The position numbers and the translations under genes are program-made. From assembly GCA_014435945.1 (NCBI GenBank), contig GCA_014435945.1_4088.1: a DNA stretch of 64,000 nt; one strand, 5' to 3'. The notes beneath the pieces were generated by a model. The model had not been told where the DNA came from, made no database searches, and worked only from the letters and a program-made list of their open reading frames with translations. This DNA is from a phage. Positions 1 to 64,000 of this stretch are shown here, piece by piece (positions within the stretch are counted from its first letter, which is position 1; the number at the start of each line of letters is the position of its first letter).

Positions 1-80
1 AAAAAAAAACAATTTGACTTAAGTTAAATCTTCCTATAATATTATTTATGTAATCAACAATCAACTAAGAGGGTTAACCA

Positions 81-689
81 GTGGTACGATTATGTAAAGA
101 AATCATCCAATCTATTATTATTATTTTCTTAATTAACTTTCCTGCAAGTGCAGGTGTTGAAAGAAAAAGTATCATTAGATATGATGAATCTAAACAGACA
201 GTTCAGTTCATTTCAACTTTAACTGAAAATTCTGTAAACCGTTTGATGGTTTTTAGAGAAACACACCCATTTGACACTATCATCATTACGTCACCGGGTG
301 GTGATTTTGATGCGGGAGTGGCACTAGGAAATTTTGTCAATGATAACAATTTAACAATTATTGTTGAAAGATATTGTAATTCTTCTTGCACTATCGCATT
401 CTTTAGTGCTAATATAGAAAACAGATACATGATGAAGGACTCAATTCTAGGTCTACATAATGTGTCAATCGAAAGTAAAGCACGAAATAGTGATGACACA
501 TACATAACAGTTCGCCAAATGACTATTTTTGCTGAACAGCTATCAACTAAGGTTGGTGTTCTATTTGCGTTATATGCAGCGAATGGTATTCCTCCAGAAT
601 TGTTAGTGGAGGTTAGTAAGGTTCGTGGTAATGAAGTTGTGAGACTTACACCAGATCAGTTGCTCGAATTAGGTAGTATCATTCATTAG
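81..689 (+). CDS. secreted ClpP/crotonase-fold protease-like protein
   Basis: GTG start 8 nt after AAGAGGG; hydrophobic N-terminal signal-like segment; TSPGGDFD motif reminiscent of ClpP-family peptidases. Confidence 0.35.
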   Translation: MVRLCKEIIQSIIIIFLINFPASAGVERKSIIRYDESKQTVQFISTLTENSVNRLMVFRETHPFDTIIITSPGGDFDAGVALGNFVNDNNLTIIVERYCNSSCTIAFFSANIENRYMMKDSILGLHNVSIESKARNSDDTYITVRQMTIFAEQLSTKVGVLFALYAANGIPPELLVEVSKVRGNEVVRLTPDQLLELGSIIH

Positions 690-781
690 TATTAGATACA
701 AAATAATAATATTATAATAAGAGGATGATAAAGTGGTACATCCTTTGTTATAAGTTCACATACACTAGGAGTGTATAAACT

Positions 782-1042
782 ATGACAAATTTACAAAACT
801 TAACATCTCTTGTTTTTTATGCAACAACTATTGTATATTGCATTACATTAGTTTTAACATGTTTCATCTATAAAGACTACAAACGTGGTTTTATGGATTC
901 CAGTACACACAAATTTGCATCCAAGTTCGAAGCAGGAATTTACTATGTTCTATCAATTTCTTATGGAGCATGTTTACTTACACTAGGGTTGCTGATATAC
1001 TGGTTGTATACGGCACTTTTTGCACAAGGAGTTATTTCATGA
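782..1042 (+). CDS. small membrane protein (hypothetical)
   Basis: ATG ORF with two long hydrophobic segments. Confidence 0.4.
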   Translation: MTNLQNLTSLVFYATTIVYCITLVLTCFIYKDYKRGFMDSSTHKFASKFEAGIYYVLSISYGACLLTLGLLIYWLYTALFAQGVIS

Positions 1043-1632
1043 CTTGTATTATCGCTCACACAAATGGCACATCTTCCTTCATCGCTGGTGATAAATTAGG
1101 AAGCAATGGTTTCACTAAAGCAGTTCAAACTGAGCCTAAAGTGTTTGAGAAAGAGTTCATTAAACTCAATGAGGATGGTCTTACTCGCACTAAAGAAGTA
1201 ATGGCGTTAGGGTATACTACATCGTTCCGCATGGGTCAGTTGTTGAATTACAACCTAACTCTACCAGAACAAGTTGCAGGGGAAACCTTTTCACAGTATC
1301 TAGTACTGAAAGTTATTCCTATCATTCGTCAAATGTTTAAAGATGAATGGGGTGCTCGTGATGCATCACAAGATGTTGGTGGTGGTCAGTTCATTATTCT
1401 TCATAATCATACGATTTATGAAGTTCAAGAAGACTTTTCAGTACTGCAACCTAAAACACAAATTACTGCTGTCGGAAGTGGGACTTATCATGCAATTGCA
1501 TCCATGTCAGCGTATATTGAAGTTCAAGAAGAAACCAATGTTCAGTTACATGAACGTGTTGAGTCTATTTTCAAAATTGTTAGTGATAATGTAACAAGTG
1601 TTAGTCCAGAGTTTGATATTTTGAAATACTGA
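1039..1632 (+). CDS. HslV/proteasome-beta-like Ntn-hydrolase peptidase
   Basis: ATG 8 nt after AAGGAG; N-terminus MTCIIAHTNG..FIAGD parallels HslV MTTIVSVRRNG..VIAGD (Thr at position 2); internal AVGSG motif. Confidence 0.45.
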   Translation: MTCIIAHTNGTSSFIAGDKLGSNGFTKAVQTEPKVFEKEFIKLNEDGLTRTKEVMALGYTTSFRMGQLLNYNLTLPEQVAGETFSQYLVLKVIPIIRQMFKDEWGARDASQDVGGGQFIILHNHTIYEVQEDFSVLQPKTQITAVGSGTYHAIASMSAYIEVQEETNVQLHERVESIFKIVSDNVTSVSPEFDILKY

Positions 1633-1663
1633 GAATAATAATTATAAAGAGAGAGTGTATCTG

Positions 1664-1855
1664 ATGGCATACATAATTTACGAGTGGATTTTTTGTTTCA
1701 TAGTTGTGTTTATTTGTGTGGTGTTATACAATCACACTAAATGTTTATACCGAGAATTCAGGAATGGTAATAAACATGGACACAATAAGTGGATGTATGT
1801 CTATCATATTGCTATCATTGTATTTTTAGTATTAAACTTGATACTTTTTATATAA
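1664..1855 (+). CDS. small membrane protein (hypothetical)
   Basis: ATG after AAAGAGAGAG; hydrophobic helices; ORF track gave GTG at 1655. Confidence 0.35.
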   Translation: MAYIIYEWIFCFIVVFICVVLYNHTKCLYREFRNGNKHGHNKWMYVYHIAIIVFLVLNLILFI

Positions 1856-1864
1856 GGAGTAAAT

Positions 1865-2617
1865 GTGATATCAGATAAATTTATACAAAATGCTGGGAAC
1901 AAAAGATTACTTATAATTTCAGGGGCAGGTCTTTCAGTTGAGAGCGGGATGGAACCATTCCGCTTTGATGATGGGTTGTGGGACAATTTCAAAATTAATG
2001 ATGTTTGTAACATTGCACGACTTAGTTCTAAGTATCATGTAGTTCATTCATTTTATAATACATTGCGTGTAAAATTAGGTGAATGTCATCCTAATGAAAT
2101 GCATTACTTTATTAAATCATTAGAAGATTTGTATGGTGATTGTTTTTTACACATGACTTCTAATATGGATGATCTATATACTAGAATTGGTGGAACCGAA
2201 CTCAAACTACACGGAAATTTATGTGAAGTAATTGAGAACTTTTCTATTAATACTGATGATTACAATGTCATTAATTGTGGTTATGAACCATATATTCCTA
2301 AAGCTGATGTTTTTGCAAAACCAAATGTAGTGATGATTGGTGAGTATCATCGCTACGTTGATGGGGTACGTCTCCCCATTTATGAAGAACGAAATGAAGT
2401 GTTGAAAAGTCTCACAGAAAATGATACAGTTGTAGTTATTGGAAGTAGTGATACAGTACTGGTATGGTCCAGACTAGCTGGTGCACTTCCATGCTATAGT
2501 GTAAATGTTAACATCCGAAAAAATGATAATGATTTTCTTTTTAATGAGAAGGTCATCAAACCTGCGACGAAAGCAATTCCACAGGTTGAAACTATAATTA
2601 AGGAACGAATGCGATGA
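1865..2617 (+). CDS. Sir2-family NAD-dependent deacylase/ADP-ribosyltransferase-like protein
   Basis: Sirtuin motifs GAGLSVESG, HPNEMH, NMDDL..LHG, VVMIGE, VIGSSDTV; GTG start 6 nt after AAGGAG. Confidence 0.7.
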   Translation: MISDKFIQNAGNKRLLIISGAGLSVESGMEPFRFDDGLWDNFKINDVCNIARLSSKYHVVHSFYNTLRVKLGECHPNEMHYFIKSLEDLYGDCFLHMTSNMDDLYTRIGGTELKLHGNLCEVIENFSINTDDYNVINCGYEPYIPKADVFAKPNVVMIGEYHRYVDGVRLPIYEERNEVLKSLTENDTVVVIGSSDTVLVWSRLAGALPCYSVNVNIRKNDNDFLFNEKVIKPATKAIPQVETIIKERMR

Positions 2618-3165
2618 GTAAAGCGGAAGTACCACTGGGGCAAATGGGGAAACGTGCAAATTTTGTATTCTGTTTCTTTTATGCAAAAGAATGTACCCCA
2701 TACGCTGGTTATGAACTAAATGATATCCCAGTGGTTAACTTAGTACTCCTACAAGTGCGTTGGGATGGATTGTTGGGTGCATGTGGTGGAACAGTTGAAA
2801 GTACTGATAAGTCATTAGAAGATGCGTTACAGCGTGAAGTTCAAGAAGAAATGAACTATATCATTGACAAAAGTCGCCTGTCTCCATTAAAATCACTTGA
2901 ATTGTTTCCAGAGGGTCACTCACATAGCTATAGTTATGAAATGACTTATGCTGAACTTAAAAAACTTCGTGATAATTATGCATATGGCAAACATGCTAGT
3001 GCAGAGGTGGCTGGTGTAAATTTATGTCACATCTCTCGTTATTCGAAGGGACAAAATCGAGAAGCAGGATATAATAATCTTATGACACAGAACTTCATCG
3101 GAACTGCGAAACAAGAATTAGAGTATCTTGTACAAAAAGAAAACTTACTAATCAGCTATCTATAG
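2614..3165 (+). CDS. Nudix hydrolase
   Basis: Nudix box GGTVESTDKSLEDALQREVQEEMNY (one-residue insertion relative to consensus); start overlaps upstream stop (ATGA). Confidence 0.6.
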   Translation: MSKAEVPLGQMGKRANFVFCFFYAKECTPYAGYELNDIPVVNLVLLQVRWDGLLGACGGTVESTDKSLEDALQREVQEEMNYIIDKSRLSPLKSLELFPEGHSHSYSYEMTYAELKKLRDNYAYGKHASAEVAGVNLCHISRYSKGQNREAGYNNLMTQNFIGTAKQELEYLVQKENLLISYL

Positions 3166-3174
3166 GAGTTTAAA

Positions 3175-3495
3175 ATGTCGTACTCAATGTTCTTGGATGA
3201 TATTCGTGATTATCAAAAATATTATCCTGACCAAGAGATGGTATTGTGTCGTGACTACGAAAGTGCATGTGAATACGTAATCAAAAATGGAATTCCAGCA
3301 TTTGTCTCATTTGACCATGACTTGGGTGACTTGAGTACAGATGAGAAAACGGGATACACTTTTGCCAAATTTCTAATTGATTATATGTTTGAGCATAATA
3401 TTAAAGAACCATTTAAATACTATGTACATAGTAGTAATCCAGTAGGGAAAGTTAATATTGAAACTTACTTAACTAATGGATTTAATGCACTATGA
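3175..3495 (+). CDS. hypothetical protein (possible receiver-like fold)
   Basis: ATG after GGAG; LDDIRD ... FDHDLG pattern loosely reminiscent of a receiver domain; no firm assignment. Confidence 0.45.
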   Translation: MSYSMFLDDIRDYQKYYPDQEMVLCRDYESACEYVIKNGIPAFVSFDHDLGDLSTDEKTGYTFAKFLIDYMFEHNIKEPFKYYVHSSNPVGKVNIETYLTNGFNAL

Positions 3496-3794
3496 TTTCA
3501 ACACATATCAAGAGTCTTATTTGCACAACACTGTTAGGTATAGGTGTTCTATGGTTCAGTTCATATCATGAGAACACTAAACGTTACAATATTCATTACA
3601 ATACAGCGACTGTAACAGGATTAGGTCAATGTAATGAAAATAAATGCTCATTTACTTATAAAACCAGTACTGGTGAAGTTCGTAATGGGTTATCAAGAGA
3701 TCCAGTATCAATTGGTCAACTAGTTTACCAGGAATGCTGGGAGGAAAAGGCTCGTGGTTCAAGATGTTATGTTGAATACGAACCGAGCATGTAA
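3492..3794 (+). CDS. hypothetical protein with N-terminal hydrophobic segment
   Basis: Start overlaps upstream stop; N-terminal TM/signal-like stretch; several Cys. Confidence 0.45.
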   Translation: MISTHIKSLICTTLLGIGVLWFSSYHENTKRYNIHYNTATVTGLGQCNENKCSFTYKTSTGEVRNGLSRDPVSIGQLVYQECWEEKARGSRCYVEYEPSM

Positions 3795-3855
3795 TATTCC
3801 GAGTCACTAACCATTAGTCGAGTACAAGGATGTACTCATAACTCAAGGATGTTTT

Positions 3856-5295
3856 ATGAAAAAATATACAATTGACACAAACGTACTACTATCTGATCCA
3901 AATGCTACCATTGCTTTTGATGGAGCAGCTATCATTCTACCGTTCACAGTACTTGAAGAATTGGATTCAATCAAAAGTCGTAATGTGGATGTTTCCCGTG
4001 ATGCTCGTGTTGCAATCCGTAACATTGAAGCTATCCTTTCTGATGCATCACATGAAGAAATTAGTAGTACTGGTGTTAATATTGCTGATGTTCATACTAA
4101 TATGAGTCCTGAAAGCAAATTGTTTGTTATTACAAGCGAAGAAGCTGAAGCACTAATTCGTACTGCTGGTAACGAAGAGAAAGTTCAAACTCTTCTAAAA
4201 AGCACAGTACCAGATGATAAAATCATTTTAGTAGCATTAGCAACTGATTCAGTACTGGTTACCCGTGATATCAATATGCGTATCAAGGCTCTAAGCTACG
4301 GGGTGGAAGTTCAAGATTACCGTCATGATATCGTGATTGGTGATAGTGATTTGATTCACATTGGTCAACATCACCTTGACCTACATTTCTGGGATGTGTA
4401 TAGTAATCTGACTGATGTATCTATTCAGTCTGAACAAGTTGGTCGTCGTTTGTACCACTACATTCCAAAAAGCTTGATTGAACATATCATGCCACAAAAT
4501 ATTTGCATCGGTGATTACCTATATGATAATGCTGATGTTCTATTTGTGTACGAAGGTCAATCTGCAATTGAAGAAGATGATGGTACTTTAACACCAGAAG
4601 ATATTCTTGTATTCCAAGATATTGGACAATCCGTTGCTCTACGTGCTAAAGTGTGGGATATTAAGGCTAAGAATATTCAACAAGCACTAGCAATCAACAG
4701 TATCCTAGATCCTGATGTTCATCTAACAGTACTGTTAGGTTCAGCAGGTACTGGTAAAACACTAATCACCATTGCAACTGCACTAGAGTTAGTTCTAGAG
4801 AAGAAAAAATACGACCGTATCATCTTCTCCAAAACACAAGATTCCCAATTCGAAGACATTGGTTTCTTGCCTGGTTCTGAAGCAGAGAAAGTGATTCCTT
4901 TCTGTGGTGCGGCAATCGATGCGTTGGAATTCCTACACAAAGATGATGCTAACCCACAAGGCAGTATCGAAGAAATCATGAAACGCAATGTTATCCAATT
5001 CAAAGCACTAAACTTCGTTCGTGGTCGTTCTTTCACAAATACTATCCTAGTAGTTGATGAATTCCAGAACATCACACCTGCTCAGGCAAAAACAATCTTG
5101 ACTCGTGCAGGGATGAACTGTAAAGTGGTTATTATGGGCAACTTGAGCCAGATTGACTCTAAATTCATTAGTCCAGTAAACAGCGGCCTAACTTATGTTA
5201 CCGAGAAGTTCAAGAACTGGGACGGCTGTCGTGTAATCGAACTAGAAGGTGTCGTTCGTTCACCACTAGCAGAATTTGCAGAAGAAAATATGTAA
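3856..5295 (+). CDS. phoH: PhoH-like ATPase with N-terminal PIN domain
   Basis: N-terminal PIN-like IDTNVLL; C-terminal Walker A LLGSAGTGKT and Walker B ILVVDEFQN typical of PhoH. Confidence 0.85.
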   Translation: MKKYTIDTNVLLSDPNATIAFDGAAIILPFTVLEELDSIKSRNVDVSRDARVAIRNIEAILSDASHEEISSTGVNIADVHTNMSPESKLFVITSEEAEALIRTAGNEEKVQTLLKSTVPDDKIILVALATDSVLVTRDINMRIKALSYGVEVQDYRHDIVIGDSDLIHIGQHHLDLHFWDVYSNLTDVSIQSEQVGRRLYHYIPKSLIEHIMPQNICIGDYLYDNADVLFVYEGQSAIEEDDGTLTPEDILVFQDIGQSVALRAKVWDIKAKNIQQALAINSILDPDVHLTVLLGSAGTGKTLITIATALELVLEKKKYDRIIFSKTQDSQFEDIGFLPGSEAEKVIPFCGAAIDALEFLHKDDANPQGSIEEIMKRNVIQFKALNFVRGRSFTNTILVVDEFQNITPAQAKTILTRAGMNCKVVIMGNLSQIDSKFISPVNSGLTYVTEKFKNWDGCRVIELEGVVRSPLAEFAEENM

Positions 5296-5361
5296 TAATG
5301 TGTGGGACATTCGTCCCATACATGATATAATAATATTGTTAACAACAAAGGAGAAATACTC

Positions 5362-5559
5362 ATGGCAAAGCAACCTAAGAAAAAAGAACCAGTAGCAAAA
5401 GTTAAGAAAGTTAAAGTTATTCAATCTAAAGAACAACGTAATTACGAACTACGTAAAGCAGAAACCCTATCAGGTCTTCAAGCTCTACGTAAACAAGGTG
5501 TTCTAACTCGTGCTCAATACCGTGAGATAGTAGCACAAAAAGGTTATTGGTCCATTTGA
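5362..5559 (+). CDS. small basic protein (hypothetical)
   Basis: ATG after AAAGGAG; Lys/Arg-rich 65-aa ORF followed by a terminator. Confidence 0.45.
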   Translation: MAKQPKKKEPVAKVKKVKVIQSKEQRNYELRKAETLSGLQALRKQGVLTRAQYREIVAQKGYWSI

Positions 5560-5653
5560 AGCAATAAACTGGAGTTCATGATAAATACTTTCATAAGAAT
5601 AATAATACTTTTTATTAATTTAAAAAGAACTCCATGTGTTATTTCAGTTTTTC

Positions 5654-5681
5654 ATCCCTGTCTTTTGGCAGGGATTTTTTC
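5654..5681 (+). terminator. intrinsic terminator
   Basis: ATCCCTG-tcttttgg-CAGGGAT hairpin followed by TTTTTT. Confidence 0.7.
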
Positions 5682-5775
5682 TTTCTAGATATTGACAAAA
5701 GGATTAAACCATGAGAACATGTAGTAAAGGAAGAATGACATTCCATTAGGTTAGTTTAACTTAAAGGAGAAATAT

Positions 5776-6333
5776 ATGTTTTTTGACCAAACATTTACGT
5801 TGTACCATGATTCAGGTAAAGTTGAGATTATTGATAATCTGTTAGAGTACATTGCGGAACATGACGGTATAGACCGTTTCCACAGTAAGATGAAATTCGA
5901 TTTAGCTGAATTCAACAAAAAGAATCGTGAAACATTTTGGAAGAACCGTTTCTATTACGAAATGTATCCAGAAAAGTTCGTAGGTTATTATCTTTGTACT
6001 GAAAAAGGATTACTTGTATCTCCTGATTTACTTATGGGTGAATACATGATACTCTATAATGAGTACTGGGAACATAAGCGTAATGCTCGTGACACTGAAT
6101 GGCGACACAAGCGTTCGTATATGTACAAACATAACCACTCCAGATACAAACGTCCTAAGACCCAACAAGAGCGTCGTATGGCTTGTGCAGTACTGAAGGA
6201 TGAGGGGGAACCTGAAATACGTGGAAGACGTAAGATGCGTTCATTGCCATCGTATTGGGATGATATCAGAACAAGACACAGTACTGGCTGGAAATACAGT
6301 ACAAAACGTAAACATCAATACAAAGGGAGCTAA
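5776..6333 (+). CDS. hypothetical protein
   Basis: ATG after AAAGGAG; 185-aa ORF with basic C-terminus. Confidence 0.5.
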   Translation: MFFDQTFTLYHDSGKVEIIDNLLEYIAEHDGIDRFHSKMKFDLAEFNKKNRETFWKNRFYYEMYPEKFVGYYLCTEKGLLVSPDLLMGEYMILYNEYWEHKRNARDTEWRHKRSYMYKHNHSRYKRPKTQQERRMACAVLKDEGEPEIRGRRKMRSLPSYWDDIRTRHSTGWKYSTKRKHQYKGS

Positions 6334-6360
6334 TGCTCCCTAATTTTATAGGTGAACTTT

Positions 6361-6690
6361 ATGAACAAAATTGACGTTACTGTAGTGATTGGTTATATTG
6401 AAATTGAACCGTGTGGCATTGATACCTTTATTGACACTCTTAATAAGTATCGTGCTGAATATGACGGTCACATTAGTCTTTCACCAGACAGTGGTTACGG
6501 CGGTTTTCATGGATACAATGTAATTTGGACCAGAGAAGAAACTGACGAAGAATATAATACACGAATTGAAGCTGAATCTAAAAGACGTGAAGAAATTGAA
6601 CGTCAAGAAATGAAACACTTAATGAACAAGAAATCATTAAGTACCGAAGAGAAATCTAAACTTTTAAAATACATCAAGGATTACATGTAA
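6361..6690 (+). CDS. hypothetical protein
   Basis: ATG chosen in frame with the ORF-track GTG at 6352; charged C-terminal helix. Confidence 0.45.
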   Translation: MNKIDVTVVIGYIEIEPCGIDTFIDTLNKYRAEYDGHISLSPDSGYGGFHGYNVIWTREETDEEYNTRIEAESKRREEIERQEMKHLMNKKSLSTEEKSKLLKYIKDYM

Positions 6691-7337
6691 TGAAAAATGT
6701 ATCACAAGAAAAGATTCTGTACCTTGCAAAGTACAATGGTGGATTTAATATTACCAGTTGTGAATATCATGGTAACATGGCTAAAATGATTGACGAGCTA
6801 CTAGAAGGTAAAATGCTCCGTTGGGAGACAAATGACCTTTGGTACGAATATGCGGGTCAACAATGGGAAAGTGACTACGATAATGCAATTCATACGTATA
6901 CAATTACTAAAAGTGGTGAAGTACGTTTGGCTATCATGCGTTGTGCTTACACTTACAAAAATTTCAAAGATGAAGAAAAGCATATTCGCCGAAATGAAGA
7001 GTTAGTACACCTAATGGGTGAAGCTGGCATTACAATGCATGACTTGTTCAATGATCCAAGATGGACTGGAAAACTGTCCAAAGCAGAATACAAAGCATTA
7101 CGATACATCCAAGAACCAGAAATCAACAAACCTAAAGAATGTATTGATGATGGTGAACTAAGCCTCAAAAATGTATTTGAAAGTACCAGTACTGAAAGTA
7201 TTACAGACATTTCTGTACAGATGGCACTAAAAGCAATGGAACTTTTCAAGACACAATATGAAGGACACAGTGCTGAAGAAGTAGAGCGTGAGTTCATTAC
7301 GCGAGTACAAATTGCATTACATAAATCAAAAAAGTAG
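6690..7337 (+). CDS. hypothetical protein
   Basis: ATG overlapping upstream stop; 215-aa ORF. Confidence 0.5.
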   Translation: MKNVSQEKILYLAKYNGGFNITSCEYHGNMAKMIDELLEGKMLRWETNDLWYEYAGQQWESDYDNAIHTYTITKSGEVRLAIMRCAYTYKNFKDEEKHIRRNEELVHLMGEAGITMHDLFNDPRWTGKLSKAEYKALRYIQEPEINKPKECIDDGELSLKNVFESTSTESITDISVQMALKAMELFKTQYEGHSAEEVEREFITRVQIALHKSKK

Positions 7338-7343
7338 GTTCAT

Positions 7344-7523
7344 ATGAAAATTTTACTTGTACTAATCGCCGTTCTTATGGTATTATCTTGTTCAGTTAGT
7401 AATGGTTCATACATTTACGTATCAGTATTTGAAGAAGCACCAACGAACTGTGTATTAACTCACACTGGTATTGTGTTAGTTAATGGTAAACCATCAATCG
7501 AGTACTTATGTATAGGTGATTAA
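7344..7523 (+). CDS. small putative lipoprotein
   Basis: 59-aa ORF (below ORF-track cutoff); signal peptide with lipobox-like VLSC. Confidence 0.35.
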   Translation: MKILLVLIAVLMVLSCSVSNGSYIYVSVFEEAPTNCVLTHTGIVLVNGKPSIEYLCIGD

Positions 7524-7526
7524 ATT

Positions 7527-7760
7527 ATGAAATTTATTTCTATTGCAATTGTTTCAGCACTCATGATGTTAGTAACAGGCTGTGCACCTAAAGTTCAGGA
7601 GGCTGATGCAGAGTTCATTCGCCAGAATTTGACTAAACTTAACTACGATGGCACATTGTATGCTTGCCATGAGATGCGTCATGGGCAAGATCTTAATCTC
7701 ATGTGCAGGAAGATTGTGAATCGCAAACGTCTTAATACTGTTCCGAAGGATGCACAATGA
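7527..7760 (+). CDS. small putative lipoprotein
   Basis: Signal peptide with lipobox LVTGC. Confidence 0.45.
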   Translation: MKFISIAIVSALMMLVTGCAPKVQEADAEFIRQNLTKLNYDGTLYACHEMRHGQDLNLMCRKIVNRKRLNTVPKDAQ

Positions 7761-7927
7761 AAGAAGTAATTGGTTACAAATGTAAAAATTGTGGCAAAGA
7801 TAAGGGTAAGCATTCAGTACAAGGGATGGCTTGTCCAAATCCAGGACGTGGTAATTTCAGAGGGTTCAGTACTGAAAAGTCTTACGAACCGGATCATACC
7901 AAACCTGTAATGGGTTATAAATTATGA
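7757..7927 (+). CDS. small zinc-ribbon-like protein (hypothetical)
   Basis: 56-aa ORF, start overlapping upstream stop; CKNCG ... CPNPG cysteine pairs. Confidence 0.3.
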   Translation: MKEVIGYKCKNCGKDKGKHSVQGMACPNPGRGNFRGFSTEKSYEPDHTKPVMGYKL

Positions 7928-8283
7928 GTGATTATGTGGCATTTCTTCATCGCTTTGGTGAAGCTCAAGAAAAACACATTATCCGTATGCCAGCTTATGG
8001 TGAAGAAGACTGGTACAAAAGTACTATCAGTGTAGGTGCATTTCGTGACCGTGAAGCTGAATTCTTTCTGGGTAAGCAACATGAACGAGAGGTACTTTGC
8101 TCACTTTGGCGTTTAGATGAATGGGATAGTGAAAATTCCAGAACGGCTGAATCAATGATGGCTATTGTTGGTATTGCGAACTATCAGCACCCATATGATC
8201 TATTACCTACATTTGAACATGCTTCTTTGTTTGACTTTTACAAAGCAGTAGGGTATGATTATAAAAAGAAACGTTACATTTAA
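7924..8283 (+). CDS. hypothetical protein
   Basis: ATG overlapping upstream stop; 119-aa ORF. Confidence 0.5.
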   Translation: MSDYVAFLHRFGEAQEKHIIRMPAYGEEDWYKSTISVGAFRDREAEFFLGKQHEREVLCSLWRLDEWDSENSRTAESMMAIVGIANYQHPYDLLPTFEHASLFDFYKAVGYDYKKKRYI

Positions 8284-8328
8284 TATCAGTACTGTTATAG
8301 TGGCAGTACTTTTTAATTGGAGATTACT

Positions 8329-8943
8329 ATGACTACATCTGAAAAGTACTGGTGGATTTTGGGCCATCCTAAATTCATCAACGGAGATATGGTTCCCCCA
8401 AGGATTGATATCGAACCACATGATGTGTGTCCAATCACAAACCGCATTGAATCATTTAAAGCTCTGAATACAAAGACACAATTTTGGGTAGAATTCATCT
8501 CACCTATGTACGTTGAGCAAGATGATGAATGGGTACAAGCACATGATTATGAGTTAGATTGCGGTGGTGATACTTATGATGAGGCAATTGATGAACTATA
8601 CAAAAATGTGCTAAACACTTATGGTGATTACACCCAACAAGAAGCAGACGATACGTTTAATAAGATCCATGCAGTCATTTCTACATCATCAATTTACAAT
8701 ACAGCAAAAACAGTTTGGGAAGAACGTCACGGGTGGAGTTCATCTGTAATTGATGCAGAAGCCAAAGAAACAATTCTCGAAGACATAAAAAATATAAAAA
8801 GTACAATAGAAGCCTTGCGTGAATTTATAAAGTCTTGTACAATAGAACAACAGAAAGAGGCAAAGATGCATTTGGAGAGTGAAGAATGTAAACTTTGGGT
8901 TCTAGAGAAATCATTTGAAAAGGGTATAGACTTAGACTTATGA
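8329..8943 (+). CDS. hypothetical protein
   Basis: ATG 6 nt after GGAG (ORF track gave TTG at 8317). Confidence 0.5.
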   Translation: MTTSEKYWWILGHPKFINGDMVPPRIDIEPHDVCPITNRIESFKALNTKTQFWVEFISPMYVEQDDEWVQAHDYELDCGGDTYDEAIDELYKNVLNTYGDYTQQEADDTFNKIHAVISTSSIYNTAKTVWEERHGWSSSVIDAEAKETILEDIKNIKSTIEALREFIKSCTIEQQKEAKMHLESEECKLWVLEKSFEKGIDLDL

Positions 8944-9308
8944 ATCGTAAACTTGAGAAACTAATTGAAGAATTACGACGGATGCCACCCATCGAGCAAG
9001 TGGGGAGCTACAAACGTTATCGTGTGATTGCTCGTGCACTAGATAAGAAAGGTCGTGTATTGGCAACACGTACTAATTCTTACACACATACTCACCCAGT
9101 ACAGAAAGGTTTTGCAATCCGTGCTGGGCGTCCACAAGGTGAATTTCTTCATGCTGAAATCTCATGTTTGCTGGCTTCTCGTGCTGAAGTTCATACTTTG
9201 TTGATTGCACGGGTAAGTAAAGATGGTATTCCAGTCCCTGCCAAGCCTTGTGAGATTTGTACGTTGGCAATTCTGGAATATGGGGTCAAAGAAATTATTC
9301 ATACATGA
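8940..9308 (+). CDS. CMP/dCMP-type zinc deaminase-fold protein
   Basis: Zinc-binding motifs HAE (LHAEISC) and PCxxC (PCEICTLAI). Confidence 0.55.
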   Translation: MNRKLEKLIEELRRMPPIEQVGSYKRYRVIARALDKKGRVLATRTNSYTHTHPVQKGFAIRAGRPQGEFLHAEISCLLASRAEVHTLLIARVSKDGIPVPAKPCEICTLAILEYGVKEIIHT

Positions 9309-9526
9309 AGAAAATCGAACGCTACCAAAACCATACAGTTGTGACTGAAGATGATATATTTTATTATTATATTTTCAGACCCACACACTGTTTACAAATA
9401 ACGACATATGAGAATGGTAAATTCAAAGATGTCAACTTCCATATAACAGATTTAGCAAAATATTCCAGTACTGAATACTTTAGTAATTTAGTGTTTGTGT
9501 ACTGTATACCACATCATAACATTTAA
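9305..9526 (+). CDS. hypothetical protein
   Basis: In-frame ATG overlapping upstream stop; 73 aa. Confidence 0.35.
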   Translation: MKKIERYQNHTVVTEDDIFYYYIFRPTHCLQITTYENGKFKDVNFHITDLAKYSSTEYFSNLVFVYCIPHHNI

Positions 9527-9536
9527 GGAGTCAACT

Positions 9537-9896
9537 GTGGCTAAAACTATTTCTTTAAAAAATGAAAATGTAGGACAACGCAAAGATGGGTTCTTTGGAT
9601 TCTCATGGACAACATTGTTCTTTGGTCCGTTCCCTGCATTGTTTCGTGGTGACTTTATTACGTTCATCGGTGCATTTGTAATTTACTTCATCCTCAACGC
9701 AGTGTCTTTTTGGATTGTGGGTACAATTGCAATGGTCGTGTGGGCATTTCTTTATAATAAGTACTACACTGTGAATCTCATCAAGAATGGGTATAAATTC
9801 AATGGTACACATGAAGAAAATGCTGAAGCTGCAATGGCGTTACAAATTGATCTAAACAAAAACAATACTGTAGATAAAAACAAAGAACCAGAATAA
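9537..9896 (+). CDS. DUF2628-like membrane protein
   Basis: GTG 7 nt after AAGGAG; FGFSWTTLFFGPFPALFRGDF motif and two TM helices, as recalled for DUF2628. Confidence 0.45.
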   Translation: MAKTISLKNENVGQRKDGFFGFSWTTLFFGPFPALFRGDFITFIGAFVIYFILNAVSFWIVGTIAMVVWAFLYNKYYTVNLIKNGYKFNGTHEENAEAAMALQIDLNKNNTVDKNKEPE

Positions 9897-10115
9897 ATGG
9901 ATCAGTATGAGATAACTTACGATTATTATGGTAAGGCTTATATGAAGTGTGGTCGTTTTGTTGAACTATCAAATAGAGAAGCAATCGACCCACAAACCAT
10001 TATATCCATCCATAACTCGTACTATAAAAAAATTACCATAGCTAATTTTGCAACATACGTAGATAATCCTATATTTCCGTATATCATTCATTTCTATTGT
10101 AGAGCTATAAAATAA
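9897..10115 (+). CDS. hypothetical protein
   Basis: 72-aa ORF immediately after upstream stop. Confidence 0.35.
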   Translation: MDQYEITYDYYGKAYMKCGRFVELSNREAIDPQTIISIHNSYYKKITIANFATYVDNPIFPYIIHFYCRAIK

Positions 10116-10125
10116 GGTAAAAAAA

Positions 10126-10536
10126 ATGTTAGCCGATGATTTTATGTCTCTAAGTATCAAGATATTTGATATATTAGGTGATGAAATAGATTTCCATCTA
10201 AATGATAAAACTATACCACACGAAGATGGTGGGTATTTTTTCGCATTTGGTAATAAGTTCAATGTTGATTTTTCAATTCCGGTTCCTGATGGAAGTGATT
10301 ATGCAGCATCAACATATTTTGAATTTCAGTTCAGTGGTCATACCGAGCGTTTACTAACATATAGACGTAAAGGAAATTTCAGTAGACCAGAGATTATATT
10401 AATGGATTTTGAAAAACGCATAGAACTTGCAAAGAATAATCCATTCATCAGTACTTATGCGTTAAACCAATTCATTGATCTATTTGATGGATATCCAGAC
10501 AGAATACGAGGGTCGTTACGTATAAATGCAGAATGA
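10126..10536 (+). CDS. hypothetical protein
   Basis: 136-aa ORF. Confidence 0.45.
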   Translation: MLADDFMSLSIKIFDILGDEIDFHLNDKTIPHEDGGYFFAFGNKFNVDFSIPVPDGSDYAASTYFEFQFSGHTERLLTYRRKGNFSRPEIILMDFEKRIELAKNNPFISTYALNQFIDLFDGYPDRIRGSLRINAE

Positions 10537-10711
10537 AATCTTTAAAAAAGAATACGATGGTGAAAGTCTATATGATATTCAGCGAGACGTACATGAAGCA
10601 TTCGATTCAAGATTTAACCCATTAGCTGGACAAATCCCACAAGATGAGTTTGGTTTCCAAGAAGGCACATTTACAGTGACTATTACATGGAGTCCAGATG
10701 AGACTAGCTAA
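10526..10711 (+). CDS. hypothetical protein
   Basis: 61-aa ORF overlapping upstream stop. Confidence 0.3.
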   Translation: MQNEIFKKEYDGESLYDIQRDVHEAFDSRFNPLAGQIPQDEFGFQEGTFTVTITWSPDETS

Positions 10712-10771
10712 ACTTGTAATCGGATGCAGTGCAATTGCTGCATATATGTTTTTTGCCGCTCCAACCAATGT

Positions 10772-10810
10772 AGTACTGCTAATTTGGGCAGTTTTTATAT
10801 TAGCAGTACT
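10772..10810. repeat. 12-bp perfect inverted repeat, each arm containing AGTACT
   Basis: AGTACTGCTAAT (10772-10783) and ATTAGCAGTACT (10799-10810) are exact reverse complements with a 15-nt spacer. Confidence 0.8.
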
Positions 10811-10813
10811 TTA

Positions 10814-10836
10814 AAGCACCCTAGTGGTGCTTTTTC
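10814..10836 (+). terminator. intrinsic terminator
   Basis: AAGCACC-ctagt-GGTGCTT hairpin followed by T-run. Confidence 0.65.
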
Positions 10837-10973
10837 TATTTGTACAAATATAAAGCAATGTGACCTTTCCTTGATATAGGTCAAGAGAAATACCCTGTTC
10901 TGACGCTATAATGGTGTCTGGTGATGTTAAATAACTTCACCCCCAGATGATTTCAAAATACAAGGAAAGTAAA

Positions 10974-12779
10974 ATGCAATTAGATAAATTATATACTGAC
11001 GTAACAAATTTCCTAAATCAGAGCAATACTGATCTTACAAATGAAAATGCAAACAAAGATGCGAAATGCGTCAATACACACAGGGATTTACTTGCTGGTA
11101 TCCTATCTAAGCATTATTCACAAGATGTTATTCCAAAGGAGCTAATGCAGTGGCATAATGATGGTTATGGTCACATTCATGATTTAGACTACTATATCAG
11201 CCCATTAACTAACTGTTGCTTGGTTAACTACCCAGATATGCTAAAAAATGGATTTACCATTGGTTGTGCCAAAATTGAAGAACCAAAGAGTTTTAGTGTA
11301 GCATGTACAGTACTGACACAAATTGTACAAGCTGTTGCTAGTTCCCAGTACGGTGGTCAATCGTTGGCTCATATCGACGTTGGTCTTGAACCTTACGTCC
11401 AAAAGTCGTGGGATAAGCTATTAGCGAAGCAAAAGGCATATAATCTCAGTACTGAATACATTGAGGAAGAATTACGAAAAGAAGTCTATGATGGGTGTCA
11501 AACCTTACTTTACCAGACAAATTCAATGATTAGTACAAACGGACAAGCAGCATTCATTTCTCTTAGTTTAGGACTGAATACTTCAAAATTTGGAAAATTA
11601 ATCACTGAACAGTACTTAAAAGTACATGAGAATGGTTTAGGCAAAGATAAGATTACTCCAGTGTTTCCTAAAGTAATTTTCTTTTTACAGGACGGAATCA
11701 ACATGAATAGCGATGATTGCAACTATGACATGAAACAGTTGGCAATGCGTTGTGCATCGAAGAGAATCTATCCAGACTTCGTTTCTGTACCGTTAAATCA
11801 CAAAGTGACAGGAAGTAGTAGCACAGCAGTAACTCCGATGGGTTGCCGTTCATTTTTAGGAAAATGGGAAGATTCCAATGGTAATGAGCAATACAACGGT
11901 CGTTTCAACTTAGGCGTGGTTTCCATCAATTTACCACTAATTGCTCTTGAAAGTGCATCAGATGGAGATTTTTTTGATAAAATAGACGAGCATATGAATA
12001 TTGCATATCGTGCTCAGATGAACCGTGTAGAGCGTTTAAAAGGCACAAAAGCGAAGCAGAATCCAATTTTGTTCATGGAAGGTGCACTTTCACGTTTAGG
12101 GGCTGAAGAAACGATTGACAAGCTATTTTATAACGGATATGCTAGTATTAGTATTGGTTACGTTGGTTTAGTTGAATGTTCAGAAATTCTGACTGGTTCT
12201 ATCAGTAAGGAGTTCTGCATGTCAGTTCTGAATTATATGAAAGTTAAATGCGATGAGTTCAAAAAAGAGAGTAACATAGCTTTTAGTCTATATGGAACCC
12301 CAGCAGAGTCACTTTGCTACAAATTTGCACGTTGCATCGAATCTAAGTATCCTTCAGTACTAAAACGTGATTACATCACAAATTCCTTCCACCAACCAGT
12401 ATGGGTAGCAAGTTCACCATTTGATAAGTGGAGTTACGAAGAGGGTTTTGCTTACCTCAGTAATGGTGGAAACATCAGTTATGTTGAATCACCCAACCTA
12501 AGTAACAATATTCAAGCACTTGAGACTTTAGTCAATTACGCTTACACAAAGATCCCATATTTTGGTATCAACCAGCCAATTGACCAGTGTTACGAGTGTG
12601 GGTATAAAGGTGAGTTCAGTGTGGATAAACACGGTTTTCATTGTCCAGTATGTGATAATCGCAATGAGAAGACAATCTCAGTGATTCGTCGTGTTTCTGG
12701 ATATTTGGGGAACCCATCGTCTCGTGGATTCAACAAAGGCAAACAACAAGAATGTTGTGAGCGTATACAACACAAATAA
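10974..12779 (+). CDS. nrdD: anaerobic ribonucleoside-triphosphate reductase (class III)
   Basis: C-terminal glycine-radical motif RRVSGYLG and CxxC..CxxC zinc ribbon; ATG after AAGGAAAG (ORF track started at 10947). Confidence 0.9.
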   Translation: MQLDKLYTDVTNFLNQSNTDLTNENANKDAKCVNTHRDLLAGILSKHYSQDVIPKELMQWHNDGYGHIHDLDYYISPLTNCCLVNYPDMLKNGFTIGCAKIEEPKSFSVACTVLTQIVQAVASSQYGGQSLAHIDVGLEPYVQKSWDKLLAKQKAYNLSTEYIEEELRKEVYDGCQTLLYQTNSMISTNGQAAFISLSLGLNTSKFGKLITEQYLKVHENGLGKDKITPVFPKVIFFLQDGINMNSDDCNYDMKQLAMRCASKRIYPDFVSVPLNHKVTGSSSTAVTPMGCRSFLGKWEDSNGNEQYNGRFNLGVVSINLPLIALESASDGDFFDKIDEHMNIAYRAQMNRVERLKGTKAKQNPILFMEGALSRLGAEETIDKLFYNGYASISIGYVGLVECSEILTGSISKEFCMSVLNYMKVKCDEFKKESNIAFSLYGTPAESLCYKFARCIESKYPSVLKRDYITNSFHQPVWVASSPFDKWSYEEGFAYLSNGGNISYVESPNLSNNIQALETLVNYAYTKIPYFGINQPIDQCYECGYKGEFSVDKHGFHCPVCDNRNEKTISVIRRVSGYLGNPSSRGFNKGKQQECCERIQHK

Positions 12780-12787
12780 GGTACATT

Positions 12788-13114
12788 ATGGATTTAAAGC
12801 CAATTGTGGTTAACAAATATAAAGAACCGTATGATGTGTATATCGGGCGTGGGTCTAAATGGGGAAACCCATTTACCCATATCAGTGATAAACAGACCAA
12901 AGCCGAGTTCATTGTTGCTACAAGGGAAGAATCAATCGAAAAGTTCAGAGAATACATTATTGAGCGTATTTCTAATGGAGAAGTTAAGATTGATGATTTA
13001 CTTGAGTTAGCAGGGAAACGTCTTGGCTGTTTCTGTAAACCGAAATCATGTCATGGTGATGTTCTCGTTGAGATAGTGAGTGCAATATTAGATGAATTAC
13101 CAGACGATAATTAA
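12788..13114 (+). CDS. DUF4326-like protein
   Basis: YIGRGSKWGNPF and CFCKPKSCHGDVL motifs, recalled from memory as DUF4326 signatures; sits between nrdD and nrdG. Confidence 0.45.
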   Translation: MDLKPIVVNKYKEPYDVYIGRGSKWGNPFTHISDKQTKAEFIVATREESIEKFREYIIERISNGEVKIDDLLELAGKRLGCFCKPKSCHGDVLVEIVSAILDELPDDN

Positions 13115-13562
13115 AGACGACCTTATTAATGGGGAGGGAGTAAGATGCTCCCTTTTTGTTAGTGGGTGCAGTCATGGGTGTGCCGGATGCTTCAACGAAG
13201 AAGCATGGGATTATAGAAGTGGACAAGAGTTCAGTACTGATACAATTGATATAATTTTAGCTGAACTCAGTAAGCCTTACGTTAGTGGATTATCCCTCCT
13301 TGGTGGAGATCCTCTAATGAAAAAGAACATAGAAACAATTTTAGAACTATGTAAGATTGTAAAAGAGACTTATCCCAATAAAACTATTTGGTGCTGGAGT
13401 GGATATACTTTAGAAGAGATTATGAATAATCATGCTAAAGACATTCTTCAGTACTTAGATGTATTAGTTGATGGTAAATTTGTTTCAGAAGAAAAGAATT
13501 TAACATTACCATTTCGTGGTTCAAATAACCAACGAATTTTATATAAAAATAAAGACTTTTAA
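13092..13562 (+). CDS. nrdG: anaerobic ribonucleotide reductase activating protein (radical SAM)
   Basis: Cys cluster CSLFVSGCSHGCAGCFN; immediately downstream of nrdD; start overlaps upstream gene. Confidence 0.85.
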   Translation: MNYQTIIKDDLINGEGVRCSLFVSGCSHGCAGCFNEEAWDYRSGQEFSTDTIDIILAELSKPYVSGLSLLGGDPLMKKNIETILELCKIVKETYPNKTIWCWSGYTLEEIMNNHAKDILQYLDVLVDGKFVSEEKNLTLPFRGSNNQRILYKNKDF

Positions 13563-13567
13563 ACACA

Positions 13568-13590
13568 AGCACCCAATGGGTGCTTTTTTA
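13568..13590 (+). terminator. intrinsic terminator
   Basis: AGCACCC-aat-GGGTGCT hairpin followed by TTTTTT; same stem family as the 10814 terminator. Confidence 0.7.
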
Positions 13591-13597
13591 TTACATT

Positions 13598-13605
13598 CAT
13601 AAATA
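13598..13605 (+). promoter_or_regulatory. possible T4-type late promoter-like element
   Basis: CATAAATA (7/8 to TATAAATA) 34 nt upstream of the first fiber gene. Confidence 0.25.
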
Positions 13606-13638
13606 CAGTAACTAATATCTAAATTACAAGGGATATGT

Positions 13639-16335
13639 ATGTCAAAGAAAATATATGGTGGCTTAGACGTCACTCATAATGTGACAGTTAAAGGGAAAAG
13701 AACAGTACAGGGCATCAATGATCAAGTATTTGATGCTAATGGTAATATGGAAATTGATACATATTCCAAAGAAGAATTACTTGATGTAATTAGTTTACTT
13801 CCAATCTCGCATTATGGTACACATAACTATCTACCTGCTGGGGTATCTGGTGATTTTAATGGTGCATCAGAAAACCAATCCCAACGTAGAAACAAAATAC
13901 TTTTAGAAAACGATGGCACATTAGTACTATTACGTAGTGGTACAAACGGTAGTGTTGAAGGTTTGTTTTATTCTTACCTAGCGAACGCATTATCCGTTAC
14001 CGATATGAGCCGTACTGTTAATACAAGCCGTCAGTATAAGCCTGGCTATTTTGGGGCAAACCGTGTTGCTATTGGTTTATACAATACCGATTCAAAAATA
14101 CTGTTAGGTCGTTACAATGACACATCTACCAATACTAATGGGTTGTTTATATCAGTAACGAATGGTACATTGGATGATACACAACATAGTGGTCTTTTTG
14201 TGAACCAAGCTGATATTTCACCTGAAGGTGGGATTGAGTATGCTATGATGGCAGAAGACGGTTCAGTTTATGTATTCAACGTCCTTAATGAAAATAACAA
14301 ACTACAGATTGTTGTTGTTCGTGTTGTATTGAATATTGCAAACGGTACTTATACTGCTACCCGAATCACGGGGTGGACAACAAAAACTTTTTATAATACT
14401 ACATATACTGCTCAGAATAATATGATCATTACTGACCATGTTAACTCAACTAATATTGCTGATAAGCCCTATGTCTATGTACCACAAAATTTGGCTGGTA
14501 TGGGGATTTATATGACATCTATCGATTTATATGTTGCTCAGGAGCCAGGAACGCAGAACTTCCGATTCAGAATGAATGGTGACGCATGGTTCACTATGGC
14601 AAACTACAATACCCGACCACAGCATAGTTATAGTTTCAATTTTAACATGAGTACTAAACAATGTAACTTGGATAATGGGAACGATATTGGTACATTTGCT
14701 GCACCATTTGTTGTTACAAACACAGGTTCGGCATTGGTTGCTACTGGTAATGTTCTCAACAACGATCCGTTATATGACCATAGCGGTGCAAGAAACATTT
14801 ACAGTTCATATTATTATTTGAATACAGGTGAAGTATTCTGTACTGCATGTCCAAACTTAGCAGAACCATTACTTATGCAGAAAGCTAAATTTACTGCACA
14901 ATCAATATATAGCATGATTAATGTACGTGCGAACATTTCAACTGATTTCAGAAATGGCATAGTTCGTCCTTCATTTGGTTCAGCAGTTGGTTCTTTTATT
15001 AACGGCGTAGAATTGCTTCCAGGGAACAGTACTAAACAGTATTCTCGTTCAACTGGTTCTGGTGCATTCCGTCCATCTTATGCAGTTCATAAAAGTACTC
15101 CTAACTTTACGTTTAATTCTTTATCACGTGGAACCATACAAGGTTATGAGCCAACAACAGAACGTGCTAATGTGACAGATAACACGAACAACAGAGTTTT
15201 TATTAGTTCCATTAGTGGTAATAATGTTACTACAAATGGTGGGATATTCATGGTAGGTCAGAGATATTCCCAATCACTATCATATGATAAAAATATGAAC
15301 GGAACTGGTATCATTAGTGTTACTCAATCTGTACTTGATAATTTCAGAAATGCTGAATACGCTAAAGTACTAAGCGACTGGAACTTATCTTCTGCTGCTT
15401 ATAAAGATATGACATTGTTTGTTCCACAACAAACTGATATACCTGCATTCGTAATGCTAAGTACAGTTACAAATACATATCAGAACTATATTAGAATTGC
15501 TGAAGTGAATGTGAATACACGTTCAGGTAATATCACTACAATTACCTTCAAGCGTTTAGTACTAGAAAACGTTTACGGAAGTAACTTTACACCAAATGGT
15601 AATGGTAGTTTTGCATCGTCTTCTGTTGGTTTAACAATATATGATGGTGGTTCTTTCTACTTCATAGGTGGTTCTGACCCATTATCTCACCCAACTATAG
15701 GTAATACAAGTACACATCAATTTAGAGCATATGTAACAAAAGCTACTGCACAATTTGATAGTTTTATTATCAGTGGTTCACATGCAAGTTATGAGCAAGG
15801 TATTCAACCAGCAGCTTTACCTGGTATTGGTTTTGGTTATTTCCAAGCAATAGACTATGTAAACAAAATGACTTTCCAAAAATGTGGTACTACAATTGCT
15901 GATTATAATAACTGGACTGCTCAAGGTGCACCGATTAACGTAGTTTCACAAGACGTTGCTCAAGGTTTTATTGTGTACTTCACAGAAGAAACTCCAGTAA
16001 TTCTTTCTGGTAAAGCATTTACATTACCGATTACTAGTATAAACTTAACTACAGTTAAGGCTAATCCAGCAAACACATTATTTCATGTATATGTTAAAAT
16101 GGAACAAGGTAATGCAAAATATGTAATAACAACTGATGTTATTTCAGAGACTGGTACTACAGCATATAATATTTTCTGGATAGGTACTATACAAACAAAC
16201 TCACTACAAATATCAAATGTTAACATACAAAAACGTTCAAGATTGGATATTTTCGGTGCGTCTCTTGAAGCTGCTGGTTCTTCATTCCCAGTTAGTTATG
16301 GTCTACCGTCACAAACAGGAACAATCAATTGGTAA
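13639..16335 (+). CDS. tail fiber / receptor-binding protein, paralog 1
   Basis: 898-aa S/T/N/G-rich protein; shares N-terminal LPISHYG module and C-terminal GSSFPVSYGLPSQTGTINW module with 16348 and 16952. Confidence 0.55.
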   Translation: MSKKIYGGLDVTHNVTVKGKRTVQGINDQVFDANGNMEIDTYSKEELLDVISLLPISHYGTHNYLPAGVSGDFNGASENQSQRRNKILLENDGTLVLLRSGTNGSVEGLFYSYLANALSVTDMSRTVNTSRQYKPGYFGANRVAIGLYNTDSKILLGRYNDTSTNTNGLFISVTNGTLDDTQHSGLFVNQADISPEGGIEYAMMAEDGSVYVFNVLNENNKLQIVVVRVVLNIANGTYTATRITGWTTKTFYNTTYTAQNNMIITDHVNSTNIADKPYVYVPQNLAGMGIYMTSIDLYVAQEPGTQNFRFRMNGDAWFTMANYNTRPQHSYSFNFNMSTKQCNLDNGNDIGTFAAPFVVTNTGSALVATGNVLNNDPLYDHSGARNIYSSYYYLNTGEVFCTACPNLAEPLLMQKAKFTAQSIYSMINVRANISTDFRNGIVRPSFGSAVGSFINGVELLPGNSTKQYSRSTGSGAFRPSYAVHKSTPNFTFNSLSRGTIQGYEPTTERANVTDNTNNRVFISSISGNNVTTNGGIFMVGQRYSQSLSYDKNMNGTGIISVTQSVLDNFRNAEYAKVLSDWNLSSAAYKDMTLFVPQQTDIPAFVMLSTVTNTYQNYIRIAEVNVNTRSGNITTITFKRLVLENVYGSNFTPNGNGSFASSSVGLTIYDGGSFYFIGGSDPLSHPTIGNTSTHQFRAYVTKATAQFDSFIISGSHASYEQGIQPAALPGIGFGYFQAIDYVNKMTFQKCGTTIADYNNWTAQGAPINVVSQDVAQGFIVYFTEETPVILSGKAFTLPITSINLTTVKANPANTLFHVYVKMEQGNAKYVITTDVISETGTTAYNIFWIGTIQTNSLQISNVNIQKRSRLDIFGASLEAAGSSFPVSYGLPSQTGTINW

Positions 16336-16347
16336 AGGATTAATCTT

Positions 16348-16935
16348 ATGGCATATATTATAAGATCCGATATCGAAGCTATGTCACAAATCGTAGTCCA
16401 GAATAAAAACACTGGACTATCTATTAGTGATATTAATGACGTATCGTATCGAACAGACGCAAATGGGGAATGTACATTCCCCCTCTTAACAAAAGATGAA
16501 GTTGATTCTATTGTTAACGGTTTACCATTATCACAATATGGTGAACTTTATGATGTATCTAGTTTGTCAATTACATCAAGCGGTTATTCATTACGTTTTA
16601 ACCGAGAGATACCTGCATTCATCGGTGGCTATCTTTATAATTACCCTGTTGTTGCAGTGACAGCACCAACAGTTGTATCAGGAACACAAACACAATATGT
16701 ATACGCTACTTTAGTACTGGGTGAGCCAATTTATAGAATCTCAACTTCACAATTACAAGAATCACAGATTATAATGTTCATCGGGACTATTACCGTTGGA
16801 ACTTCTGGTATTACTGCTATCAACATTGAACGCGTATCACGATTCAATACATACAGACCAAGTACAACACAAAAAGGTTCATCTTTCCCAGTCAGTACTG
16901 GAAATCCAACACAAACTGGTACATTAGGCTGGTAA
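16348..16935 (+). CDS. mini fiber paralog (N- and C-terminal fiber modules only)
   Basis: 195 aa; LPLSQYG N-terminal module and RFNTYRPSTTQKGSSFPVSTGNPTQTGTLGW C-terminus matching flanking fibers. Confidence 0.4.
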   Translation: MAYIIRSDIEAMSQIVVQNKNTGLSISDINDVSYRTDANGECTFPLLTKDEVDSIVNGLPLSQYGELYDVSSLSITSSGYSLRFNREIPAFIGGYLYNYPVVAVTAPTVVSGTQTQYVYATLVLGEPIYRISTSQLQESQIIMFIGTITVGTSGITAINIERVSRFNTYRPSTTQKGSSFPVSTGNPTQTGTLGW

Positions 16936-16951
16936 TTAAAGGAAAAAGAAT

Positions 16952-19681
16952 ATGTCATCCAAACGCATCATTGGTAGTGCTGCTATACTTGGAAATTTAG
17001 CAATTGGTGGAAAGTACGCTATGCGTACTTTTAATGGTACAGCACCAGACGCAAATACAGGTATTGTTAACTATCCAATTTATAAAAGATCAGAAGTTCA
17101 AAAAATACTTGATATGTTACCAATCTCCCGTATAGGGGAAATGGATTATCTACCATTAAACGTTAATGGTTCATACGAAGGGGCAACGTCGCTTTCAGAT
17201 GTATACCGTATGCAACCAACAATAGTCGAAGATGATGGTACTGGTGTGGTATTACGTGCTGGTACAAATGGTAGTACTGAAGGATATTACTATGCATTCA
17301 TTCGTGATTTGCGTAATATTGATGCACTAACACAAAGTAGTGTTATCAGTACTACATCAAAATATCATCCTAGAATTCTTCCAAGTACTGAAAATGTTAA
17401 ACAGTTTATCGGAACGAATGGTTATGAATTACTAGTTAGCCTATCTAGTGCAAGTAATTATATTTTCACTTTAACAAATGGTACATTTAACGAAGTTGCA
17501 CATATTCACGCTTCTATCGCTGCTACATCATTTGGTACAGATAAACCATTGTATGCACATATCGTTAATGATAAAGTATTTGTGTGGTGCAAAGACACTA
17601 CTATAGCAAACTATGGTTTGGCTTTAACATTATATACTGTTAATACAAGTAGTATTAAAGATGGTACTATGAGTACTTTTGCTAAGGTTACTGGTTTTTC
17701 TGGTCAAACCTTAAGAAGTGTTAACTACACAAGTGCTAATAATTTGAAAATTTATGAAAGATTATATTCAGTTGGAACTAGTAGTGATTCATTATTTGAA
17801 TGCACTTCACCAGTTACACGAGTTGAATATTCAGATTATACAGATTATAATATACAAGCAAACGTAAGTCCAGATTTATCAAAGATTAGAATTACATTAT
17901 TCCCAACTAACCGTTTAGTATCAAATCTATATATTAGTACTGTTTATGCTAGTGGTTTTAGTTTTGTTTATACTATCAACTCTAAATCATTATCAATTGA
18001 TGGAAGTAGTAGAGCACCAATAGCAGCGGAATATAATGATGTTGATGGATTCACATTAACAAACCCATTTGCCATTGAGATGAACAACTTCATGGGTACA
18101 CAGTTAGGTGTTCCGCAATTAGGTAACGTTGGTTCTATATGCCAAACCTATGACGGTTTAGTATTCAGTACTCGTGCTCGTTGGAGTTCTTCTGAAACCT
18201 ATGGTATTCAGGTTTATAACGTAACAGGAACACCATATGATAGTTGGGTTGCCAGTACTCGCAAAGCGAACAATTCTAAATTTGTAAACGTTGCCCCAAC
18301 ATATGGTAGTGCAGTAGGTGAAAACCTTTTAGGAACACGTTTTATTGATAAACGTAAAGTACTGTTAGCATGTTCTGGAACATATGAAGATGAGTCATAT
18401 GGTTATAACAATACAGTATTTTCTGAAATTGGCACTGATCCAACCTTCCAGTTCAATTCAGTACAAAACAATACAACACTTAATGGTTTTGCACCACAAG
18501 CCAACCGAACTCGCCTCGGCGACAACTACAAATATACAGGTATGATTTCATTAATTGATACTGACGGTTCAGTTAAATGTTATGGGACATCATTCATTGA
18601 AGGTGTATACAAAACAAGTGGTGGTTTGTTTAACCCAGATACTTTAGAATTTGATGGTTCTTATACAATTGGTGATAATGTTCTGGAAACATTAAAACAA
18701 GAAATACTTGCTAATATTGGAATAGTAGGAGCATTTACTGGTAAAATTGCTTTATATTATGTACCAGATAGTTCTTTCTCAAAATCTATTGCGGTGGTTT
18801 CTGCATATAACTTAGGAAATAACCAAGGTTATGCAATATATTCTGAAGTTGATGTCACTGTTTCAGGAACCAATATTAGTTCTGCGTCTATGGTGAGTTC
18901 TAGATACGAAACACTTAATTCTGTAACAGGTATTGTAACCGAAGCCTATATGAAACGCTGTACTGGTCTAACTGTTGCTAAGTATTCTGGTTTTGGTTAT
19001 ATTGGTGTTGATGCAGTTCATCAGTTTTCACAACCTGGTAATGCTCAATTCAAATTGATGATTGCTAAAACAGTGAATGGTTTGATTACATCTAACCGAT
19101 TTATGTCATCCAGCTACATAGATAATGGCAATGCATTCCAGCACGGAGTTATACCAGGTGTTGGATTTGGATACTATCATCTTCAAGATTCAGATTATCA
19201 AACTAAAGCAGTGTTTAGTCTCTTTGGGACAACATCAGCACAGATGGATGGGTTGATTGATGGTTCAGGAACTGTACAAGATAAAATCGTAGTAGTTTCA
19301 CAAGATGTTGCTGAAGGTTTCACTGTGTACTTCACCCGTGAAGTTCCGGTATTCCTTGGTGGTATGTTTGATAGATTAGCGATTCAAACCATAGAATTAA
19401 GTACTATTAAAACTAACCCAGCTAACAGTACTTTTTATCTTTACATTCAAATGAACCGTAACACAAGAAAAGCGGCATACGTTATCAGTACAACTCTTCT
19501 TGATGAGACATTGACAAACGTATATGTTGGTGATATTGTTACTGGAAGTACGAGTATTACGTCAATTGATACTGAAAAGGTAACCCGATTCTTGACATAC
19601 AGACCTAGTACGACCAAGCGTGGTTCTGCTATCCCAGCAAGTACTGGTGTTCCTTCAAGCTCTGGTACACGTTGGCATTAA
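16952..19681 (+). CDS. tail fiber / receptor-binding protein, paralog 2
   Basis: 909 aa; LPISRIG N-terminal module; C-terminus RFLTYRPSTTKRGSAIPASTGVPSSSGTRWH. Confidence 0.55.
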   Translation: MSSKRIIGSAAILGNLAIGGKYAMRTFNGTAPDANTGIVNYPIYKRSEVQKILDMLPISRIGEMDYLPLNVNGSYEGATSLSDVYRMQPTIVEDDGTGVVLRAGTNGSTEGYYYAFIRDLRNIDALTQSSVISTTSKYHPRILPSTENVKQFIGTNGYELLVSLSSASNYIFTLTNGTFNEVAHIHASIAATSFGTDKPLYAHIVNDKVFVWCKDTTIANYGLALTLYTVNTSSIKDGTMSTFAKVTGFSGQTLRSVNYTSANNLKIYERLYSVGTSSDSLFECTSPVTRVEYSDYTDYNIQANVSPDLSKIRITLFPTNRLVSNLYISTVYASGFSFVYTINSKSLSIDGSSRAPIAAEYNDVDGFTLTNPFAIEMNNFMGTQLGVPQLGNVGSICQTYDGLVFSTRARWSSSETYGIQVYNVTGTPYDSWVASTRKANNSKFVNVAPTYGSAVGENLLGTRFIDKRKVLLACSGTYEDESYGYNNTVFSEIGTDPTFQFNSVQNNTTLNGFAPQANRTRLGDNYKYTGMISLIDTDGSVKCYGTSFIEGVYKTSGGLFNPDTLEFDGSYTIGDNVLETLKQEILANIGIVGAFTGKIALYYVPDSSFSKSIAVVSAYNLGNNQGYAIYSEVDVTVSGTNISSASMVSSRYETLNSVTGIVTEAYMKRCTGLTVAKYSGFGYIGVDAVHQFSQPGNAQFKLMIAKTVNGLITSNRFMSSSYIDNGNAFQHGVIPGVGFGYYHLQDSDYQTKAVFSLFGTTSAQMDGLIDGSGTVQDKIVVVSQDVAEGFTVYFTREVPVFLGGMFDRLAIQTIELSTIKTNPANSTFYLYIQMNRNTRKAAYVISTTLLDETLTNVYVGDIVTGSTSITSIDTEKVTRFLTYRPSTTKRGSAIPASTGVPSSSGTRWH

Positions 19682-19689
19682 AAATTTTA

Positions 19690-19717
19690 AGCTCGTCTAT
19701 TGACGGGCTTTTCTTTT
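19690..19717 (+). terminator. intrinsic terminator
   Basis: AGCTCGTC-tatt-GACGGGCT hairpin (one G-U pair) followed by T-rich run. Confidence 0.55.
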
Positions 19718-19728
19718 ATGTGTATAAT
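19700..19728 (+). promoter_or_regulatory. sigma70-type promoter
   Basis: TTGACG, 17-nt spacer, TATAAT; 24 nt upstream of the 19752 ORF. Confidence 0.6.
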
Positions 19729-19751
19729 GCTAGAAAATACAGGAGGAAATT

Positions 19752-20318
19752 ATGGTCAAATCTTTACTACCACCACCAAAGCGTCACAAAATCCAAGAAA
19801 TGAAAGACCAACGTACATTAAAGATGTACAACAATTTAGTTAAGTTACTGTGTAAAAGTCCATCGCTCAAAGCAGAGTTTAAAACTGATGATGACCGCAA
19901 AGCACTAATTGAGATGAAGTATATGCTCAGTAAAATGTCCTTTTACAAATTTGTAAAAGAATACGCATCTGACCCATTTAGTCCTCGTTGGAGAACCAAA
20001 CCAAGAGAGTTTTTTTTCGGTGGTTCATATACTGATATCATTCAAGATACTGTGATAGGCGTAGAGTTCGAGATTGATTATGAGCCGAATGGTGTGGAAA
20101 ACTTGCTGATTGAGAAACGTTTACCAAGTGAAGAAGAAATTTATGTTTATGCAAGAAAACTTTCAACTTACAGTTCAAGAATTACTCTAGGCAAGTTAGA
20201 TTCATTTATTATTTTCTATATACGTGTTGGTGTAGATAAAATGGTAACTAAACTCAATGAACTTTCATTACAACAAAAACAGATTAATGCATACAAAGAC
20301 ATTACTGATTTATACTAA
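19752..20318 (+). CDS. hypothetical protein, tandem paralog A
   Basis: Shares TDDDRKALIEMKYMLSK-type motif with the next two ORFs; ATG after CAGGAGG. Confidence 0.5.
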   Translation: MVKSLLPPPKRHKIQEMKDQRTLKMYNNLVKLLCKSPSLKAEFKTDDDRKALIEMKYMLSKMSFYKFVKEYASDPFSPRWRTKPREFFFGGSYTDIIQDTVIGVEFEIDYEPNGVENLLIEKRLPSEEEIYVYARKLSTYSSRITLGKLDSFIIFYIRVGVDKMVTKLNELSLQQKQINAYKDITDLY

Positions 20319-20324
20319 TGAGGA

Positions 20325-20846
20325 ATGAATATGTTTTTTGGCCCAGTTGGAAAACAAAACAGTACTTTAATTTGGCATGAAATTATCTTTAAAATTATAT
20401 CAAAAAGTTTCACACTTAAAGATATCATCAATACAGATCAAGATCGTCGTGTTCTGTTAGAAGCAAAATATAAATTGAGCAAACACCCTTTGCTACCATT
20501 AATCATTGATTACGTTAATGATTATGAATCCAGTCGTTGGAAGTTTGAAGAAGGCGGTTTATTTCGTGGAAAAACATTCTACGGTGCGGAACGATATGTA
20601 TTCAGTGATGCAACAAATGGCGTTAAGTTTGCTATTAGAAACTTTAACTCCAAAGAAAATGATTATCTTGAAAGTGGAGTGAAAGTATATATCGATAATA
20701 ATAGCAATGTTCTAACATATGACGAATCACTAATTATGTTACAAATAATGCGTGGCGTTGAAGGTGTAAGACACAATCTTACTAATTTGAAAATTCAGCA
20801 AAATGATATACATAATAGACAGAAAATTAAGGGTTTATATAAATGA
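20325..20846 (+). CDS. hypothetical protein, tandem paralog B
   Basis: Motif TDQDRRVLLEAKYKLSK; similar length. Confidence 0.5.
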   Translation: MNMFFGPVGKQNSTLIWHEIIFKIISKSFTLKDIINTDQDRRVLLEAKYKLSKHPLLPLIIDYVNDYESSRWKFEEGGLFRGKTFYGAERYVFSDATNGVKFAIRNFNSKENDYLESGVKVYIDNNSNVLTYDESLIMLQIMRGVEGVRHNLTNLKIQQNDIHNRQKIKGLYK

Positions 20847-21352
20847 TTTCATTTTTCAAAAAGAAAGAAAAAGTTGATGAAACTGGATTAGAATCGTTTC
20901 TATGGACTCTTATCATCAAAAAAAGTCCATTGATAAAAGAATATGCCATCAATGATACTAATAGAAAAACTATCATTGAATACAAATACGAATTATCAAA
21001 ATGTGATCCGATTGTTTACCACTTTGTAAAGTACTGTTCTAAAAATTTATCGGATATCACCATTGATTATGAGTCAGTACCAATGAGTTTTCCTTATGGA
21101 GATTGGGTAAATACTTATGATATTTTTGATGGGTCTAACGGATTCAATTTTTATTTCACATCAAATAAAGCATATGTTCGAATCAAAACAGATATAGGTT
21201 GGGCATTACATAGCTCAAATAAAGAAGATTATAATTTATTAGCTGATGTATACAGAAGTGTTAAGAATTCAAAGGATATTGATGAAAGAATTAAAAAGCA
21301 AAATCGCATTTCTTTATCTTTAGAAACATATAAGTCAAAGTACGGTGGTTAA
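20843..21352 (+). CDS. hypothetical protein, tandem paralog C
   Basis: Motif NDTNRKTIIEYKYELSK; start overlaps upstream stop. Confidence 0.5.
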   Translation: MISFFKKKEKVDETGLESFLWTLIIKKSPLIKEYAINDTNRKTIIEYKYELSKCDPIVYHFVKYCSKNLSDITIDYESVPMSFPYGDWVNTYDIFDGSNGFNFYFTSNKAYVRIKTDIGWALHSSNKEDYNLLADVYRSVKNSKDIDERIKKQNRISLSLETYKSKYGG

Positions 21353-21354
21353 TT

Positions 21355-21756
21355 ATGACTACAATCGATGATATCTACAGTACTATACGCAATATGAGTA
21401 CAGATAGAAAAGTCTTTGGTGACAAAGAAAAGTCCAAATGTTATGGCATCGATTCTTTTGATATTATTTCATACGAATATAATAACAATGGGACAAGTTC
21501 ACTAAACATTGTGTGTCCACGAGATCCAGAAAATAATTTCATGTACGTTGAAATTAACAATGATGGTATGTTCTTTACTAAAGTATATAAAGGTGGGAAA
21601 GAATACGAACCCATCGAAGTAATGAATGAAGAGAAATTCTTCCAAGAAGATACCATCATCAATCTTGGATTTAGTTACAATGACTATCAAGTACTGGATC
21701 ATGATTTTAAACGATACTATAATGGTTTTCTAAAGGAGTTAACGATTTACTTATGA
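21355..21756 (+). CDS. hypothetical protein
   Basis: 133-aa ORF. Confidence 0.45.
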   Translation: MTTIDDIYSTIRNMSTDRKVFGDKEKSKCYGIDSFDIISYEYNNNGTSSLNIVCPRDPENNFMYVEINNDGMFFTKVYKGGKEYEPIEVMNEEKFFQEDTIINLGFSYNDYQVLDHDFKRYYNGFLKELTIYL

Positions 21757-22991
21757 AAAACAATTTTCTAGAACAAACTATTGTGAAACACTTAGCTGGT
21801 TCACAGGCGTATGGCACAAGCACACCAGAAAGTGATACAGATTATCGTGGTATCTTCCTTGCAAACAAAGAATATATCCTAACTCCTTTTTTTAATGTTA
21901 AGGAAGTTTCAGATACTTCTGAAGAAGATACTAAATTTTATGAAATCAATCAGTACTTAAGTCTGTATACTGAAGCTAACCCAAACATTCTTGAATCACT
22001 ATGGGTTAAACCGGAACACATCGTAGAAAGTACTGAAATCTATGACTATCTACGCTCATTCAATCAGCAATTATTGAGTTCAAAGATTGCACATTCATAC
22101 AGTGGTTATGCATACAATCAGGTTAAGCGTATGTCTAATCACCACGGCTGGCTCGATAAGGAACGAATTGCTGAACGTAAACTAAATGAAATTTTAGAAG
22201 AACATCCAGTTGACGAAGTACTTTCATGGATGTATGATACATTCCCGCAGTATTTGGTAGACCGTTTGAATAAATCCAATCTTCACCCATTCAATGCTAC
22301 AAAAATTGATTTTGAAAAATACATGCGTGATACTTCATTACAATTAGTTTCAACACAAGCATTGAAACAATATCATTTTGTACGTTTAGTACATAATTAT
22401 AGTACTGACAAAGTATTAGATCGTGATTTCAATTTATTGAATTACAATTCAGGGTATGAACTAATCCATTACGGTGAAAACATCTTTGGGGTAATTATCA
22501 ACCCGAATGAAAGTACAGTGAATGCTGATGGTTCACTACGTTACTTCAACAAAGAACGTACTACAGAAGAATTGAAAGTTCGTCCTGAACTCATTGTAAA
22601 ATTCAATGAAAAGGAATACAAAGAAAATAGTGAGAACCGTAAGAGTTATCACAAATGGAAGCAGAATCGTAATGCCAAACGTGCTATTCTTGAATCACAC
22701 CACGGTTATGACTGCAAACATGCTATGCATACAATCAGGCTGCTGAATACAGCACAGGAAGCACTTGAAACTGGTATCATCCAAGTTCACCGACCGGATG
22801 CTGCTATGTTGATGGACATTCGTAACGGGAAGTGGTTGTATCAAGAAGTTATGGATTATTTCAACGAAAAGGTTGACTACATCCGAAATGTGGCGTATCA
22901 TAAGACCCATCTACCGAAGCGACCAAACATAAAGTTGGCTACGAAGGTACTATTAGATATCCGTGAAATGCAATGGTACAGTAAAAAATAA
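21753..22991 (+). CDS. Pol-beta-superfamily nucleotidyltransferase (possibly PF10127-like)
   Basis: N-terminal GSQAYGTSTPESDTDYRGIF (GS ... [DE]xD NTase motif). Confidence 0.45.
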   Translation: MKNNFLEQTIVKHLAGSQAYGTSTPESDTDYRGIFLANKEYILTPFFNVKEVSDTSEEDTKFYEINQYLSLYTEANPNILESLWVKPEHIVESTEIYDYLRSFNQQLLSSKIAHSYSGYAYNQVKRMSNHHGWLDKERIAERKLNEILEEHPVDEVLSWMYDTFPQYLVDRLNKSNLHPFNATKIDFEKYMRDTSLQLVSTQALKQYHFVRLVHNYSTDKVLDRDFNLLNYNSGYELIHYGENIFGVIINPNESTVNADGSLRYFNKERTTEELKVRPELIVKFNEKEYKENSENRKSYHKWKQNRNAKRAILESHHGYDCKHAMHTIRLLNTAQEALETGIIQVHRPDAAMLMDIRNGKWLYQEVMDYFNEKVDYIRNVAYHKTHLPKRPNIKLATKVLLDIREMQWYSKK

Positions 22992-23001
22992 GAGGATTGT
23001 T

Positions 23002-23418
23002 ATGCTAAACGAACAAATCAAAGACGCACTACGTGTACTGAATCGCGAAGTTAACCGCATCCAGAAAAGTACTGATCGTTATAAACTAATGCATGAACTT
23101 AGACTTTCGTTGGAAGCTATCAATAATGGCGAATGGTATCTTGAACCAGAATATCGCACTCGTGAATTAACTGACGTTGAAAAAGCAATTGTCAAATTCA
23201 TTACAAGTCGCGACAAAAATGCATCCGAAAAAGATGTATCAATGAACTTCCATCTTACTAAATGTGAAGTCGTGGAAAAATTTAAATTCGATTGGCTTGA
23301 CTGGATTGAAATGATCATGGAACTTGAAGAAGAATTCAAAGTTGAAGTTGATTTGGAATACGAGAATGAAAACACTAAACTGTATAAACTCGTAGATCAT
23401 ATTCAAAAAATGTTGTAA
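23002..23418 (+). CDS. acyl-carrier-protein-like domain protein (attachment Ser replaced)
   Basis: C-terminal FDWLDWIEMIMELEEEF aligns with ACP DSLDTVELVMALEEEF, Trp in place of the phosphopantetheine Ser; ATG after AAGAGGA. Confidence 0.45.
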   Translation: MLNEQIKDALRVLNREVNRIQKSTDRYKLMHELRLSLEAINNGEWYLEPEYRTRELTDVEKAIVKFITSRDKNASEKDVSMNFHLTKCEVVEKFKFDWLDWIEMIMELEEEFKVEVDLEYENENTKLYKLVDHIQKML

Positions 23419-23471
23419 ACATATAATATAGTACACTCTAAATAATATTACCAACTATAGGAGATGTTATT

Positions 23472-23846
23472 ATGAGTGTACTAGAAATTATTGTTTCAAA
23501 AGTTTTAATACCATATTGGAAACCAATTTTGGTAGTAGGAGTAATGGCAGGTTGTGTTTACGGTGGATGGTCAGCAAATACTTATTATACTGGTTATAAA
23601 GAAAGTATTGACCAAAAAATAGAAAAGAAAGTTGATTCTGCACTCGCTAAGATGCAGCAAGAAAATGCAAAAAACTATATAGAAACCAAAAAGATAATGC
23701 AAGATAATGCTAAAGTTATCGAGACACAAGTGCCTATTATAGTAGAAAGAGAAGTTTACAAAAACGTATGTCTAGATGAAGATGGCGTTAAACTTCTGAA
23801 TGAACTTAAACAGAATTCCCTTGCAGCGAGGAATAAATTCAAATGA
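23472..23846 (+). CDS. putative i-spanin (inner-membrane spanin component)
   Basis: N-terminal TM helix followed by charged coiled-coil-like region; adjacent to lipoprotein gene. Confidence 0.45.
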   Translation: MSVLEIIVSKVLIPYWKPILVVGVMAGCVYGGWSANTYYTGYKESIDQKIEKKVDSALAKMQQENAKNYIETKKIMQDNAKVIETQVPIIVEREVYKNVCLDEDGVKLLNELKQNSLAARNKFK

Positions 23847-24157
23847 AATACGCTTTAGTATTTGCAATTTCTTTTCTATTAATTAGTGGTTGTGCTGAAG
23901 AAATTAAGTATCAACCTAAACCAATTGTAGAACAAGAAATCTTACTTGAACGTTGTGACGAAAATACACCACTACCAAGTAAAATCATGGTCGATAAAAA
24001 CGGGTTCAGAGGATATGATGGTGCTGAAATTCTTGCAGTACTTGCAAAATGGGATGCAATGTACAATGACTGTGCACTAAAACATGATGCATTAATTAAA
24101 ACTATTCGTGATTTACAAAATCAAGATGTTAAGGTTAAAATTAAATCCGAGGATTAA
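23843..24157 (+). CDS. putative o-spanin (outer-membrane lipoprotein)
   Basis: Signal peptide with lipobox LISGC; start overlaps upstream stop. Confidence 0.5.
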   Translation: MKYALVFAISFLLISGCAEEIKYQPKPIVEQEILLERCDENTPLPSKIMVDKNGFRGYDGAEILAVLAKWDAMYNDCALKHDALIKTIRDLQNQDVKVKIKSED

Positions 24158-24159
24158 AA

Positions 24160-24771
24160 ATGTCAAAATATCAGGTCTACTATGTTGCCAAACTATCACT
24201 TCTTGATGAGTTAAATCAAAGAAGTACGCAGATGAAACGCTATACATATAACGGTGTTACTTTCCGATACTTCCCACAAAAAGTACTTACATTCGTTAAG
24301 AATCGTAAATGCGTTGCGTGTGGTATTGAAGCCACTGAAGTTCGCATTGAGCGTTCACATAGCACTGATCCGGTATATGGTAAACCTCACTTAAATGTCT
24401 ATGCAGTTTGTGGTCTATATGAAGTACTGATGACAGTAGATCATAACCAATTAGCATCTAAGGGTGGACCTGATTTAGAGTCAAATTACAACACCATGTG
24501 TTCACGTTGTAACAGTCTTCGTTCTAATAAAACTGAATCAGTAGGTGAATTCCTGGAAAAAGTTAAGGGTAGAAATCTACTGGAAGAGCATATGAATGAT
24601 TTTTTCAATAAAGATAAGAAGAAATCTAAAACTCCTACTCCAGAAGAATTGGAAGAACGCCGTTTACGTACAGAACTATGGGAAACCGACCATATATGGC
24701 ATGTTCGTGATTTTGGACGACATATGAAAGCTCTAAAAAAAGAACAAAAGAAATTGAATAATCACAATTAA
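24160..24771 (+). CDS. HNH endonuclease (free-standing homing-type)
   Basis: Zinc-finger CVACG ... HNH core TVDHNQLASKGGPDLESNYNTMCSRCNSLRSN. Confidence 0.55.
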   Translation: MSKYQVYYVAKLSLLDELNQRSTQMKRYTYNGVTFRYFPQKVLTFVKNRKCVACGIEATEVRIERSHSTDPVYGKPHLNVYAVCGLYEVLMTVDHNQLASKGGPDLESNYNTMCSRCNSLRSNKTESVGEFLEKVKGRNLLEEHMNDFFNKDKKKSKTPTPEELEERRLRTELWETDHIWHVRDFGRHMKALKKEQKKLNNHN

Positions 24772-24780
24772 TATGTTATG

Positions 24781-24815
24781 ATAGGGACTTGAGAAATCGA
24801 GTCCCTATTTTTTTT
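24781..24815 (+). terminator. intrinsic terminator
   Basis: ATAGGGACT-10 nt loop-AGTCCCTAT hairpin followed by T7; GGAG and ATG follow directly. Confidence 0.75.
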
Positions 24816-24826
24816 GGAGAAAATAA

Positions 24827-25183
24827 ATGAAATCTAAAATCTTTTTACCACAGTTAATGTGGCATCTGGCAGAGTTAGATGAAGATGATGAATATACTGA
24901 CTATGGTACATGGGATGACAGTACTGAATCATTCAATCCCGATGTTAAGTACAAAATCATTAGTAATGAAAGTAAAGGGCATAGACGATGGACAGAAGAA
25001 TTTGATCTAGTTTTTCTTGACATGAACACGAACAAATATTATCATTGTACGTATGAACGAGGTTTAACAGAAGATAGACCAGCAGAACCATTCAGAAATG
25101 AAACTGATGGTGTTAAGTGCTATGAAGTTTCTGTTACCAGAGAAGAAATTATCACTTATCGAACTTTGTGGAAATATTTGTAA
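24827..25183 (+). CDS. hypothetical protein
   Basis: ATG 7 nt after GGAG; 118 aa. Confidence 0.5.
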   Translation: MKSKIFLPQLMWHLAELDEDDEYTDYGTWDDSTESFNPDVKYKIISNESKGHRRWTEEFDLVFLDMNTNKYYHCTYERGLTEDRPAEPFRNETDGVKCYEVSVTREEIITYRTLWKYL

Positions 25184-25581
25184 TGCTAAAAGAATTAGAT
25201 TTTTCAAACTTAGAAATCATCAGTGCTGTTAAAAATATCTCTGACTTTGGAGATGAGAAGTCAGTACTGGTAACTGTTACATTCGTCAAAGAACAGGATA
25301 GCTATAGCCATTTAGATGGTATTGAAGAACTAATTCACAAGACTAATCTACAAAACGATGGTAAACTCATTAAGCTTCAGGCTTCCTATACGCAAAAATC
25401 GTCATTTTTTGTAGACCTAAATAATGTAGTCAAGGTGGTATACAATCACCCTGAACACAAATACAGGAACACGACAAGAAACGAGAATGATGCTATAGAC
25501 TCCAATATCAAAGAGGATGTCGAATTCATCAACACAATTTTTGACCGTTGTTCCAAGGATTTGAAAAAGGTATACATGTAA
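25183..25581 (+). CDS. hypothetical protein
   Basis: ATG overlapping upstream stop (TAATG); ORF track gave GTG at 25168. Confidence 0.45.
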   Translation: MLKELDFSNLEIISAVKNISDFGDEKSVLVTVTFVKEQDSYSHLDGIEELIHKTNLQNDGKLIKLQASYTQKSSFFVDLNNVVKVVYNHPEHKYRNTTRNENDAIDSNIKEDVEFINTIFDRCSKDLKKVYM

Positions 25582-25601
25582 CGGGACATAACACATCCTA
25601 G

Positions 25602-25610
25602 TGATATAAT
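25602..25610 (+). promoter_or_regulatory. extended -10 promoter element (TGATATAAT)
   Basis: TGnTATAAT; same 9-mer recurs at 36899, 40505, 52848 and 55908. Confidence 0.45.
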
Positions 25611-25887
25611 GTATATTGTAAAATGACAACGGACATTGAAAAATGGATAATGAGAACCTACTTCTCTTGAAAATGTAAAGGATAGATGAGCTTTACCGTT
25701 GTAGCGAACAGCAAAAGAAACCTGTTAGAGTACTGGCAATCAAACAAACACGAGATAAGACCACGAATCACGGCGACACGGCTGTATAAAGAACTCCAAT
25801 AAGCACACAGAGAGTTCCTAGATAGATGTATAAGGTTCGCACCTTACGAATTTGCTAAGGGAGTTCAAGGATTGTGGACGCGATTTT

Positions 25888-25916
25888 ACAAGAAAGTTGC
25901 GTCCAAAATTTGAGAA
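25888..25916 (+). repeat. direct repeat copy 1 (core CGTCCAAAATTTGAGAA)
   Basis: ACAAGAAAGTTGCGTCCAAAATTTGAGAA; 17-nt core identical to copy at 26053. Confidence 0.7.
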
Positions 25917-26040
25917 CAGGTACTACTTTGATCGAATAGAGTTTAGTACTGAGTGCTGTTGATGAAAAGACCAGCGACCGTTGCATATGACTGCGATAGA
26001 GAGAAACCGAGCAACCCGCTTTCGCTCTCTAAATTTTGGT

Positions 26041-26069
26041 ACAGGAAAGATCCGTCCAAAATTTGAGAA
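26041..26069 (+). repeat. direct repeat copy 2 (core CGTCCAAAATTTGAGAA)
   Basis: ACAGGAAAGATCCGTCCAAAATTTGAGAA; core identical to copy 1. Confidence 0.7.
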
Positions 26070-26108
26070 ATTCGCAATTCGATAATATCCGATGCCATCA
26101 TCGTCAAG

Positions 26109-26131
26109 AGAGACTTAATTGTCTCTTTTTT
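26109..26131 (+). terminator. intrinsic terminator (short stem)
   Basis: AGAGAC-ttaatt-GTCTCT followed by TTTTT. Confidence 0.45.
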
Positions 26132-26137
26132 ATTACC

Positions 26138-26161
26138 TTCATTCCCCTGCGGGGGGATGAA
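26138..26161 (+). other. stable GC-rich hairpin with UGCG loop
   Basis: TTCATTCCCC-tgcg-GGGGGATGAA (10 bp with G-U pairs); no following T-run. Confidence 0.5.
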
Positions 26162-26271
26162 ATAGTCCTCAACAAATCCCGTCAAGCTTTTAAAGTACAT
26201 TATCATTTTCAGAAGGAACTAGTTTACGAAGTAAACGTAGTGACTTCTTGAGTTACGAGAGAACGAAGTGA

Positions 26272-26700
26272 ATGAGTAACACAACGAAAATATCCAATAC
26301 ATCTGAATTAACACAAATGTTATTCAAAGAATATTTTGAGTATCAAATCAAAAGCGATCATAATTTGGTTCAGACCTATTTGAAGAGAATCAAAGATCCA
26401 TTAAGTTTAAACAAAGGAACTGAATTTTATAACAGTATTTTAGATTTTATTAATTTAGTTCATACAAACAGACCTATTGTAGTTTTCTTCTTTGATAAAT
26501 CAATTCCTGTAGAAGTTCCTGATAATGTATTTTTTGTTACAGAAACTGATTTAAGTAATCAAAGTACTGTAAGTAGATTAAGGAATTGCTTACTTATAAT
26601 TTGTGATTCTTCATTATATAACAATAGAGTACTATGGAATAGAAGTAAGAGAAATGCAGTTTCAGAAATGAATCCTGAAGTTACCTTTATTATTAACTAA
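26272..26700 (+). CDS. hypothetical protein
   Basis: 142-aa ORF, very AT-rich. Confidence 0.45.
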   Translation: MSNTTKISNTSELTQMLFKEYFEYQIKSDHNLVQTYLKRIKDPLSLNKGTEFYNSILDFINLVHTNRPIVVFFFDKSIPVEVPDNVFFVTETDLSNQSTVSRLRNCLLIICDSSLYNNRVLWNRSKRNAVSEMNPEVTFIIN

Positions 26701-26730
26701 ATACCATAGAATAACTCTAAGGAGAGATTT

Positions 26731-27171
26731 ATGGAAAATATTAATGATTTGCGACATGTAATGGACTTTATTGGAGATACTGAAGAAGATAGTTCTTATG
26801 ATGAAGTACTACTTACATTTATTGAGAATAGTTTATTTTTAAGTGCTGCTGCTCACAACTGGCATTTACAGAGCCATTTCTACACTAAGCACCTACAATT
26901 GGATGAACTATACAAAGAGTTACCTGAGTACGTTGATGCATTTGTAGAGGGTATTATGAACACTCGCGGTGCATTGCAGGTAGGTACTGGTAACAGTTAT
27001 CGTTTTACCCCTATCGAGGATTGTGTACCAATTCTTGAAGAATATGTTAGTCAATGTAAAGCCATTCATGCTATGCTTGAAGAGGCTGAAGACTATGGCA
27101 GTACTAACACGCTAGAAGACATTATGAGTTTTTGTGAAGGAATGCTTTACAAACTCAAAGTTTTACAATAA
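26731..27171 (+). CDS. hypothetical protein (possible Dps/ferritin-like fold)
   Basis: AHNWHLQ ... HLQLDELY ... EEAEDYGSTNTLEDIM loosely recalls Dps helices; weak. Confidence 0.35.
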   Translation: MENINDLRHVMDFIGDTEEDSSYDEVLLTFIENSLFLSAAAHNWHLQSHFYTKHLQLDELYKELPEYVDAFVEGIMNTRGALQVGTGNSYRFTPIEDCVPILEEYVSQCKAIHAMLEEAEDYGSTNTLEDIMSFCEGMLYKLKVLQ

Positions 27172-27178
27172 AATATAT

Positions 27179-27208
27179 GGAGAGTCATTGTGACTCTCCT
27201 TTTCTTTT
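27179..27208 (+). terminator. intrinsic terminator
   Basis: GGAGAGTCA-ttg-TGACTCTCC followed by TTTTCTTTT then GGAG. Confidence 0.75.
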
Positions 27209-27219
27209 GGAGAATATAT

Positions 27220-27573
27220 ATGAGTGATTACCGCGTAACATCTGGACTAATGGCCCGTCTTATTGAAGCAGTTCCTGAAGATGATTATGAAGCTATTTCA
27301 GATCGTCTTTTTGACGCAGATTCTAAACTCCATATTACATATGATGGTGCATTGATTTTCAGTACTGATATTGATATGTCTAGTTATGAATTTGAGATTT
27401 CTTTTGGTAACAAACTAACTACTGAAGAATTCGCTCAAAAATGTGAGCGTGAAGGGTTGTGTATTGATATTAGTTCAGTTCAGCCATATACATCACTGTG
27501 GTATGATGGTGCTGATAGTCCAATGTCTACTACATCTTTACAGGATTTTCTAAATGCAAATCAAAAAGATTAA
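27220..27573 (+). CDS. hypothetical protein
   Basis: ATG 7 nt after GGAG; the ORF-track GTG at 27190 lies inside the terminator hairpin. Confidence 0.5.
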   Translation: MSDYRVTSGLMARLIEAVPEDDYEAISDRLFDADSKLHITYDGALIFSTDIDMSSYEFEISFGNKLTTEEFAQKCEREGLCIDISSVQPYTSLWYDGADSPMSTTSLQDFLNANQKD

Positions 27574-27946
27574 ATTCCACCAGCATTGTTCTATACATGA
27601 ATGTGATGATTGTGGTATGAACATGAGTGACATTTATACAGTTTCCTGTAAAGGATTCAAATTCACTCACGGTGAACCTGCATATTGTTATGGCACAGAA
27701 GAAGGTGATATCGAAGTAGTACTGAAAGAATTGTTCCAGTACTTGCAAAGTGCAGGTCATGATGTTACAATGCCCACATATTACGAAGATGATTATGACT
27801 CACATGTAGAAGAAAATACATATTATAATCAATTCGTTCATGGTAATGGCTTTATCACATACCTTCATGAGAATGGTATTGAGGTAAAAACTAAGTACAC
27901 TAGTGATGATTACGAAAGTGATGACTCTATGGAGATTGAAGATTGA
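27554..27946 (+). CDS. hypothetical Cys-rich protein
   Basis: 130-aa ORF; CxxxxCxxC cluster near N-terminus; acidic C-terminus. Confidence 0.45.
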   Translation: MQIKKIKFHQHCSIHECDDCGMNMSDIYTVSCKGFKFTHGEPAYCYGTEEGDIEVVLKELFQYLQSAGHDVTMPTYYEDDYDSHVEENTYYNQFVHGNGFITYLHENGIEVKTKYTSDDYESDDSMEIED

Positions 27947-28530
27947 AAGCAAAAGACCTAGCAGCACTGTTGATGCAGAACCCTGAAATGGAAGTGTATC
28001 ATGAGCACATGCATATTGATGATATGTGTGAATCGTACTATTCACCAGAAAATGTGTCTGGGATTGAAATCACACCAAGTGGTGTATTCATCAGTACTGA
28101 ACGTATTGATTACAATTCCCAGCAAGAAATCAAAACTCCACATAATAAACCTCGCATTGGTGCTATTGACCTAGTATTTCATCAGGACCGTTTGGTGGAA
28201 TATGATGAAGACGATGGTACTACCCGAACTGATGTTGAGAATGTTGTTTTTCCTTTTTATAACGCCTATGATGACCCAACAACAGGTGAAGATTTCTTCC
28301 GTGAGTTATCAGAGGATGGTTATGTTTATGGTGAAAATGGAACTATTTTTGTACTGGACCCTAATTATGAGCCAGATCACAACACTTGGCAATTCTATAC
28401 ACCTCAAGATGTAATGGAAGTTAAAGTACTTACAGATCTTGACGATAATTGGAACCCAGTATATACTTCAATGACATTTGAAGAAGCAAAAAACCATTTC
28501 GTTTCTAAACTAAACATTACAAAAGAATAA
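27943..28530 (+). CDS. hypothetical protein
   Basis: TTG start 8 nt after GGAG (in-frame ATG 30 nt downstream possible); acidic. Confidence 0.45.
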   Translation: MKAKDLAALLMQNPEMEVYHEHMHIDDMCESYYSPENVSGIEITPSGVFISTERIDYNSQQEIKTPHNKPRIGAIDLVFHQDRLVEYDEDDGTTRTDVENVVFPFYNAYDDPTTGEDFFRELSEDGYVYGENGTIFVLDPNYEPDHNTWQFYTPQDVMEVKVLTDLDDNWNPVYTSMTFEEAKNHFVSKLNITKE

Positions 28531-28543
28531 GGATTTGAAATTT

Positions 28544-28825
28544 ATGAAAATTGTCGCAAGTGCATGGATGAAACTTACTGATGGTACTACTGCTTTTGAA
28601 GAGTATGGCTTTGTTGAAAGTGTAGAAGAATTAAAGCGTTTCAAAAGTGAAAATGATGATGATGTATTTGACATTGTATTCACCTATCACCATATTCCAA
28701 ATGATACAGATTATGAACATTATTATTACAATCAAGATCTGTTGGAAAATCTAGTGTGCGACAATCAACATGAAATTGATGAAAACACTGCTCTACTAAT
28801 GCTGAGTACCGTATCTCCGGTATAA
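28544..28825 (+). CDS. hypothetical protein
   Basis: ATG after AAGGA; acidic 93 aa. Confidence 0.45.
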   Translation: MKIVASAWMKLTDGTTAFEEYGFVESVEELKRFKSENDDDVFDIVFTYHHIPNDTDYEHYYYNQDLLENLVCDNQHEIDENTALLMLSTVSPV

Positions 28826-28833
28826 GGAGTTAT

Positions 28834-29313
28834 ATGTATAACCTTACAATTATCCGCGAACCAAATGAATATGACGGTAATACAACCTATGGTGAAGTTT
28901 TGGTATTTCAAAGTACTGAACAAAGTGGTATTGAACATAAATTAAAAGATTATTTACGTGATCATTTATATCTGCACCGTACTGATGCAAATTGTAATTA
29001 TGGTGATATAATGTTTATTGTAACGCACAATGGTGCGGTAATTGAACATATGAACATGACAAATGTAATGGATTTTTATAATTACACTGATACTTCTTTT
29101 CCATTGGATAACTATTTCAGTACTGTTTTTGATGCGTTACGTAAGAACGTTGCTAAAAATGATAGATTCTGTACTAATTTTAGATTATTAGAAACAAATA
29201 CAAGAAAGAATCTTTCTAAGAAGTATGATGAAGAACATAAGAAAAATCAGGAAATTCAACGTTTACATGAGTTAATGAAGAAATATCCCAACGAGGTCAA
29301 ATATGGCTCTTAG
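28834..29313 (+). CDS. hypothetical protein
   Basis: ATG after AAGGAG; 159 aa. Confidence 0.5.
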   Translation: MYNLTIIREPNEYDGNTTYGEVLVFQSTEQSGIEHKLKDYLRDHLYLHRTDANCNYGDIMFIVTHNGAVIEHMNMTNVMDFYNYTDTSFPLDNYFSTVFDALRKNVAKNDRFCTNFRLLETNTRKNLSKKYDEEHKKNQEIQRLHELMKKYPNEVKYGS

Positions 29314-29641
29314 AGGACAAACTCAATATAAGTGTATTGAAGAAATCAGAAAGAAAGATGGAACACTTTTTGACAGGAAATTAAAACAAGAATATAAAGA
29401 CCTAAGAGATGTTATCCGAAATGAAAGTTTCGGTGGGAAGCGTAGACAGAAGATTTATGAATTTCTGAAGAATGGTGTAGAAATTCAAGTCAATGGTCTT
29501 CATTGTGTACAAACCAAAAACGATCCAGATATTTTACGTCTTTTAAAAGAGGGTAAAATAGAAATGTTCAATATCCCAATTTCATCCTATGGTAATAGAT
29601 TAAAATGTAAGCACACGTACTTAAGGATTAAAAATGGGTAA
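29303..29641 (+). CDS. hypothetical protein
   Basis: 112-aa basic ORF overlapping neighbours. Confidence 0.45.
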   Translation: MALRGQTQYKCIEEIRKKDGTLFDRKLKQEYKDLRDVIRNESFGGKRRQKIYEFLKNGVEIQVNGLHCVQTKNDPDILRLLKEGKIEMFNIPISSYGNRLKCKHTYLRIKNG

Positions 29642-30218
29642 ATTAGTATATTACTATGGTAGTATGTCTAGTGGTAAAAGTACTCATCTTTTACAAAAAG
29701 CATATAACCATAAGAAAAATGGAATGAAGGTAATTTACTTAACCAGTGCACTTGATGATCGTTATGGAACAGGAAAGATTACTTCAAGAATTGGCATCGA
29801 AGCTGTGGCTGAAGTAATTCCAAAAAATGACATTAGTGTTCTTCTTAAAGTTAAAGAAACACTCAAAAATGACGTTGACATTAACAGTATCTATGTTGAT
29901 GAATGTCAATTTTTAAACAGAGAACAGATTGACCATTTAGCTGATATAGCAGATAATTATGGTGTTGATGTTTCCTGTTATGGAATCCGAACAGATTTTG
30001 AATCCAATCTATTTGAAGGTTCACAAAGACTGTTCGAAATAGCTGATGACATACATGAACTTAAGAACGTGTGTGAGAATCAGAAGTGTGGCAAAGAAGC
30101 CACTATGAATGCCCGTATAGTTGAAAGTACTGATAAAGTCTTTATTGGTGGTGATGAATCATACAAGAGTCTATGCAGAACTTGCTATATGGATTATATG
30201 AGGAATAAAAATGGTTGA
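29634..30218 (+). CDS. tdk: thymidine kinase
   Basis: P-loop YYGSMSSGKST, DECQFL, C-terminal zinc motif CxxxxC ... CxxC. Confidence 0.9.
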   Translation: MGKLVYYYGSMSSGKSTHLLQKAYNHKKNGMKVIYLTSALDDRYGTGKITSRIGIEAVAEVIPKNDISVLLKVKETLKNDVDINSIYVDECQFLNREQIDHLADIADNYGVDVSCYGIRTDFESNLFEGSQRLFEIADDIHELKNVCENQKCGKEATMNARIVESTDKVFIGGDESYKSLCRTCYMDYMRNKNG

Positions 30219-30435
30219 TTCATTTATGAAACGCGTTTTGAATGATGTACTATCTGGATTTAAAAAAGCGACTAGTCTTATTTTTAGTTCAGTAGTGATG
30301 GTTATTACCGTAATGGCATTTGCACTTGTACTGCATTTTGTACCATTCTGGTTAGTATTCATTGTACTCATTGTTCTTCTAGGTACGCATGTTTATTATG
30401 TTTACTGTGAAGCTTTGGATGATGATAACGTTTAA
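30211..30435 (+). CDS. small membrane protein (hypothetical)
   Basis: Two hydrophobic helices. Confidence 0.4.
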   Translation: MVDSFMKRVLNDVLSGFKKATSLIFSSVVMVITVMAFALVLHFVPFWLVFIVLIVLLGTHVYYVYCEALDDDNV

Positions 30436-30443
30436 AAGTGTTT

Positions 30444-30467
30444 GACCTCACTATGTGGGGTCTTTTT
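30444..30467 (+). terminator. intrinsic terminator
   Basis: GACCTCAC-tat-GTGGGGTC (one G-U) followed by TTTTT. Confidence 0.55.
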
Positions 30468-30478
30468 AAGGTATCTAT

Positions 30479-30922
30479 ATGCATAACGAAACTGAAGTCT
30501 TCAAACGTTTCATTGATATTTGTTTACACACGAATTTGGTATATTTGGGTCCAGGAGCAAACTTCAGAACTTTATCTTCAATTTTAGGATACACTGAACC
30601 ATCATGCTTATATTGCGATGGGAACATGATCCATCTAACTGATGGTGATTTTAATGTTCAGTACATTTCTCAATGTGATATGTATGTATTCAATACACCA
30701 GAATATAATATTATTATTGAAGAACGTACTAAAGATAATTACCCAACCCAATATGTAAGTTGGGATAGAACAGATTGCGTATATGCCACTGGCCCAGTAC
30801 AGAAACCTATGAACTATCCTACTATTCATTTGAATGTTATCCATGATGAATTGAAAGATTACTGTAACAGTATTTCAGATTCGGAAACAAAATACTTTCC
30901 TATTATATTTTTTAAGGTTTGA
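30479..30922 (+). CDS. hypothetical protein
   Basis: 147-aa ORF. Confidence 0.5.
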   Translation: MHNETEVFKRFIDICLHTNLVYLGPGANFRTLSSILGYTEPSCLYCDGNMIHLTDGDFNVQYISQCDMYVFNTPEYNIIIEERTKDNYPTQYVSWDRTDCVYATGPVQKPMNYPTIHLNVIHDELKDYCNSISDSETKYFPIIFFKV

Positions 30923-31314
30923 TTATGAGATGGCGTAAACGACATGTAACAAGATTTAATAAAATAATCAAAAAGTATTTCTCGCATAAGTTAGATCCAA
31001 TCATACTTCAACTAAGAAGTAGTATGTTTGATAGACGTTTCCCACAGTGTTTAGAATCGTACAGTCGTAAACGTTACAAGAATGAATACCTGGTATATCG
31101 TTATGATTTATCAGAATTCTTTTTGAATACTCGTGTATCTGTACCCATCAGACTGTACTCAAGGGTAAAACGAAGTAGGGTCCAAGATATCACTTATGGT
31201 TATCTTATGCTTGAGATTAATGAACTCAATGAAAAAACAGGTAGAAATTTCAGTACTTTATGTCTGGAAAACAATGATATCATAAAAAGAATTATAGAAG
31301 ATTTGGGCAAGTAG
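30919..31314 (+). CDS. hypothetical basic protein
   Basis: 131 aa, Arg/Lys-rich. Confidence 0.45.
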   Translation: MIMRWRKRHVTRFNKIIKKYFSHKLDPIILQLRSSMFDRRFPQCLESYSRKRYKNEYLVYRYDLSEFFLNTRVSVPIRLYSRVKRSRVQDITYGYLMLEINELNEKTGRNFSTLCLENNDIIKRIIEDLGK

Positions 31315-31343
31315 GATTTTTTATGCTATAATTGGAGATGAGT

Positions 31344-31688
31344 ATGAAATACATCGACAAAGGTACAGTTGAAACACAGTACTGGAATATTCATATTGCT
31401 GGTGATATCCAAACAGCAAGAGAGTACACACGAAAGTTTGCATTCAAGCTTGGATTTTGTGTACAATTGATTCCGTGTGAATACATCTACACGGGTGGTC
31501 TTGAAAGTGGAATGTGTGCTCGTATTATTCAGTACCCACGCTTCCCAAAAGAAGAAATATATCTCAACCGAGATGTATTAAACTATGCTAAGGGTTTAGC
31601 TGAAGAGTTGTGTCAAAAGAGTTTTACTATTGAACGAAATAATGATACAATCTATTATGAAAGTACCGACCCTTTACACAAGAAATGA
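31344..31688 (+). CDS. hypothetical protein
   Basis: ATG 6 nt after GGAG (ORF track gave TTG at 31332). Confidence 0.45.
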   Translation: MKYIDKGTVETQYWNIHIAGDIQTAREYTRKFAFKLGFCVQLIPCEYIYTGGLESGMCARIIQYPRFPKEEIYLNRDVLNYAKGLAEELCQKSFTIERNNDTIYYESTDPLHKK

Positions 31689-31699
31689 AAGGAAAATAT

Positions 31700-31831
31700 A
31701 TGAATGGACTAAAAAAGTTTGGTAAAGATTTTCTAAAGTGCATCCGATACACATATGATGCAAATCCAGAAATGACTGCCATCGTGGGTGTGTTTATTAC
31801 ACTCGTTGTATTAAGCTTTATTGTGGTGTAA
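31700..31831 (+). CDS. small membrane protein (hypothetical)
   Basis: 43-aa ORF below track cutoff; ATG after AAAGGAAAA; C-terminal TM helix. Confidence 0.3.
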   Translation: MNGLKKFGKDFLKCIRYTYDANPEMTAIVGVFITLVVLSFIVV

Positions 31832-31834
31832 CAT

Positions 31835-32038
31835 ATGATTGAAATTAATGCTGATATATATTGTAGTGCATCACCCAATTACTTCATTTATGCACTAAGT
31901 ACATTTGGTGAAACTGAAGGTGAAACTTTTGTTTTAGTAGATAATACTACATGGTACAAAACAAGTAATAAAATTCCGAAAGATGTTTTGGAAACTTATG
32001 TTCGTATTGAAAATAAAAACATATATGTAAATTTATAG
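31835..32038 (+). CDS. hypothetical protein
   Basis: 67-aa ORF. Confidence 0.35.
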   Translation: MIEINADIYCSASPNYFIYALSTFGETEGETFVLVDNTTWYKTSNKIPKDVLETYVRIENKNIYVNL

Positions 32039-32045
32039 GTAAAAT

Positions 32046-32456
32046 ATGATTGAAATGGAAGGAACTCTGGTGTATGATCCAGATCGTGGCACTATGAAAA
32101 AGAAGAAGGACTTCTGGTTAGTACTGCAACTTCCATTACAGTTGGTTCGATACTACCAGTACTTCATCAGAACTGACTTACATATTGATATCAAAGACCC
32201 ACAATGGGGAGCACATGTCAGTATCGTTCGTGGTGAAGTGCCACCAAATCCAGAGTACTGGAAAAAGTACGATGGTATGAAAGTTAAGATTAAGTTCGAA
32301 CCTTTCATCGAAGAAGTAAAAGACAATAAGAAACCTGGGTCATTCTTTATCATAGAGTTTGAAGATGATTTCATTGCACAAATTCGTGATGAACTTGGTT
32401 TAGCATCTAAATATTTCAAATATCACATCACCATTGGTAGAACATACTACGATTAA
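32046..32456 (+). CDS. 2H-phosphoesterase-superfamily protein (LigT-like)
   Basis: Two H-x-[ST]-x motifs about 90 residues apart: GAHVSIVRGE and KYHITIGR. Confidence 0.5.
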   Translation: MIEMEGTLVYDPDRGTMKKKKDFWLVLQLPLQLVRYYQYFIRTDLHIDIKDPQWGAHVSIVRGEVPPNPEYWKKYDGMKVKIKFEPFIEEVKDNKKPGSFFIIEFEDDFIAQIRDELGLASKYFKYHITIGRTYYD

Positions 32457-32623
32457 TGTGGTTATTTGGTAAATAGGTCTTGATATAACTAAAAAGTATG
32501 CTATACTACTTAAATGTTCCAAAGAACAACTGAGTACTGTAGAAAGTCCAATGAGGCTTTTGCAAATGGCCTCTTTGCCCTCTTTGTGATTGCTCATTGT
32601 TAACAACCAACAAAGGAGGCGTT

Positions 32624-33550
32624 TTGAAAAAAGCGAAAAAAGCACTGAAAACTAAAATTGCCGTAGGCGTATTAGTTTCATCAGCCCTATTCGCTGCTAT
32701 TGGATTTTATGGTTTTTCTCAAAGTGATCATGTACCATCATTAGACGAAAGTCAGGTGCATAATTTAAAACCACAGTTTACTCAAATTCAAAAGCAGGAA
32801 CTACCAAAGGTATCAGTACCAAAAGCAGTTCCAAGCAGCGAGAAACATTATACGGTTCAACCTGGTGATAGTTATTATTCTATTGCACAGAAATTTAAAC
32901 CTAAAAATGTACAGATTGAAGATTATGTCATTTTGTTGAAGAACATCAACTTAAATGCAACTCTTCATACTTCTCAGGGTATCTTTATCCCAACAAAAGA
33001 GGATTTGAAGCACGTATTGTTACCAGATGTGACTGTACTGTTTGATTATAAAGATCCAGAAATTGTCAATCACATCAAAGAAGCTGAAGGTTCTATTGAA
33101 TTTCAGTCCAAGAACAAACGACGTTTACTTGGTGGGAAAGTTGGAGTTCCATATCGAAATTCTAAATTTTATCCGTATCGTGATATAAAAGGTAACTTCA
33201 CTATTGGGTACGGACATTATCTTGGAAAGAAAGAATCAGATGCAAGTAAGTATCGTAATGGTATTACGAAGTCACAAGCACATAAACTTTTATTGTCTGA
33301 CATGGAACGAACTAATAATGATTTAGTTTTATTATTGAAGAAAAGAAATGCAACAAACCTTACGGCTGAACAACAACGAATTTTATTTGAGATGGCATTT
33401 ACATTAGGAGTTGATAAGTTAAATACTTTCAATAAATTATGGAAAAGCGTTGATAATCAAAATAATAACAAGTTCAAAAAAGAAATTAAGAATTCTCTAT
33501 GGTATCGTCAAGTAGGAAACCGTGCAGAATTGTTAGTTAGTAATTTGTAA
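32624..33550 (+). CDS. endolysin: N-terminal membrane anchor + LysM + T4-type (GH24) lysozyme domain
   Basis: TTG 5 nt after AAAGGAGG; TM segment; LysM YTVQPGDSYYSIAQKF; lysozyme motifs EAEGS, FTIGYGH, WYRQVGNRAELL. Confidence 0.75.
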   Translation: MKKAKKALKTKIAVGVLVSSALFAAIGFYGFSQSDHVPSLDESQVHNLKPQFTQIQKQELPKVSVPKAVPSSEKHYTVQPGDSYYSIAQKFKPKNVQIEDYVILLKNINLNATLHTSQGIFIPTKEDLKHVLLPDVTVLFDYKDPEIVNHIKEAEGSIEFQSKNKRRLLGGKVGVPYRNSKFYPYRDIKGNFTIGYGHYLGKKESDASKYRNGITKSQAHKLLLSDMERTNNDLVLLLKKRNATNLTAEQQRILFEMAFTLGVDKLNTFNKLWKSVDNQNNNKFKKEIKNSLWYRQVGNRAELLVSNL

Positions 33551-33558
33551 TTTACAAT

Positions 33559-33589
33559 AAAGGATGATATGTATCATCCTTTATTTTTA
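33559..33589 (+). terminator. intrinsic terminator
   Basis: AAAGGATGAT-atgt-ATCATCCTTT followed by ATTTTT. Confidence 0.7.
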
Positions 33590-33599
33590 AGGTAAAAAT

Positions 33600-34232
33600 A
33601 TGATATATAATGTTGGTATAAATGATGTACCAGGTGATTCTAAATCGGATAGTGATGGTTATTATATATATGTGAAATGGAAAAGTATGATTAAACGATG
33701 CTACTCAGTTGAATATCAAAAAATACATCATTCATATATTGGAACAACTGTATGTAATGAATGGCTTACATATTCAAATTTTAAAGATTGGTATCTAAAT
33801 AATTACATAGACGGGTATGTTTTAGATAAAGACTTGATATCGGGTGATTTACAAGTATACTCACCAGTGACATGTTCATTTGTACCACAAGAATTAAATT
33901 GTTCTATTCTTGAAAGTAATAGTGCTAAAACAAAACTACCATTGGGTGTGTCATATCAACAGAAAACTAAAAATATGATAAATGAACGTTCGAAACCATA
34001 TGATTCATATATAAAAATGTATGGTAAGTTGTATCGTCTTGGTAGTTATGAATGTCCTGAACTTGCACATAAAGAATGGCAAATCGCCAAGAAAAAATAT
34101 CTCGAAGAACTCATTGACAGATATAAAAATTCTGTTAAAATGGAAGTCATAGAAGGTATTCAGAAACGAATTGATATATTACATAATGATATAGTCAATA
34201 ACGGTGTTACAATCACAATCAATAAGATATAA
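33600..34232 (+). CDS. putative homing-endonuclease-associated DNA-binding protein
   Basis: WKSMIKRCYS ... YIGTTVCNEWLTYSNFKDW pattern recalled from phage proteins annotated HNH/AP2; tentative. Confidence 0.35.
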   Translation: MIYNVGINDVPGDSKSDSDGYYIYVKWKSMIKRCYSVEYQKIHHSYIGTTVCNEWLTYSNFKDWYLNNYIDGYVLDKDLISGDLQVYSPVTCSFVPQELNCSILESNSAKTKLPLGVSYQQKTKNMINERSKPYDSYIKMYGKLYRLGSYECPELAHKEWQIAKKKYLEELIDRYKNSVKMEVIEGIQKRIDILHNDIVNNGVTITINKI

Positions 34233-34244
34233 GGTAGGTAAATT

Positions 34245-34577
34245 ATGCTAGATTTAGTTATCCAAGGTAATGTTGATATTACTCCAGCAATCAATTACGC
34301 GATTCATGCAGAAGCAAATGCACTAACGAAGTTTAGTGATTCTTCAGTACTTTATATCGGTGTTCATGTGAAGAAAGAGCATAAGTCTCAATACTCTGTG
34401 ACTCTAACATCAGGTAGTAAATCAGTTACTGCCGATGCAGCAGATTTATACAAGGCGATTGCTGATTCATTTGAAAAAATGGAAACTGTATTCAGTAAAG
34501 ACAAAAGCATTAAATTGCACCGCCGAAACCATCCAGAACATCCAGTTCAAGAAGACTTGACTGACAACGAAGAGTAA
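34245..34577 (+). CDS. hypothetical protein
   Basis: 110-aa ORF. Confidence 0.5.
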   Translation: MLDLVIQGNVDITPAINYAIHAEANALTKFSDSSVLYIGVHVKKEHKSQYSVTLTSGSKSVTADAADLYKAIADSFEKMETVFSKDKSIKLHRRNHPEHPVQEDLTDNEE

Positions 34578-34588
34578 TATATAATAAA

Positions 34589-34620
34589 GGGACAGAGATA
34601 ATTCTGTCCCTTTTCTTTTT
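34589..34620 (+). terminator. intrinsic terminator
   Basis: GGGACAGA-gataat-TCTGTCCC followed by TTTTCTTTTT then GGAG. Confidence 0.75.
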
Positions 34621-34630
34621 GGAGTACATT

Positions 34631-34810
34631 ATGAATGCAGTACTGATATTTTTAATGTGTGTGGTATTTGGTGCTTTTGGTCTATTCGTAATTTTAGATA
34701 CTGAACCTAGTACTGAAGTAGGTACAACCATTACACTTAAACCTGGTGTTAAAATTAATGATACCTATTGCTACAATCCAAACATAAACCGTTATGAGAT
34801 TTGTTTATGA
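34631..34810 (+). CDS. small membrane protein (hypothetical)
   Basis: ATG 7 nt after GGAG; N-terminal TM helix. Confidence 0.4.
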   Translation: MNAVLIFLMCVVFGAFGLFVILDTEPSTEVGTTITLKPGVKINDTYCYNPNINRYEICL

Positions 34811-35214
34811 AAACATTCAATATTGTTCATATAATTGAACCGATTGCAGAACATATTAAAAACATAAGTAAGAACGATTCAGGTTTTTTCTTCAATTTAG
34901 ACAAACTTCATCGCTATACCAATGTATCTAGTTTTAATCGTGCTAAGAGACTTTATATCCGTATACACAACCTATGGTACAGTGACGATACGTTGATGAT
35001 AGATATTACTGTTGATGAAGACATAACATTAAGATACATTGACGATTTTAAATCAGATGATATTCGTTCTGGCTCATTACCAATTGATGCTTCATATGAA
35101 GAATATATGCAATATCAGTTCATTGATGACACATTTGGATTTGACTTTGATCTATATAATAGTATAATGAACGTATACCATATATACGAAAGGAATTTGA
35201 ATGGACATTCGTAA
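34801..35214 (+). CDS. hypothetical protein, tandem paralog 1
   Basis: C-terminus YMQYQFIDDTFGFDFDLYNSIMNVYHIYERNL resembles the next ORF. Confidence 0.45.
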   Translation: MFMKTFNIVHIIEPIAEHIKNISKNDSGFFFNLDKLHRYTNVSSFNRAKRLYIRIHNLWYSDDTLMIDITVDEDITLRYIDDFKSDDIRSGSLPIDASYEEYMQYQFIDDTFGFDFDLYNSIMNVYHIYERNLNGHS

Positions 35215-35623
35215 AATACCAAATTTCCACAGTACATTAATGTACTTTTCTGAACAAGAAATCAGTACTGAAAGACGTGGTTTAGTTACATATAATCAAC
35301 ATCGTGTTATGTACACTAATAATTTTCAGGGTACTGTACGAATAAAATTTCGTAATGCGTTAGAAGAGAATGATGAATTGTTAATTTTACTAAGAAAAAG
35401 TAAGATTGAATTGACATACGCAACTCACCATATTGAAAGTGAGTTGATGTGGCACACCCTATCAAAAAAAGAAGGTTCATTGCCAGTTGTTGATAATGGT
35501 CCTGAAACACTTGATCAGTACATGTTCATTGATGATACATTTAGTATTGACTATCCATCATTTCAGTGTATACTAGATATACATGCAAAATATTACGACC
35601 GTCTACGTGATAGATTAATTTAA
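35201..35623 (+). CDS. hypothetical protein, tandem paralog 2
   Basis: C-terminus LDQYMFIDDTFSIDYPSFQCILDIHAKYYDRL. Confidence 0.45.
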   Translation: MDIRKIPNFHSTLMYFSEQEISTERRGLVTYNQHRVMYTNNFQGTVRIKFRNALEENDELLILLRKSKIELTYATHHIESELMWHTLSKKEGSLPVVDNGPETLDQYMFIDDTFSIDYPSFQCILDIHAKYYDRLRDRLI

Positions 35624-35758
35624 TTGGAGGCATTGTGATTACAGTATTAGAAGAAGATTGGGGTGTTTCCGAGCAAGGAACAGATGAATATGAATATCCA
35701 GAATATCAGCCAAAAGGCTTCTGGGAACGTCTACGTGATTGGTTGATGGGGGAATGAT

Positions 35759-36874
35759 ATGAAAAAGTATTTGGTTGGTGGCTACGTTCGTGACCGTTTA
35801 ATGGGCATCCGTGCAAAAGACAAAGATTATGTTATTGTTGGTGCTACCGAATCCGATATTAAGTACTTGCAAAGTATTGGATACAAGCAAGTAGGTAAGG
35901 ATTTCCCTGTATATCTAAGTCCAGAAGGTAATGAACACGCATTAGCCCGTACTGAGCGTAAAACTGGTACTGGATATGGTGGCTTCGAAGTGAATACAAA
36001 AGGTGTGACACTAGAACAAGATCTATATCGTCGTGATCTCACAATCAATAGTATTGCATATGATCCAGTACTCCAGATTCACATCGACCCTTATGGCGGG
36101 AAAGCTGATATCAAGAACAAAGTACTTCGTCATGTATCAGAACACTTTAAAGAAGATCCATTGCGTGTTCTACGTTTGGCCCGTTTCGCTACGCGTTACT
36201 CCGACTTTACAATCCATGATGATACTATGACAATGTGTAAAGATATGGTTAGTACTGGTGAACTAGACCATCTAGTCCCAGAACGTGTATTTGTTGAATT
36301 CGAAAAAGCACTTTCTGAAGAAAACCCTTCCAAGTTTATCAAAACTCTGGTACAATTTGGTTATTACGAAAAGGCATTTACTACAGTTCCAGTTACCAAG
36401 AAACGTCTGGAATTAATTGATGCTATCGCTGCAAATTGTACAGAAGAATATAAACCATATTTCTTATGGACAGTACTTCTTGAAAATGAAGAAGTAAATA
36501 ATGATTCAGTACTTAACGGTTCCATTAAGGTTCCAGTTAAGTACGTGAAGTTTAGTAATTACATCAAGCGTTTCCGTGAAGATATTAAAACCTTCCGTAA
36601 GAAGACCCCAGTTGAAATGGGGCAAATCTTACTGGATATGAATATCAAAAACAATGGTGGTGAAGATTTCCTTTACAAAGTACTGGAAAACTTCATTTTG
36701 AACAAAGAAATTGATTCTGAACTTGAAGATTTGATTATTAAAGTTTATGATCGTTATACTGATGTTGAATTACCTGATATTCAGCAGTTAGTGAAAGATG
36801 GTGAACTCCAAACATCGGAGATTCGTGATTTTGTTGCTGAATTGCGTATTGAAGCAATCAAGCAAATGTTCTAA
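35759..36874 (+). CDS. cca: tRNA nucleotidyltransferase (CCA-adding enzyme)
   Basis: Head-domain motifs GGYVRDRLMG, DxD, RRDLTINSIAYD, ERKTGTGYGGF. Confidence 0.85.
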   Translation: MKKYLVGGYVRDRLMGIRAKDKDYVIVGATESDIKYLQSIGYKQVGKDFPVYLSPEGNEHALARTERKTGTGYGGFEVNTKGVTLEQDLYRRDLTINSIAYDPVLQIHIDPYGGKADIKNKVLRHVSEHFKEDPLRVLRLARFATRYSDFTIHDDTMTMCKDMVSTGELDHLVPERVFVEFEKALSEENPSKFIKTLVQFGYYEKAFTTVPVTKKRLELIDAIAANCTEEYKPYFLWTVLLENEEVNNDSVLNGSIKVPVKYVKFSNYIKRFREDIKTFRKKTPVEMGQILLDMNIKNNGGEDFLYKVLENFILNKEIDSELEDLIIKVYDRYTDVELPDIQQLVKDGELQTSEIRDFVAELRIEAIKQMF

Positions 36875-36898
36875 AAGCTGGGACAAGTTAACATCTTC

Positions 36899-36907
36899 TG
36901 ATATAAT
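36899..36907 (+). promoter_or_regulatory. extended -10 promoter element (TGATATAAT)
   Basis: TGATATAAT 43 nt upstream of the Nudix ATG. Confidence 0.4.
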
Positions 36908-36949
36908 TACTAGTATCTGAACATCACTTGATGATAAAGAGATAAGATT

Positions 36950-37394
36950 ATGCGTTATAGCTGTGGTATAATATTTTATCGTGATGGTCAGATACTTATC
37001 GGGCATACAACACGGACAGAATCACTGGGACTTACCTAAAGGTAAAACTGAAGGTACAGAAACATTTAAAGAGGCTGCTGTACGTGAATGCTACGAAGAG
37101 ACAGGATATGAAATCGATGAAGATGATCTTCTGTTTCTTGGTGATGTATCGTATAGAAAGGGGAAACGTTTAGTTTTATTTTTCTATACAGCCAAAGATA
37201 AGCCTATACCAGAAGAGTTGGTGTGTAAAAGTACTTACACAAACAGATATGGTAGAAGTCACCCAGAATTGGATAAGTTCATGTACATTGATGTACTAGA
37301 TTGTCAAAAGTATTTGACTGAACGAATGTGTAACAGTATAATAAAGGCTGTTACAATGTTTCAACGAAATAAAGGGAAAAGAAATGAAAGTTAA
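36950..37394 (+). pseudogene. Nudix hydrolase with apparent +1 frameshift near codon 25
   Basis: Frame A (ATG 36950) encodes Nudix-like N-terminus GIIFYRDGQILIGHTTR then stops at 37037; frame B (+1) encodes LPKGKTEGTETFKEAAVRECYEETGY (perfect Nudix box) to 37394. Confidence 0.55.
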
Positions 37395-37632
37395 AATTTA
37401 TGGTCGCACTACTGGTTGTAAATTCTGCGACACTGCTAAAGCAGTATGTGAAAATAACAAATTTGATATGGAGTTTATCGATATTGTTACCGCTGGTATT
37501 GATGGTGCTAAACTATCTGAACTATGTGGTGAGCCAGTACGACAGGTTCCACAAATTTTCGTAAACGATGTTTACGTTCCAGGTGGCTGTACTGGTTTCG
37601 TTGAAGGTCTTAAAGAAGGTCGCTGGAATTAA
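37384..37632 (+). CDS. glutaredoxin/thioredoxin-like protein (NrdC-like)
   Basis: 82 aa; active-site CKFC near N-terminus; size and pattern as T4 NrdC/NrdH-type redoxins. Confidence 0.7.
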   Translation: MKVKIYGRTTGCKFCDTAKAVCENNKFDMEFIDIVTAGIDGAKLSELCGEPVRQVPQIFVNDVYVPGGCTGFVEGLKEGRWN

Positions 37633-37874
37633 TGAATATTGATAAAGTATCATCTCGTGCAAAACATTTAGCTGACACATTGGGTGTTGAATTTAAAATG
37701 CCTGATATGGAAGCTGCAAAAGTTAAAGCACAACGTAAAATTCACAAAATGAAAGAATACACTACTAAGAAAGAACAGTACGATAAAGCGGTTGCTTATA
37801 TTATTGAAGCTTTCAGTAAAGATGATATTTTGGCATTCATCGCTTCAGTAGAGGTTTCGAGCAACCCTAAATAA
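37632..37874 (+). CDS. hypothetical protein
   Basis: 80-aa ORF overlapping upstream stop. Confidence 0.4.
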   Translation: MNIDKVSSRAKHLADTLGVEFKMPDMEAAKVKAQRKIHKMKEYTTKKEQYDKAVAYIIEAFSKDDILAFIASVEVSSNPK

Positions 37875-37919
37875 TAATGAAGAACACAAGTTCTTCGTAA
37901 CAATTTGGGAGATACTATT

Positions 37920-38162
37920 ATGCTCAGTTTTCGTGAACAATTAGCAAAAGGCCAATTCGCTGCTAAAGCTCAAACATCCATTCCTAAAAAGTCTGCTTTC
38001 TTAGGGACGATTACAGAAGATGGTTATTGTGATTATAATGCACCAGAAGATTCATGGTACATTACGAAAGACACAAAACGTGGTAATAGACTTCACAAAA
38101 GTACCATTGCTCGCAAACAACGAAAAGAATTGAAAAAAATTCGATTCGGTGAAGAAGAATAA
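37920..38162 (+). CDS. hypothetical basic protein
   Basis: ATG after GGGAGA (ORF track gave TTG at 37905). Confidence 0.4.
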   Translation: MLSFREQLAKGQFAAKAQTSIPKKSAFLGTITEDGYCDYNAPEDSWYITKDTKRGNRLHKSTIARKQRKELKKIRFGEEE

Positions 38163-38173
38163 AATATAAATTA

Positions 38174-38203
38174 AGGACTCTGATTACAGAGTCCTTTCTT
38201 TTC
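38174..38203 (+). terminator. intrinsic terminator
   Basis: AGGACTCTG-atta-CAGAGTCCT followed by TTCTTTTC then GGAG. Confidence 0.75.
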
Positions 38204-38213
38204 GGAGAATATA

Positions 38214-38690
38214 ATGATACATGAACACCTAGGTAATTTGTTTGAATTGTTCAACTCTGTTACTGATGATCAAACCGCGTTGCATATAATCGCTCATGGT
38301 TGTAATGCACAGGGTAAGATGGGTTCGGGTTTTGCAAAAGAACTAAGAAATCGTTACCCGATGGCATATGATGATTATAAAGCATATGAAAAGGAAATGG
38401 GATTTCTAAGAACAGGACAAATTTCATATTCTTCTATAAGTGATGATTTGCTTATCGCAAACTGCATTACCCAACAGTACTATGGTAATGACGGTTCTAA
38501 GTATGTAAGTTATGATGCAATCGATGATGTTTTCAAACAACTAAATTACTTATGTAACGTTGAACGCACTGTTCATGTACACTTCCCGAAAATTGGAGCC
38601 GATTTAGGCGGTGGTAACTGGAACGTTATCAAAGAAATCATTGACCACAGACTGGTTAATGCAGAAAAACACTTATACATTCTAAAATAA
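38214..38690 (+). CDS. macro-domain protein (ADP-ribose binding/processing)
   Basis: ALHIIAHGCNAQGKMGSGFA resembles the macro-domain motif [IV]xHxxNCQGxMGAGIA. Confidence 0.55.
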   Translation: MIHEHLGNLFELFNSVTDDQTALHIIAHGCNAQGKMGSGFAKELRNRYPMAYDDYKAYEKEMGFLRTGQISYSSISDDLLIANCITQQYYGNDGSKYVSYDAIDDVFKQLNYLCNVERTVHVHFPKIGADLGGGNWNVIKEIIDHRLVNAEKHLYILK

Positions 38691-38709
38691 ACAAAAGGAC
38701 TTGACAAAA

Positions 38710-39018
38710 ATGACTATGACCGTTAAACTACTAAACATCAACAGCGTTGGCCCAGTACTAGCAATTCTACAAAATGATGCACCAGAAGCAGTAGTAGTTA
38801 ACTACCCAGCCCAGCTAGGTACTGACGAACAAGGTGAAATCATTCTACGTGATTACCTAGAATTCATTAGTTCTGAAAAAGGCGTTATTTTTTATAAATC
38901 CAACATCATTAGCATCAGCGATGCAAACCCTGCACTAGTTGAAGCTTATGTTGAAGCAATCAAGGCTATCGAAGAAAAACCAGCACTGATTGTTCCTGAT
39001 AACAAAATCATTCTATAA
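38710..39018 (+). CDS. hypothetical protein
   Basis: ATG after AAAAGGA (ORF track gave TTG at 38701). Confidence 0.45.
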   Translation: MTMTVKLLNINSVGPVLAILQNDAPEAVVVNYPAQLGTDEQGEIILRDYLEFISSEKGVIFYKSNIISISDANPALVEAYVEAIKAIEEKPALIVPDNKIIL

Positions 39019-39030
39019 TAGAGGTATCTA

Positions 39031-39408
39031 ATGGCTGCTCAAAACGTTAAAGTTAAAACTATCCAAGCTATCGTAGTACTGAAAGATTCTACTCCATCAC
39101 CAAAAGAACTGGTTATGGCTGGTATGACAATGCTACATCAGTACAATCCAGAATCACCTAACTATGTACTGGAATACGAAGCGAAGCAGTTTAAAGAACA
39201 TTGGCAGTCATGGATTAAAGATAATGAAATGGAACAGGTTGTTTATGCTGCTGATGACATTTTCGAATTAGAACAAATCGAATATCTAGCAGGACAACAA
39301 TCTGTACCATTGAGTATCTTCGGTAATGGAGAAGAAGTTTTAGTACTGGGACCATTTACCGCTGATGCCATCATGCATTTACTAAGTAATTGTAAAAAAG
39401 TTGGCTAA
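39031..39408 (+). CDS. hypothetical protein
   Basis: ATG after AGAGG; 125 aa. Confidence 0.5.
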   Translation: MAAQNVKVKTIQAIVVLKDSTPSPKELVMAGMTMLHQYNPESPNYVLEYEAKQFKEHWQSWIKDNEMEQVVYAADDIFELEQIEYLAGQQSVPLSIFGNGEEVLVLGPFTADAIMHLLSNCKKVG

Positions 39409-39619
39409 AAAACAAATATTATCAGGTTACCGTAATAACACGTTGCACTACAATGACTTAAAGTACTGGGTTGACCCACACAACAATAAGTCATTGTTGC
39501 TGTACAGAGATAAATTTCGAGATTTGTACGGTATATATGACACCCAGTTAATATACTTAGTTGATACCGAACATTTTGCTCCTATGGTATACTTGTATTG
39601 CTTGTATAATTCCAAATAA
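39401..39619 (+). CDS. hypothetical protein
   Basis: 72-aa ORF overlapping upstream stop. Confidence 0.35.
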   Translation: MAKKQILSGYRNNTLHYNDLKYWVDPHNNKSLLLYRDKFRDLYGIYDTQLIYLVDTEHFAPMVYLYCLYNSK

Positions 39620-39669
39620 CTATTAGCACCTCTAAATAATGTATATAAACATTAATGAGGTGCTTTTTT

Positions 39670-40461
39670 ATGTCTTACGATTATATGGGTGGAAACCCAG
39701 ATGCTCCAAACTTTGATCATCGTGAAAAACTGAAAGATGTTATCACTCAAATGTTAGGTGCTGGTGCAGTTGAAGTTGAAATTACTGATGGTCAATTGGA
39801 AATTGCAATTGATAATGCGGTATCAAACTACCGAGCATGGAGTTCTGCTTCAAAAGAAGAAGCATTCTTGAACATGAAATTCTATGATTCACAATCTGTA
39901 TACATGCTTCCTACTGAAGTTGAAATTGTCAAACAGATTTATCGTTATGGTAACGGTTATCTAAGTTCTGGTAGTGGTAACTCAGTAGACCCTTTTTCAC
40001 TCGCATTTACCAACACTTACCTTTTAACGTCTGCACGTAACGCTGGTGGTTATGACTTAACTACTTATGATTTTAGTTTTCAGTTCCAAGAATTAGTTGG
40101 GCGTATGTTTGGTAGAGAAATCATCTTCCAGTTCAACCCAATGACCAAAAAACTAATAATTGACCGTGATATTCGTGGTACTGAAGAAGTGCTATTACAT
40201 GTATATCATAATATACCTGAACCATTGCTATTCCAACGTCAACAAAGCTATCCTTGGCTACGTGACTGGGCATTGTCTGAAGCTATGATTATGTTGGGTC
40301 GCAACCGTGCTAAATTTGCTACATTACCTGGACCACAGGGTACATTCTCTATGGATGGTGATACATTACGTAATGAAGGTGCACAACTTCAAGAACAGCT
40401 TAAAGAACAGTTGAAGAGATACAAAGATGGTGGTGATCCACTTGGAATGATTATCGGATAA
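39670..40461 (+). CDS. hypothetical protein (possibly virion-associated)
   Basis: ATG 9 nt after GAGG; 263 aa; lies upstream of the tail module. Confidence 0.45.
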   Translation: MSYDYMGGNPDAPNFDHREKLKDVITQMLGAGAVEVEITDGQLEIAIDNAVSNYRAWSSASKEEAFLNMKFYDSQSVYMLPTEVEIVKQIYRYGNGYLSSGSGNSVDPFSLAFTNTYLLTSARNAGGYDLTTYDFSFQFQELVGRMFGREIIFQFNPMTKKLIIDRDIRGTEEVLLHVYHNIPEPLLFQRQQSYPWLRDWALSEAMIMLGRNRAKFATLPGPQGTFSMDGDTLRNEGAQLQEQLKEQLKRYKDGGDPLGMIIG

Positions 40462-40471
40462 AACAAAAAAA

Positions 40472-40497
40472 AGACTCCTATATGGGGTCTTTTTTTA
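40472..40497 (+). terminator. intrinsic terminator
   Basis: AGACTCC-tatat-GGGGTCT (one G-U) followed by T7; resembles the 30444 terminator. Confidence 0.6.
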
Positions 40498-40504
40498 TAT
40501 GTTG

Positions 40505-40513
40505 TGATATAAT
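40505..40513 (+). promoter_or_regulatory. extended -10 promoter element (TGATATAAT)
   Basis: TGATATAAT immediately after the terminator, 28 nt upstream of the 40541 ORF. Confidence 0.4.
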
Positions 40514-40540
40514 GATAATATTAATCTAAAGGAACCTGAC

Positions 40541-40819
40541 ATGAATAACAACATAGATGCAGTGTATGCAATGTATAACAAATATACTTGTGGAGCACCT
40601 ACATTGGATTATGAATCAACCGAAAAGAACTGGAAATTTATAAAAGAATCAATCGTAGATGTTTTCGGTAGAGATCGAATAAACGCGTGGGCGAGTATAT
40701 GTCGTGATGATAATGGAGAAACATTCTACATCACTTATGTTACTATATATTATGGGAGTGAGTTTATAGTTGGATTACTTGAATGTTTAGTAGGAAAGGA
40801 TTTAGTAGTACTTATATAA
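40541..40819 (+). CDS. hypothetical protein
   Basis: ATG after AAAGGAAC; 92 aa. Confidence 0.45.
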   Translation: MNNNIDAVYAMYNKYTCGAPTLDYESTEKNWKFIKESIVDVFGRDRINAWASICRDDNGETFYITYVTIYYGSEFIVGLLECLVGKDLVVLI

Positions 40820-40837
40820 TATACATGGAGAAGTATT

Positions 40838-41464
40838 ATGGAAAGACAAATAATTGCAATTAACGGTACTATCGGTAGTGGCAAAGATACTTTTGGTGAA
40901 ACTTTTATCAATAATGGTTACACAAGAATGTCATTTGCAACTAATCTTAAAGATTCAGTTGCTGCTATCTTTGGATGGGATCGTGAAATGCTTGAGGGTT
41001 CGACTAAGGAAAGTCGTAAACTCCGTGAAGAGCCAGACCAGTACTGGTGTGAGAAGTTGGGTCGTGATGATGTTTCCCCTCGTTGGGTATTACAGAATTA
41101 CGGTACTAATATTTTGCGTAAGTACTTTCATAATGATATTTGGGTCCATAGTTTAGAGAAGTCAATGCAATCTGTTGAAGGGAATATTATCATTACTGAC
41201 TGCCGATTTCCAAATGAACTAAAAATGATTCGTTCATTAAATGGTATTGTGATTGAAGTTCAGCGTACCCTCCCACACTGGTATGGTTTAGCAGCATCTT
41301 TTAATAAAGGTGATATTAGCATGAAACCAATTGAGTTAGAATCAGTTCATGAATCTGAATGGGCGTGGATTGGTATCAATAATCCTGATATCATTGTACA
41401 AAATAATAGCACAATTGAAGCGTTGCACCAACAAGCATTGAGCGTTATTTATGCCAATAAGTGA
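40838..41464 (+). CDS. deoxynucleoside monophosphate kinase (T4 gp1-like)
   Basis: P-loop INGTIGSGKDT; ITDCRFPNE..IVIEVQR region parallels T4 dNMP kinase IVPDTRQDHE..VIHVVR. Confidence 0.6.
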   Translation: MERQIIAINGTIGSGKDTFGETFINNGYTRMSFATNLKDSVAAIFGWDREMLEGSTKESRKLREEPDQYWCEKLGRDDVSPRWVLQNYGTNILRKYFHNDIWVHSLEKSMQSVEGNIIITDCRFPNELKMIRSLNGIVIEVQRTLPHWYGLAASFNKGDISMKPIELESVHESEWAWIGINNPDIIVQNNSTIEALHQQALSVIYANK

Positions 41465-41500
41465 AATTAAAACAATTAGGACTTGACATTCAAATCCTTC

Positions 41501-41508
41501 AATAAATA
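41501..41508 (+). promoter_or_regulatory. possible T4-type late promoter-like element
   Basis: AATAAATA (7/8 to TATAAATA) 51 nt upstream of the tail sheath gene. Confidence 0.25.
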
Positions 41509-41558
41509 AGACTATACGAATATAATTCGAATAACCAATTATTTTTGGAGGATTTAAT

Positions 41559-44222
41559 ATGGCAGGAGATCTACTCTCACCTGGCGTTTCCATTTCAGTA
41601 ACTGATGAAAGTATGAGTACTGCTGCTGCTCCTGGCACAGTACCACTATTTGTAATCGCTACTGCTGAAGACAAACTTGTTCCTGGTAGCAGTGCAATCG
41701 CTGCTGGAACCACTAAAGCAAACGCTGGTAAACTACAGCTACTAACATCACAGAAAAGCTCACTAGATACATTTGGCTCACCAATTTTCCAAATGAACAA
41801 TGGTTCAGTTGTTCAAGGTGACGAACTAAACGAATATGGTCTACATGCTGTATATTCTTATCTAGGCATCACCAACCGTGCATATGTTATTCGTGCTGAT
41901 ATCGATTTAGCTCAACTATCACCAAGTGCAACTGCACCAACTGGTCCAGTACCAAATGGTACTCTATGGTTTGATGCTGCTCAATCACAAATTGAAGCTT
42001 ATGTTGCTAAGAAAGACAGCCCAAGCAGTTTCTATGACTGGCAATTAAAGCCTGTTACAATCGTAAGTTCTGAAGAAGTTGACGATGTAAGCCTAGTTGG
42101 TCTAAACGTTGATGATCTCGTTCTACGTTACAAACCAAGTAATGGTCAAATGCTTATGTACAAACGTGCAGCATCTGGTCTAGTACAGGTTGAAACTTAC
42201 CTATCACCAATCAACAAAGTTCCAGTTGGTTCAACTGTTGAACAAGGTAACGTATGGATTCGTGATGGTTATACTCAAAATGGTTCAAACTATTTTGGTA
42301 CTCGTTTTGTTCTAAAACGTTATGCATCTCTAACTCAAGTTTGGAATATCGTTCCAGCATATACTGGTAATTCTTTCCAAGAAGTTGAAGCTAAGAGTGG
42401 TGTACTAAACAACAGTTATATTGCTTGCCGTTTTGATGATGATAGTAAGAGTTTCTCTTTCTATATTCAAAGTGCAAAACTATCAGCAATTAGTGCTCCA
42501 GCAGTACCACTAGGTGAAACTGTTATTGAGCAAGCTGGTGAAAATAGTTATTTGACTTTCGCTTACCTAAACAAATCTGTTAAAGTACTTGCAGTACCAC
42601 AAGGTGGCGTAATTAATACTCAAACTATCATCGATAATCTAAATGTTAGTGCTGATCTTATCAATGATGGATTCAAATTCAAACGTGAATCTAATGGCGG
42701 TTTGGTAGTTACAAACACCAAAGGTTATAGCTTTAAAGTTACCCAAAGCGGTGATGATATTTTTGCAGCGAATGAACTAGCTAAACTAACTGTAGATAGT
42801 AACAACTATTCTCTAGTTAACGTTAATAACTTACGTGTTAGCTCTTCTGTTCCACGTAGTATTGCTAAAGACGGTACTATTTGGTATGATTTCGGTAATT
42901 CCGATAACCTAACTGTTACCATGTACATTGCAGATGTTGCAAATGACGAATGGGATCTAGTACAAGAAGATAACAAATATGTTCAAGTTGATGAACCTGC
43001 GGCAGACCGTCTAATTTGGGTACGCCCTCTATCTCAAGGAATTGATGGTTATGATTTCTATCGTAACGTTGATGGTGAGTGGGTTAAACTAGACAATACT
43101 GACCAAAGTACTCTAAACGGTATGATTTTCGCTGACTTTAACTTCCCTGAACAAGTTGCTTCTGCTGCTCTTTATCAGAATGGTATGCTTGCAATTGACC
43201 TCGGTAATACCGAAGGTGTTGTTAAGAAAATGGTTAATGGTCAATGGCAAGTTGTTAGTGGTGTTAGTCTTGATGGTGCAGGTCTATTCGGTCGTGCAGC
43301 ACAACGCAAACTAATCGTTGAAGCACTAGCTGCTGTAATCATCGGTAATGATGATATCCGTTCTGAATTCATCAACTTTAACCTAATCTGTGTTCCTGGT
43401 TATGTAGAAACTCTAGATGAATGTATTACCCTAAACACTGATCGTAAAGAAACAGCGTTTATCGTAACTGATGTACCTGCTCGTTTGAACCCAACCGGAA
43501 ACGGTAGTGCAGTTCAAGAATGGGCTACCAACGCAAACAACGCACCAAGTAATGGTTCAGTAGGCCGTACTTCTGCATATGATTATGCTGCTCAGTACAT
43601 GGGCTGGTGTTTAAGTACTAACGTTGATGGTGAAGAAGTTGCAGTGCCAGGCAGTACTGTTGCAATGCGTACCTATGCGTACAGTGATAGTGTTAGTTAT
43701 GTGTGGTATCCACCTGCTGGTACTACTCGTGGTGTTGTAACCAACGCTGCAAGTACTGGTTTCATTAATAGTGAAGGTGAATATCAACCAGTAGTATACA
43801 ACCAAGGTCAACGTGACGTGATGTATACCAACAACATTAACCCAATTGCAATGCGTCCTAACCGTGGCTTGCTAGTATATGGTGATAAAACACTATCTGC
43901 TAACCAAACCTCTGCACTAAGCCGTGTTAACGTTGCTCGTTTGGTTGTTTACATTCGTCGTCAACTAGAAATCATCTCTGAACCATTCCTATTCCGTTTG
44001 AATACTCCAAGTACTCGTCAGGAATTCAGTGGTGTAGTGAATAGCTTCCTAGCTGAAATCGTTCAACAACAAGGTCTATATAACTTCGCAGTAGTTTGTG
44101 ACGAAAGTAACAACACTTCTGAACGTATTGACCGTAACGAACTTTGGATGGATATTGCAATCCAACCTACCAAGTCTATCAACTTCATTTACGTACCTAT
44201 TCGTATTGAAAAGACTCAATAA
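41559..44222 (+). CDS. tail sheath protein
   Basis: 887 aa; conserved sheath C-terminal domain (GLLVYGDKTLS ... RVNVARLVVYIRRQLE ... FAVVCDESNNT ... WMDIAIQP). Confidence 0.85.
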   Translation: MAGDLLSPGVSISVTDESMSTAAAPGTVPLFVIATAEDKLVPGSSAIAAGTTKANAGKLQLLTSQKSSLDTFGSPIFQMNNGSVVQGDELNEYGLHAVYSYLGITNRAYVIRADIDLAQLSPSATAPTGPVPNGTLWFDAAQSQIEAYVAKKDSPSSFYDWQLKPVTIVSSEEVDDVSLVGLNVDDLVLRYKPSNGQMLMYKRAASGLVQVETYLSPINKVPVGSTVEQGNVWIRDGYTQNGSNYFGTRFVLKRYASLTQVWNIVPAYTGNSFQEVEAKSGVLNNSYIACRFDDDSKSFSFYIQSAKLSAISAPAVPLGETVIEQAGENSYLTFAYLNKSVKVLAVPQGGVINTQTIIDNLNVSADLINDGFKFKRESNGGLVVTNTKGYSFKVTQSGDDIFAANELAKLTVDSNNYSLVNVNNLRVSSSVPRSIAKDGTIWYDFGNSDNLTVTMYIADVANDEWDLVQEDNKYVQVDEPAADRLIWVRPLSQGIDGYDFYRNVDGEWVKLDNTDQSTLNGMIFADFNFPEQVASAALYQNGMLAIDLGNTEGVVKKMVNGQWQVVSGVSLDGAGLFGRAAQRKLIVEALAAVIIGNDDIRSEFINFNLICVPGYVETLDECITLNTDRKETAFIVTDVPARLNPTGNGSAVQEWATNANNAPSNGSVGRTSAYDYAAQYMGWCLSTNVDGEEVAVPGSTVAMRTYAYSDSVSYVWYPPAGTTRGVVTNAASTGFINSEGEYQPVVYNQGQRDVMYTNNINPIAMRPNRGLLVYGDKTLSANQTSALSRVNVARLVVYIRRQLEIISEPFLFRLNTPSTRQEFSGVVNSFLAEIVQQQGLYNFAVVCDESNNTSERIDRNELWMDIAIQPTKSINFIYVPIRIEKTQ

Positions 44223-44229
44223 AACACTA

Positions 44230-44255
44230 AGGGAACCTTTTGGTTCCCTTTTTTA
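44230..44255 (+). terminator. intrinsic terminator
   Basis: AGGGAACC-tttt-GGTTCCCT followed by TTTTTT. Confidence 0.75.
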
Positions 44256-44305
44256 TTGTTTAAAATTAAATACGTTATGTTATTAATTCAACGATCAGGA
44301 ATAAT

Positions 44306-44452
44306 ATGGAAGAAATACTTAAAAAAACATTACAAGATGTAAGTAAAACTGTAGCAACACAGGACGATGCCGTAAAAATCCTTAAAGCTTTTATACAAAA
44401 TTTGGAACATTGTCGGTATAATTCGAGAATACAATGTTTACACAAATGGTAA
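44306..44452 (+). CDS. small hypothetical ORF
   Basis: 48-aa ORF, ATG 6 nt after AGGA; below ORF-track cutoff. Confidence 0.25.
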   Translation: MEEILKKTLQDVSKTVATQDDAVKILKAFIQNLEHCRYNSRIQCLHKW

Positions 44453-44609
44453 ATGGTCGGTTGGTGTAAACTATACAGATCATAAACAAGAAAAAAAGTA
44501 CTTGTATTGTGTGAATATAGATTGGTTTCCTGTTGATGAGATACTTCAATAAAAGTGTAAGTAATAGATAAATAATATAAAGATGTCATTCCATAACAGG
44601 AGAATATAA

Positions 44610-45296
44610 ATGGCTACAATGCTTGATCGATATGGCGTTCCGCTCGCTGGCGGTGGTCGTATCTCTATGAAACAACCTAAAGCAAAATATAAATTCCGTG
44701 TTGTTTTCTTTGGCTTCGGTGCTAACGACGATGGCAATATGATTACCCTAGATACCAACACCGTTGGTGCTGTATCTGTATCACATGAAAACGTCACTGT
44801 GCATAGTTATAACAGTTCTGCTCACTATAAAGGTAAGTATACTTGGGATACTATTGATGTGGCTTTCCGTGATTCAGTTGGTAATGCTTCTGCTAAAGCT
44901 CTTTATAACCAAATGCGTAAAGAATTTAACTATTACAGTCAAGAATCTCGTATGACTGATTCCCAGTTCAAATTTGAAATGTGGATTCAAGAACTAGATG
45001 GTTCTAATAGTGAAAACACTTCTAACCTTTTTGAAGGTACTTTGAGTACTTGGGTATGTCAAGGCTGCTTTATTGAATCTAGTAACTTTGGTGACTGGGA
45101 TTATTCCTCAAGTGAAGCACAAGTTATTTCTATGACAATTCAACCAGACGGCTGTGCAAAACTCGGTCCTAATGGTGAAGCGTTCGGTGATGAAATTACT
45201 GGTTTCGGTAACCCATCCACTGCTACCTCTATTAGTGGTGCACAAACCAACATTAGTAGTACTACTCTACCAGATAGTAACTTCTACGAAAATTAA
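44610..45296 (+). CDS. putative tail tube protein, paralog 1
   Basis: Directly downstream of sheath; N-terminus DRYGVPLAGGGRISMKQPKAKYKFRVVFFGFG shared with next ORF; fold not verified. Confidence 0.45.
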   Translation: MATMLDRYGVPLAGGGRISMKQPKAKYKFRVVFFGFGANDDGNMITLDTNTVGAVSVSHENVTVHSYNSSAHYKGKYTWDTIDVAFRDSVGNASAKALYNQMRKEFNYYSQESRMTDSQFKFEMWIQELDGSNSENTSNLFEGTLSTWVCQGCFIESSNFGDWDYSSSEAQVISMTIQPDGCAKLGPNGEAFGDEITGFGNPSTATSISGAQTNISSTTLPDSNFYEN

Positions 45297-45312
45297 TTTT
45301 TCTTTTAAACGT

Positions 45313-45341
45313 AAGCCTCGAACTAGTTCGGGGCTTTTTTT
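45313..45341 (+). terminator. intrinsic terminator
   Basis: AAGCCTCGAAC ... GTTCGGGGCTT hairpin followed by T7. Confidence 0.65.
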
Positions 45342-45385
45342 ATGCTAAATAAAGTATAATACCTTATAAAATAAAAGAGGTTGCT

Positions 45386-46162
45386 ATGGCAAATAACATG
45401 ATTAATAAATATGGCGTTCCTCTACCATCAGGACGTAACCGTTCAATGTTACAACCGAAAGCAAAATACAAATTTCGTGTTATTGTATATAATTTCGGTA
45501 CTGATATAGATGAGCGTGATCACATTGCATTAGATGTTGATAAAGTTGATAGACCTACTGTTACTTTCAGTACTCATAAACTATATCAATTTACAACAAA
45601 TACATCTTACATTGGTAGTCACGATTGGGACCCAATTACTTTAACTATCCGTGATTCAGTTGGTAATGCATCAGCAAAAGCCTTGTCACGACAATTACAG
45701 AAACAATTAGATTTTCAACGAAGAATTACTTCCAGAACTGACCATGATTATGGTTCATATAAGTTCGGAATTGTCATTCAGATGTTGAATGGTCGCAACT
45801 CTGATGATACACTAGAAGACTTGGGAAGAAACACATTAGTTAATGCAACAACTGCCGCTACCAACAATACTGGATTAGTCAACGCTGTTGATCAGTTCAT
45901 TGGTGGTTCATCATACAATAGTGCTGGCGTTATGGAGTACTTTGTACTAACAGGATGTGTTATACAAAATATATCATATGATTCACTTGACTATAGTTCA
46001 AGTTCTCCTGTTGAAATGGTTATTACAATAAAACCTGATAATTGTATCCAATTCGATAATATCGAAGAAATGTACAGTACTAGAATAAATTCACTTTTAC
46101 CTGAAAACGTAAACCAAGGATTAGATATCATTGACCGTGTTTTCGGTAGCATTGGATTATAA
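45386..46162 (+). CDS. putative tail tube protein, paralog 2
   Basis: N-terminus NKYGVPLPSGRNRSMLQPKAKYKFRVIVYNFG paralogous to 44610; ATG after AAAGAGG. Confidence 0.45.
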   Translation: MANNMINKYGVPLPSGRNRSMLQPKAKYKFRVIVYNFGTDIDERDHIALDVDKVDRPTVTFSTHKLYQFTTNTSYIGSHDWDPITLTIRDSVGNASAKALSRQLQKQLDFQRRITSRTDHDYGSYKFGIVIQMLNGRNSDDTLEDLGRNTLVNATTAATNNTGLVNAVDQFIGGSSYNSAGVMEYFVLTGCVIQNISYDSLDYSSSSPVEMVITIKPDNCIQFDNIEEMYSTRINSLLPENVNQGLDIIDRVFGSIGL

Positions 46163-46173
46163 GGAGATAACCC

Positions 46174-47268
46174 ATGAGTGATTTTTTTGATTCATTTGTC
46201 AGTACTGGGACTAGTATAGTTAATGGTGTTATTGATAATATCAACATCATTAGAGAACCAGCTTTTGAGAATTATAACGCTGCACAACGTGTGTTTGGTA
46301 CAGCAGGTGAAATGGGTTTTTCATTCTATAATTTACCAAAATTTAAGAACAGTTTTATTATCGAATTCGTACTAACCCCGTTCGCAAAGAATTTTATTAA
46401 AACTCAACTCCCAGATACACATACTGATTTTGATGTTAATAATGTATCGTGCTTTGTAAAAGATGTAACACTTCCTAGTTTTTCTTTTAGTGTTGAAACC
46501 GTAAACCAATACAACAAAAAACGTTTAGTTACTGGTGATATTGTTTATAAACCCAGTAATGTTGTTTTCTATGATACTGTTGATGGTGCTGGATATCTCC
46601 TAATGGACGCATATCGTAAGTTCTACTATGGTGACTTCTTTGACAAGAACCCACAATCTTACCGAAATGACGTACTCAGTACACCAGAAAATTTCAATGG
46701 TTTAGGTGGAAACTGGGGTCGTTCTGTAATGAACAATGGTAACTACGACAACCAGTACTTTTTCAAATCAATTAATATCTATGAAATTGATAATGAAACC
46801 TATACAGTTCATAACATGATAAATGTATTCATCGAAGATATACAATTAGAAACTAAATCTATGGAAAGTGAAGGTGACCCAGCACTATTATCTTTGACTA
46901 TGCGTTATGAAGCGTGTAACAACTTTGGTCCTGAAGGGTACTTGAGTATTGGTGTCCCTACAATGGAAATTGCACAACTCATCACCGATACTGAAGGTCT
47001 TGGTGTGAGTGGATTCTTTAAGTACTTTGGTGAACTTGATGACAAAACTAAAGGAATTTCGACAGTTGGTAAAATTATCCGAGCAGGAACATCAGTTAGT
47101 GATATAATCAGTAGTGCTGGTGATATCCTTCGTGGTGACATTACTCCTGATACCATCCGAAACATAGGTTCCGCAGTGACAAGAGGTGCAAATGCTATTG
47201 GTTTAGGAAGCATCGTTTCTTCTGCAAGCTCAAAATTCGGATTAGGTAATATATTAGGAGATTTTTAA
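46174..47268 (+). CDS. hypothetical virion protein
   Basis: 364 aa, ATG after AAGGAGA; Gly/Ser-rich C-terminus; within tail module. Confidence 0.5.
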   Translation: MSDFFDSFVSTGTSIVNGVIDNINIIREPAFENYNAAQRVFGTAGEMGFSFYNLPKFKNSFIIEFVLTPFAKNFIKTQLPDTHTDFDVNNVSCFVKDVTLPSFSFSVETVNQYNKKRLVTGDIVYKPSNVVFYDTVDGAGYLLMDAYRKFYYGDFFDKNPQSYRNDVLSTPENFNGLGGNWGRSVMNNGNYDNQYFFKSINIYEIDNETYTVHNMINVFIEDIQLETKSMESEGDPALLSLTMRYEACNNFGPEGYLSIGVPTMEIAQLITDTEGLGVSGFFKYFGELDDKTKGISTVGKIIRAGTSVSDIISSAGDILRGDITPDTIRNIGSAVTRGANAIGLGSIVSSASSKFGLGNILGDF

Positions 47269-48285
<1,017 letters not shown>

Positions 48286-48312
48286 CTTAAACGACCTTAT
48301 GGAGTTATTAAA

Positions 48313-48846
48313 ATGAATAGATTACAACAAATCCTAACGGATAAAAAACCAGTTTTTGAATACCGAGTCAAGTTTGCAGTTGAACCTACCAATGAGCAAC
48401 TACGTAAAGTATCACAACGCCTAATGGATCGTTATGATGCATTTGATATTGGTGCACTAAAGAAAACTATTTTCATGGAAAGACCACTAGATTTTTATGA
48501 ATTAGATTGTGGTGAAATTTGGATGTTTGATTTCAAATGCCACCGTGGTGTTCAATCAAACGTACTAATGTATGAAATTGGCAACCTACTAAGTATGACT
48601 GAAGCTCTAATCCGTGTACGTAGTAAAGATGAACCACGTCAACAAGAAATGACCGAACTCGAAGATGATATTGACTTTGACGATTACGAACCAGTAATTG
48701 GTGTTGATTTTGGTAAACCAGAAGACAGCCACGATTTAGCTGGTGAAGAACGTGCTGTAACCGCAGTTAAAGATGCGATTGAAGCAGTAAAAAGTGACAA
48801 TAAATACTCTCAATATATGAGTGCTGGTTTTGGTAAAAAGGATTGA
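48313..48846 (+). CDS. hypothetical protein
   Basis: 177 aa; acidic C-terminal half. Confidence 0.5.
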   Translation: MNRLQQILTDKKPVFEYRVKFAVEPTNEQLRKVSQRLMDRYDAFDIGALKKTIFMERPLDFYELDCGEIWMFDFKCHRGVQSNVLMYEIGNLLSMTEALIRVRSKDEPRQQEMTELEDDIDFDDYEPVIGVDFGKPEDSHDLAGEERAVTAVKDAIEAVKSDNKYSQYMSAGFGKKD

Positions 48847-48849
48847 GAC

Positions 48850-49395
48850 ATGAGTATACTTAATGAAATGTTAGATTATAATGATGAAGAGCTAAATGAA
48901 GCTCGTCCATATAGTCGTTCACAAAGTGCAGTAGATAGTGCAAAAGGAAAAGTAAAAGGCTTTTTCGGTAGTGGTCAAGTAGAACAAGGTGCACAAGAAG
49001 TTGGTGCAGAAGCAAACCGTCTTTGGGCTGAATTTAAACGCTATGTTGGACGCAAATACGGTAAAGCACAGCCATCAGTACCATATGCTGATGTTGCACA
49101 ATTCTTCAAAGGAAATAACCTTGATATAAAACATTTGGGCAATAACAGTCGTCGTACTTTTACTCCTAAAGATGTTGGTTCTGCTCTATTGGCAGCAGCA
49201 CGTGACTTGATGAATGATTATCGTGATGATGATAAAGGTGAAGAACAACAACGTCCTGCACCACAAGCTCAACCTGACAATGCTCCACAATCAGCACCAC
49301 AGGAACAGCCAAAAGCACAAGGTTCTAGTATCCCTGATGCTCTACAAAAATTAAGTCCAGAGCAGCGTGAACAACTTTTGCGTATGCTTTCTTAA
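48850..49395 (+). CDS. hypothetical protein
   Basis: 181 aa; Q/P-rich low-complexity C-terminus. Confidence 0.5.
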   Translation: MSILNEMLDYNDEELNEARPYSRSQSAVDSAKGKVKGFFGSGQVEQGAQEVGAEANRLWAEFKRYVGRKYGKAQPSVPYADVAQFFKGNNLDIKHLGNNSRRTFTPKDVGSALLAAARDLMNDYRDDDKGEEQQRPAPQAQPDNAPQSAPQEQPKAQGSSIPDALQKLSPEQREQLLRMLS

Positions 49396-49408
49396 GGAGA
49401 ATCAACAC

Positions 49409-50920
49409 ATGGATAATTTTTTCAGTACTGAAACTACCACAGTACCTAATGGATATGTATATACTTCTCACACTGGTGGCAAATATGTATTTCTTGAAGG
49501 TTTCTGGTTTAACGACAATAATATGTTAATGGTAGACCCTAAAAAATACCCATCCATGTACGCAAGTGCTCGACAACAGATTGTTGAGCACAATCTATCT
49601 TCTAGTGAATATAAAATTGGTAACAAATATATTCTTGAAGGTAAAGAGTGTACATTTCTTGGTGAAAATCGTTTCAATTCTAAAGATGGAATTCTACTAA
49701 CTGAAAGTGAAATTATCACTGAACTAATGGCAGATGACCACCGTGTATATAATGTTTCAAAAGAAACTCTACAAAAAGAATGGAACTCCCTAAAATTCTA
49801 TATCCTTCCACCATATGCTGATGATATTTCTATTCCAGCAGGTATGGAAGTTAGTGGATTTAAATTCATCCCTAAAAATCACCGTTTTGTTGATGCAAAA
49901 TCTGGACGTCCAGTTGATCCAGCAATGACCCGTAAACTTTCCGATGAAGGTATGCGTATTGCTCGCCAATTAGCACCAAAAAACAAACTAATTCCAATTA
50001 AATCTACTTTAGTACAAGGCAATACTCGTTCCGAATGGAATGGTAAAGAATTTTGTGATAATGATGGTAATGTTGTAATTCCAGAACAAAATGCACATGT
50101 AATCTTTAATGCATATCAGCAATTTGTTAAGGCTAACCCTGGTGATTTTCCTTCACTAACTGGTGAACATGAATCAGGTGAACAACGTTTTGGTTCAGGT
50201 GAAAAGCCAGAACAACCTAAACAACCAGTAAAACAGCCAGTATTCGCAACAAAAGAATCCATTAATGAAGCAGATGAAGAGATTGAAGAAACTGAATCTG
50301 TTGTGGTTCCAAATGGTTACCGCATTACTTCAAATAAAGGTAAAACATACATTAAACAAAAAGATGCATGGTTTGATGTAGAAACTAAAAAACAACTAAA
50401 TGTTAGTGCTGCAAAAAGTGTTGAACGTGCTGCTCAACGTGATATAATTCGCCATAACAGTTCTGGTGCAATGAAAATCGGAACTAAAGTAAAATCTAAG
50501 AAAGGCACAGAGTATTCTTATATCGGTGGTAACCGCTTTATTAGTGCTGATGGTAAATTGATTCCAAAATCAACTGCTGATAACATTCTTGCTCGTTATG
50601 ATGCAGAACGTGCTGATAAGAAAGAAGAAGAACCTGAAGAGAAAGTAGATGCTGAAGTATCAAGTACTGATGTAGTTGAGCCAAAAGCTGAACCTACTAA
50701 AGAACCAGAACCTGTTGCAGAGCCAGAACCTGAAGTTCCTGCTGCTGGGGATGAAGTTCAATCATTAGCTTCACGAATTAAAGAATCACCTTACGCTAAG
50801 AAAATTACAGTACTCTTAACGCGTGGTGATGAGGTTTCTCTAATTGCTGCTGACATTTTACTATCTGGTAAAAAGGATGAAACAGTGCAAATTTTAAAAT
50901 CATTAAATAAGAATGATTGA
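49409..50920 (+). CDS. hypothetical protein with internal ~90-aa duplication
   Basis: ATG after AAGGAGA; VPNGYVYTSHTGGKY ... and VVPNGYRITSNKGKTY ... repeat units; acidic C-terminal region. Confidence 0.55.
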   Translation: MDNFFSTETTTVPNGYVYTSHTGGKYVFLEGFWFNDNNMLMVDPKKYPSMYASARQQIVEHNLSSSEYKIGNKYILEGKECTFLGENRFNSKDGILLTESEIITELMADDHRVYNVSKETLQKEWNSLKFYILPPYADDISIPAGMEVSGFKFIPKNHRFVDAKSGRPVDPAMTRKLSDEGMRIARQLAPKNKLIPIKSTLVQGNTRSEWNGKEFCDNDGNVVIPEQNAHVIFNAYQQFVKANPGDFPSLTGEHESGEQRFGSGEKPEQPKQPVKQPVFATKESINEADEEIEETESVVVPNGYRITSNKGKTYIKQKDAWFDVETKKQLNVSAAKSVERAAQRDIIRHNSSGAMKIGTKVKSKKGTEYSYIGGNRFISADGKLIPKSTADNILARYDAERADKKEEEPEEKVDAEVSSTDVVEPKAEPTKEPEPVAEPEPEVPAAGDEVQSLASRIKESPYAKKITVLLTRGDEVSLIAADILLSGKKDETVQILKSLNKND

Positions 50921-50942
50921 TAACTAAAAGGATTTATTTAAA

Positions 50943-51935
50943 ATGGCTAAAAAAATTAATGAAGCACAAGTTAAAATCGATATCGCAGGTCTAGAATCTG
51001 AAGATCTAGAAACACTATCTCGTATGCTTGCATTAGCTGGTCAAGCAGAGCGTCAAGCTTCTCCTGTTGCTGCTCCAGTTCCTTCTATGGGGTCTATGAC
51101 CCCTTCTCTACCACCAATCGCTCCACTCGACATGGATTCCATTGGTGCGGGTGCTGAAGAAGAAGTTGGTGGTACAATGGATGGTGCGATTGATGCACCA
51201 GTTGAAGACCCATTGGAAGTAGCTGCTGACTCACTATCTGCTGAAGCTGGTGATTTTGGTGGTGATTCTGAAGAAGTAAGTATGGATGCAGAGTTCGAAG
51301 AGCCTGGTGTTGCAGATGAAGAAGAGTTTTCTTTAGATCTTTCCGGTCAACCTCAACTAGAATCAGTTGAAGAAGAGGAAGAAGAAGAAGAAATCATCGA
51401 AGAAGAATTCGATTTCAGTCGTATGCTATCTCTAGCTGGTCTTCAAGACGAACCAGAAGATGAATATTCAGTAGAAGGTAACCCAGATACTGAAGTTAAA
51501 GTTGAAGAAAACACTTTCCTACCAGACCTAACCATCTCTGAAGATGAAGAACAAGGTGACAGTACTGATTTTGGTCCTTACAACACTGAAGCTGATGCTG
51601 TTCGTGACGGTCAAGCTAAAACTAATGGTGTAGAAGGTGACCACTTTGTTGTTATTACCAAGGGTAACAAGTTCTACTGGAGACGTGTCGTTGATGAAGA
51701 TGTTGACAATCGTCCTGAACCAGAGTACTATGACAATGACGGTAACGAGAACCGTGTTCACAAATTTGAACCTAAGTTTCCAGGTACTGCTCTAGGTGAC
51801 AACCCACTCAATGTTAATGAGAGTGATGAGTCAGTGGAAGGTAACGAAGAACTAGAAGATGAAAGCGATGAAGAAGTCGAAGACATTTTCGAAAGTCTCC
51901 AGAAGAAATATCAACAATTTCTAGGGGACAAATAA
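50943..51935 (+). CDS. highly acidic protein (hypothetical)
   Basis: 330 aa, long Glu/Asp runs (EEEEEEEEIIEEE). Confidence 0.5.
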   Translation: MAKKINEAQVKIDIAGLESEDLETLSRMLALAGQAERQASPVAAPVPSMGSMTPSLPPIAPLDMDSIGAGAEEEVGGTMDGAIDAPVEDPLEVAADSLSAEAGDFGGDSEEVSMDAEFEEPGVADEEEFSLDLSGQPQLESVEEEEEEEEIIEEEFDFSRMLSLAGLQDEPEDEYSVEGNPDTEVKVEENTFLPDLTISEDEEQGDSTDFGPYNTEADAVRDGQAKTNGVEGDHFVVITKGNKFYWRRVVDEDVDNRPEPEYYDNDGNENRVHKFEPKFPGTALGDNPLNVNESDESVEGNEELEDESDEEVEDIFESLQKKYQQFLGDK

Positions 51936-51936
51936 G

Positions 51937-52329
51937 ATGGGATATAATTATCGTGAATTGGTTGAAGCATTAGATGAAATCACTTCTAGTGAAGAATCTA
52001 CTGAAGAAGAAAGTTTTGCAGTTGAGACTCCTTCTGATGCTGTTGCCACCGATTTACTTAAAGATATCACCGAATGCCTTATCCACATTGTGGATAAGGT
52101 TAAATCAGGTGAAGATCAAAAAGAAATCGTAGAAAAGCTTCAAAAAGCGTGTGACATTTTATCGGATGTTCGATATAATGATGAAAGTACTGAAGAAGTT
52201 GATGAATCCACTGATTGCTGCTTCGGAACCAAAGATATGGGTCCGAAAATTGGTAAAGATGGTGTCCAAGACTATAAAGTTAAAGATGCTCCTTCATATG
52301 CAGCAAGACAGGGTTTCGTGGGGATGTAA
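51937..52329 (+). CDS. hypothetical acidic protein
   Basis: 130 aa. Confidence 0.45.
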   Translation: MGYNYRELVEALDEITSSEESTEEESFAVETPSDAVATDLLKDITECLIHIVDKVKSGEDQKEIVEKLQKACDILSDVRYNDESTEEVDESTDCCFGTKDMGPKIGKDGVQDYKVKDAPSYAARQGFVGM

Positions 52330-52332
52330 TTT

Positions 52333-52710
52333 ATGATTCCTGAACCACACAACAGTACTGAATTTCAAAACGATGTACTTTTAAAAGTTAGAGAAGTACA
52401 TGGATCAGACGCTGAATTAACAGACCGTATGCTTCTGATGTCAATTTTTGAAAATTTCAGAACTGGCGGTGGTTTAAGACTTAGCAAGTTTGGATATACA
52501 ATTTGTAAAGAAAACATTCTTTATGAATTTACAAAAATCCCCTTGCAAAGAGAGTTCAAAAGTTCTATAATCTTTACATCGCTTGATAGGATATGTACTT
52601 CACCCTACTATGTAGAAGGGCAGTACATATACCTCTCGGACGCAATGATAGTTACAGAGTTAACATTGTGTGGTGATGATTTTAGAATGTTATTTTCGAT
52701 GCACATGTAG
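52333..52710 (+). CDS. hypothetical protein
   Basis: 125 aa. Confidence 0.45.
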   Translation: MIPEPHNSTEFQNDVLLKVREVHGSDAELTDRMLLMSIFENFRTGGGLRLSKFGYTICKENILYEFTKIPLQREFKSSIIFTSLDRICTSPYYVEGQYIYLSDAMIVTELTLCGDDFRMLFSMHM

Positions 52711-52736
52711 CTTCGAAAATAAAGAAAAAAAAGATG

Positions 52737-52764
52737 TTGACAACGCCGAATGATGTGTTATAAT
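52737..52764 (+). promoter_or_regulatory. sigma70-type promoter P1 (tandem copy 1)
   Basis: TTGACA, 16-nt spacer, TGtTATAAT (extended -10); ~40-nt unit repeated at 52829. Confidence 0.6.
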
Positions 52765-52828
52765 GACCACCACGAAGCAAGTTTTCAAAATCACAAGATG
52801 TGAGATTGAAAAAGAAATAAAAAAGTTG

Positions 52829-52856
52829 TTGACAAGCCTGAACGATGTGATATAAT
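52829..52856 (+). promoter_or_regulatory. sigma70-type promoter P2 (tandem copy 2)
   Basis: TTGACA, 16-nt spacer, TGaTATAAT; near-identical to P1. Confidence 0.6.
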
Positions 52857-52919
52857 GACCACATCAAGACGGCAAAGAGAAATGCCTTTTTAAATACACG
52901 GATGATTCATGAAGTAACA

Positions 52920-52960
52920 AAGGAACTGATAAGTTAAAAATTCTTTTAACACAGTTCCTT
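52920..52960 (+). other. long nested hairpin followed by T-rich tract (attenuator/terminator-like)
   Basis: AAGGAACTG ... CAGTTCCTT outer stem enclosing GTTAAAA-attc-TTTTAAC; followed by TACTTTTG. Confidence 0.5.
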
Positions 52961-52987
52961 TACTTTTGCCCACGGATTGGCTATAAT
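52959..52987 (+). promoter_or_regulatory. possible third promoter (weak -35)
   Basis: TTTACT, 17-nt spacer, TATAAT; 41 nt upstream of the MoxR ATG. Confidence 0.35.
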
Positions 52988-53027
52988 AGAAACCTAAACG
53001 ATTTTATCCAACAAAAGGAAAATATAC

Positions 53028-54356
53028 ATGTCTACTCAAAACAACGATATCCTGAACGTAAAACTGACTCCTAAGAAAGCTAAAGAAGCAATGGCACTGG
53101 CTGACATGATTCAAGATAGCCTGATGATTTGGGGTAGCCCTGGTATCGGTAAATCTGCCATCGCACGTCAATACGCTGATGAGAACTACCCACTGCGTAA
53201 AGATAACGTGGCAAAAATTGAGTTCATGAAACAACAAATCGAAGCTGATACTGAAAATGCTGATCAACTTCGCCGTGAACTGGCAGCGTTTGAAGCCAAA
53301 CTAATCGACCAAGACACTAACTTTATCGATTTCCGTTTGTCTCAGATTGAACCAAGTGACCTTCGCGGTATCCCAGTTCCAGAGAAAGTGTTCCTTGATA
53401 TGGATGGTAAGCAACTGATTGAATCTGAACTGGCTAGTGCACAAGATTACATCGCTGAAACAGCAGTTGTGTGGGCAGCACCTAAAGTACTGAAACTGTC
53501 TCCAGATTGGAAAGGTGTTATTCTGTTTGACGAAATCAACTCTGCAATGCCGATTGTACAGGCAGCGTCTTATCAGCTAATCCTCGACCGTTGTGTTGGT
53601 GAGATGAAGCTACCTAAGACTGCACTGATTCTCGCAGCAGGTAACCGTGAAACTGATGGCGGTGTAACGTTCTCTCTAGCTACACCACTGCGTGACCGTA
53701 TGACCCACATCGAAATGATTCCTTATCATCAAGATTGGATTAACGATTATGCGATTGGTAAGCGTTTGAACCCAGCAACTGTAGCGTTCATCAACAACAC
53801 TGGTGCTAAACACTTCAACACCCTTAGCCCACAAGATCCTTCTCACTGTGGTGGTACTTCTCCACGTTCATGGGAAGCAGTAGCACGCTACGAAGATCTG
53901 AAGAAAGTTAAGAACATTGATAAAGAAGTGTTCCGTGCGATGATTGCAGGTCGTGTTGGTGAAGGCGTAGCAACTGAATACATCGAGTATGTTGATAACG
54001 TAGCTAAACTACCAGATACCATGTCCATCCTACAGGGTGAGATTAAAGAGATTGATGCTTCGCTTGATATTTCCGCGAACTACTTCATCACTCTGAATCT
54101 GGTTTACAAAATTATCGACCTCTACAATGAGAAGCAAGAACAACGTCTACCAGTGGAAGATTGGGGTAAGCTGTGCAACAACTTCATCACCTTCCTAGAC
54201 CATAACTTCTCTGCAACTCAAGCAGAACTGGCAGTACTGGCGATTCGTACCATCACGCTTCATAAAGTAGCGATTACGATTAAAGATGTACCAGCGTTTA
54301 AAGACTTCGTTATGAAGTACTCTGACCTAGTACGTAAAGCACGCTCTCTTGGTTAA
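53028..54356 (+). CDS. MoxR-like AAA+ ATPase
   Basis: Walker A WGSPGIGKS, Walker B ILFDEIN; size and pattern of MoxR/CbbQ-type ATPases. Confidence 0.8.
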   Translation: MSTQNNDILNVKLTPKKAKEAMALADMIQDSLMIWGSPGIGKSAIARQYADENYPLRKDNVAKIEFMKQQIEADTENADQLRRELAAFEAKLIDQDTNFIDFRLSQIEPSDLRGIPVPEKVFLDMDGKQLIESELASAQDYIAETAVVWAAPKVLKLSPDWKGVILFDEINSAMPIVQAASYQLILDRCVGEMKLPKTALILAAGNRETDGGVTFSLATPLRDRMTHIEMIPYHQDWINDYAIGKRLNPATVAFINNTGAKHFNTLSPQDPSHCGGTSPRSWEAVARYEDLKKVKNIDKEVFRAMIAGRVGEGVATEYIEYVDNVAKLPDTMSILQGEIKEIDASLDISANYFITLNLVYKIIDLYNEKQEQRLPVEDWGKLCNNFITFLDHNFSATQAELAVLAIRTITLHKVAITIKDVPAFKDFVMKYSDLVRKARSLG

Positions 54357-54380
54357 TAATTAAAAAGAGTGTTGACAAGG

Positions 54381-54406
54381 AGGATACCACATGGTATCCT
54401 TCTTTT
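54381..54406 (+). terminator. intrinsic terminator
   Basis: AGGATACC-acat-GGTATCCT followed by TCTTTT. Confidence 0.6.
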
Positions 54407-54431
54407 ATCTTAACTAAACGAGGAAATACAA

Positions 54432-55841
54432 ATGTCAGATAAACGTTTCAGTGATGTTACTCCGGCTCTCCAGAAAGAATGTCAAGATCGTCTGATCTTA
54501 GCTCGAACATCTTTAATGCTAACATTCCCATTCTTTGGTGTACTGGCTTCTCGTCTGCGTCCAGTTGCAAACAACACATGGTGTCGTACTTTGGCTGTAG
54601 ATGGTAAGCATTTATTCTACAACGTAGAATTCATCATGGGTATTCAGGACCAATCCAAAAAGTCAGCATACGAAGAAGCAATTCGTGAGAAACATCCTGA
54701 AGTAACTGAAGAACAACTTAAAGAAATGACAGAAGGTTTGACTGATGAAAACCTGATTGCAGTTATTTGTCATGAAATTCTTCACTGTGCATATGACCAC
54801 TTCTTGCGTCGTGGTATGCGTGACCCGCAGCGTTATAACCGTGCTGCTGACTATGCAATTAACCAGATTCTTGTTCGTGATAAAATTGGTAAAATCCAAA
54901 GCCAATGGCTGTACGATAAAAAGTACGATGGTATGACTGCTGAAGAGATTTATAACATTCTCGAAGAAGAAGATAAACAGGATCAAGACGGGGAAGGTGA
55001 AGGAAATCCACAGGCTGGTAGTGGTGAGGGTGAAGGTAAATCACGCGGTACTTTTGGTGATATCAAAGATGGTAAAGGCAAAGGTACAACAATCGACCAG
55101 CATGACGTTCCACAAGAAGGTCAAGAAGGTGGTTCAAGTGATAAACAAAAACGTGATTATATGGATGATTTCAAAACAGCAATGATGAATGCTGCTCGTG
55201 CAGGTGGTACTCCTGCTGAAATCGCACGTATGATTAACAACTTCAAAGAACCTAAGATTGACTGGCGTTCCAAACTTCACCGCACACTGCGTAGCTGGTT
55301 GAAGTCTGATGCAACTTATCAAAATCCTAATCGTCGTTCATGGGGTGCTGGTTTTGGTAGTTCTGGTTCATTCTACGGGAATCCAATCTTCCCTGGTATG
55401 AAACCAGATGATGATATTGATATTGCAATTGCACTAGATGCATCCGGTTCTATCTCTGAAGATATGCTCCGTGATTTCATCAGTGAAGTACTGGGTATCA
55501 CTAAGCAGTTTAAACAATTTAAAATCCGTATCATGACGTTCGATACTGAAGTTTATACTGTTAAAGATTACAAAACTGGTGAAGAGAGTAAGATTCTCGA
55601 ATATCCAGTGAAAGGTGGTGGTGGTACTGACTTTGAAGCAGTATGGGTTCATATGAAGCATGACAACTATAAGCCTAAACAGCTTATTATGTTTACCGAT
55701 GGTGAGCCGTGGCAGTCATGGGGTGATCCTGATTACTGTAAGACACTGTTTGTTATCCACAGTAATCCTAACAAACAAGCACCATTTGGCGAAACTGTAC
55801 ACTACGAATATGAAGCTGACAAAAAGCGTCAACGTAGCTAA
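54432..55841 (+). CDS. von Willebrand factor A domain protein with N-terminal metallopeptidase-like domain
   Basis: HEILHCAYDH (HExxH) in N-terminal half; C-terminal MIDAS motif DIAIALDASGS; Gly/Glu-rich linker. Confidence 0.7.
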   Translation: MSDKRFSDVTPALQKECQDRLILARTSLMLTFPFFGVLASRLRPVANNTWCRTLAVDGKHLFYNVEFIMGIQDQSKKSAYEEAIREKHPEVTEEQLKEMTEGLTDENLIAVICHEILHCAYDHFLRRGMRDPQRYNRAADYAINQILVRDKIGKIQSQWLYDKKYDGMTAEEIYNILEEEDKQDQDGEGEGNPQAGSGEGEGKSRGTFGDIKDGKGKGTTIDQHDVPQEGQEGGSSDKQKRDYMDDFKTAMMNAARAGGTPAEIARMINNFKEPKIDWRSKLHRTLRSWLKSDATYQNPNRRSWGAGFGSSGSFYGNPIFPGMKPDDDIDIAIALDASGSISEDMLRDFISEVLGITKQFKQFKIRIMTFDTEVYTVKDYKTGEESKILEYPVKGGGGTDFEAVWVHMKHDNYKPKQLIMFTDGEPWQSWGDPDYCKTLFVIHSNPNKQAPFGETVHYEYEADKKRQRS

Positions 55842-55853
55842 GTACTAAATAAT

Positions 55854-55885
55854 GAGAACGGAAAATTCCGTTCTCTACTTTTTTC
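55854..55885 (+). terminator. intrinsic terminator
   Basis: GAGAACGG-aaaatt-CCGTTCTC followed by TACTTTTTTC. Confidence 0.75.
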
Positions 55886-55907
55886 AGCGGGACAGCTTGG
55901 AAAAAGG

Positions 55908-55916
55908 TGATATAAT
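55908..55916 (+). promoter_or_regulatory. extended -10 promoter element (TGATATAAT)
   Basis: TGATATAAT 35 nt upstream of the 55951 ATG. Confidence 0.4.
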
Positions 55917-55950
55917 TATATTTGTAACAACATACATGGAGAGTATTAAA

Positions 55951-56181
55951 ATGGAACAAGAACCAGAAAAAATTCAACTAACCCTAATCGACCTAATCAA
56001 CGCTGCTAAAATCATGGAAGCTGCTGTTGCTCGTAATTCATTTAAAGTCGAAGAACTTGTTGATGTTGCTCCAGTCGTATCTAAGTTTGTTGAGTTTGCT
56101 AACTCTGCACTCGAAGATATCAAAGCACAAGAAGAAGCTGATGCTGCACAAGCTGCTGCTGAACAAAATAAAGGAGAATAA
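55951..56181 (+). CDS. hypothetical acidic protein
   Basis: ATG after GGAGAG; 76 aa (ORF track started upstream at 55852). Confidence 0.45.
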   Translation: MEQEPEKIQLTLIDLINAAKIMEAAVARNSFKVEELVDVAPVVSKFVEFANSALEDIKAQEEADAAQAAAEQNKGE

Positions 56182-56183
56182 TA

Positions 56184-56837
56184 ATGGCTATTCGTCACGT
56201 TGGTGTAGTACGTAATACGGGTTCACGAGTATTTGTGGTATGGCGTTCACTCCCTGATGATCCAGAACATTGTCTCATTGTTTATCGCGACTCACTTCCT
56301 GAAGCATATGCTCAATCTGTTGCAGATTTAGTAATGAATCAAGGTCAATCGAATGTAGATTTGTGGGAAGTTATGCATAAGATTGGTCATCTAGACGGTC
56401 GCAAAATGCTAGATGTTCTTCATAATCTACAACATTTGCGTCGTGCACGTACTTGTGATATTGATATGCATGTTGGTGGAAACAGTAAGATTTCTCTTGA
56501 TGTTCTAAACACCGCAATCAATGATAATGATGCTAAAAAACATGAAGATGGTAAAGTTAAAGAATACAACCCATTCAAGCCACAAGAAGTTGATACTTCT
56601 GTTGAAGAAGCTACCATTGTTGAGCAACTACTTAAAGATGCACAACGTTATGAGCAGTTGGCTAAAGAGCACTTTGAACGTGCTTACAACTTAGAACCAT
56701 CTCTACGTCCACAAGTTCAAGCAACACCTGTAGCACCTGATAGCAAAACTTTCTATATTGAAATCCCAGAAGGAATTTCACAAACCAAAGCAATTGAGAA
56801 AGTTAAACAGGCATTTGCTGAACGTAAAGCAAAATAA
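56184..56837 (+). CDS. hypothetical protein
   Basis: 217 aa. Confidence 0.5.
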   Translation: MAIRHVGVVRNTGSRVFVVWRSLPDDPEHCLIVYRDSLPEAYAQSVADLVMNQGQSNVDLWEVMHKIGHLDGRKMLDVLHNLQHLRRARTCDIDMHVGGNSKISLDVLNTAINDNDAKKHEDGKVKEYNPFKPQEVDTSVEEATIVEQLLKDAQRYEQLAKEHFERAYNLEPSLRPQVQATPVAPDSKTFYIEIPEGISQTKAIEKVKQAFAERKAK

Positions 56838-56842
56838 TATAA

Positions 56843-57436
56843 ATGAATAAAATAGAATTAGATGAAGCAATCAATGGTTTATCTAATGTATGTTTCAGTG
56901 GCGGGGCAGCAGGTGCTGACCGCCTTTTTTCTATCTATGCAAAAGACAATGGATTTGAAGTAATAAATTTTTCATTCAAGGGTCACCAAAGCAGTGTAGA
57001 TGAAAATACTATATTAGAAATTCCATCCAATATCCTTTGTGATAGTTCAATATTAAAACAATTAAACATTGCATGTTACTCTTTACGCCGTAAAGTTCCT
57101 AAGCCTGGTTCGTATGTATATAACTTACTTGCAAGGAATAGTTACCAGATACTTAATACTAAAAGAGTATATTGTATTGCAAATATTACATCACCCACGC
57201 AAGTTTCAGGTGGAACTGCATGGGCAGTACAGATGTATATGGATTCAGTTGACAATCCAGAAATATATTGTTATGATATGAACACTCGCTCTGTATTTTA
57301 TTATGATACAGTACTGAAAGAGTTTACTGAAACATTCTCAATACCAGCACCACACGGTAACTGGACTGGGATTGGTTCACGTAATGCTACACAAAAACAC
57401 ATGGAACACTTTATTACATTTTTCAAGGACGTATAA
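56843..57436 (+). CDS. hypothetical protein (possible DprA/LOG-like Rossmann fold)
   Basis: N-terminal CFSGGAAGADRLFSIYA resembles GxAxGxD of DprA/LOG-like proteins; tentative. Confidence 0.3.
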   Translation: MNKIELDEAINGLSNVCFSGGAAGADRLFSIYAKDNGFEVINFSFKGHQSSVDENTILEIPSNILCDSSILKQLNIACYSLRRKVPKPGSYVYNLLARNSYQILNTKRVYCIANITSPTQVSGGTAWAVQMYMDSVDNPEIYCYDMNTRSVFYYDTVLKEFTETFSIPAPHGNWTGIGSRNATQKHMEHFITFFKDV

Positions 57437-58365
57437 TGAAACAACTACAAGAACTATATCAAAGAATTCTGGATCAAGGTGTCGAAAGCGTTGATCGTAC
57501 TGGTGTTGGCACTATCAAGCTAATCGGACAACAAATGCGTTTTGACCTAAAAGAAGGTTTCCCAGCAGTAACTACTAAACGTTTAGCTTGGAAAGCAATG
57601 ACTTCAGAATTGTTATGGTTTATTGAAGGTTCTCACGATGAGCGTCGTCTGTGTGAAATTTTACACGGGACACGTGATGTAGAAAAGAAAACAATTTGGA
57701 CAGACAACTACCTTAATCAAGGTGTAAGCCTTGGGTATTCTGATGGTGAGCTTGGCCCAGTTTATGGTAAACAATGGCGTGAATGGGAAGATTATAAATT
57801 CAGTTCCAGTACTGAAGAAATTCAAGAACTAAAAGATAAAGGGTATAAAGTTATTGATTATACTGGTTCACATGGTGTTATTATGCGTCGTGTAACTGAC
57901 CAGCTAAAACAAGTTATTGAAGGTATCAATACTGATCCATACGGTCGTCGTCACATTCTAAGTGCATGGAACGTTGGTGAGCTTGATGCTATGACTTTGC
58001 CACCCTGTCATAGCTTTGTGCAGTTTTGTGTTGTACAGGGTAAACTAAGTTGTATTCTTCATCAACGTAGTGCTGATCTATTCCTTGGTGTACCATTTAA
58101 TATTAGTAGTTACTCACTACTAACTCATATGATTGCACAAATTACAGGGTTAGATGTTGGTGAATTTATTTGGAATGGTGGTGACTGCCATATCTATCAA
58201 AACCATATTGAACAAGTAAAAGAGCAACTCCAACGTGAACCACGTACATTACCAGAATTATGGCTAGATCCTACTATTACTGATATTGAAGATTTCACTA
58301 TGGATTCTTTCAAATTAGTTAATTACGATCCAATGCCAACAATCAAAGCACCAATGGCTGTATAA
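57436..58365 (+). CDS. thyA: thymidylate synthase (ThyA type)
   Basis: DRTGVGT, GPVYGKQWR, SAWNVGELD, catalytic LPPCH, HQRSADLFLGVPFNI; ~30-aa insertion relative to E. coli ThyA. Confidence 0.9.
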   Translation: MKQLQELYQRILDQGVESVDRTGVGTIKLIGQQMRFDLKEGFPAVTTKRLAWKAMTSELLWFIEGSHDERRLCEILHGTRDVEKKTIWTDNYLNQGVSLGYSDGELGPVYGKQWREWEDYKFSSSTEEIQELKDKGYKVIDYTGSHGVIMRRVTDQLKQVIEGINTDPYGRRHILSAWNVGELDAMTLPPCHSFVQFCVVQGKLSCILHQRSADLFLGVPFNISSYSLLTHMIAQITGLDVGEFIWNGGDCHIYQNHIEQVKEQLQREPRTLPELWLDPTITDIEDFTMDSFKLVNYDPMPTIKAPMAV

Positions 58366-58372
58366 AAGAAAA

Positions 58373-58396
58373 GGGAGACTTATGTCTCCCTTTTTT
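58373..58396. terminator. bidirectional intrinsic terminator between convergent modules
   Basis: GGGAGAC-ttat-GTCTCCC flanked by A-run upstream and T6 downstream. Confidence 0.75.
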
Positions 58397-58397
58397 A

Positions 58398-60362
58398 TTA
58401 TCTTAATGTAACCAGTGTACGTCCGGCAAATCTCACATCAGGAGTTGCAGGGATACTGAACACTACGCTTGTTCCATTGAATGTAACACTATCAACTTCA
58501 ACACGAGTGTAAACACCAGTACTTACGAGTTCTTGAATTTCAGCAGTTACTATGTTACTAGCAGTTACTGTTAATGTGTAATATGAGCCGTTTAAAACCC
58601 ACGCTGACGCAGTAAACGGGTCAGTACGTACAGAACCAGAACCAATTGGAACCCATTGTCCTTGGACCTTCTGCATCGATGTACGTTCGGTATTTGAGTA
58701 TGCAATCATACCATCAACACCAACTGAGTTATCAATTGTAGCCAGTACTGGTAATTGAATACCATATCGGTTGAAACGAGTACGAATAACACCGTTATCA
58801 TATATACTTACATCAGCATAACTTCCCATAGTGAAACGTAAGTCTGCACCAAGTAGTTTTATATCACTTTGGTTTGTAGTACTTTCTAATGTGAATACAC
58901 CATTCTCTAGTAAGTTTATGTTTTTGAATTTGTTATTAGTTCCATTGAAATTAGTATTTGCATTATAAGTACTAACACCATTAACTGTAATAGTGTCACC
59001 AGTAGTGTCGCCTAGTGTTGTATTACCTTTAACAACTAAATTCCCGCTGGCAGTGATGTTACCTGCGTTTAAATCACCAGTTAGTGATGTTGATCCATCT
59101 ACAATAATATTTCCATGAAAATGTGATTCACCATTTTTAAATTCAACTTGAACTTTATTCATTGAACTTAAAGAAATAATATTACTACTTGCACTTATCC
59201 CTACGTTTGTGTTTGATGCATTATCAAAACGTATTACTGGCGTAGCTGCTGGTGTAGCGGTAGTTTGGAATAATGTTAATGTTCCATTATTAATTCTAAC
59301 ACGCTCAGTTCCGGCTGTTGTAAAACCAATTGCGTCATCGGATGGATGAAATATACCAGTATTAGCATCGGACCACTTAGTTGGGTCATTACCTGGGTTA
59401 TTCGTTGGGTCAAACGGATTATTATTAAATGTCAATGCTGGTGCTGCTGCACTGCCATACACCACCCCAAAACGCCCAGAGCCGTCTGTTCCATCATTAT
59501 ACATGGAATCGCCAGTTCTACGTAAACACTCAATCACAACGTTATCTATGGATGTTTGAACGGTCCCTGCGTTTGTTCTAAATTGGCGATGATTTGCAAT
59601 CATTACAGTATTGTCATATAATACTGAAGCAGCGGAAATGCTTGTTCTTGACTGACGAAGACGTATATTCTTATCTTCAGTTATAATAATCCAATCACCA
59701 TCTGAAAGTGCAGTTTGGTTCATTGGAACACCAGATGCAAATGGTTTGGTCAAGTCAGTATCTGTTGCTAAATTTTCAAGGCCATCATGTCCAGTACTGG
59801 GAATAGATGCAGTAATAATTCTAGCAAAAGCGTATGTTACTAGTTTAGCACCAGATATATTTGGATTAGAGTCAACATAATATAAAATTTCAATCCAATT
59901 ACCTTGTCCAGTTGGATTTGTAGGTGTAAATGTAACAGGACTTGTTTGTGGATTATTTGCTTCATAATGTGCTTGTGCGGCATCCATTATACCACGAACG
60001 ACATAATAATCACCATTAAGCGATGGTGATGGTGCTGGTAGTGGAGTTTGTGCTAAAGGTGGATCGATATCATCTGGGATGGGATTATATGTACCAACAA
60101 ATTGTAAACCACTAGTTACTGAATCTGGTAATTGGGAAGTAAGAAGTTTACCGTTTGCATCTAGGTTTGCAAAACGTCGATATGCCATTGAACCATCTTC
60201 AAAGTCTAGTACACCTTCAAATGCTTTCCATCCTTTATTGTATCTAATCATCCCTGATCTAACCACATCAGCGGTTTCTTTAGTCGGTGCTTTAGGTAAT
60301 TCTAGAAATGCCTGACTATCTATAATTACACCACCATCACCTCTAATTCGATTTATACTCAT
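58398..60362 (-). CDS. tail fiber / receptor-binding protein
   Basis: 654 aa, Gly/Thr/Asn/Ser-rich with short beta-repeat character; convergent with + strand genes. Confidence 0.55.
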   Translation of the reverse strand: MSINRIRGDGGVIIDSQAFLELPKAPTKETADVVRSGMIRYNKGWKAFEGVLDFEDGSMAYRRFANLDANGKLLTSQLPDSVTSGLQFVGTYNPIPDDIDPPLAQTPLPAPSPSLNGDYYVVRGIMDAAQAHYEANNPQTSPVTFTPTNPTGQGNWIEILYYVDSNPNISGAKLVTYAFARIITASIPSTGHDGLENLATDTDLTKPFASGVPMNQTALSDGDWIIITEDKNIRLRQSRTSISAASVLYDNTVMIANHRQFRTNAGTVQTSIDNVVIECLRRTGDSMYNDGTDGSGRFGVVYGSAAAPALTFNNNPFDPTNNPGNDPTKWSDANTGIFHPSDDAIGFTTAGTERVRINNGTLTLFQTTATPAATPVIRFDNASNTNVGISASSNIISLSSMNKVQVEFKNGESHFHGNIIVDGSTSLTGDLNAGNITASGNLVVKGNTTLGDTTGDTITVNGVSTYNANTNFNGTNNKFKNINLLENGVFTLESTTNQSDIKLLGADLRFTMGSYADVSIYDNGVIRTRFNRYGIQLPVLATIDNSVGVDGMIAYSNTERTSMQKVQGQWVPIGSGSVRTDPFTASAWVLNGSYYTLTVTASNIVTAEIQELVSTGVYTRVEVDSVTFNGTSVVFSIPATPDVRFAGRTLVTLR

Positions 60363-60408
60363 TTAAATATTTCCTCAGAATAGATTATATATTAAGTATT
60401 TATTTTAG

Positions 60409-60439
60409 ATAAAAGAAAAGGCCAACCATAGTTGACCTT
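60409..60439 (-). terminator. intrinsic terminator (minus strand)
   Basis: On the minus strand AAGGTCAAC-uaug-GUUGGCCUU followed by UUUUCUUUU. Confidence 0.6.
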
Positions 60440-60452
60440 TAAAAAATATAAA

Positions 60453-61232
60453 TTAACGAGTACGCTCAGGAATATCAATACCTTCATATACCCATACAGC
60501 CGCCTGTTGTGCTTTATAAATTGCATCTTCATCAGCATCAGGAACTGCATCAATGTCAGCACATTGCTTATCACACTCTGCGAATAGTGATTCAACCATA
60601 GCAAATGCTTCCGTGTATAGTTGTGTCATGTCAGCAGCAGATAGTTTAACAATTGCATCATCAAGGAAAATAGAAACACTATCAGCACCTGAAGTTACTT
60701 GAGTGTAATAGTTAAGAAGCATTTGACGACCAGCTAGATCAGTACTATAACGATGACCGTTAAACATATAACCAGCATTAATACGGTCACTACGAGATGA
60801 TACGGTGCGTGCTTTCAGATCAGATTTAACTGATGCAATATCCATATCAACATAATTATAAGTTTTCAGTACTGTTAACTCTTTATATTCACCTTCTGCT
60901 TCTTCTAAGAATGTAATGACTGGTTGATTACTATCTAGTAGTTTAATATATTCCAAATTCTCATTAATTGCGTTCACGTTACCAACATTCTTATATTCCA
61001 ACCACCAGAACCCCTCTTCTTTACGAACAGCGTTATTAGGTTCAATTTCAGAACCATCTTTACTTGAAATACCATAAAGTGCACGAATATCGCTGTACAA
61101 ATAACGATATGTTTGTTCATCATCTGGAGTTGCTCCAGGGCGTTCTTTTAAACCCTTAACACCAACTGGGTTGGAGATGATGTTACCCAATTCATAATTT
61201 TCTTTAGAACTACCTTTTACATATGTAAACAT
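60453..61232 (-). CDS. hypothetical protein between fiber genes (possible fiber-associated)
   Basis: 259 aa; minus-strand ATG preceded by GAGGT; acidic C-terminus. Confidence 0.5.
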   Translation of the reverse strand: MFTYVKGSSKENYELGNIISNPVGVKGLKERPGATPDDEQTYRYLYSDIRALYGISSKDGSEIEPNNAVRKEEGFWWLEYKNVGNVNAINENLEYIKLLDSNQPVITFLEEAEGEYKELTVLKTYNYVDMDIASVKSDLKARTVSSRSDRINAGYMFNGHRYSTDLAGRQMLLNYYTQVTSGADSVSIFLDDAIVKLSAADMTQLYTEAFAMVESLFAECDKQCADIDAVPDADEDAIYKAQQAAVWVYEGIDIPERTR

Positions 61233-61255
61233 ATAACTACCTCACTTGTTAAGAT

Positions 61256-61289
61256 GGTGTCACCATTATTGATGACACCGTTTTTTTTT
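61256..61289 (+). other. hairpin followed by T9 on the + strand (terminator-like, antisense to fiber module)
   Basis: GGTGTCA-10 nt loop-TGACACC followed by TTTTTTTTT; the T-run is on the + strand although flanking genes are on the minus strand. Confidence 0.45.
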
Positions 61290-61299
61290 ATTTTAATTA

Positions 61300-64000
61300 T
61301 TAAGCAGTACGTTGTGCAATGAACAAATCAGTAACTGAACTTACACCATCATAAATTACTTGGTAAATGGTCACGCTACCAGCAGTTTTGTTTAGTTCAC
61401 CATCAACAACAGCATAAGTACCATCAGTTGTAAAGTTTCTGTTACCAGTTGTATCTTGTTTAACATAGATGTATACTGATGCAGCTTTACCACCACCAAT
61501 TAGGCCAGTAATTGGAGCCAACGTGGTATCTTGGTCTAGAGTGATGAAGTATACGTTACTTGTACCATCTGGAGTCCATGTTCCGGTTGGAGCAATTACT
61601 GATGATGTAACTTGAGTTGGGATTACATCATACTTTTTGGTAGTTACTGTTGTAGTAGTTAAGTTAGCATTAGTAGTGGTTAGTTCACCAGTTACTGTTA
61701 CTGCCTTATCAAACACAGCATTTTCTTTAAATGATGAAGTTGCATTAACGGTTAGAACGTCAGCCGCTGCGTCACCTAATGTTACGTTACCATTCGCAGT
61801 TAGTGCTCCTGTTACTGCTAGTGTTCCACCTACTGTTGCGTTACCAGTAACGGATGCACTTGCAAGTGTAGCCAAACCTGATGTTGTAATTGTAGAAACG
61901 GTTGTTGCACCGAATCCAGCAGTACCAGTTGCAGAGATATTACCACCTACTGTTAGGTTACCAGCAGTGATACCAACAGTACCAGTGATGTTTGCACCAC
62001 TTGACATAGTTACTGCACCACCAAATGAACCAGTAGTAGTAACTTCTAAAGTATTACCTTTAAGCAATCCAGTTGCAGTGATAGAAGTACCAGCAGTAAT
62101 TGAAGTGTTAGCAGTAATTGAAGTGCCAGCCGCTACGTTGTTAGTTGCAGTCAAAGACTTAACAGCTACATCGGAATCTGCTTGGTTCAATTGTGCATTT
62201 AGTACACCAGTAACAGTAAAGTCACCGTTGTTTACAACGTTACCATTAACGATTAGGTTGTTGTTTTGTGAACCGACTTCACCAATTGTTGCAGAACTTG
62301 AAATAATTGCCGCACCAGCAGTAATATTACCAGCAGAAGATAAAGAATCGGATGCTATTACTGCAAACGGTTCTAGTGTTTGTCCACCAACATCGATATC
62401 TGCGTTAATACCACCTTCAACACGTAGTTTACCAGCAATATAAGTGTCTGGCATAATCTGTACAGTTTCAGGCTGCTCACCTAATGGTGTACCAACTGTT
62501 AGAGTTGCACCAGTTTTAACAGAACCTAGTGTTGTTTGACCAACTACACCTAGTGTACCACCAACGGTTGCGTTGTTAGTTACTGCTAGACCAGTTCCTG
62601 AACCATTCAAGGTTGCAGATGGAGCAGTTACTGCACCAGAAGTTAGTGTTCCACCAATTGTTGCTAAACCAGTTACACCTAATGTTCCACCAAGGGTAGC
62701 ATTACCTGTCGCATTTAATGTTTCAGATAGAGTTAGTGTTTTAGCAGAGATATCTGCACCAGTTAGATCTAAGCTACCAGGAGTTAGTGTTCCAACTACA
62801 GTTACATCGTTACCAAATGTCGCAGCACCAGTAACGCCAAGAGTAGTACTGAAAGAGCCACTTGTTGCAGATACACCAGAAGTTACGATAGAACCAAGTG
62901 ATGCTTGACCAGTTACTCCTAATGTACCACCAATAGTTGCATTATTAGTTACTGCTAGTGCAGTACCAGTACCGCTTAGGGTTGCCGATGGAGCAGTTAC
63001 TTCACCAGTTACACCTAATGTTCCACCTACTGTTGTGTTACCACCAAAGGAAGCTGCACCATCAGAGTGAATAGTTTCAGATACTGACAAACTCTTAGCT
63101 GTAATGTCAGCAGTTGTTAGGTCTAAACCACCTGCTGGTGTGAATACACCTTCAACAGTTACATCGTTGTCAAATGTAGCTGCACCAGTAACATCCAATG
63201 TAGAACTAAATGTACCAGTACTACCCGATACAGCACCGGAAACCAATGAACCAACAGTTGTTACACCAGTAATATTCACAAGACCAGTTACAGTCAATGG
63301 ACCTGAAGATAATGAGCCAGTTACACCTAATGTTCCACCAACGGTCGCATTGTTAGTAACACCCAAACTACCAGCATTCACTGTGCCAGATGCAGTAACA
63401 TCAGTAGTACTAACACCACCACTTAGTGTGCTTAGGCCAGTTGCAGTGATGGTTGAAGCAGTTGCAAGACTATTAGCAGAAATATCTGCACCAGTTAGGT
63501 CAATACCACCTTGTGGAACCAATTCACCTTCAACTGTTAGTTTCTGAACAGTACTATCACCAGATACATTTAAGGATGCAGCACTTAGTGCAGCTACTGT
63601 ACTTTGACCAGTTACATTTAAAGTGGTGTTTACTGTAGTGTTGTTTAAAGTTGTATCACCGGATACTAATATAGCGTTGGTATTGATACCACCAGCATCA
63701 ACTTGAATACCACCAGTGCTTACAGTTACTTTCTTGCCGATATTTACGATATCAGTTAGGGTAGTTGCACCAGTTACTGAAGCAGTACCTGCGACTGAAA
63801 GGTTTCCAGATACGGATGGGCTACCAGTTACAACACCAGTTGTTAGTACTAGGTTACCACCAACGGTAGTATTACCAGAACTAGCAAGGGTAATTGCTGA
63901 AACATTGGAAGAACTTAAATCAATTGAACCATTAACAACTAGGTCACCACCAATTGTAGCACCTTCAGTAGTACTTAGGGATTTAGAACTAATATCGGTA
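61300..64000 (-). CDS. tail fiber protein with repetitive GT-rich units, 5' end beyond window
   Basis: ORF-track start (TTG at 63522) is internal: the same minus-strand frame has no stop from 63523 to 64000; repeated GGTLGVTG-type units. Confidence 0.6.
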   Translation of the reverse strand, partial: TDISSKSLSTTEGATIGGDLVVNGSIDLSSSNVSAITLASSGNTTVGGNLVLTTGVVTGSPSVSGNLSVAGTASVTGATTLTDIVNIGKKVTVSTGGIQVDAGGINTNAILVSGDTTLNNTTVNTTLNVTGQSTVAALSAASLNVSGDSTVQKLTVEGELVPQGGIDLTGADISANSLATASTITATGLSTLSGGVSTTDVTASGTVNAGSLGVTNNATVGGTLGVTGSLSSGPLTVTGLVNITGVTTVGSLVSGAVSGSTGTFSSTLDVTGAATFDNDVTVEGVFTPAGGLDLTTADITAKSLSVSETIHSDGAASFGGNTTVGGTLGVTGEVTAPSATLSGTGTALAVTNNATIGGTLGVTGQASLGSIVTSGVSATSGSFSTTLGVTGAATFGNDVTVVGTLTPGSLDLTGADISAKTLTLSETLNATGNATLGGTLGVTGLATIGGTLTSGAVTAPSATLNGSGTGLAVTNNATVGGTLGVVGQTTLGSVKTGATLTVGTPLGEQPETVQIMPDTYIAGKLRVEGGINADIDVGGQTLEPFAVIASDSLSSAGNITAGAAIISSSATIGEVGSQNNNLIVNGNVVNNGDFTVTGVLNAQLNQADSDVAVKSLTATNNVAAGTSITANTSITAGTSITATGLLKGNTLEVTTTGSFGGAVTMSSGANITGTVGITAGNLTVGGNISATGTAGFGATTVSTITTSGLATLASASVTGNATVGGTLAVTGALTANGNVTLGDAAADVLTVNATSSFKENAVFDKAVTVTGELTTTNANLTTTTVTTKKYDVIPTQVTSSVIAPTGTWTPDGTSNVYFITLDQDTTLAPITGLIGGGKAASVYIYVKQDTTGNRNFTTDGTYAVVDGELNKTAGSVTIYQVIYDGVSSVTDLFIAQRTA

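Follow-up and report, generated by a model that had tools for sequence, protein, structure and literature searches.

A perfect 12-bp inverted repeat beside the terminator upstream of nrdD in an Asteriusvirus phage: a probable coding-region hairpin

The genes and signals upstream of nrdD

The stretch of phage DNA analysed here (64,000 nucleotides from contig GCA_014435945.1_4088.1, hereafter the window) is Asteriusvirus DNA, from the 121Q/PBECO4/G17 group of Escherichia coli jumbo phages. A 1.3-kb query centred on the inverted repeat that concerns us matched 36 GenBank phage records, all of them from Asteriusvirus jumbo phages that infect Escherichia or Salmonella, at identities that range from 79% to 99.5%, with Ecwhy_1 and fEgEco12 as the top matches. 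Conservation was read from an alignment of 15 genomes, including distant ones at 74-78% identity, together with blastn comparisons over the 36 records. One of these, CMSTMSU, is an UNVERIFIED record, which shows homopolymer indels at the locus and a split nrdD that are probably sequencing errors.

On the plus strand, which carries all the features described below, the locus begins with a small hydrophobic open reading frame (ORF) of 38 amino acids (MRLAKLVIGCSAIAAYMFFAAPTNVVLLIWAVFILAVL; 10698-10814), which runs from an ATG at 10698 to a TAA stop codon at 10812-10814. A Shine-Dalgarno sequence (GGAG, 10689-10692) precedes the ORF, which overlaps the upstream ORF (10526-10711) by 14 nt. Five relatives annotate it as a coding sequence, namely G17 (as G17_00428), WPEC3, BF17, CRJP21 and Salmonella phage SD-2_S15, and a tblastn search found full-length matches to the 38-aa protein in 34 of the 36 genomes, with the lowest identity (52.6%) in JNE01 and Turkey5, and none outside Asteriusvirus. 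The exceptions are CMSTMSU and A4; in the latter, a 25-nt deletion leaves a protein of 19 aa, so the small protein appears to be dispensable in that phage. The other two frames across the ORF carry stops, and the differences of the main-clade genomes from the window fall at codon positions 1/2/3 in numbers from 5/0/4 to 5/0/7, with position 2 never changed, a pattern that points to a hydrophobic coding sequence under purifying selection. PHROGs offered no family for the 38-aa protein and assigned the two upstream ORFs to families of unknown function. With 30 of its 38 residues hydrophobic, the product of the gene that holds the repeat is predicted to be a small membrane protein.

The stop codon of this gene leads directly into a hairpin (10813-10833) made of the stem AAAGCACC/GGTGCTTT and the loop CTAGT, whose first two bases are the last two of the stop codon, and which is followed by a run of T residues at 10831-10835. 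The stem comprises 8 pairs (4 of them G-C) closed by a 5-nt loop, with a predicted energy of -9.6 kcal/mol, and the whole element (10813-10835) was detected by a terminator scan. All 8 pairs are invariant in 15 of 15 aligned genomes, including those at 74-78% identity, and the energy stays between -9.6 and -11.8 kcal/mol across all the genomes compared. Orthologous terminators are annotated in G17 (273720-273738, by ARNold) and in UE-S1 (214247-214268). The element shows the stem and loop, the U-tract past a stop codon and the positional conservation of Rho-independent terminators, and it is probably an active one. An IMG/VR scan anchored on this terminator, in search of divergent relatives, returned 121Q and unrelated phages that carry a generic AAGCACC/GGTGCTT terminator, and added no diversity to the comparison. 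A second terminator with the same core (AAGCACCC-AAT-GGGTGCTTTTTT, 13567-13589) follows the nrdG-like ORF, and the nrdD-nrdG block has a terminator with the stem core AAGCACC/GGTGCTT at either end. Since the unrelated IMG/VR phages also have terminators with similar stems, this is probably a generic strong stem and not a repeat family.

The downstream gene is identified in the records of the relatives as nrdD, which encodes the anaerobic ribonucleoside-triphosphate reductase. Its ORF spans 10947-12779, with a likely start at the ATG at 10974, preceded by a Shine-Dalgarno sequence (AAGGA, 10962-10966), as in the annotation of G17 and 121Q. The annotation of PBECO4 and UE-S1 gives the protein a long N-terminal extension from a start equivalent to 10911; an in-frame TAA at 10932-10934 closes this extension, which supports the start at 10974. 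The true intergenic DNA before nrdD is to be found at 10815-10973. It contains the palindrome CTTGA-TATAGG-TCAAG (10870-10885), a pattern unique in the window, whose TTGA and TCAA cores (10871-10884) are invariant in all 15 genomes and whose spacer is variable. A -10-like element, GCTATAAT (10905-10912), begins 19 nt past the palindrome and is unchanged in every one of the 15 genomes, even at 74-78% identity; it is a candidate for the nrdD promoter. RNA-seq of the related Pseudomonas jumbo phage PA5oct mapped transcription starts to TATAATA and TTGAC motifs and transcript stops to stem-loop terminators (PMC7318152), and these data support a layout where the terminator is followed by a promoter and then by nrdD. 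A different promoter class, described as "TGAAACG + -10", has been reported for CBB and GAP32 (PMC5259590); the pattern GAAAC-N12-20-TATAAT, taken to represent that class, has 0 matches in the window, and the -10-like element of nrdD was therefore not placed in it.

The inverted repeat and its history in the genus

Immediately before the terminator, AGTACTGCTAAT (10772-10783) and ATTAGCAGTACT (10799-10810) are exact reverse complements of each other, separated by a spacer of 15 nt, as the initial annotation had described. Each arm carries one AGTACT hexamer at its outer end. The adjoining terminator was also correctly seen, as its hairpin begins 2 nt after the right arm (3 nt if counted to the AAGCACC of that annotation). 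The label "intergenic", however, does not hold for this pair of sites: both arms lie inside the 38-aa ORF, within its last 14 codons, where the left arm encodes (V)VLLI and the right arm the C-terminal residues ILAVL.

Among perfect inverted repeats of at least 12 bp with spacers of 3-40 nt, this is the only one in the window. Chance alone gives 0.3 +/- 0.5 such repeats per window (maximum 2, in 30 dinucleotide shuffles), so that about one in 4 random windows would have such a repeat, and its presence alone carries little weight. Perfect repeats of at least 10 bp number 10 in the window, several of them obvious terminators, versus about 3.5 in the shuffles.

Folding of the transcript bears out the stem-loop that had been proposed as an alternative to protein-binding sites, with a 12-bp RNA stem predicted at -15.8 kcal/mol directly 5' of the terminator hairpin. 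The region 10755-10850 folds as two side-by-side hairpins at -25.8 kcal/mol (z = -2.65), an energy reached by 3 of 200 shuffles. When the sequence was recoded synonymously with the codon usage of the window (n=5000), a repeat of at least 10 bp arose in 0.06% of the recodings (P about 0.0006, a post hoc figure) and one of 12 bp in none, which means that codon choice matters and that the peptide does not force the repeat. The real last 60 nt of the ORF fold better than 98% of these recodings.

These numbers open the question of whether the hairpin could be a functional element of the mRNA, either as a tandem 3' stem-loop that, together with the terminator, shields the upstream transcript from 3' exonucleases, or as an element at which the RNA polymerase or the translating ribosome pauses when it nears the end of the small ORF, with read-through into nrdD modulated by the terminating ribosome. 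A stable 12-bp stem that stands 2 nt 5' of the terminator, with both hairpins present in the minimum free energy (MFE) fold, a stop codon (10812-10814) that overlaps the terminator stem, and a 10-11-bp version of the stem that is common to 13 of the 15 aligned genomes and improbable from the peptide alone, all speak in favour of such a role. It is known that stem-loops at the 3' ends of mRNAs, such as REP elements and terminator hairpins, act as barriers to 3' exonucleases, and the present hairpin resembles them in being a stable stem-loop that adjoins the 3'-terminal hairpin of a transcription unit. Unlike them, its 12-bp stem lies within an ORF, where it would be unwound by ribosomes, and it is confined to one lineage, without signs of selection. 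Neither the MFE nor the centroid structures contain an alternative, switch-type pairing with the terminator, since both hairpins coexist in them, and an Rfam scan of 10400-11200 (E <= 1) returned only mir-5366, a match at chance level that scored 18.5 bits (E = 0.56), below the gathering score of 73.

The comparison with other phages weighs further against an mRNA function. The exact 39-nt hairpin was recovered by blastn in 7 records, and near-exact forms occur in WPEC5 (one mismatch) and CMSTMSU (a 1-nt indel in the loop); in 24 records the match begins at position 3 only, without the left site, in JNE01 and Turkey5 it is confined to positions 11-39 of a diverged sequence, and A4, with its deletion, gives no match. 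The initial annotation had named a lack of conservation of the paired arrangement in related genomes, together with an absence of protein binding, as an outcome that would speak against its reading, and the arrangement is indeed unconserved, with the perfect pair found in 9 of the 36 records. Within the 15 aligned genomes, the left AGTACT is restricted to the subclade of the window (WPEC3, TH47 and CMSTMSU), as it depends on G10773; with T at this position, most relatives read ATTACT and carry a Leu codon (TTA) in place of the Val codon GTA. The left arm is ATTACTGCTAAT in the 121Q/G17/UE-S1 group and ATTACTGTTAAT in the PBECO4 group. The right AGTACT is retained in 14 of the 15 and lost in A4. 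The left arm of A4 is deleted, and that of JNE01 is unrelated, with 5 of 12 Watson-Crick pairs.

No compensatory changes were seen in the helix: none of the 12 pairs has changed on both sides, 5 pairs depart only by breaks (a comparison of low power, at mostly >=88% identity), and 7 of 10 distinct sequences lack the G-C pair on which the left AGTACT depends. Nor do the arms show extra constraint, with 2 of 24 columns variable in the main clade versus 13 of 93 in the rest of the ORF (Fisher p = 0.73), and 13 of 24 versus 46 of 93 once the distant genomes are included (p = 0.82). Because the genomes that carry the stem are all at least 88% identical, these comparisons have little power either way. 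The energy of the hairpin goes from -15.8 kcal/mol in the subclade of the window to -12.4 in the 121Q group, -10.0 in the PBECO4 group, -4.7 in JNE01 and -2.2 in A4, and the value for the PBECO4 group coincides with the mean of the synonymous recodings (-9.9 +/- 2.5). The three genomes that have lost the stem (JNE01, Turkey5 and A4) retain the terminator and the promoter-like region downstream, and nrdD has an invariant -10-like element of its own beyond the hairpin. A functional mRNA element is, in our judgement, unlikely at this place.

The same lack of conservation bears on the idea that the repeat acts as DNA, where an extruded cruciform or hairpin would serve in replication, recombination or nicking. 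No other perfect short-range inverted repeat in the window is as long; there is, against this, no local repeat family or composition feature around it, and a spacer of 15 nt disfavours cruciform extrusion. We give this reading hardly any credence.

AGTACT in RaK2-like jumbo phages

The hexamer at the outer ends of the two arms had been noted as enriched, and the enrichment proved to be a strong one. AGTACT is the commonest hexamer of the window, with 150 copies versus 20.4 +/- 3.9 in dinucleotide shuffles, at a density of about one per 430 bp and with flanks biased to CAGTACTG. Most copies (140 of the 150) are inside ORFs, and several of the other ten fall in partial ORFs at the end of the window. 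Synonymous shuffles that keep the proteins and the codon usage of each gene contain 36.4 +/- 5.3 intra-ORF copies, about 4-fold fewer than the 140 observed, and all three frames are used (63/46/21 on plus-strand genes). This excess over the synonymous shuffles indicates that the pressure for AGTACT operates at the nucleic-acid level.

A comparable excess, of about 7-fold, was found in 50-kb samples of PBECO4 (116 versus 16.8), JNE01 (138 versus 16.8), Klebsiella phage RaK2 (114 versus 16.6) and Cronobacter phage GAP32 (114 versus 16.8), with observed/expected (O/E) ratios of 6.8-8.2, whereas the hexamer is depleted in samples of the same length from PA5oct (0.18), T4 (0.23) and E. coli K-12 (0.26); all these statistics come from small samples of 50-64 kb per genome. 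AGTACT is about 27-fold denser in the RaK2-like phages than in the host sample. The sites of the window are also retained in relatives above the background of hexamers, at 65% versus 43.5% in PBECO4 and 63% versus 33% in JNE01. The enrichment is common to Asteriusvirus, Alcyoneusvirus and Mimasvirus, that is, to the RaK2-like enterobacterial jumbo phages, and it is independent of coding.

Several simple accounts of this abundance were considered and discarded. A repair drive of the Vsr type does not fit, as the pair of words that deamination would link to AGTACT, AATACT/AGTATT, is not depleted (O/E 1.07) and GGTACT/AGTACC is 2.7-fold enriched, and a regular spacing of the sites is not seen either, with a coefficient of variation of the gaps of 0.8-0.98, near that of an exponential distribution. 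A resemblance of CAGTACTG to half-sites of LexA (CTG-N10-CAG) or TrpR (GTACT) was considered as well. The likeness was rejected, as these half-sites occur in inverted order, and the CTG-CAG spacing is N23 in the pair at 10772 and N9 in the pair at 8288 (N10 only in G17), neither fixed nor conserved. The searchable literature contained no report of this enrichment and none that ties AGTACT or ScaI to these phages, and the term "SCAI" in the RaK2 paper refers to a culture medium.

We put forward, as a tentative reading that is slightly less likely than not, that AGTACT, in its best form CAGTACTG, could be a genome-wide and coding-independent mark of "self", of which the two sites of the repeat are instances. 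It would be read by a putative dimeric protein of the phage, for example one that methylates the DNA, spares it from nucleases, or takes part in recombination or packaging, with the 12-bp hairpin as a by-product. The nearest analogue is the HIP1 sequence of cyanobacteria (GCGATCGC; PMC5861425), itself unexplained, which is also a short palindrome, many-fold over-represented, independent of coding and retained across related genomes. The two differ in that AGTACT is a 6-8-mer of phages with an excess of about 7-fold, and HIP1 belongs to a bacterial phylum and reaches 15-300-fold. Chi is functionally comparable as an over-represented word that marks self, but Chi is asymmetric and AGTACT is palindromic. 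Beside the excess of AGTACT, many palindromic hexamers that contain G+C are absent from the window (among them CCATGG, CAGCTG, CTCGAG, CGATCG, AGCGCT, AGGCCT and ACCGGT, each with 0 copies versus about 6.8 expected from composition), which looks like restriction-site avoidance.

Paired copies of the hexamer had been taken in the initial annotation as possible operators or protein-binding sites, and the two sites of the repeat could be conceived as a double operator through which an AGTACT-binding dimeric protein controls either nrdD or the upstream operon. The strong selection of this palindrome at the nucleic-acid level and its positional retention make some reader protein plausible, and the centres of the two sites lie 33 bp apart, which is roughly three turns of the helix. 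A search for recurrent pairs nevertheless came out negative: gaps of up to 40 nt between AGTACT copies number 9 in the window versus 13.5 expected (Poisson), gaps of up to 20 nt number 2 versus 6.9, and over 264 kb of five genomes (the window, PBECO4, JNE01, RaK2 and GAP32) there are 46 close pairs versus 57.9 expected. The spacings of the close pairs vary from 17 to 40 nt; in the window, the 10772/10805 pair alone extends inward by more than 3 bases, and no other pair with extended arms was found in the five genomes. Moreover, the two sites are located in a coding sequence, 97-135 nt upstream of the conserved -10-like element and on the far side of the terminator, no part of the repeat was scored as a sigma-70-like site, and the left site is missing from 27 of the 36 records. 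A word that appears once per about 430 bp, mostly inside genes, cannot be a gene-specific operator. The position in a coding sequence, the small share of records with the pair, the lack of covariation and of extra constraint and the intragenic bulk of AGTACT leave the operator and protein-binding reading without support, and we regard it as very improbable; the elements at 10870-10912 seem better candidates for an operator and a -10 box than the 12-bp repeat.

The second close pair of sites that had been mentioned does exist, at 8288-8293 and 8305-8310, one base upstream of the start first given for it (8289). These sites form a hairpin, AGTACTGTT-ATAG-TGGCAGTACT, which together with a run of T residues (TTTTT) covers 8288-8314 and resembles a terminator. 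It follows a stop codon (8281-8283) and precedes the next gene (Shine-Dalgarno sequence at 8319-8322, ATG at 8329), and its orthologue in G17 is an annotated ARNold terminator (276246-276267; -9.9). The hairpin has a different loop and inner stem in G17 and PBECO4 and is absent from ph0011, UE-S1, A4 and JNE01, among which UE-S1 keeps one mutated arm. The loop (TGTTATAGT) scored 9/12 as a promoter, a reading that was dropped in view of the different loop of G17 (CATCGT) and of the four relatives that lack the entire hairpin. What the two sites form is thus a terminator-like stem that varies within the genus, and no conserved operator. Both this hairpin (8288-8310) and the one at 10813-10833 are orthologous to predicted terminators listed in Asteriusvirus annotations (ARNold predictions in G17, and UE-S1), unlike the 12-bp repeat, which lies upstream, in coding sequence, and is part of no annotated feature.

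A coding-region hairpin as the likely explanation

The explanation that we favour, and consider probable, is that the 12-bp repeat is an unremarkable hairpin of coding sequence that adjoins a known terminator and serves no dedicated function. The locus consists of the 3' end of a conserved gene for a small hydrophobic protein, followed by the terminator that would close the upstream transcription unit before the promoter region of nrdD. The repeat is built from the codons of two hydrophobic stretches, VVLLI and ILAVL, whose imperfect complementarity of 10-11 bp presumably pre-existed in the genus, and its perfect form is a state specific to one lineage. With the direction of the substitutions taken from JNE01 as outgroup and from the majority state, the repeat could have been completed in the subclade of the window when T was replaced by G at 10773 (Leu to Val), which created the left AGTACT. 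A synonymous T-to-C substitution, present in the 121Q group as well, may also have contributed to the perfect pairing. The gain of a new AGTACT would fit the genome-wide pressure that keeps this palindrome at its high density. A stem-loop next to the terminator can form in the mRNA; it would most likely be incidental and neutral.

A counter-point to the by-product view is that the real sequence folds better than 98% of the recodings and 197 of 200 shuffles. That both substitutions of the window's lineage raised the pairing can be put down to ascertainment, since the repeat was picked for being perfect in this very genome.

The repeat itself matters little for the biology of these phages, and the real content of the region, a small coding sequence and a terminator, is already annotated in relatives. 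The 12-bp hairpin offers no handle on the control of nrdD, which is better sought in the TTGA-N6-TCAA palindrome and GCTATAAT. The behaviour of AGTACT, now quantified, is a useful by-product of the analysis of the repeat and merits a follow-up of its own. If the word were indeed a mark of "self", the recent left site at 10772, gained at the cost of replacing Leu by Val, would be the sign of a pressure that still operates.

Follow-up and report, generated by a model that had tools for sequence, protein, structure and literature searches.

We identified a set of three adjacent paralogous genes in an Asteriusvirus jumbo coliphage, encoding proteins of 898, 195 and 909 aa (A898, M195 and B909), in which the short middle protein corresponds to the terminal parts of its two large neighbours. 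We favour, with moderate confidence, the reading that these genes are expressed late as one operon, that their products are low-copy receptor-binding proteins on the baseplate side, and that M195 is a headless structural subunit. The window, which is the whole 64,000-nt stretch of DNA analyzed, shares 99% identity with phage fEgEco12, and a tblastn search of its full length found no further copies of the family. The three genes and their parts are as follows.

13639..16335, plus strand: A898, an open reading frame for an 898-aa virion protein at array position 1, with a predicted propeller-bearing head; matches phrog_3573.
13639..13854, plus strand: A898 residues 1-72, the N-terminal part of the putative core, with the end LPISHYG...LPAGVSGD; defined by hhalign against the mini family and by the junction alignment.
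13855..15957, plus strand: A898 residues 73-773, the inserted, predicted all-beta region with beta-propeller fold matches.
15958..16332, plus strand: A898 residues 774-898, the C-terminal part of the putative core, a predicted beta-sandwich followed by the conserved tail ...GSSFPVSYGLPSQTGTINW; hhalign E=4e-37 against the mini family.
16348..16935, plus strand: M195, the 195-aa headless paralog, consisting of the core alone.
16952..19681, plus strand: B909, an open reading frame for a 909-aa virion protein at array position 3, with a predicted propeller-bearing head; matches phrog_3573.
17174-19309, plus strand: the insertion in B909 (residues 75-786), which lies between core residues 1-74 and 787-909 in the junction alignment.

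The initial annotation had proposed that the three open reading frames at 13639-19681 are paralogs with similar ends, and both BLASTP and profile-profile comparisons bear this out with E-values far beyond chance. A898 and B909 align across their full length (26% identity, E=5e-54), M195 residues 23-192 align with B909 738-906 (E=3e-22) and its N-terminal stretch aligns with E=2e-4, while the two matches between M195 and A898 have E-values of 5e-17 and 2e-5. Similarity between the large proteins was thus not confined to their ends, as had been thought: identity is 28-40% at the N end and 46-48% over residues 751-850, and the centres are also homologous at 14-24%. The shared C-terminal block, first described as ~35 aa, extends over ~125 aa in all three proteins (profile-profile probability 99.9%, E=4e-37). 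M195 was said to keep both terminal modules. It does retain the C-terminal block and the first ~70 aa of the N-terminal one (M195 1-74 against A898 1-68, probability 98.4%, E=8e-15), but the TNGS[VT]EG motif (A898 residues 102-108) falls within the part that it lacks.

The ends had been viewed as modules, and the junction alignment argues against their being independent. In every mini, the motif LPxSxYG-x4-LxVSG is joined directly to GFxVxF, and at that same point the large proteins carry 701-723 aa. Because of this direct junction, the N- and C-terminal parts appear from the alignment to be two halves of one unit, a single domain split by an insertion. At the profile level, A898 and B909 match phrog_3573 over their full length (E=2.9e-263 and 1.3e-230), and M195 matches phrog_26864 over positions 1-195 of 195 (E=2.1e-83); the PHROG matches of M195 comprise its own family and the large paralogs, and nothing else. 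Both PHROGs are listed as "unknown function", and Pfam returned no match for the three proteins, their downstream neighbours or ten mid-size family members. The trio belongs to an unnamed family that is widespread among jumbo myophages.

The AlphaFold2 monomer of A898 (pLDDT 85, pTM 0.79) is globular and all-beta. The predicted core beta-sandwich can be superposed on solved shoulder domains (the fold of the receptor-binding protein shoulder and the TssK N-terminal domain), and the centre of A898 is assigned to the beta-propeller fold by its structural matches. These matches, which include the AAL and AofleA fucose lectins, sialidases and the phi92 endosialidase, are generic, with only 5-12% identity and each spanning about one third of the 700-aa region. 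The first 60 residues and the C-terminal tail have low-confidence monomer predictions, and their packing with the sandwich as one domain is read from the junction alignment. Sequence searches of all PDB chains (phmmer, hmmsearch) with A898, B909 and the profiles A1 and A3 gave nothing relevant at E<=10; weak BLIP-II matches (E ~1) were treated as noise. No Pfam glycosidase or lectin family was matched by the trio proteins. The genes had been called fiber genes, a description that holds for their virion association and receptor-binding-protein neighbourhood but not for their fold, since A898 is confidently predicted to be globular and all-beta with propeller matches in its centre. We likewise rejected the idea that the trio encodes the "whiskers" or hairy fibres that phAPEC6 and CBB carry, as the proteins are predicted to be globular and CBB whiskers are ~119 nm long; GAP32 has all three genes, and no whiskers are reported for it. 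The CBB authors were unable to link a protein to these structures.

The suggestion that the conserved ends dock on the virion or drive trimerization is partly supported by these comparisons: the shared ends have the predicted fold of a domain that anchors and trimerizes receptor-binding proteins, and exactly those parts are kept in the mini. In solved relatives with the shoulder fold, namely lactococcal phage p2 ORF18 (PDB 2WZP), phage 1358, the type VI secretion protein TssK and the long tail fibre gp34 of cyanophage A-1(L), the shoulder domain trimerizes and serves as the protein's anchor on the baseplate; in A-1(L), a trimeric shoulder fixes the fibre to the baseplate wedge (PMC10966104). 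PDB searches detected no sequence similarity between these proteins and A898 or B909, and the order of parts also differs. Shoulder receptor-binding proteins have an N-terminal shoulder, a neck and a C-terminal head, whereas A898 and B909 have a C-terminal sandwich and ~700 aa inserted between "VSG" and "GF", and the minis are headless. The core halves would lie at opposite chain ends in the large proteins because the presumed head is inserted inside the shoulder at one point. SPP1 gp22 (PDB 2XC8) is a small phage protein that, like M195, amounts to a shoulder-like domain alone. It shares no sequence similarity with M195, in which the domain is preceded by an extra ~60 aa and followed by a conserved tail. 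To our knowledge, gp22 has no assigned function and no adjoining large paralog.

On alignment, the middle full-length paralog of GAP32, CBB and Eneladus-type phages is orthologous to M195, which lacks exactly the insertion: M195 residues 1-67 and 79-195 align to residues 1-67 and 794-912 of GAP32_144 at 43-45% identity (E=1e-11 and 1e-30). A898 matches GAP32_143, and B909 is the ortholog of GAP32_145 (39% identity). A tree of the C-terminal modules resolves three position-specific clades. Within it, the mini of locus L003 groups with full-length middle paralogs (84% bootstrap), and the Asteriusvirus and fENko-Kae01 minis form a separate clade; the junction is identical in all of these minis despite the split. 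This neighbour-joining tree, built on 125 aa, is not decisive for the number of M195-type deletion events.

M195 is exactly what a large paralog would leave behind upon loss of its centre, so it could be a recent deletion remnant or recombination intermediate without a function of its own; the initial annotation had allowed for a recombination intermediate. We regard this as extremely improbable. The mini family comprises 29 clusters at 90% identity, with a fixed length of 190-202 aa (plus one truncated fragment) and divergence down to 41% identity, and it occurs in Asteriusvirus, Klebsiella phage fENko-Kae01 and metagenomic relatives. M195 has its own ribosome-binding site and its dN/dS is 0.21 at dS ~1.1; the whole-gene values of 0.09 for A898 and 0.125 for B909 also indicate purifying selection. 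The conserved length, the omega of 0.21 and the recurrence of headless copies together exclude a recombination intermediate, and we found nothing in favour of the further suggestion of a decoy. The idea that the central domains are swapped as cassettes also failed, as homology of the centres extends across both paralogs and orthologs and they evolve under purifying selection (omega 0.08 in A898 and 0.14 in B909).

Headless copies beside large ones have arisen independently elsewhere, both at a different position of the array and in further lineages of jumbo phages. Locus L015 has an A-type mini at the first array position, L016 has a mini and one large gene, and L014 has a large gene followed by a mini; headless copies also adjoin large ones in Desertfox (gp18, gp19, gp20) and Goslar (genes 28, 26). 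Of the best 150 HMM matches, 144 were newly retrieved sequences, and about one in three of these is shorter than 260 aa. The pairing of mini and large genes is not universal, since the large member in SPN3US has no mini within 6 kb.

Mass spectrometry places the large proteins in virions. A-type proteins were found in phAPEC6 (gp323c, 4 peptides) and JP4 (JP4_233, 2 peptides), B-type proteins in JP4 (JP4_235, 2 peptides) and GAP32 (GAP32_145), and the middle full-length type in GAP32 (GAP32_144); JP4_233 and JP4_235 have similar low abundance. RAY gp18 and DM gp19 (Agricanvirus) were left out of this evidence because those data come from crude lysates. The M195-type mini has so far been detected in no virion and was absent from the 49-protein JP4 virion proteome. 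This absence says little and is expected by chance, since a tryptic digest of the mini would yield only 5 peptides in the range of 7-30 aa, compared with 29 and 36 for the large proteins, which gave 2 each. The GenBank record of phAPEC6 lacks an annotation for the mini, which was therefore probably absent from the search database.

The JP4 result would also fit a non-virion assembly factor, i.e. a paralogous template or chaperone that co-assembles transiently with nascent A898 and B909 through its core, aids trimerization or docking, and is then released. M195 is small (195 aa), its gene directly follows a large receptor-binding-type gene in one putative operon, and it has exactly the parts expected to mediate oligomerization, a role analogous to that of the tail-fibre assembly proteins (lambda/P2/Mu Tfa, T4 gp38), which are likewise small and encoded beside receptor-binding genes. 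Unlike Tfa and gp38, however, M195 does not represent a separate chaperone fold but is paralogous to the proteins encoded beside it, and it matches no Pfam family, fibre-assembly families included (E<=0.1), and no PHROG chaperone family. Its position relative to the large genes differs between lineages: the mini lies upstream of the large gene in L015, L016 and Goslar, and downstream in the window and L014. In addition, mass spectrometry identified GAP32_144, the full-length ortholog of M195, in virions. We therefore consider a chaperone role quite unlikely, and our best guess is that M195 is an adaptor or structural partner.

The transcription signals around the trio, all on the plus strand, are consistent with a single unit.

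13567..13592, plus strand: intrinsic-terminator-like hairpin and T-run 3' of nrdG, the upstream boundary of the trio; scan hit 13567-13585, then TTTTTTATT.
13598..13606, plus strand: conserved CATAAATAC motif ~33 nt 5' of the ATG, a candidate late promoter.
19689..19718, plus strand: terminator-like hairpin and T-run, the downstream boundary of the trio; scan hit 19689-19710, then TTCTTTT.
19700-19728, plus strand: sigma-70-like TTGACG-17-TATAAT, preceding the next gene.

A GCACCC...GGGTGC hairpin with a T-run occurs at the equivalent upstream site in all eight relatives in which that stretch was read. The CATAAATAC motif at 13598 resembles the T4 late promoter TATAAATA and is possibly a late promoter itself. 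Its (A/C/T)ATAAATAC form is conserved ahead of the array's first gene in 9 diverged phages or contigs, and the same layout is repeated ahead of the minus-strand gene for a 654-aa virion protein (60396-60403). As ATAAATAC is not enriched in the window (4 matches, with 6 expected), the case for a late promoter draws only on cross-phage conservation and position. We read the trio as a single terminator-bounded transcription unit, probably late, for low-copy virion proteins.

The genomic neighbourhoods bear on whether the proteins act together. The three could instead be independent homotrimers with unrelated functions, such as surface-glycan-degrading enzymes or decoration proteins, with the mini a small structural protein that shares the fold. 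The propeller fold is common to sialidases and glycoside hydrolases or phosphorylases, and the family must allow homo-oligomers, because only one large member is present in some phages. We nevertheless judge this unlikely, since all Rak2-like loci examined, L016 excepted, keep the three position-specific lineages together in a constant order, both core halves are retained in each headless copy, and no catalytic motif was identified. Genes for fibres, tailspikes or baseplate proteins also surround these loci: in L003 the trio is flanked by tailspike-like genes, fibre genes with an S74 chaperone lie near in Goslar, and a baseplate gene lies near in Desertfox.

Under the favoured reading of a late operon with a headless structural subunit, the core of every family member would consist of its first ~70 and last ~125 residues, forming a shoulder-type beta-sandwich followed by a conserved Ser/Thr/Gly/Pro-rich tail of ~30 residues. 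In A898 and B909, ~700 beta-propeller-like residues would be inserted at one point of this core, probably as a host-binding, glycan-recognizing head. M195, headless and kept by purifying selection, would still be able to oligomerize and dock, and we propose that it is built into the baseplate-side assembly of A898 and B909, either contributing a chain to a mixed trimer or filling a docking position as a trimer without heads. We infer trimerization, baseplate location, glycan binding and the incorporation of M195 into the virion from the comparisons above.

A more specific arrangement, possible though doubtful, is that A898, M195 and B909 join in a 1:1:1 ratio by way of their shoulder cores, giving an asymmetric heterotrimeric receptor-binding protein whose propeller heads are individually dispensable. 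One non-interchangeable place per core would explain the three ordered, position-specific lineages with type-specific C-terminal tails across genera. Clean excision of the head from one chain would then distinguish three-headed assemblies (GAP32, CBB) from two-headed ones (Asteriusvirus, L015), and L016, where a mini accompanies one large gene, may be a still more reduced form. If this were true, the valency of the receptor-binding protein would be tuned by headless subunits.

Tandem paralogs are also present in jumbo phage phiKZ, and the likeness to its gp131 set is one of organization only. The PDB holds the C-terminal domain of phiKZ gp131, and the A1 and A3 profile searches of the PDB found no similarity to gp131 or its paralogs. 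The proteins gp131, gp133, gp134 and gp135 are tandem paralogs with a common terminal attachment region, modelled as a hetero-oligomeric fibre base, and the gp131 beta-propeller is thought to bind the host (PMC13250141). The phiKZ proteins combine a C-terminal propeller with a shared N-terminal domain that includes a helical bundle, whereas the trio has a predicted split core with an inserted head.

In jumbo phages of the Rak2/121Q group, most genes are without an assigned function and the host-recognition apparatus is largely unassigned. Members of the family described here have so far carried no annotation beyond "hypothetical", "structural" or "minor tail", and our analysis offers a concrete structural reading, in which a shoulder-type anchoring core is able to carry a large inserted propeller head and headless paralogs recur beside the large proteins as conserved partners. 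Should the headless chain prove to be a genuine subunit, it would show how phages can vary their number of binding heads while leaving attachment to the baseplate undisturbed, which would matter for engineering the host range of therapeutic jumbo coliphages (fEgEco12, phAPEC6 and JP4, for example).

The three ORFs that the initial annotation had described as fiber paralogs lie consecutively in the window, at exactly the coordinates it gave, between two hairpins:

13567-13585, terminator-like hairpin on the 5' side of the trio
13639-16335, + strand, ORF A898 (898 aa)
16348-16935, + strand, ORF M195 (the mini, 195 aa)
16952-19681, + strand, ORF B909 (909 aa)
19689-19710, terminator-like hairpin on the 3' side of the trio

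The gaps between the ORFs are 12 and 16 nt, and each ORF is preceded by a Shine-Dalgarno-like sequence of its own. In the window, nrdD, a DUF4326 gene and nrdG lie 5' of the trio, and three small tandem paralogs followed by an RlaP-type nucleotidyltransferase lie 3'. The DUF4326 gene (108 aa, 12788-13114) sits between nrdD and nrdG, overlapping the start of the latter (13092-13562) by 23 nt; it is found 3' of the array instead in L003 (a 120-kb metagenomic relative, Logan SRR18476386_53), GAP32, CBB and L016. The small paralogs (19752-21352; 188, 173 and 169 aa; phrog_18641 twice and phrog_7868; function unknown) follow a sigma-70-like TTGACG-17-TATAAT sequence (19700-19728), and comparable small genes also occur 3' of the array in relatives.

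Pairwise alignments and family-profile comparisons confirmed that the similarity among the three proteins is real. A898 and B909 align over their full length (26% identity, E=5e-54), with 28-40% identity at the N end, 46-48% over residues 751-850 and 14-24% in the centre. M195 aligns with the final ~120 residues of each (E=3e-22 and 5e-17) and, more weakly, with their first ~65. Between family profiles both matches are unambiguous (C-terminal part, E=4e-37; N-terminal part, M195 residues 1-74 against A898 residues 1-68, E=8e-15). No additional copy of the trio genes was found within the window.

We aligned the junction across several lineages, using both large and small members. In each aligned mini, '...LP(L/I/V)SxYG-x4-LxV(S/T)G' is directly joined to 'G(F/Y/W)xVxF...', and in every aligned large protein 701-723 residues intervene at that one point. 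The distant 231-aa member P0085 reads 'DYLPPNVSGGWIVYFTDETP', fusing A898 'NYLPAGVSG' (residues 63-71) to a near match of A898 'GFIVYFTEETP' (residues 776-786). Given this single shared junction, the favoured reading is one unit (the core), formed by the N-terminal ~70 and the C-terminal ~125 residues, into which a ~700-residue centre (the head) is inserted, rather than the two terminal modules originally proposed.

Three full-length paralogs of ~900 aa each occupy the corresponding site after nrdG in GAP32, CBB, Erwinia phage pEa_SNUABM_12 and Yersinia phage fHe-Yen9-04; those of CBB (CBB_147, CBB_148 and CBB_149) were already named as paralogs by the CBB authors. Within this set, A898 is orthologous to the first, GAP32_143 (44% identity), and B909 to the third, GAP32_145 (39% identity). 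M195 residues 1-67 align with residues 1-67 of GAP32_144 (43% identity) and residues 79-195 with its residues 794-912 (44.5% identity). A tree of the C-terminal module resolves three position-specific clades, with the minis inside the middle-position clade and the third-position clade as its sister (100% bootstrap). Alignment and tree together indicate that M195 is the middle paralog without its head. Its family comprises 29 clusters of 190-202 aa, plus one truncated fragment, with identity down to 41%. Relative to phAPEC6, dN/dS is 0.21 for M195 (dS ~1.1), 0.09 for A898 and 0.125 for B909. The large-mini-large order also occurs in Klebsiella phage fENko-Kae01 and L003. The mini is thus not decaying, and we found no support for the suggestions that it is a recombination intermediate or a decoy.

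The trio stretch is 99.3-99.4% identical to those of the Asteriusvirus jumbo coliphages fEgEco12, vB_Ec-M-J and Ecwhy_1, and ~78% identical to the 121Q, PBECO4, phAPEC6 and JP4 group. Divergence from phAPEC6 across window positions 10001-22990 is mosaic: nucleotide identity is 89-93% in the nrdD region, 67-84% in the trio (minimum in the B909 centre), 88-96% in the small paralogs and 74-80% in the nucleotidyltransferase gene. This pattern suggests segment-wise exchange among Asteriusvirus sublineages around the trio.

Sequence comparisons indicate that head loss extends beyond this lineage and this array position. L015 has a mini-920-911 array in which the mini is of first-position type (55% identity to the C-part and 48% to the N-part of GAP32_143) and the other genes are orthologs of GAP32_144 and GAP32_145; L016 has nrdG-mini-932. 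On the unrelated contig L014, a 235-aa mini follows a member whose length is at least 947 aa, with N- and C-terminal parts common to both. In Goslar, a 169-aa mini lies two genes upstream of an 867-aa member, beside fibre genes with a Peptidase_S74 chaperone domain. In Erwinia phage Desertfox, gp18 (420 aa, without the insertion) adjoins gp19 and gp20 (~1150 aa each); the first ~285 aa are common to gp18 and gp19 and homologous to YomR-like fibre proteins, which points to the same shoulder-like core (the shoulder being the beta-sandwich of phage receptor-binding proteins and TssK) joined to different N-terminal attachment regions across phage groups. In Goslar (L013, 1649-9537), the homologous counterpart of this Desertfox region (L006, 1613-6420) is the N-terminal part of the YomR-like proteins, one of which, Goslar_00025, has a Peptidase_S74 chaperone domain. 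Searching 1.84 billion representative proteins with a profile returned 491 relatives, and lengths were bimodal (~120-250 and ~850-1050 aa) in the 144 new sequences among the best 150 of these. For the large member of SPN3US no mini was found nearby, so the pairing is common and not universal.

The AlphaFold2 model of M195, built from a 23-sequence alignment, contains a confident beta-sandwich at residues 70-165 (pLDDT 85-95), with low confidence in the first 20 and last 25 residues. A898 is confidently predicted (pLDDT 85, pTM 0.79) to be globular and all-beta from ~70 to ~865 with disordered ends; on this basis the trio proteins are not fibres in the structural sense. In A-1(L), attachment of the fibre to the baseplate wedge is through a trimeric shoulder (PMC10966104). 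The Ser/Thr/Gly/Pro-rich tail is conserved and ends with an invariant Trp; by analogy with the post-shoulder neck of solved receptor-binding proteins, it may fold only in the oligomer. A structure-based search of viral models recovered the fold in many jumbo phages, where most entries carry the label 'virion structural protein'.

Published proteomes place several orthologs in virions. The A898 ortholog gp323c of phAPEC6 is represented by four peptides (PMC7247149). The phAPEC6 M195 and B909 orthologs are intact (MK817115, 6348-9681) and unannotated, the sole call there being a 37-aa ORF, so they were probably absent from the searched database. In the CMSTMSU record (MH494197), the trio genes are split into fragments, some called 'minor tail protein'. 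Proteomes published on such annotations may have missed trio proteins. In JP4, JP4_233 and JP4_235 (A898 and B909 orthologs) were detected with two peptides each at similarly low abundance (1.8e6 and 2.3e6). Among the 49 detected proteins the mini, JP4_234, did not appear (PMC12648861 supplement), an uninformative absence because it yields only 5 suitable tryptic peptides, whereas the large proteins yield 29 and 36. According to the comparison table of the CBB paper, both GAP32_144 and GAP32_145 were found in virions of GAP32. Tailspike-like genes flank the L003 trio on either side (4853-7195 and 13423-15540) and neither occurs in the window, so the post-nrdG site behaves as a variable receptor-binding-protein locus. 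One of these genes encodes PF27114 Phage_tail_beta and Peptidase_S74, the other PF27114 and Beta_helix. The RaK2 tailspike cluster ORF526-534 is listed just before this site in the CBB table, whose rows apparently follow gene position.

A motif, (A/C/T)ATAAATAC, lies ~33 nt 5' of the ATG of the first array gene and is conserved in nine diverged phages or contigs, with a terminator hairpin 5' of it wherever that stretch was read. A minus-strand virion protein gene in the window shares this layout:

13598-13606, + strand, motif before A898
60396-60403, - strand, motif before the 654-aa virion protein gene (ATG at 60362)

The likeness of the motif to the T4 late promoter TATAAATA raises the possibility that it is the late promoter of this phage group, a reading that is suggestive only, since the motif was not enriched across the window.

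The core is kept in each case of head loss, the three position-specific lineages remain together and in order, and tail signatures stay type-specific from genus to genus; together these points argue for an independent structural role of the core. The mini could, less probably, be a chaperone. The closest known kinds are the shoulder-bearing receptor-binding proteins and TssK, with the same fold and presumably the same role; SPP1 gp22 offers a precedent for a small shoulder-only protein, and the paralogous fibre set phiKZ gp131-135 (PMC13250141) is an analogue in organisation. No sequence-level relation of the trio to any of these was found. No description of a split core with an inserted head, or of recurrent headless paralogs, was found in the literature searched. 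The best-supported reading is that the trio is a late operon encoding low-copy, baseplate-side receptor-binding proteins with a shared shoulder-type core, which would be the anchoring and oligomerisation part common to all three chains, whether in a mixed trimer or in separate ones; A898 and B909 would display inserted propeller heads, and M195 would be a conserved headless subunit.

Follow-up and report, generated by a model that had tools for sequence, protein, structure and literature searches.

The gene at 21753-22991 encodes a 412-aa protein which is very likely a member of the RlaP (PF10127) family of Pol-beta-type nucleotidyltransferases. Overall, we read it as an RNA-end nucleotidyltransferase of this family acting in phage RNA repair, with a probability of roughly 0.6. 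The RlaP family is already known, and the enzyme is an ordinary member for which a generic annotation is on record; its sole truly unexplained feature is an insertion between its two domains, and the practical value of the analysis is modest.

The window, i.e., the whole stretch of 64,000 nucleotides that was analysed, is 99.0-99.5% identical to the Asteriusvirus jumbo coliphages Ecwhy_1, fEgEco12, vB_Ec-M-J and CMSTMSU, and ~84% identical to 121Q and PBECO4. According to the ORF list and its translation, the nucleotidyltransferase gene is an ATG-start ORF of 412 aa on the plus strand, and no ORF of comparable size was found on the opposite strand of 21753-22991. The ATG and the stop codon of the preceding ORF share bases (ATGA, 21753-21756), an AAGGAG lies 14 nt 5' of the start, the next ORF begins 11 nt past the stop, and the GC content of the gene (31-37%) is like that of the flanking DNA. 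Public databases hold proteins that are 100% identical, and in Asteriusvirus relatives the gene is already recorded as "nucleotidyltransferase", e.g., 121Q gp506. A homologue search returned 568 relatives at E<=1e-5, and relatives are carried by 1,079 phage records. In the 99.3%-identical reference genome of vB_Ec-M-J the gene is single-copy, and no RlaP paralogue was found by local tblastn or in the vB_Ec-M-J annotation. The gene and its catalytic part are laid out as follows:

21753-22991, plus strand: whole RlaP-family (PF10127, phrog_388) nucleotidyltransferase gene, stop included, from the ORF, Pfam and phrog_388 matches.
21753-22142, plus strand: N-terminal Pol-beta nucleotidyltransferase domain and start of the long connecting helix, aa 1-130, from conservation, the PfRlaP alignment and the AF2 model.
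21798-21803 (G16-S17), 21834-21842 (D28-x-D30) and 21927-21929 (D59), plus strand: catalytic motifs, from the alignment of 40 homologues.

An earlier note on this sequence had proposed a nucleotidyltransferase of the Pol-beta superfamily with a GS...DxD motif, and this is borne out by the ORF, by Pfam and by the invariant residues. The motif is carried by the peptide GSQAYGTSTPESDTDYRGIF, which corresponds to residues 16-35 of the protein. PF10127, one of the profiles named in the note, turned out to be the right family: aa 14-131 match model positions 25-144 of 249 with 63.3 bits and E=3.7e-17, which exceeds the gathering cut-off of 23 bits. The match to phrog_388, "nucleotidyltransferase", spans the full length (E=5e-75). 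A search of NCBIfam gave no meaningful match, and neither the single protein nor the family profile had a sequence match in the PDB.

Conservation was assessed in an alignment of 40 homologues, the closest at 92% and the most remote at 37% identity. G16, S17, D28, D30, D59 and E64 are invariant in 40/40 sequences, and N76-P-N78 also belongs to the invariant core of the domain. The general Pol-beta pattern (hG[GS], [DE]h[DE]h and a third h[DE]h) is found as G16-S17, D28-T-D30 and D59. The catalytic acidic triad is therefore present and invariant as D28, D30 and D59, and it aligns with that of PfRlaP from Pseudomonas fluorescens, where G39-S40, D51/D53 and D84 are the counterparts of GS, DxD and D59. 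BLASTP to PfRlaP gives ~25% identity and E=6e-6 over the nucleotidyltransferase domain only. Comparison with a Pseudomonas RlaP profile by hhalign gives 92% probability and E=6e-7, covering this domain and the first helix only; the profile is shallow, as the second homologue search gave close Pseudomonas sequences only. When the family profile was aligned with PfRlaP as a single sequence, hhalign was convincing over the N-terminal part only. Homologues over the full length are 57% identical in Erwinia jumbo phages and 31-36% identical in Vequintavirus-type phages. BLAST matches in T4-like phages cover the N-terminal third only, and the gene there is NrdC.11.

The remainder of the protein had been described as a long uncharacterised C-terminal region. 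This stands as far as Pfam is concerned, as no match was obtained for aa 133-412 even at E<=10 and none for aa 286-412, but it does not stand for aa ~307-409, which align as an RlaP domain, and only the insertion at ~131-306 is left unexplained. The evidence comes by way of one intermediate, gp145 of the Bacillus phage JBP901 (253 aa), and the Pfam model. Residues 20-240 of gp145 match positions 22-248 of the RlaP model, and gp145 aligns to the nucleotidyltransferase family by hhalign with 99.4% probability (E=1e-21). In this alignment, gp145 aa 13-146 pair with query aa 4-130 and aa ~147-244 with query aa ~307-405, while query residues ~131-306 are skipped. Pairwise tblastn of gp145 against the query returned the same two blocks (E=9e-8 and E=1e-11). 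Taken over all comparisons, the C-terminal pairing extends to gp145 aa 143-244 and query aa 303-405. Because gp145 links both ends of the query to the complete Pfam model, we assign aa ~307-409 as the RlaP family's own C-terminal helical domain, and by the same alignments aa ~131-306 as a 176-residue internal insertion between two RlaP domains. The protein thus has aa 131-306 where the compact two-domain RlaPs of ~250 aa have none, an architectural departure in which no family domain is lost.

Direct comparison with the Pseudomonas sequences was negative for this part. The C-terminal profile aligned to the Pseudomonas RlaP profile with a probability of 0.5% in hhalign, and gp145 itself was nearly negative against it. 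A by-eye match of KKYFYVLRPLL to CKHAMHTIRLL of Pseudomonas RlaP is unsupported, since the C-terminal profile comparison was negative and that of gp145 nearly so.

The AF2 model (pLDDT 90.8, pTM 0.80) consists of the nucleotidyltransferase domain (aa 1-110), where the strand-helix-strand order of the fold is seen, a long helix (112-150), a helical piece (154-209), a beta module (210-284), a further helix (286-304) and the helical C-terminal domain (308-409). In a model of a canonical RlaP (pLDDT 86.9), the elements past the core follow in the same order, and a search of a viral structure library with this model gave full-length matches among phage nucleotidyltransferases of 260-345 aa. In an exhaustive profile search, the C-terminal module was found in 5,449 cluster representatives. 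It is strongly conserved at W302, K303, R306, N307, R310, E314, D320, K322, H326, R329, R347, D349, R357 and G359, of which R310, E314, D320, K322, H326, R329, R347, D349, R357 and G359 are invariant; altogether ~20 residues of the C-terminal part do not vary across this range of identity (92% to 37%). Some relatives bear an intein exactly within the invariant D-x-K-H motif, which we take to speak for the functional importance of this site.

This conservation bears on whether the protein could be a nucleotidyltransferase relic, dead as an enzyme or purely structural. Its gene does lie among large structural-type and lysis genes. Against a relic, the catalytic residues and the ~20 C-terminal ones are invariant over the full range of identity, an intein is kept in the conserved motif of relatives, and the vB_Ec-M-J record does not label the gene "virion structural protein". 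We consider a dead enzyme scarcely credible.

The insertion can be divided into two tiers, which are listed here with the C-terminal domain:

22161-22355, plus strand: insertion tier 2, aa 137-201, a helical piece of ~65 aa found in the jumbo-phage clade only, from the alignment and the AF2 model.
22356-22670, plus strand: insertion tier 1, aa 202-306, a small module of beta-sheet and helix, from the alignment and the AF2 model.
22671-22988, plus strand: C-terminal RlaP helical domain, aa 307-412, with D320-x-K322-H323 at 22710-22721.

The tier 1 module is 97-125 aa long in all 40 aligned homologues. It is missing from the canonical RlaPs of ~250 aa and is entirely skipped in the gp145 alignment. 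Its strands are modelled at 210-215, 235-239, 244-249 and 280-284 and its helix at 286-304, it has no Pfam match, and its mean conservation is 0.53 versus 0.69 for the cores. Tier 2 comprises 62-68 aa in 21/21 homologues of 407-446 aa, and in P0115 as well, and is down to 5 aa in 18/18 homologues of 335-377 aa. It is helical in the AF2 model (pLDDT 84-94) and is likewise without a Pfam match.

The activity of the family is described in a preprint on the RlaPs of P. fluorescens (PfRlaP) and P. aeruginosa (PaRlaP) (Carruthers, Fatma & Huang, bioRxiv, December 2025; 10.64898/2025.12.29.696909). Both enzymes add 1-2 NMPs to RNA 3'-OH ends in vitro and also take dNMPs, with Mn2+ as the preferred metal. 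DNA and E. coli proteins are no substrates. In a mimic of cleaved tRNA, RlaP favours the broken anticodon-loop end over the acceptor end, and aminoacylation of a repaired, nucleotide-deficient tRNA is partly restored by RlaP. Besides fragments, PfRlaP labels rRNA-sized species and full-length tRNAs, and its NTP specificity is low. In the crystal structure of PfRlaP, the nucleotidyltransferase domain and the helical domain form a cleft. The same work places T4 NrdC.11 in cluster 5 of PF10127 with the label "function unknown" (10.64898/2025.12.29.696909).

In view of these reports, the undefined specificity given in the earlier note is too cautious at family level, where addition to RNA 3'-OH ends is known (10.64898/2025.12.29.696909), and of the candidates it named, the RNA-directed one gains support. 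The other two fare less well. Nucleotidylylation of a protein or a small molecule, as by MNT/HEPN-antitoxin-, DrrA/GlnE- or ANT/Lnu-like enzymes, might for example inactivate a host defence toxin. The nearest solved structures do include KNTase, LinB and MNT-HEPN nucleotidyltransferases next to the Hailong protein HalB, all with weak structural scores. RlaP is inactive on E. coli proteins (10.64898/2025.12.29.696909), and the protein does not fit the MNT-HEPN type, in which a minimal nucleotidyltransferase of ~100-140 aa goes with a HEPN domain, partnered or fused, that carries a conserved Rx4-6H. We regard this explanation as improbable.

A synthase of nucleotide signals or oligonucleotides is less probable still. 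Such an enzyme could serve in counter-defence, either by HalB-like, protein-primed poly-dA holding the Hailong HalA channel closed or as a CD-NTase-like decoy. The likeness to HalB is limited to the generic fold of nucleotidyltransferase and helical domain, at 13-18% identity and TM 0.16-0.19 on the query, and the HalB arrangement (a HalB-type nucleotidyltransferase paired with a HalA membrane effector, with Tyr-primed poly-dA) was not found. Structure matches to CdnE are negligible (E~0.7-3, TM 0.08-0.09), PADLOC has no match at E<=1, and the protein shows neither a CD-NTase fold or profile nor an adjacent effector. The RlaP assignment is far stronger, and RlaP adds just 1-2 nucleotides and requires an RNA 3'-OH. 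The search for a partner gene was equally negative, with no effector gene among the immediate neighbours and no HalA-like or toxin-like gene beside the nucleotidyltransferase gene. For protein or small-molecule nucleotidylation, signal synthesis and a dead enzyme alike, support is slight or absent.

The block that contains the gene also comprises a spanin pair, an HNH endonuclease, a 133-aa ORF, three small ORFs that are paralogous to each other, and an ORF whose likeness to ACP is doubtful. No relevant partner domain was found in the four upstream small ORFs, the ACP-like ORF, the spanins or the HNH endonuclease. The downstream "acyl carrier protein" ORF was considered as a partner and rejected, as its Pfam match is sub-threshold and 121Q has two tail-fibre genes in between. 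Two intergenic elements and one separate gene in the window are relevant here:

19689-19728, plus strand: terminator-like hairpin (19689-19710) and sigma-70-like TTGACG-17-TATAAT (11/12; 19700-19728) in the gap before the ORF at 19752.
24780-24809, plus strand: strong terminator-like hairpin with a 13-bp stem and T-run, right after the HNH endonuclease gene (end 24771).
35759-36874, plus strand: class II CCA-adding tRNA nucleotidyltransferase, a separate gene (PolyA_pol head 5.5e-19, PolyA_pol_RNAbd 3.1e-10).

The first two are suggestive of the upstream and the downstream boundary, respectively, of a co-directional block that includes the nucleotidyltransferase gene, with site counts not above chance. 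The counterpart of the third is annotated "tRNA nucleotidyltransferase" in vB_Ec-M-J, and it is a probable functional associate of the RlaP-family enzyme as a second RNA-end-restoring enzyme. Because this class II gene is present in the window, CCA addition is covered by another enzyme; the 412-aa protein itself has no Pfam match to a PolyA_pol head or RNA-binding domain (PF01743 class).

No tRNA gene and no Rfam family match was found in the window, and no RNA ligase in the transcription unit of the nucleotidyltransferase or elsewhere in the 64-kb window. In vB_Ec-M-J, the genes in question lie just beyond this range: an Rnl1-type RNA ligase (RNA_lig_T4_1 and T4_Rnl1_C) and a Pnkp (kinase and HAD_PNKP) are encoded ~36-39 kb upstream of the nucleotidyltransferase. 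In vB_Ec-M-J, the RNA-ligase association on which the name RlaP is based is thus present within the genome and absent from the operon. The genome has five annotated tRNA genes, its annotation lists no second RNA ligase or RtcB, and its first 50 kb held nothing informative. For other Asteriusvirus members, an RNA ligase and 6-8 tRNAs have been reported. The Rnl1-type ligase is common to vB_Ec-M-J and the T4-like phages, which also carry NrdC.11 and Pnkp. In Klebsiella phage KB57, the homologue of the nucleotidyltransferase gene is separated by 2 kb from a CCA-adding enzyme, and that of an Erwinia jumbo phage by 3 kb from a Thg1-like gene.

This gene content agrees with published comparative genomics. 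Among jumbo phages, RlaP is the most prevalent RNA-end-restoring nucleotidyltransferase, with a distribution that parallels the one of RNA ligases, and it was predicted to refill nucleotides lost to RloC-type nucleases before ligation (Iyer et al., 2021; PMC7824862). RloC-type damage as the rationale for RlaP is a proposal in both source papers (PMC7824862; 10.64898/2025.12.29.696909). Following this proposal, a host anticodon nuclease of the RloC type would cut a tRNA and take out a nucleotide. The RlaP-family enzyme, which by analogy with its homologues would extend RNA 3'-OH ends by 1-2 nucleotides without a template, would replace the missing nucleotide on the damaged tRNA, and the phage Pnkp and Rnl1-type ligase would then heal and reseal it. 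RNA repair agrees with the co-occurrence of Rnl1 and Pnkp with an RlaP-type nucleotidyltransferase in T4-likes and in the Asteriusvirus lineage. Judged by gene content and the comparative genomics, a repair role on damaged tRNA before ligation has, in our view, about an even chance of being correct.

The same catalytic scaffold might instead serve an RNA 3'-end nucleotidyltransferase that tails or marks RNA outside of repair, e.g., in host RNA decay, phage tRNA maturation or priming. The labelling of rRNA-sized species and full-length tRNAs by PfRlaP and its low NTP specificity would fit such tailing, as would a gene that is not operonic with ligase or Pnkp and homologues near genes for tRNA-maturation enzymes, CCA-adding in KB57 and Thg1-like in Erwinia jumbo phage. 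What speaks for repair is that, in the cleaved-tRNA mimic, RlaP acts on the break in the anticodon loop in preference to the acceptor end, that Rnl1 and Pnkp co-occur with the enzyme as described above, and that a dedicated CCA-adding enzyme is already in the window. We therefore see tailing outside of repair as unlikely, even if it is the strongest of the alternatives, and keep to RNA repair as the preferred reading.

The insertion could alter the substrate of the enzyme compared to the characterised RlaPs, and a role in the recognition of RNA substrates is our guess. More speculatively, and with rather low probability, it might be a substrate-selection module which chooses particular broken tRNAs, and possibly the correct nucleotide, as a counter-defence against RloC-type nucleases. 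If true, a substrate-selecting insertion would address the fidelity gap of RlaP, where random NMP addition yields mostly wrong tRNAs (10.64898/2025.12.29.696909).

For annotation, our results mean that the unrecognised two-thirds of a widespread phage protein consist of the RlaP helical domain and an insertion, and that the current Pfam coverage, confined to the N-terminal third, understates the RlaP architecture. A complete candidate kit, made up of Pnkp, Rnl1, an RlaP-type nucleotidyltransferase and in some cases a CCA-adding enzyme, is present in coliphages, T4 with its NrdC.11 among them. In a tractable host, the repair of over-damaged tRNA that has been proposed for RlaP would be accessible to genetics.

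Compared with known systems, the protein has in common with HalB, KNTase, LinB and the MNT-HEPN nucleotidyltransferases the generic plan of a Pol-beta nucleotidyltransferase with a HEPN-like helical bundle behind it or as its partner, but there is no detectable sequence similarity, and their partners and substrates are different. The Pseudomonas RlaPs have the aligned G-S, D-x-D and third Asp, the plan of a nucleotidyltransferase and a C-terminal helical domain, and, as with this phage, ligase and end-healing enzymes in the genome. However, they have 262 aa versus 412, the extra length being the 176-aa insertion between the domains; identity is ~25% and limited to the nucleotidyltransferase domain, and the C-terminal domain of the phage protein is not directly alignable to theirs. 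Furthermore, the phage gene does not lie in a ligase operon, and its ligase is of the 5'-phosphate Rnl1 type, whereas that of Pseudomonas RlaP is RtcB.

Among phage proteins, JBP901 gp145 has R310, E314, G-Y-D-x-K, R-L-L, R-P and R-N-G in common with the nucleotidyltransferase, but with 253 aa it has no insertion and matches the whole Pfam model. The phrog_388 proteins of Vequintavirinae (Klebsiella phage KB57 gp159, Pectobacterium phage CB7) are similar over the full length, with 31-36% identity, the same domain order and a middle module of ~105 aa, and KB57 gp159 has the same partial Pfam RlaP match; they differ in being 335-377 aa long and in lacking residues 137-201. T4 NrdC.11 is shorter as well (337 aa versus 412), is without the jumbo-specific helical piece of ~65 aa, and belongs to another PHROG-level subfamily at ~25-28% identity. 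It still aligns over the full length (hhalign 97.6%, E=4.5e-12), including the G-x-D-x-K...H...R helix. Like the protein described here, it is covered by Pfam in its N-terminal half only, is extended between the nucleotidyltransferase and the C-terminal helices, and has Rnl1 and Pnkp encoded in the same genome.

Within the NTase family, some homologues of the RlaP-type nucleotidyltransferase studied here (the NTase, 412 aa) carry an insert of ~328 aa that starts with Cys and contains a LAGLIDADG domain, and which looks like an intein. It lies exactly between D320 and residue 321 (numbering of the NTase), within the invariant G-Y-D-(C/T)-K-H motif, and the equivalent site in the window is 22710-22721. 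Residue 321 is Cys in the window's NTase, while most homologues have Thr. The relatives with this insert are P0134 and P0143, whose length is about 680-745 aa.

The genes noted around the NTase gene and elsewhere in the window include the following.

3856-5295, +: PIN domain fused to a PhoH-like ATPase, 479 aa (4.5e-20 and 8.5e-45)
13639-19681, +: a pair of ~900-aa ORFs, one of 898 and one of 909 aa, separated by an ORF of 195 aa
19752-21352, +: tandem array of three small paralogous ORFs, immediately 5' of the NTase gene
23002-23418, +: ACP-like ORF, downstream of the NTase gene
34245-34577, +: phage gene homologous to the ribosome hibernation factor family, with a Ribosomal_S30AE match at 2.3e-8
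within 35759-38690, +: class II CCA-adding enzyme
within 35759-38690, +: NUDIX hydrolase (9.6e-12)
within 35759-38690, +: thioredoxin-like ORF
within 35759-38690, +: Macro-domain protein, weak match (E=5e-4), annotated as "phosphatase"
53028-55841, +: AAA-type ATPase ORF, then an ORF for a putative metallopeptidase that has DUF2201 and VWA-like domains

The three upstream paralogues (188, 173 and 169 aa) are 24-31% identical to each other and share the segment K-S-x-x-L-K...D-R-K-x-L-I-E-x-K-Y-x-L-S-K, and none of them has a match in Pfam. The ORF that comes next, 21355-21756, can at most be called a very remote relative. On the downstream side, some records label the ACP-like ORF as an "acyl carrier protein" or a "D-alanyl carrier protein"; its PP-binding match, at E=0.11 and 13 bits, falls short of the 20.8-bit cut-off. 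An Erwinia jumbo phage keeps such an ORF within a few genes of its NTase, whereas 121Q, which is ~84% identical to the window, differs from the window's phage in having two tail-fibre genes inserted between the two.

In Klebsiella phage KB57 (2695-7074 of the locus examined), a CCA-adding enzyme is encoded 2 kb upstream of the NTase homologue, and one gene further upstream is a "hydrolase" with a weak match to PTH2 (peptidyl-tRNA hydrolase). The jumbo Erwinia phage pEa_SNUABM_50 (2220-7245 of the locus examined) encodes a Thg1-like tRNA-His guanylyltransferase 3 kb upstream of its NTase. In phage AR1 (4123-5091 of the locus examined), a T4-type NrdC.10 is located directly downstream of NrdC.11. 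NrdC.10 weakly matches models of AAA proteins (AAA_14 at 5.8e-5) and of STAND NTPases (nSTAND3 at 4.9e-4), and it might be a partner of NrdC.11, the T4 RlaP-family protein. In the window itself, the genes within 35759-38690 may constitute an RNA-end or NAD/ADP-ribose-related module.

The 898-aa and 909-aa ORFs gave no Pfam domain and are called "hypothetical" in the closest records; one record has a "structural protein" label on a feature in a stretch overlapping 13639-19681. At 25581-26272, ~690 bp lack any plus-strand ORF of at least 50 aa within surroundings that are tightly packed on that strand. This stretch includes promoter-like matches at 25583-25651, an Rfam search of it found nothing, and a small reverse-strand ORF is annotated at its counterpart in 121Q.

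The DUF2201 and VWA-like domain matches of the second ORF in 53028-55841 are 3e-36 and 1e-22, and the "HNH endonuclease" label given to this ORF in the 99.3% identical reference genome vB_Ec-M-J looks like a mis-annotation. The same record holds, outside the window (333206-350767, minus strand), 14 tandem paralogous genes of ~370-390 aa each, all annotated as "regulator of chromosome condensation" (RCC1-like).

The Rak2-like jumbo Pectobacterium phage CBB encodes a 230-aa NTase (BFVD entry A0A1L2CUJ0), which in a comparison of structure models matches the modelled canonical RlaP, the ~250-aa two-domain form, with TM 0.44/0.48. The Asteriusvirus reference genome has only a single, long RlaP-family copy.

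Follow-up and report, generated by a model that had tools for sequence, protein, structure and literature searches.

The four hairpin-bearing junctions J1 to J4 are probably Rho-independent terminators that abut the Shine-Dalgarno (SD) site of the next gene and end short transcription units within a region of small genes. They are positional orthologs that have been vertically inherited, not dispersed repeats. The window, i.e., the whole 64,000-nt stretch of DNA that was analysed, comes from an Asteriusvirus (a PBECO4/121Q/RaK2-like jumbo phage of E. coli), and the main lesson from it is that compact transcription-unit boundaries can be expected to produce such a suggestive pattern of repeats. 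The four junctions are organized as follows.

J1, 24754..24829, + strand: sigma70-like promoter site TTGAAT-17-TGtTATGAT (24754-24782), hairpin (24780-24809), T-run (24808-24815, tail TTTTTT), GGAG (24816-24819) and ATG (24827), with an HNH endonuclease gene (24160-24771) upstream and a 118-aa ORF downstream.
J2, 27146..27222, + strand: hairpin (27179-27199, GGAGAGTCA/TGACTCTCC), T-run (tail TTTTCTTTT), GGAG (27209-27212) and ATG (27220); putative 3' terminator of a Dps-like gene (26731-27171).
J3, 34557..34633, + strand: promoter-like site TTGACT-17-TATAAT (34557-34585), hairpin (34586-34613), T-run (tail TCTTTTT), GGAG (34621-34624) and ATG (34631), downstream of an HPF/RaiA-like gene.
J4, 38173..38216, + strand: hairpin (38173-38196), T-run (tail TCTTTTC), GGAG (38204-38207) and ATG (38214) of a macro-domain gene.

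The single layout proposed originally for these junctions could be confirmed as stop codon, A/T-rich stretch, stable hairpin, T-run, GGAG and ATG, except that the GGAG-to-ATG spacer measures 6-7 nt and not 7-8 nt. The stems contain 9-13 pairs, five of them G-C, begin 7-10 nt past the stop codon in sense orientation at all four junctions and are directly followed on the 3' side by the T/U-run. Fold energies range from -14.3 to -19.8 kcal/mol (z -3.3 to -5.2), and in a terminator scan of the + strand from 20 to 40 kb the four hairpins were the four best hits, beyond chance expectation. Terminators are already annotated at the homologs of J1-J3 in the related record UE-S1, and also in the related record G17, where the matches concerned include J1 and J4. 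As in intrinsic terminators of enterobacteria and their phages, a GC-clamped hairpin with an immediate U-tract lies in sense orientation just past the stop codon, an upstream A-tract allows bidirectional use, and the structure is conserved with covariation. Unlike in the usual case, the U-tract is commonly TTTTCTTTT, and about one fifth of the U-tracts abut the next SD so closely that no promoter would fit between the two; the compactness of the genome brings the U-tract right up against GGAG and the start codon of the next gene. No Rfam family was found in the whole window at gathering thresholds, or within 25500-26300 at a relaxed threshold, and no tRNAs were found.

All four stems are kept in nine Asteriusvirus genomes while the loops vary; those of J1-J3 are almost fully conserved, with most substitutions falling in loops and one unpaired position in the J2 stem of BF17. 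Outside the genus, RaK2 has an identical J2 stem, and CBB has a different perfect stem in its place. The J4 stem has been kept across five genera through compensatory changes, with both partners altered at four pair positions and no pair broken in any of ten genomes, the pairs being tallied by anchoring on the stem base because the cross-genus MAFFT alignment left the 5' arm out of register. These hairpins could stop or attenuate transcription from upstream, and read-through would express the genes behind them. Since we found no transcript end or start mapping for Asteriusvirus in the literature, we infer termination, read-through and the overlapping promoters alike.

It is highly improbable that the hairpin/T-run/GGAG arrangement serves translational control instead, the T-run or the 3' arm pairing with the SD whenever the terminator hairpin is absent. 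The minimum-energy folds of J2, J3, and J4 do show a small second helix (UUUUC/GGAGA), and the 3' arm of J2 ends in CTCC, but these helices have only 3-5 pairs including G-U, are missing from the centroid structures of J2 and J3 and are absent at J1. Moreover, the CTTTTCTTTT tail also follows terminators that have no SD behind them, and the SD of J4 changes freely between genera (GGAG, AGGA, GAGG, GGA) while the T-run stays constant. Sequestration of the SD by T-run or 3' arm was rejected as weak and inconsistent.

The resemblance among the terminator junctions did not exceed chance. The 19-mer pair is located at 27204 (J2) and 38198 (J4), and against junctions put together at random from terminator tails of this phage, GGAG, spacers taken from actual GGAG sites and ATG, this best pair reached p=0.032, with p=0.18 for at least one of the six junction pairs attaining its score. 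When all gene starts were compared, the four junction 25-mers ranked 1st to 17th of 3570 pairs, a clustering that can be accounted for only once the presence of T-run plus GGAG is conditioned on. What J1-J4 share is limited to about 20 low-complexity nt (T-run and SD) and reflects a common grammar, consisting of an A-tract with a GG(G)AC-type clamp, the TTTTCTTTT tail that is usual in this phage, the SD core found most often and a spacer of A/T, so that they resemble each other because they share a function. GGAG-type SDs precede about 32 of 93 genes, and GGAG is not significantly enriched past terminators (5/8 proximal cases vs a 34% background; binomial p about 0.1, calculated by hand). CTTTTCTTTT, which occurs five times against 0.46 expected, always after a hairpin and in three of the five cases without GGAG next to it, is a general terminator tail of this phage. 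Two further elements illustrate the range of junctions.

Fifth junction, 8288..8331, + strand: the same layout, with a weaker hairpin, TTTTTAATT, GGAG, 6 nt and ATG.
Terminator of another class, 19689..19728, + strand: CTTTTCTTTT tail, then a TGTGTATAAT promoter, with no direct SD.

Genome-wide, 69 sense terminators were counted in about 347 kb, of which about 15 are SD-proximal with assorted SDs, GGAG accounting for five of these.

Promoter elements are a second component of some of these boundaries. As had been proposed, TGATATAAT is a genuine -10 element of promoters; its copies, however, number 11 (10 of them on the + strand; 1.8 expected) and not five. Promoter-like sites scoring at least 9 accompany 4/8 SD-proximal terminators, compared with 3.6% of random positions. 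Among J1-J4, credible sites exist at J1 and J3 only: the J1 TTGAAT-17 site with its extended -10 is retained in both allele types, and the J3 site, matching at 11 of 12 positions, abuts the hairpin. J2 has a weak site (TTTACA-17-TAAAAT) whose -35 lies inside coding sequence and which is not conserved outside the genus, as checked in RaK2 and CBB, and a promoter was looked for at J4 and not found. Another case is an HNH cassette shared by the window and JNE01 only.

HNH cassette, 33541..34232, + strand: TTGTTA-17-TACAAT, hairpin (33558-33581), T-run, AAGG and ATG.
HNH homing endonuclease gene, 33600-34232, + strand: 210 aa, phrog_953 HNH (3.6e-68).

At J1, J3, and this cassette, the -10 box ends 0-5 nt before the hairpin or just inside it, and the sigma70-like promoter may also express the downstream gene; transcripts starting there would begin within the 5' arm and so could not form the terminator. 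In PBECO4 and ph0011, a consensus TTGACA-17-TGTATAAT stands one nt ahead of a hairpin/T-run/AAGG/ATG module.

The original prediction that such junctions bound exchanged cassettes applies to some of them. Directly past the J2 GGAG, an extra 205-aa ORF (phrog_18200) is present in PBECO4, BF17, SD-15, and many others; in RaK2, K64-1, CBB, and Erwinia and Xanthomonas phages, homology ends at the J2 ATG and a different gene comes next; and the identity of BF17 to the window rises abruptly at J2, from about 83% to 98%. J3 is a replacement hotspot, where gene replacement starts right past the T-run and at least four structural alleles lie downstream, the variable ORF being phrog_36582. Support is weak at J1, where gene content differs in CRJP21 only, through an inserted paralog (phrog_6343), and lacking at J4, whose genes on both sides are syntenic in five genera, with no differing flanking genes seen between relatives. 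The terminator travels together with its upstream gene. As boundaries of units with free intergenic space, the junctions probably tolerate gene gain, loss and replacement, and J2 and J3 are accordingly sharp points at which synteny and mosaic identity break. Of ten intergenic indels, six are located at terminator junctions, with P=0.006 under a uniform null and P about 0.045 or weaker under a null weighted by intergenic length.

A related arrangement is known from promoter-early stem-loop (PeSL) cassettes of the T4-like phages RB49/phi1, PST, and nt-1 (Arbiol et al. 2010, PMC2839356; Comeau et al. 2014, PMC4122927). PeSLs are a family of multi-copy elements whose conservation spans about 100 bp, with promoters of consensus type and GGGG/CCCC stems, and in one subclass the stem-loop comes just after the -10 box and crossovers have been seen within it (PMC2839356; PMC4122927). 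The order of a stop codon in A/T-rich DNA, sigma70-like promoter, stem-loop, SD and ATG is similar here; all of J1-J4 have the stem-loop with SD and ATG at its 3' end, and the J1 and J3 promoters ending at the hairpin resemble PeSL elements, fitting the subclass mentioned. Like PeSLs, the junctions lie among small ORFans and are tied to insertion, deletion and replacement between close relatives, whose flanking genes differ at J1, J2, and J3 but not at J4. Two terminators elsewhere in the window bear on the comparison.

Terminator, 40466..40513, + strand: followed by a TGTGATATAAT promoter.
Chimeric terminator, 60417..60440, - strand: crossover inside the hairpin/loop.

PBECO4 has two similar terminators on either side of an additional 455-aa gene, and the element at 60417-60440 is a chimera of these two whose crossover point falls in the hairpin, as has been described for PeSLs. 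At the 40466 terminator of ph0011 and UE-S1, an inserted 664-aa homing endonuclease separates the hairpin from the stop codon, and an imperfect 18-nt repeat of the 5' arm and loop flanks this insert. Both cases suggest, at the sequence level, that crossover between terminators occurs away from J1-J4. Furthermore, the early region of the related phage JNE01 contains a true repeated family, with at least 16 copies of a 70-90 nt cassette made of a promoter, a GGGG..CCCC stem-loop and an SD.

These observations raise the possibility that J1-J4 are themselves PeSL-like mobile regulatory cassettes, i.e., portable patches of homology whose copy-to-copy recombination inserts, deletes or swaps genes, possibly through mini-circles. 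We regard this as unlikely, despite the indels or replacements at J1, J2, and J3 and the enrichment under the uniform null. J1-J4 are single-copy orthologs fixed in place across genera, their homology ending at about 20 low-complexity nt in place of a multi-copy unit of 50-100 bp; the indels at J1-J4 are in no case bounded by junction copies on both sides, and no chimeric elements were found there. In addition, J2 and J4 lack a convincing promoter, the length-weighted null weakens the indel enrichment, and the early-region cassette of JNE01, a much closer PeSL analogue than J1-J4, is absent from the window. The earlier suggestion that repeated modules provide short homology for recombination was not supported at J1-J4, which are vertically inherited orthologs with chance-level likeness and without a two-ended indel.

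Homing endonucleases offer another explanation, in which free-standing enzymes cut near intergenic sites and co-convert the flanks, the hairpins being incidental or controlling expression of the endonuclease genes. An HNH gene is located directly upstream of J1, the 664-aa insert sits at the 40466 terminator, and the 33558-34232 HNH cassette, which carries its own hairpin, is present in JNE01 and missing from 8/8 relatives; identity in its flanks falls to about 70% and 83%, with the right-hand tract reaching J3, a pattern that is consistent with co-conversion. As Edgell and co-workers are said to have described in 2010, free-standing homing endonucleases are inserted in T4-like phages, and the HNH genes here are likewise present or absent at intergenic sites with divergent flanks. 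Nevertheless, homing accounts for 33600 and 40466 only and not for the inserts at J1, J2, and J3, where the J1 paralog, the J2 insert and the J3 ORF are not endonucleases, and J2 and J4 are conserved where no endonuclease is nearby. This explanation is quite improbable for the junctions as a whole. A single homing-endonuclease family behind the inserts was also rejected, since the roughly 205-aa ORFs at 24160, 33600, and in the J2 insert are mutually unrelated.

Morons, as known from the work of Juhala and Hendrix, are autonomous gene units that carry their own promoter and terminator and are inserted between phage genes. Gene gain and loss at unit boundaries is similar here, and the 33558-34232 cassette likewise brings a promoter-like site and a hairpin. 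Unlike in morons, where the terminator follows the inserted gene, the hairpin here lies ahead of the variable gene and goes with the conserved gene upstream. We tentatively propose, while considering it rather doubtful, that terminators in RaK2-like jumbo phages could serve as fixed anchors at which genes are exchanged, the conserved terminator staying with its upstream gene and the first downstream gene being repeatedly replaced through crossovers at the T-run/SD or within the hairpin. Such anchors would represent an orthologous version of PeSL shuffling that involves single copies, beside the true PeSL-like repeat family of the early region. If the junctions were preferred crossover points, this would help to explain the turnover of small accessory genes in 350-kb phages with the expression of their neighbours undisturbed, and engineering of these phages could make use of them as natural, insulated sites of insertion.

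Likeness between terminators does extend to their stems elsewhere in the window, as had been noticed originally, in the following elements.

Terminator, 10813..10833, + strand: AAAGCACC/GGTGCTTT, upstream of the nrdD-nrdG block.
Terminator, 13567..13585, + strand: AAGCACCC/GGGTGCTT, downstream of nrdG.
SD-proximal terminator, 30444..30481, + strand: AAGG SD.

Those at 10813 and 13567 form one stem family (AAGCACC...GGTGCTT), and those at 30444 and 40466 another, having GGGGTCTTTTT in common. Terminator stem families exceed an arm-shuffle null genome-wide, so that some copying between terminators could have taken place, although part of the excess stems from the positional A-tract/G-run bias that the shuffle destroys. 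In vB_Ec-M-J, a 1247-nt insert with a reverse-strand 396-aa ORF directly follows the 13567..13585 terminator. A third AGCACC hairpin is found at 39625.

The 15 kb around J1 to J4, four junctions of the terminator-T-run-GGAG-ATG type, share 97-98% identity with Escherichia phages WPEC3, vB_Ec-M-J and others, and 84-88% with PBECO4 and 121Q of the genus Asteriusvirus, a group of jumbo myoviruses of ~350-385 kb related to RaK2. Nearly all window genes up to 58.4 kb lie on the + strand. The window is a mosaic that no single record matches throughout, with vB_EcoM_JNE01 (JNE01) the closest record for one segment; ~347 kb assembled from JNE01 and the window served for genome-wide counts, and relatives were compared over 19-44 kb (eight) or over most of the window (three). 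All four junctions are present in the window as originally described:

24754..24829, + strand, junction J1
27146..27222, + strand, junction J2
34557..34633, + strand, junction J3
38173..38216, + strand, junction J4

They share the order stop codon, 7-10 A/T-rich nt, hairpin of 9-13 pairs, T-run, (T/C)GGAG, 6-7 nt and ATG, fold at -14.3 to -19.8 kcal/mol, and have the sequence-level features of intrinsic terminators. They are also the four strongest + strand terminator-like sites within 20-40 kb, where 14 such sites occur vs 7.4 +/- 2.9 in shuffles. A fifth junction of this layout lies at 8288, and terminators adjoin AAGG or AGG Shine-Dalgarno (SD) sites at 6324, 30444 and 33558.

When the 25-mers upstream of 85 gene starts were compared pairwise (3570 pairs), J2/J4 ranked first and J2/J3 and J1/J2 shared rank two, a clustering that arises because three parts are common: terminator tail, GGAG-type core and A/T-rich spacer. 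The tail CTTTTCTTTT belongs to this phage's terminators in general (5 copies vs 0.46 expected), being found only behind hairpins, on either strand, and in three of the five copies without GGAG next to it; tails of this type occur on ~20 of the 69 sense terminators genome-wide. About one third of genes use GGAG-type SD cores, and the spacers between GGAG and ATG are A/T-rich. Against random junctions that combined tails and real spacers of this phage with GGAG and ATG, the J2/J4 score gave p=0.032 per pair and p=0.18 for one of six pairs, so the similarity does not exceed that expected of terminators and SD sites in general. The apparent repetition of J1-J4 is the usual make-up of compact boundaries between terminator and RBS.

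The stem pairs named in the original prediction were found, together with a third AGCACC...GGTGCT hairpin at 39625. Genome-wide, 119 terminator-like matches occur in the ~347 kb (shuffled sequence, ~4 per 147 kb); 69 follow an ORF in sense orientation, and ~15 of these adjoin SD sites of assorted types. Stem pairs sharing at least 7 nt number 26-34 vs 4 +/- 2 under arm shuffling; the stem families are real, and part of the excess is positional A-tract/G-run bias. A tandem array of paralogs contains stem GCCAGTAC eight times; AAAAGGAGAGC occurs three times at convergent gene pairs, and AAAGGGATTGAC twice. The array, outside the window, comprises ~nine minus-strand paralogs of ~390 aa (JNE01 pieces L013 41697-50000 and L014 1-2965), with the same GCCAGTAC/GTACTGGC terminator after seven or eight genes, most then followed by TAAATATAGTATAAT, a clear example of gene duplication that carried the junction modules with it. 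Two similar terminators, AAAGCACC.. and AAGCACCC.., bracket the anaerobic ribonucleotide reductase block at 10813-13585 (nrdD, a 108-aa ORF, nrdG); phage ph0011 carries 356 nt extra behind nrdD, and vB_Ec-M-J a 1247-nt insert behind the second terminator. The hairpin at 39625-39669 has a long loop (AGCACCTC-(24 nt)-GAGGTGCT-TTTTT-ATG), the head-tail adaptor gene at 39670 has its SD (GAGG) within the 3' arm, and TATAAACA in the loop is similar to the late-promoter motif; the hairpin might serve to couple translation with late transcription.

J1-J4 are all positional orthologs in nine Asteriusvirus genomes, with substitutions mainly in loops. The UE-S1 record annotates terminators at homologs of J1, J2, 30444 and J3, and the G17 record lists terminators under matches that include J1 and J4. 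J4 is kept, with the same neighbouring gene on each side, in RaK2, Munch, GAP32, CBB, fHe-Yen9-04, EJP2 and pEa_SNUABM_12; its stem has double, compensatory changes at four pair positions and zero broken pairs, the T-run is kept, and the SD is GGAG, AGGA, GAGG or GGA. J2, after a Dps-like gene, keeps its stem in RaK2; in CBB another perfect stem takes its place. Such positional orthology and kept stems across genera indicate that J1-J4 are probably old, selected terminators of the upstream gene rather than recently spread modules.

The suggestion that the junctions may bound exchanged cassettes finds support at J2 and J3 and none at J4, which showed no variation among the relatives compared. 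At J2, PBECO4, BF17, SD-15 and many others, including genomes ~98% identical in the flanks, have an extra 205-aa ORF that acquires the hairpin and GGAG; BF17 shifts from ~83% to 98% identity to the window across the junction, and in distant genera homology stops at the ATG, followed by unrelated genes. The ORF after J2 in 121Q, gp519 (L027 1290-1922), has a beginning similar to that of the PBECO4 insert ORF, and its last residues are the C terminus of the window 27220 gene (..NENQKD), which suggests a deletion fusing the two. At J3, replacement begins directly behind the T-run (60 nt in the window vs 475-983 nt elsewhere; at least four structural alleles), and J1 has an inserted paralog in CRJP21. 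Other indel events fall at terminators (13567, 40466, 60417) or away from them (7346, 12785, 22991, tk deletion). Terminator-bearing junctions, 19 of 95, received 6 of 10 intergenic events (P=0.006 with junctions equally likely). Weighting by intergenic length gave P ~0.045, optimistic given miscalled gene starts; much of the association can therefore be put down to selection for sites where insertions are tolerated. The segment 57630-58967, holding the end of a thymidylate synthase gene and a bidirectional terminator, is 1336 nt in the window vs 2376 nt in ph0011, where the ORF has 546 aa vs 309 aa and might represent an insertion in td.

The further idea that junction homology supplies recombination substrate is not borne out at these four junctions, as the far ends of the J1-J4 events all lack a junction copy. 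Elsewhere, the minus-strand terminator 60417-60440 combines two similar terminators found in PBECO4 on either side of an extra 455-aa gene (gp003), with the 5' arm from one and the 3' arm and tail from the other; arms of different origin point to a crossover inside the hairpin, of which this chimera would be the signature. A homing endonuclease insert at 40466 has an 18-nt imperfect repeat on its flanks. Both match reports on the promoter-early stem-loop cassettes (PeSLs) of T4-like phages, though they are occasional here.

ORF 33600-34232 encodes an HNH endonuclease found only in the window and JNE01 and absent from eight relatives. Identity to otherwise 98-99% relatives falls to ~70% at 33100-33580 and ~83% at 34280-34780 and 35180-35550; this mosaic patch (33100-35550) surrounds the gene, its right-hand divergent tract extends to J3, and it is consistent with co-conversion during homing. 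Judging from these divergent flanks, endonuclease activity probably contributes to variation near J3.

J1-J4 resemble PeSLs in layout and association with indels, but differ in that they do not form a conserved multi-copy motif. A considerably closer analogue is a JNE01 early-region cassette outside the window, intergenic, 70-90 nt long and in at least 16 copies (L014 9000-28000; JNE01 311-330 kb), ordered as UP-like element AAAAAGTAC, TTGCAA/TTGACA, 17 nt, TATAAT, GTTTTACATC, stem-loop GGGGAGAA..TTCTCCCC (GGGG..CCCC, without T-run), SD and ATG. Just upstream of the array, 8-nt periodic repeats (ACGGCTAA / GGATGGCT types) occupy L014 8130-8256.

Sigma70-like sites whose -10 ends anywhere from 5 nt ahead of the hairpin to 2 nt into it occur at J1 (TTGAAT-17-TGtTATGAT; relatives TGATATTAT), J2 (TTTACA-17-TAAAAT), J3 (TTGACT-17-TATAAT) and the HNH cassette at 33558 (TTGTTA-17-TACAAT); such scores occur at just 3.6% of random positions. 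At the junction equivalent to 22991/23002 in the window, PBECO4 and ph0011 have a consensus TTGACA-17-TGTATAAT that stops one nt short of a hairpin/T-run/AAGG/ATG module. Transcription would start ~7 nt past the -10, within the 5' arm, so that the transcript would escape the terminator. As RaK2 and CBB do not conserve the J2 site and no promoter-like site was found at J4, the genes downstream of both probably depend on read-through. The terminators at 19689, 40466 and 45313 have a promoter behind them instead of an adjoining SD.

The recurrence of the TGATATAAT -10 element is real, with 11 copies in the window (1.8 expected) rather than the five first counted. Preceded by a (G)GACA box at a distance of 15 nt, it forms the -10 of a major class of phage promoters (54 copies vs 13.5 expected in ~347 kb; 46 on the + strand, which bears most genes), with sites at 5323, 25602, 36899, 55908 and others in the window; this class is probably the counterpart of the divergent RpoD-like promoters reported in CBB and GAP32. 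The ORF-free gap 25581-26272 holds one copy of a dispersed non-coding element of 400-600 nt, with a GGGACA-N15-TGATATAAT promoter ahead and a hairpin and T-run at its end; it gave no Rfam match. The element is 69-74% identical to three other ORF-poor JNE01 sites (L009 46949-47472, L010 8168-8651, L013 15030-15264), the latter two directly preceded by a promoter-like site of TGATATAAT or GGGACA type, and might be either a decayed gene or a family of phage non-coding RNAs.
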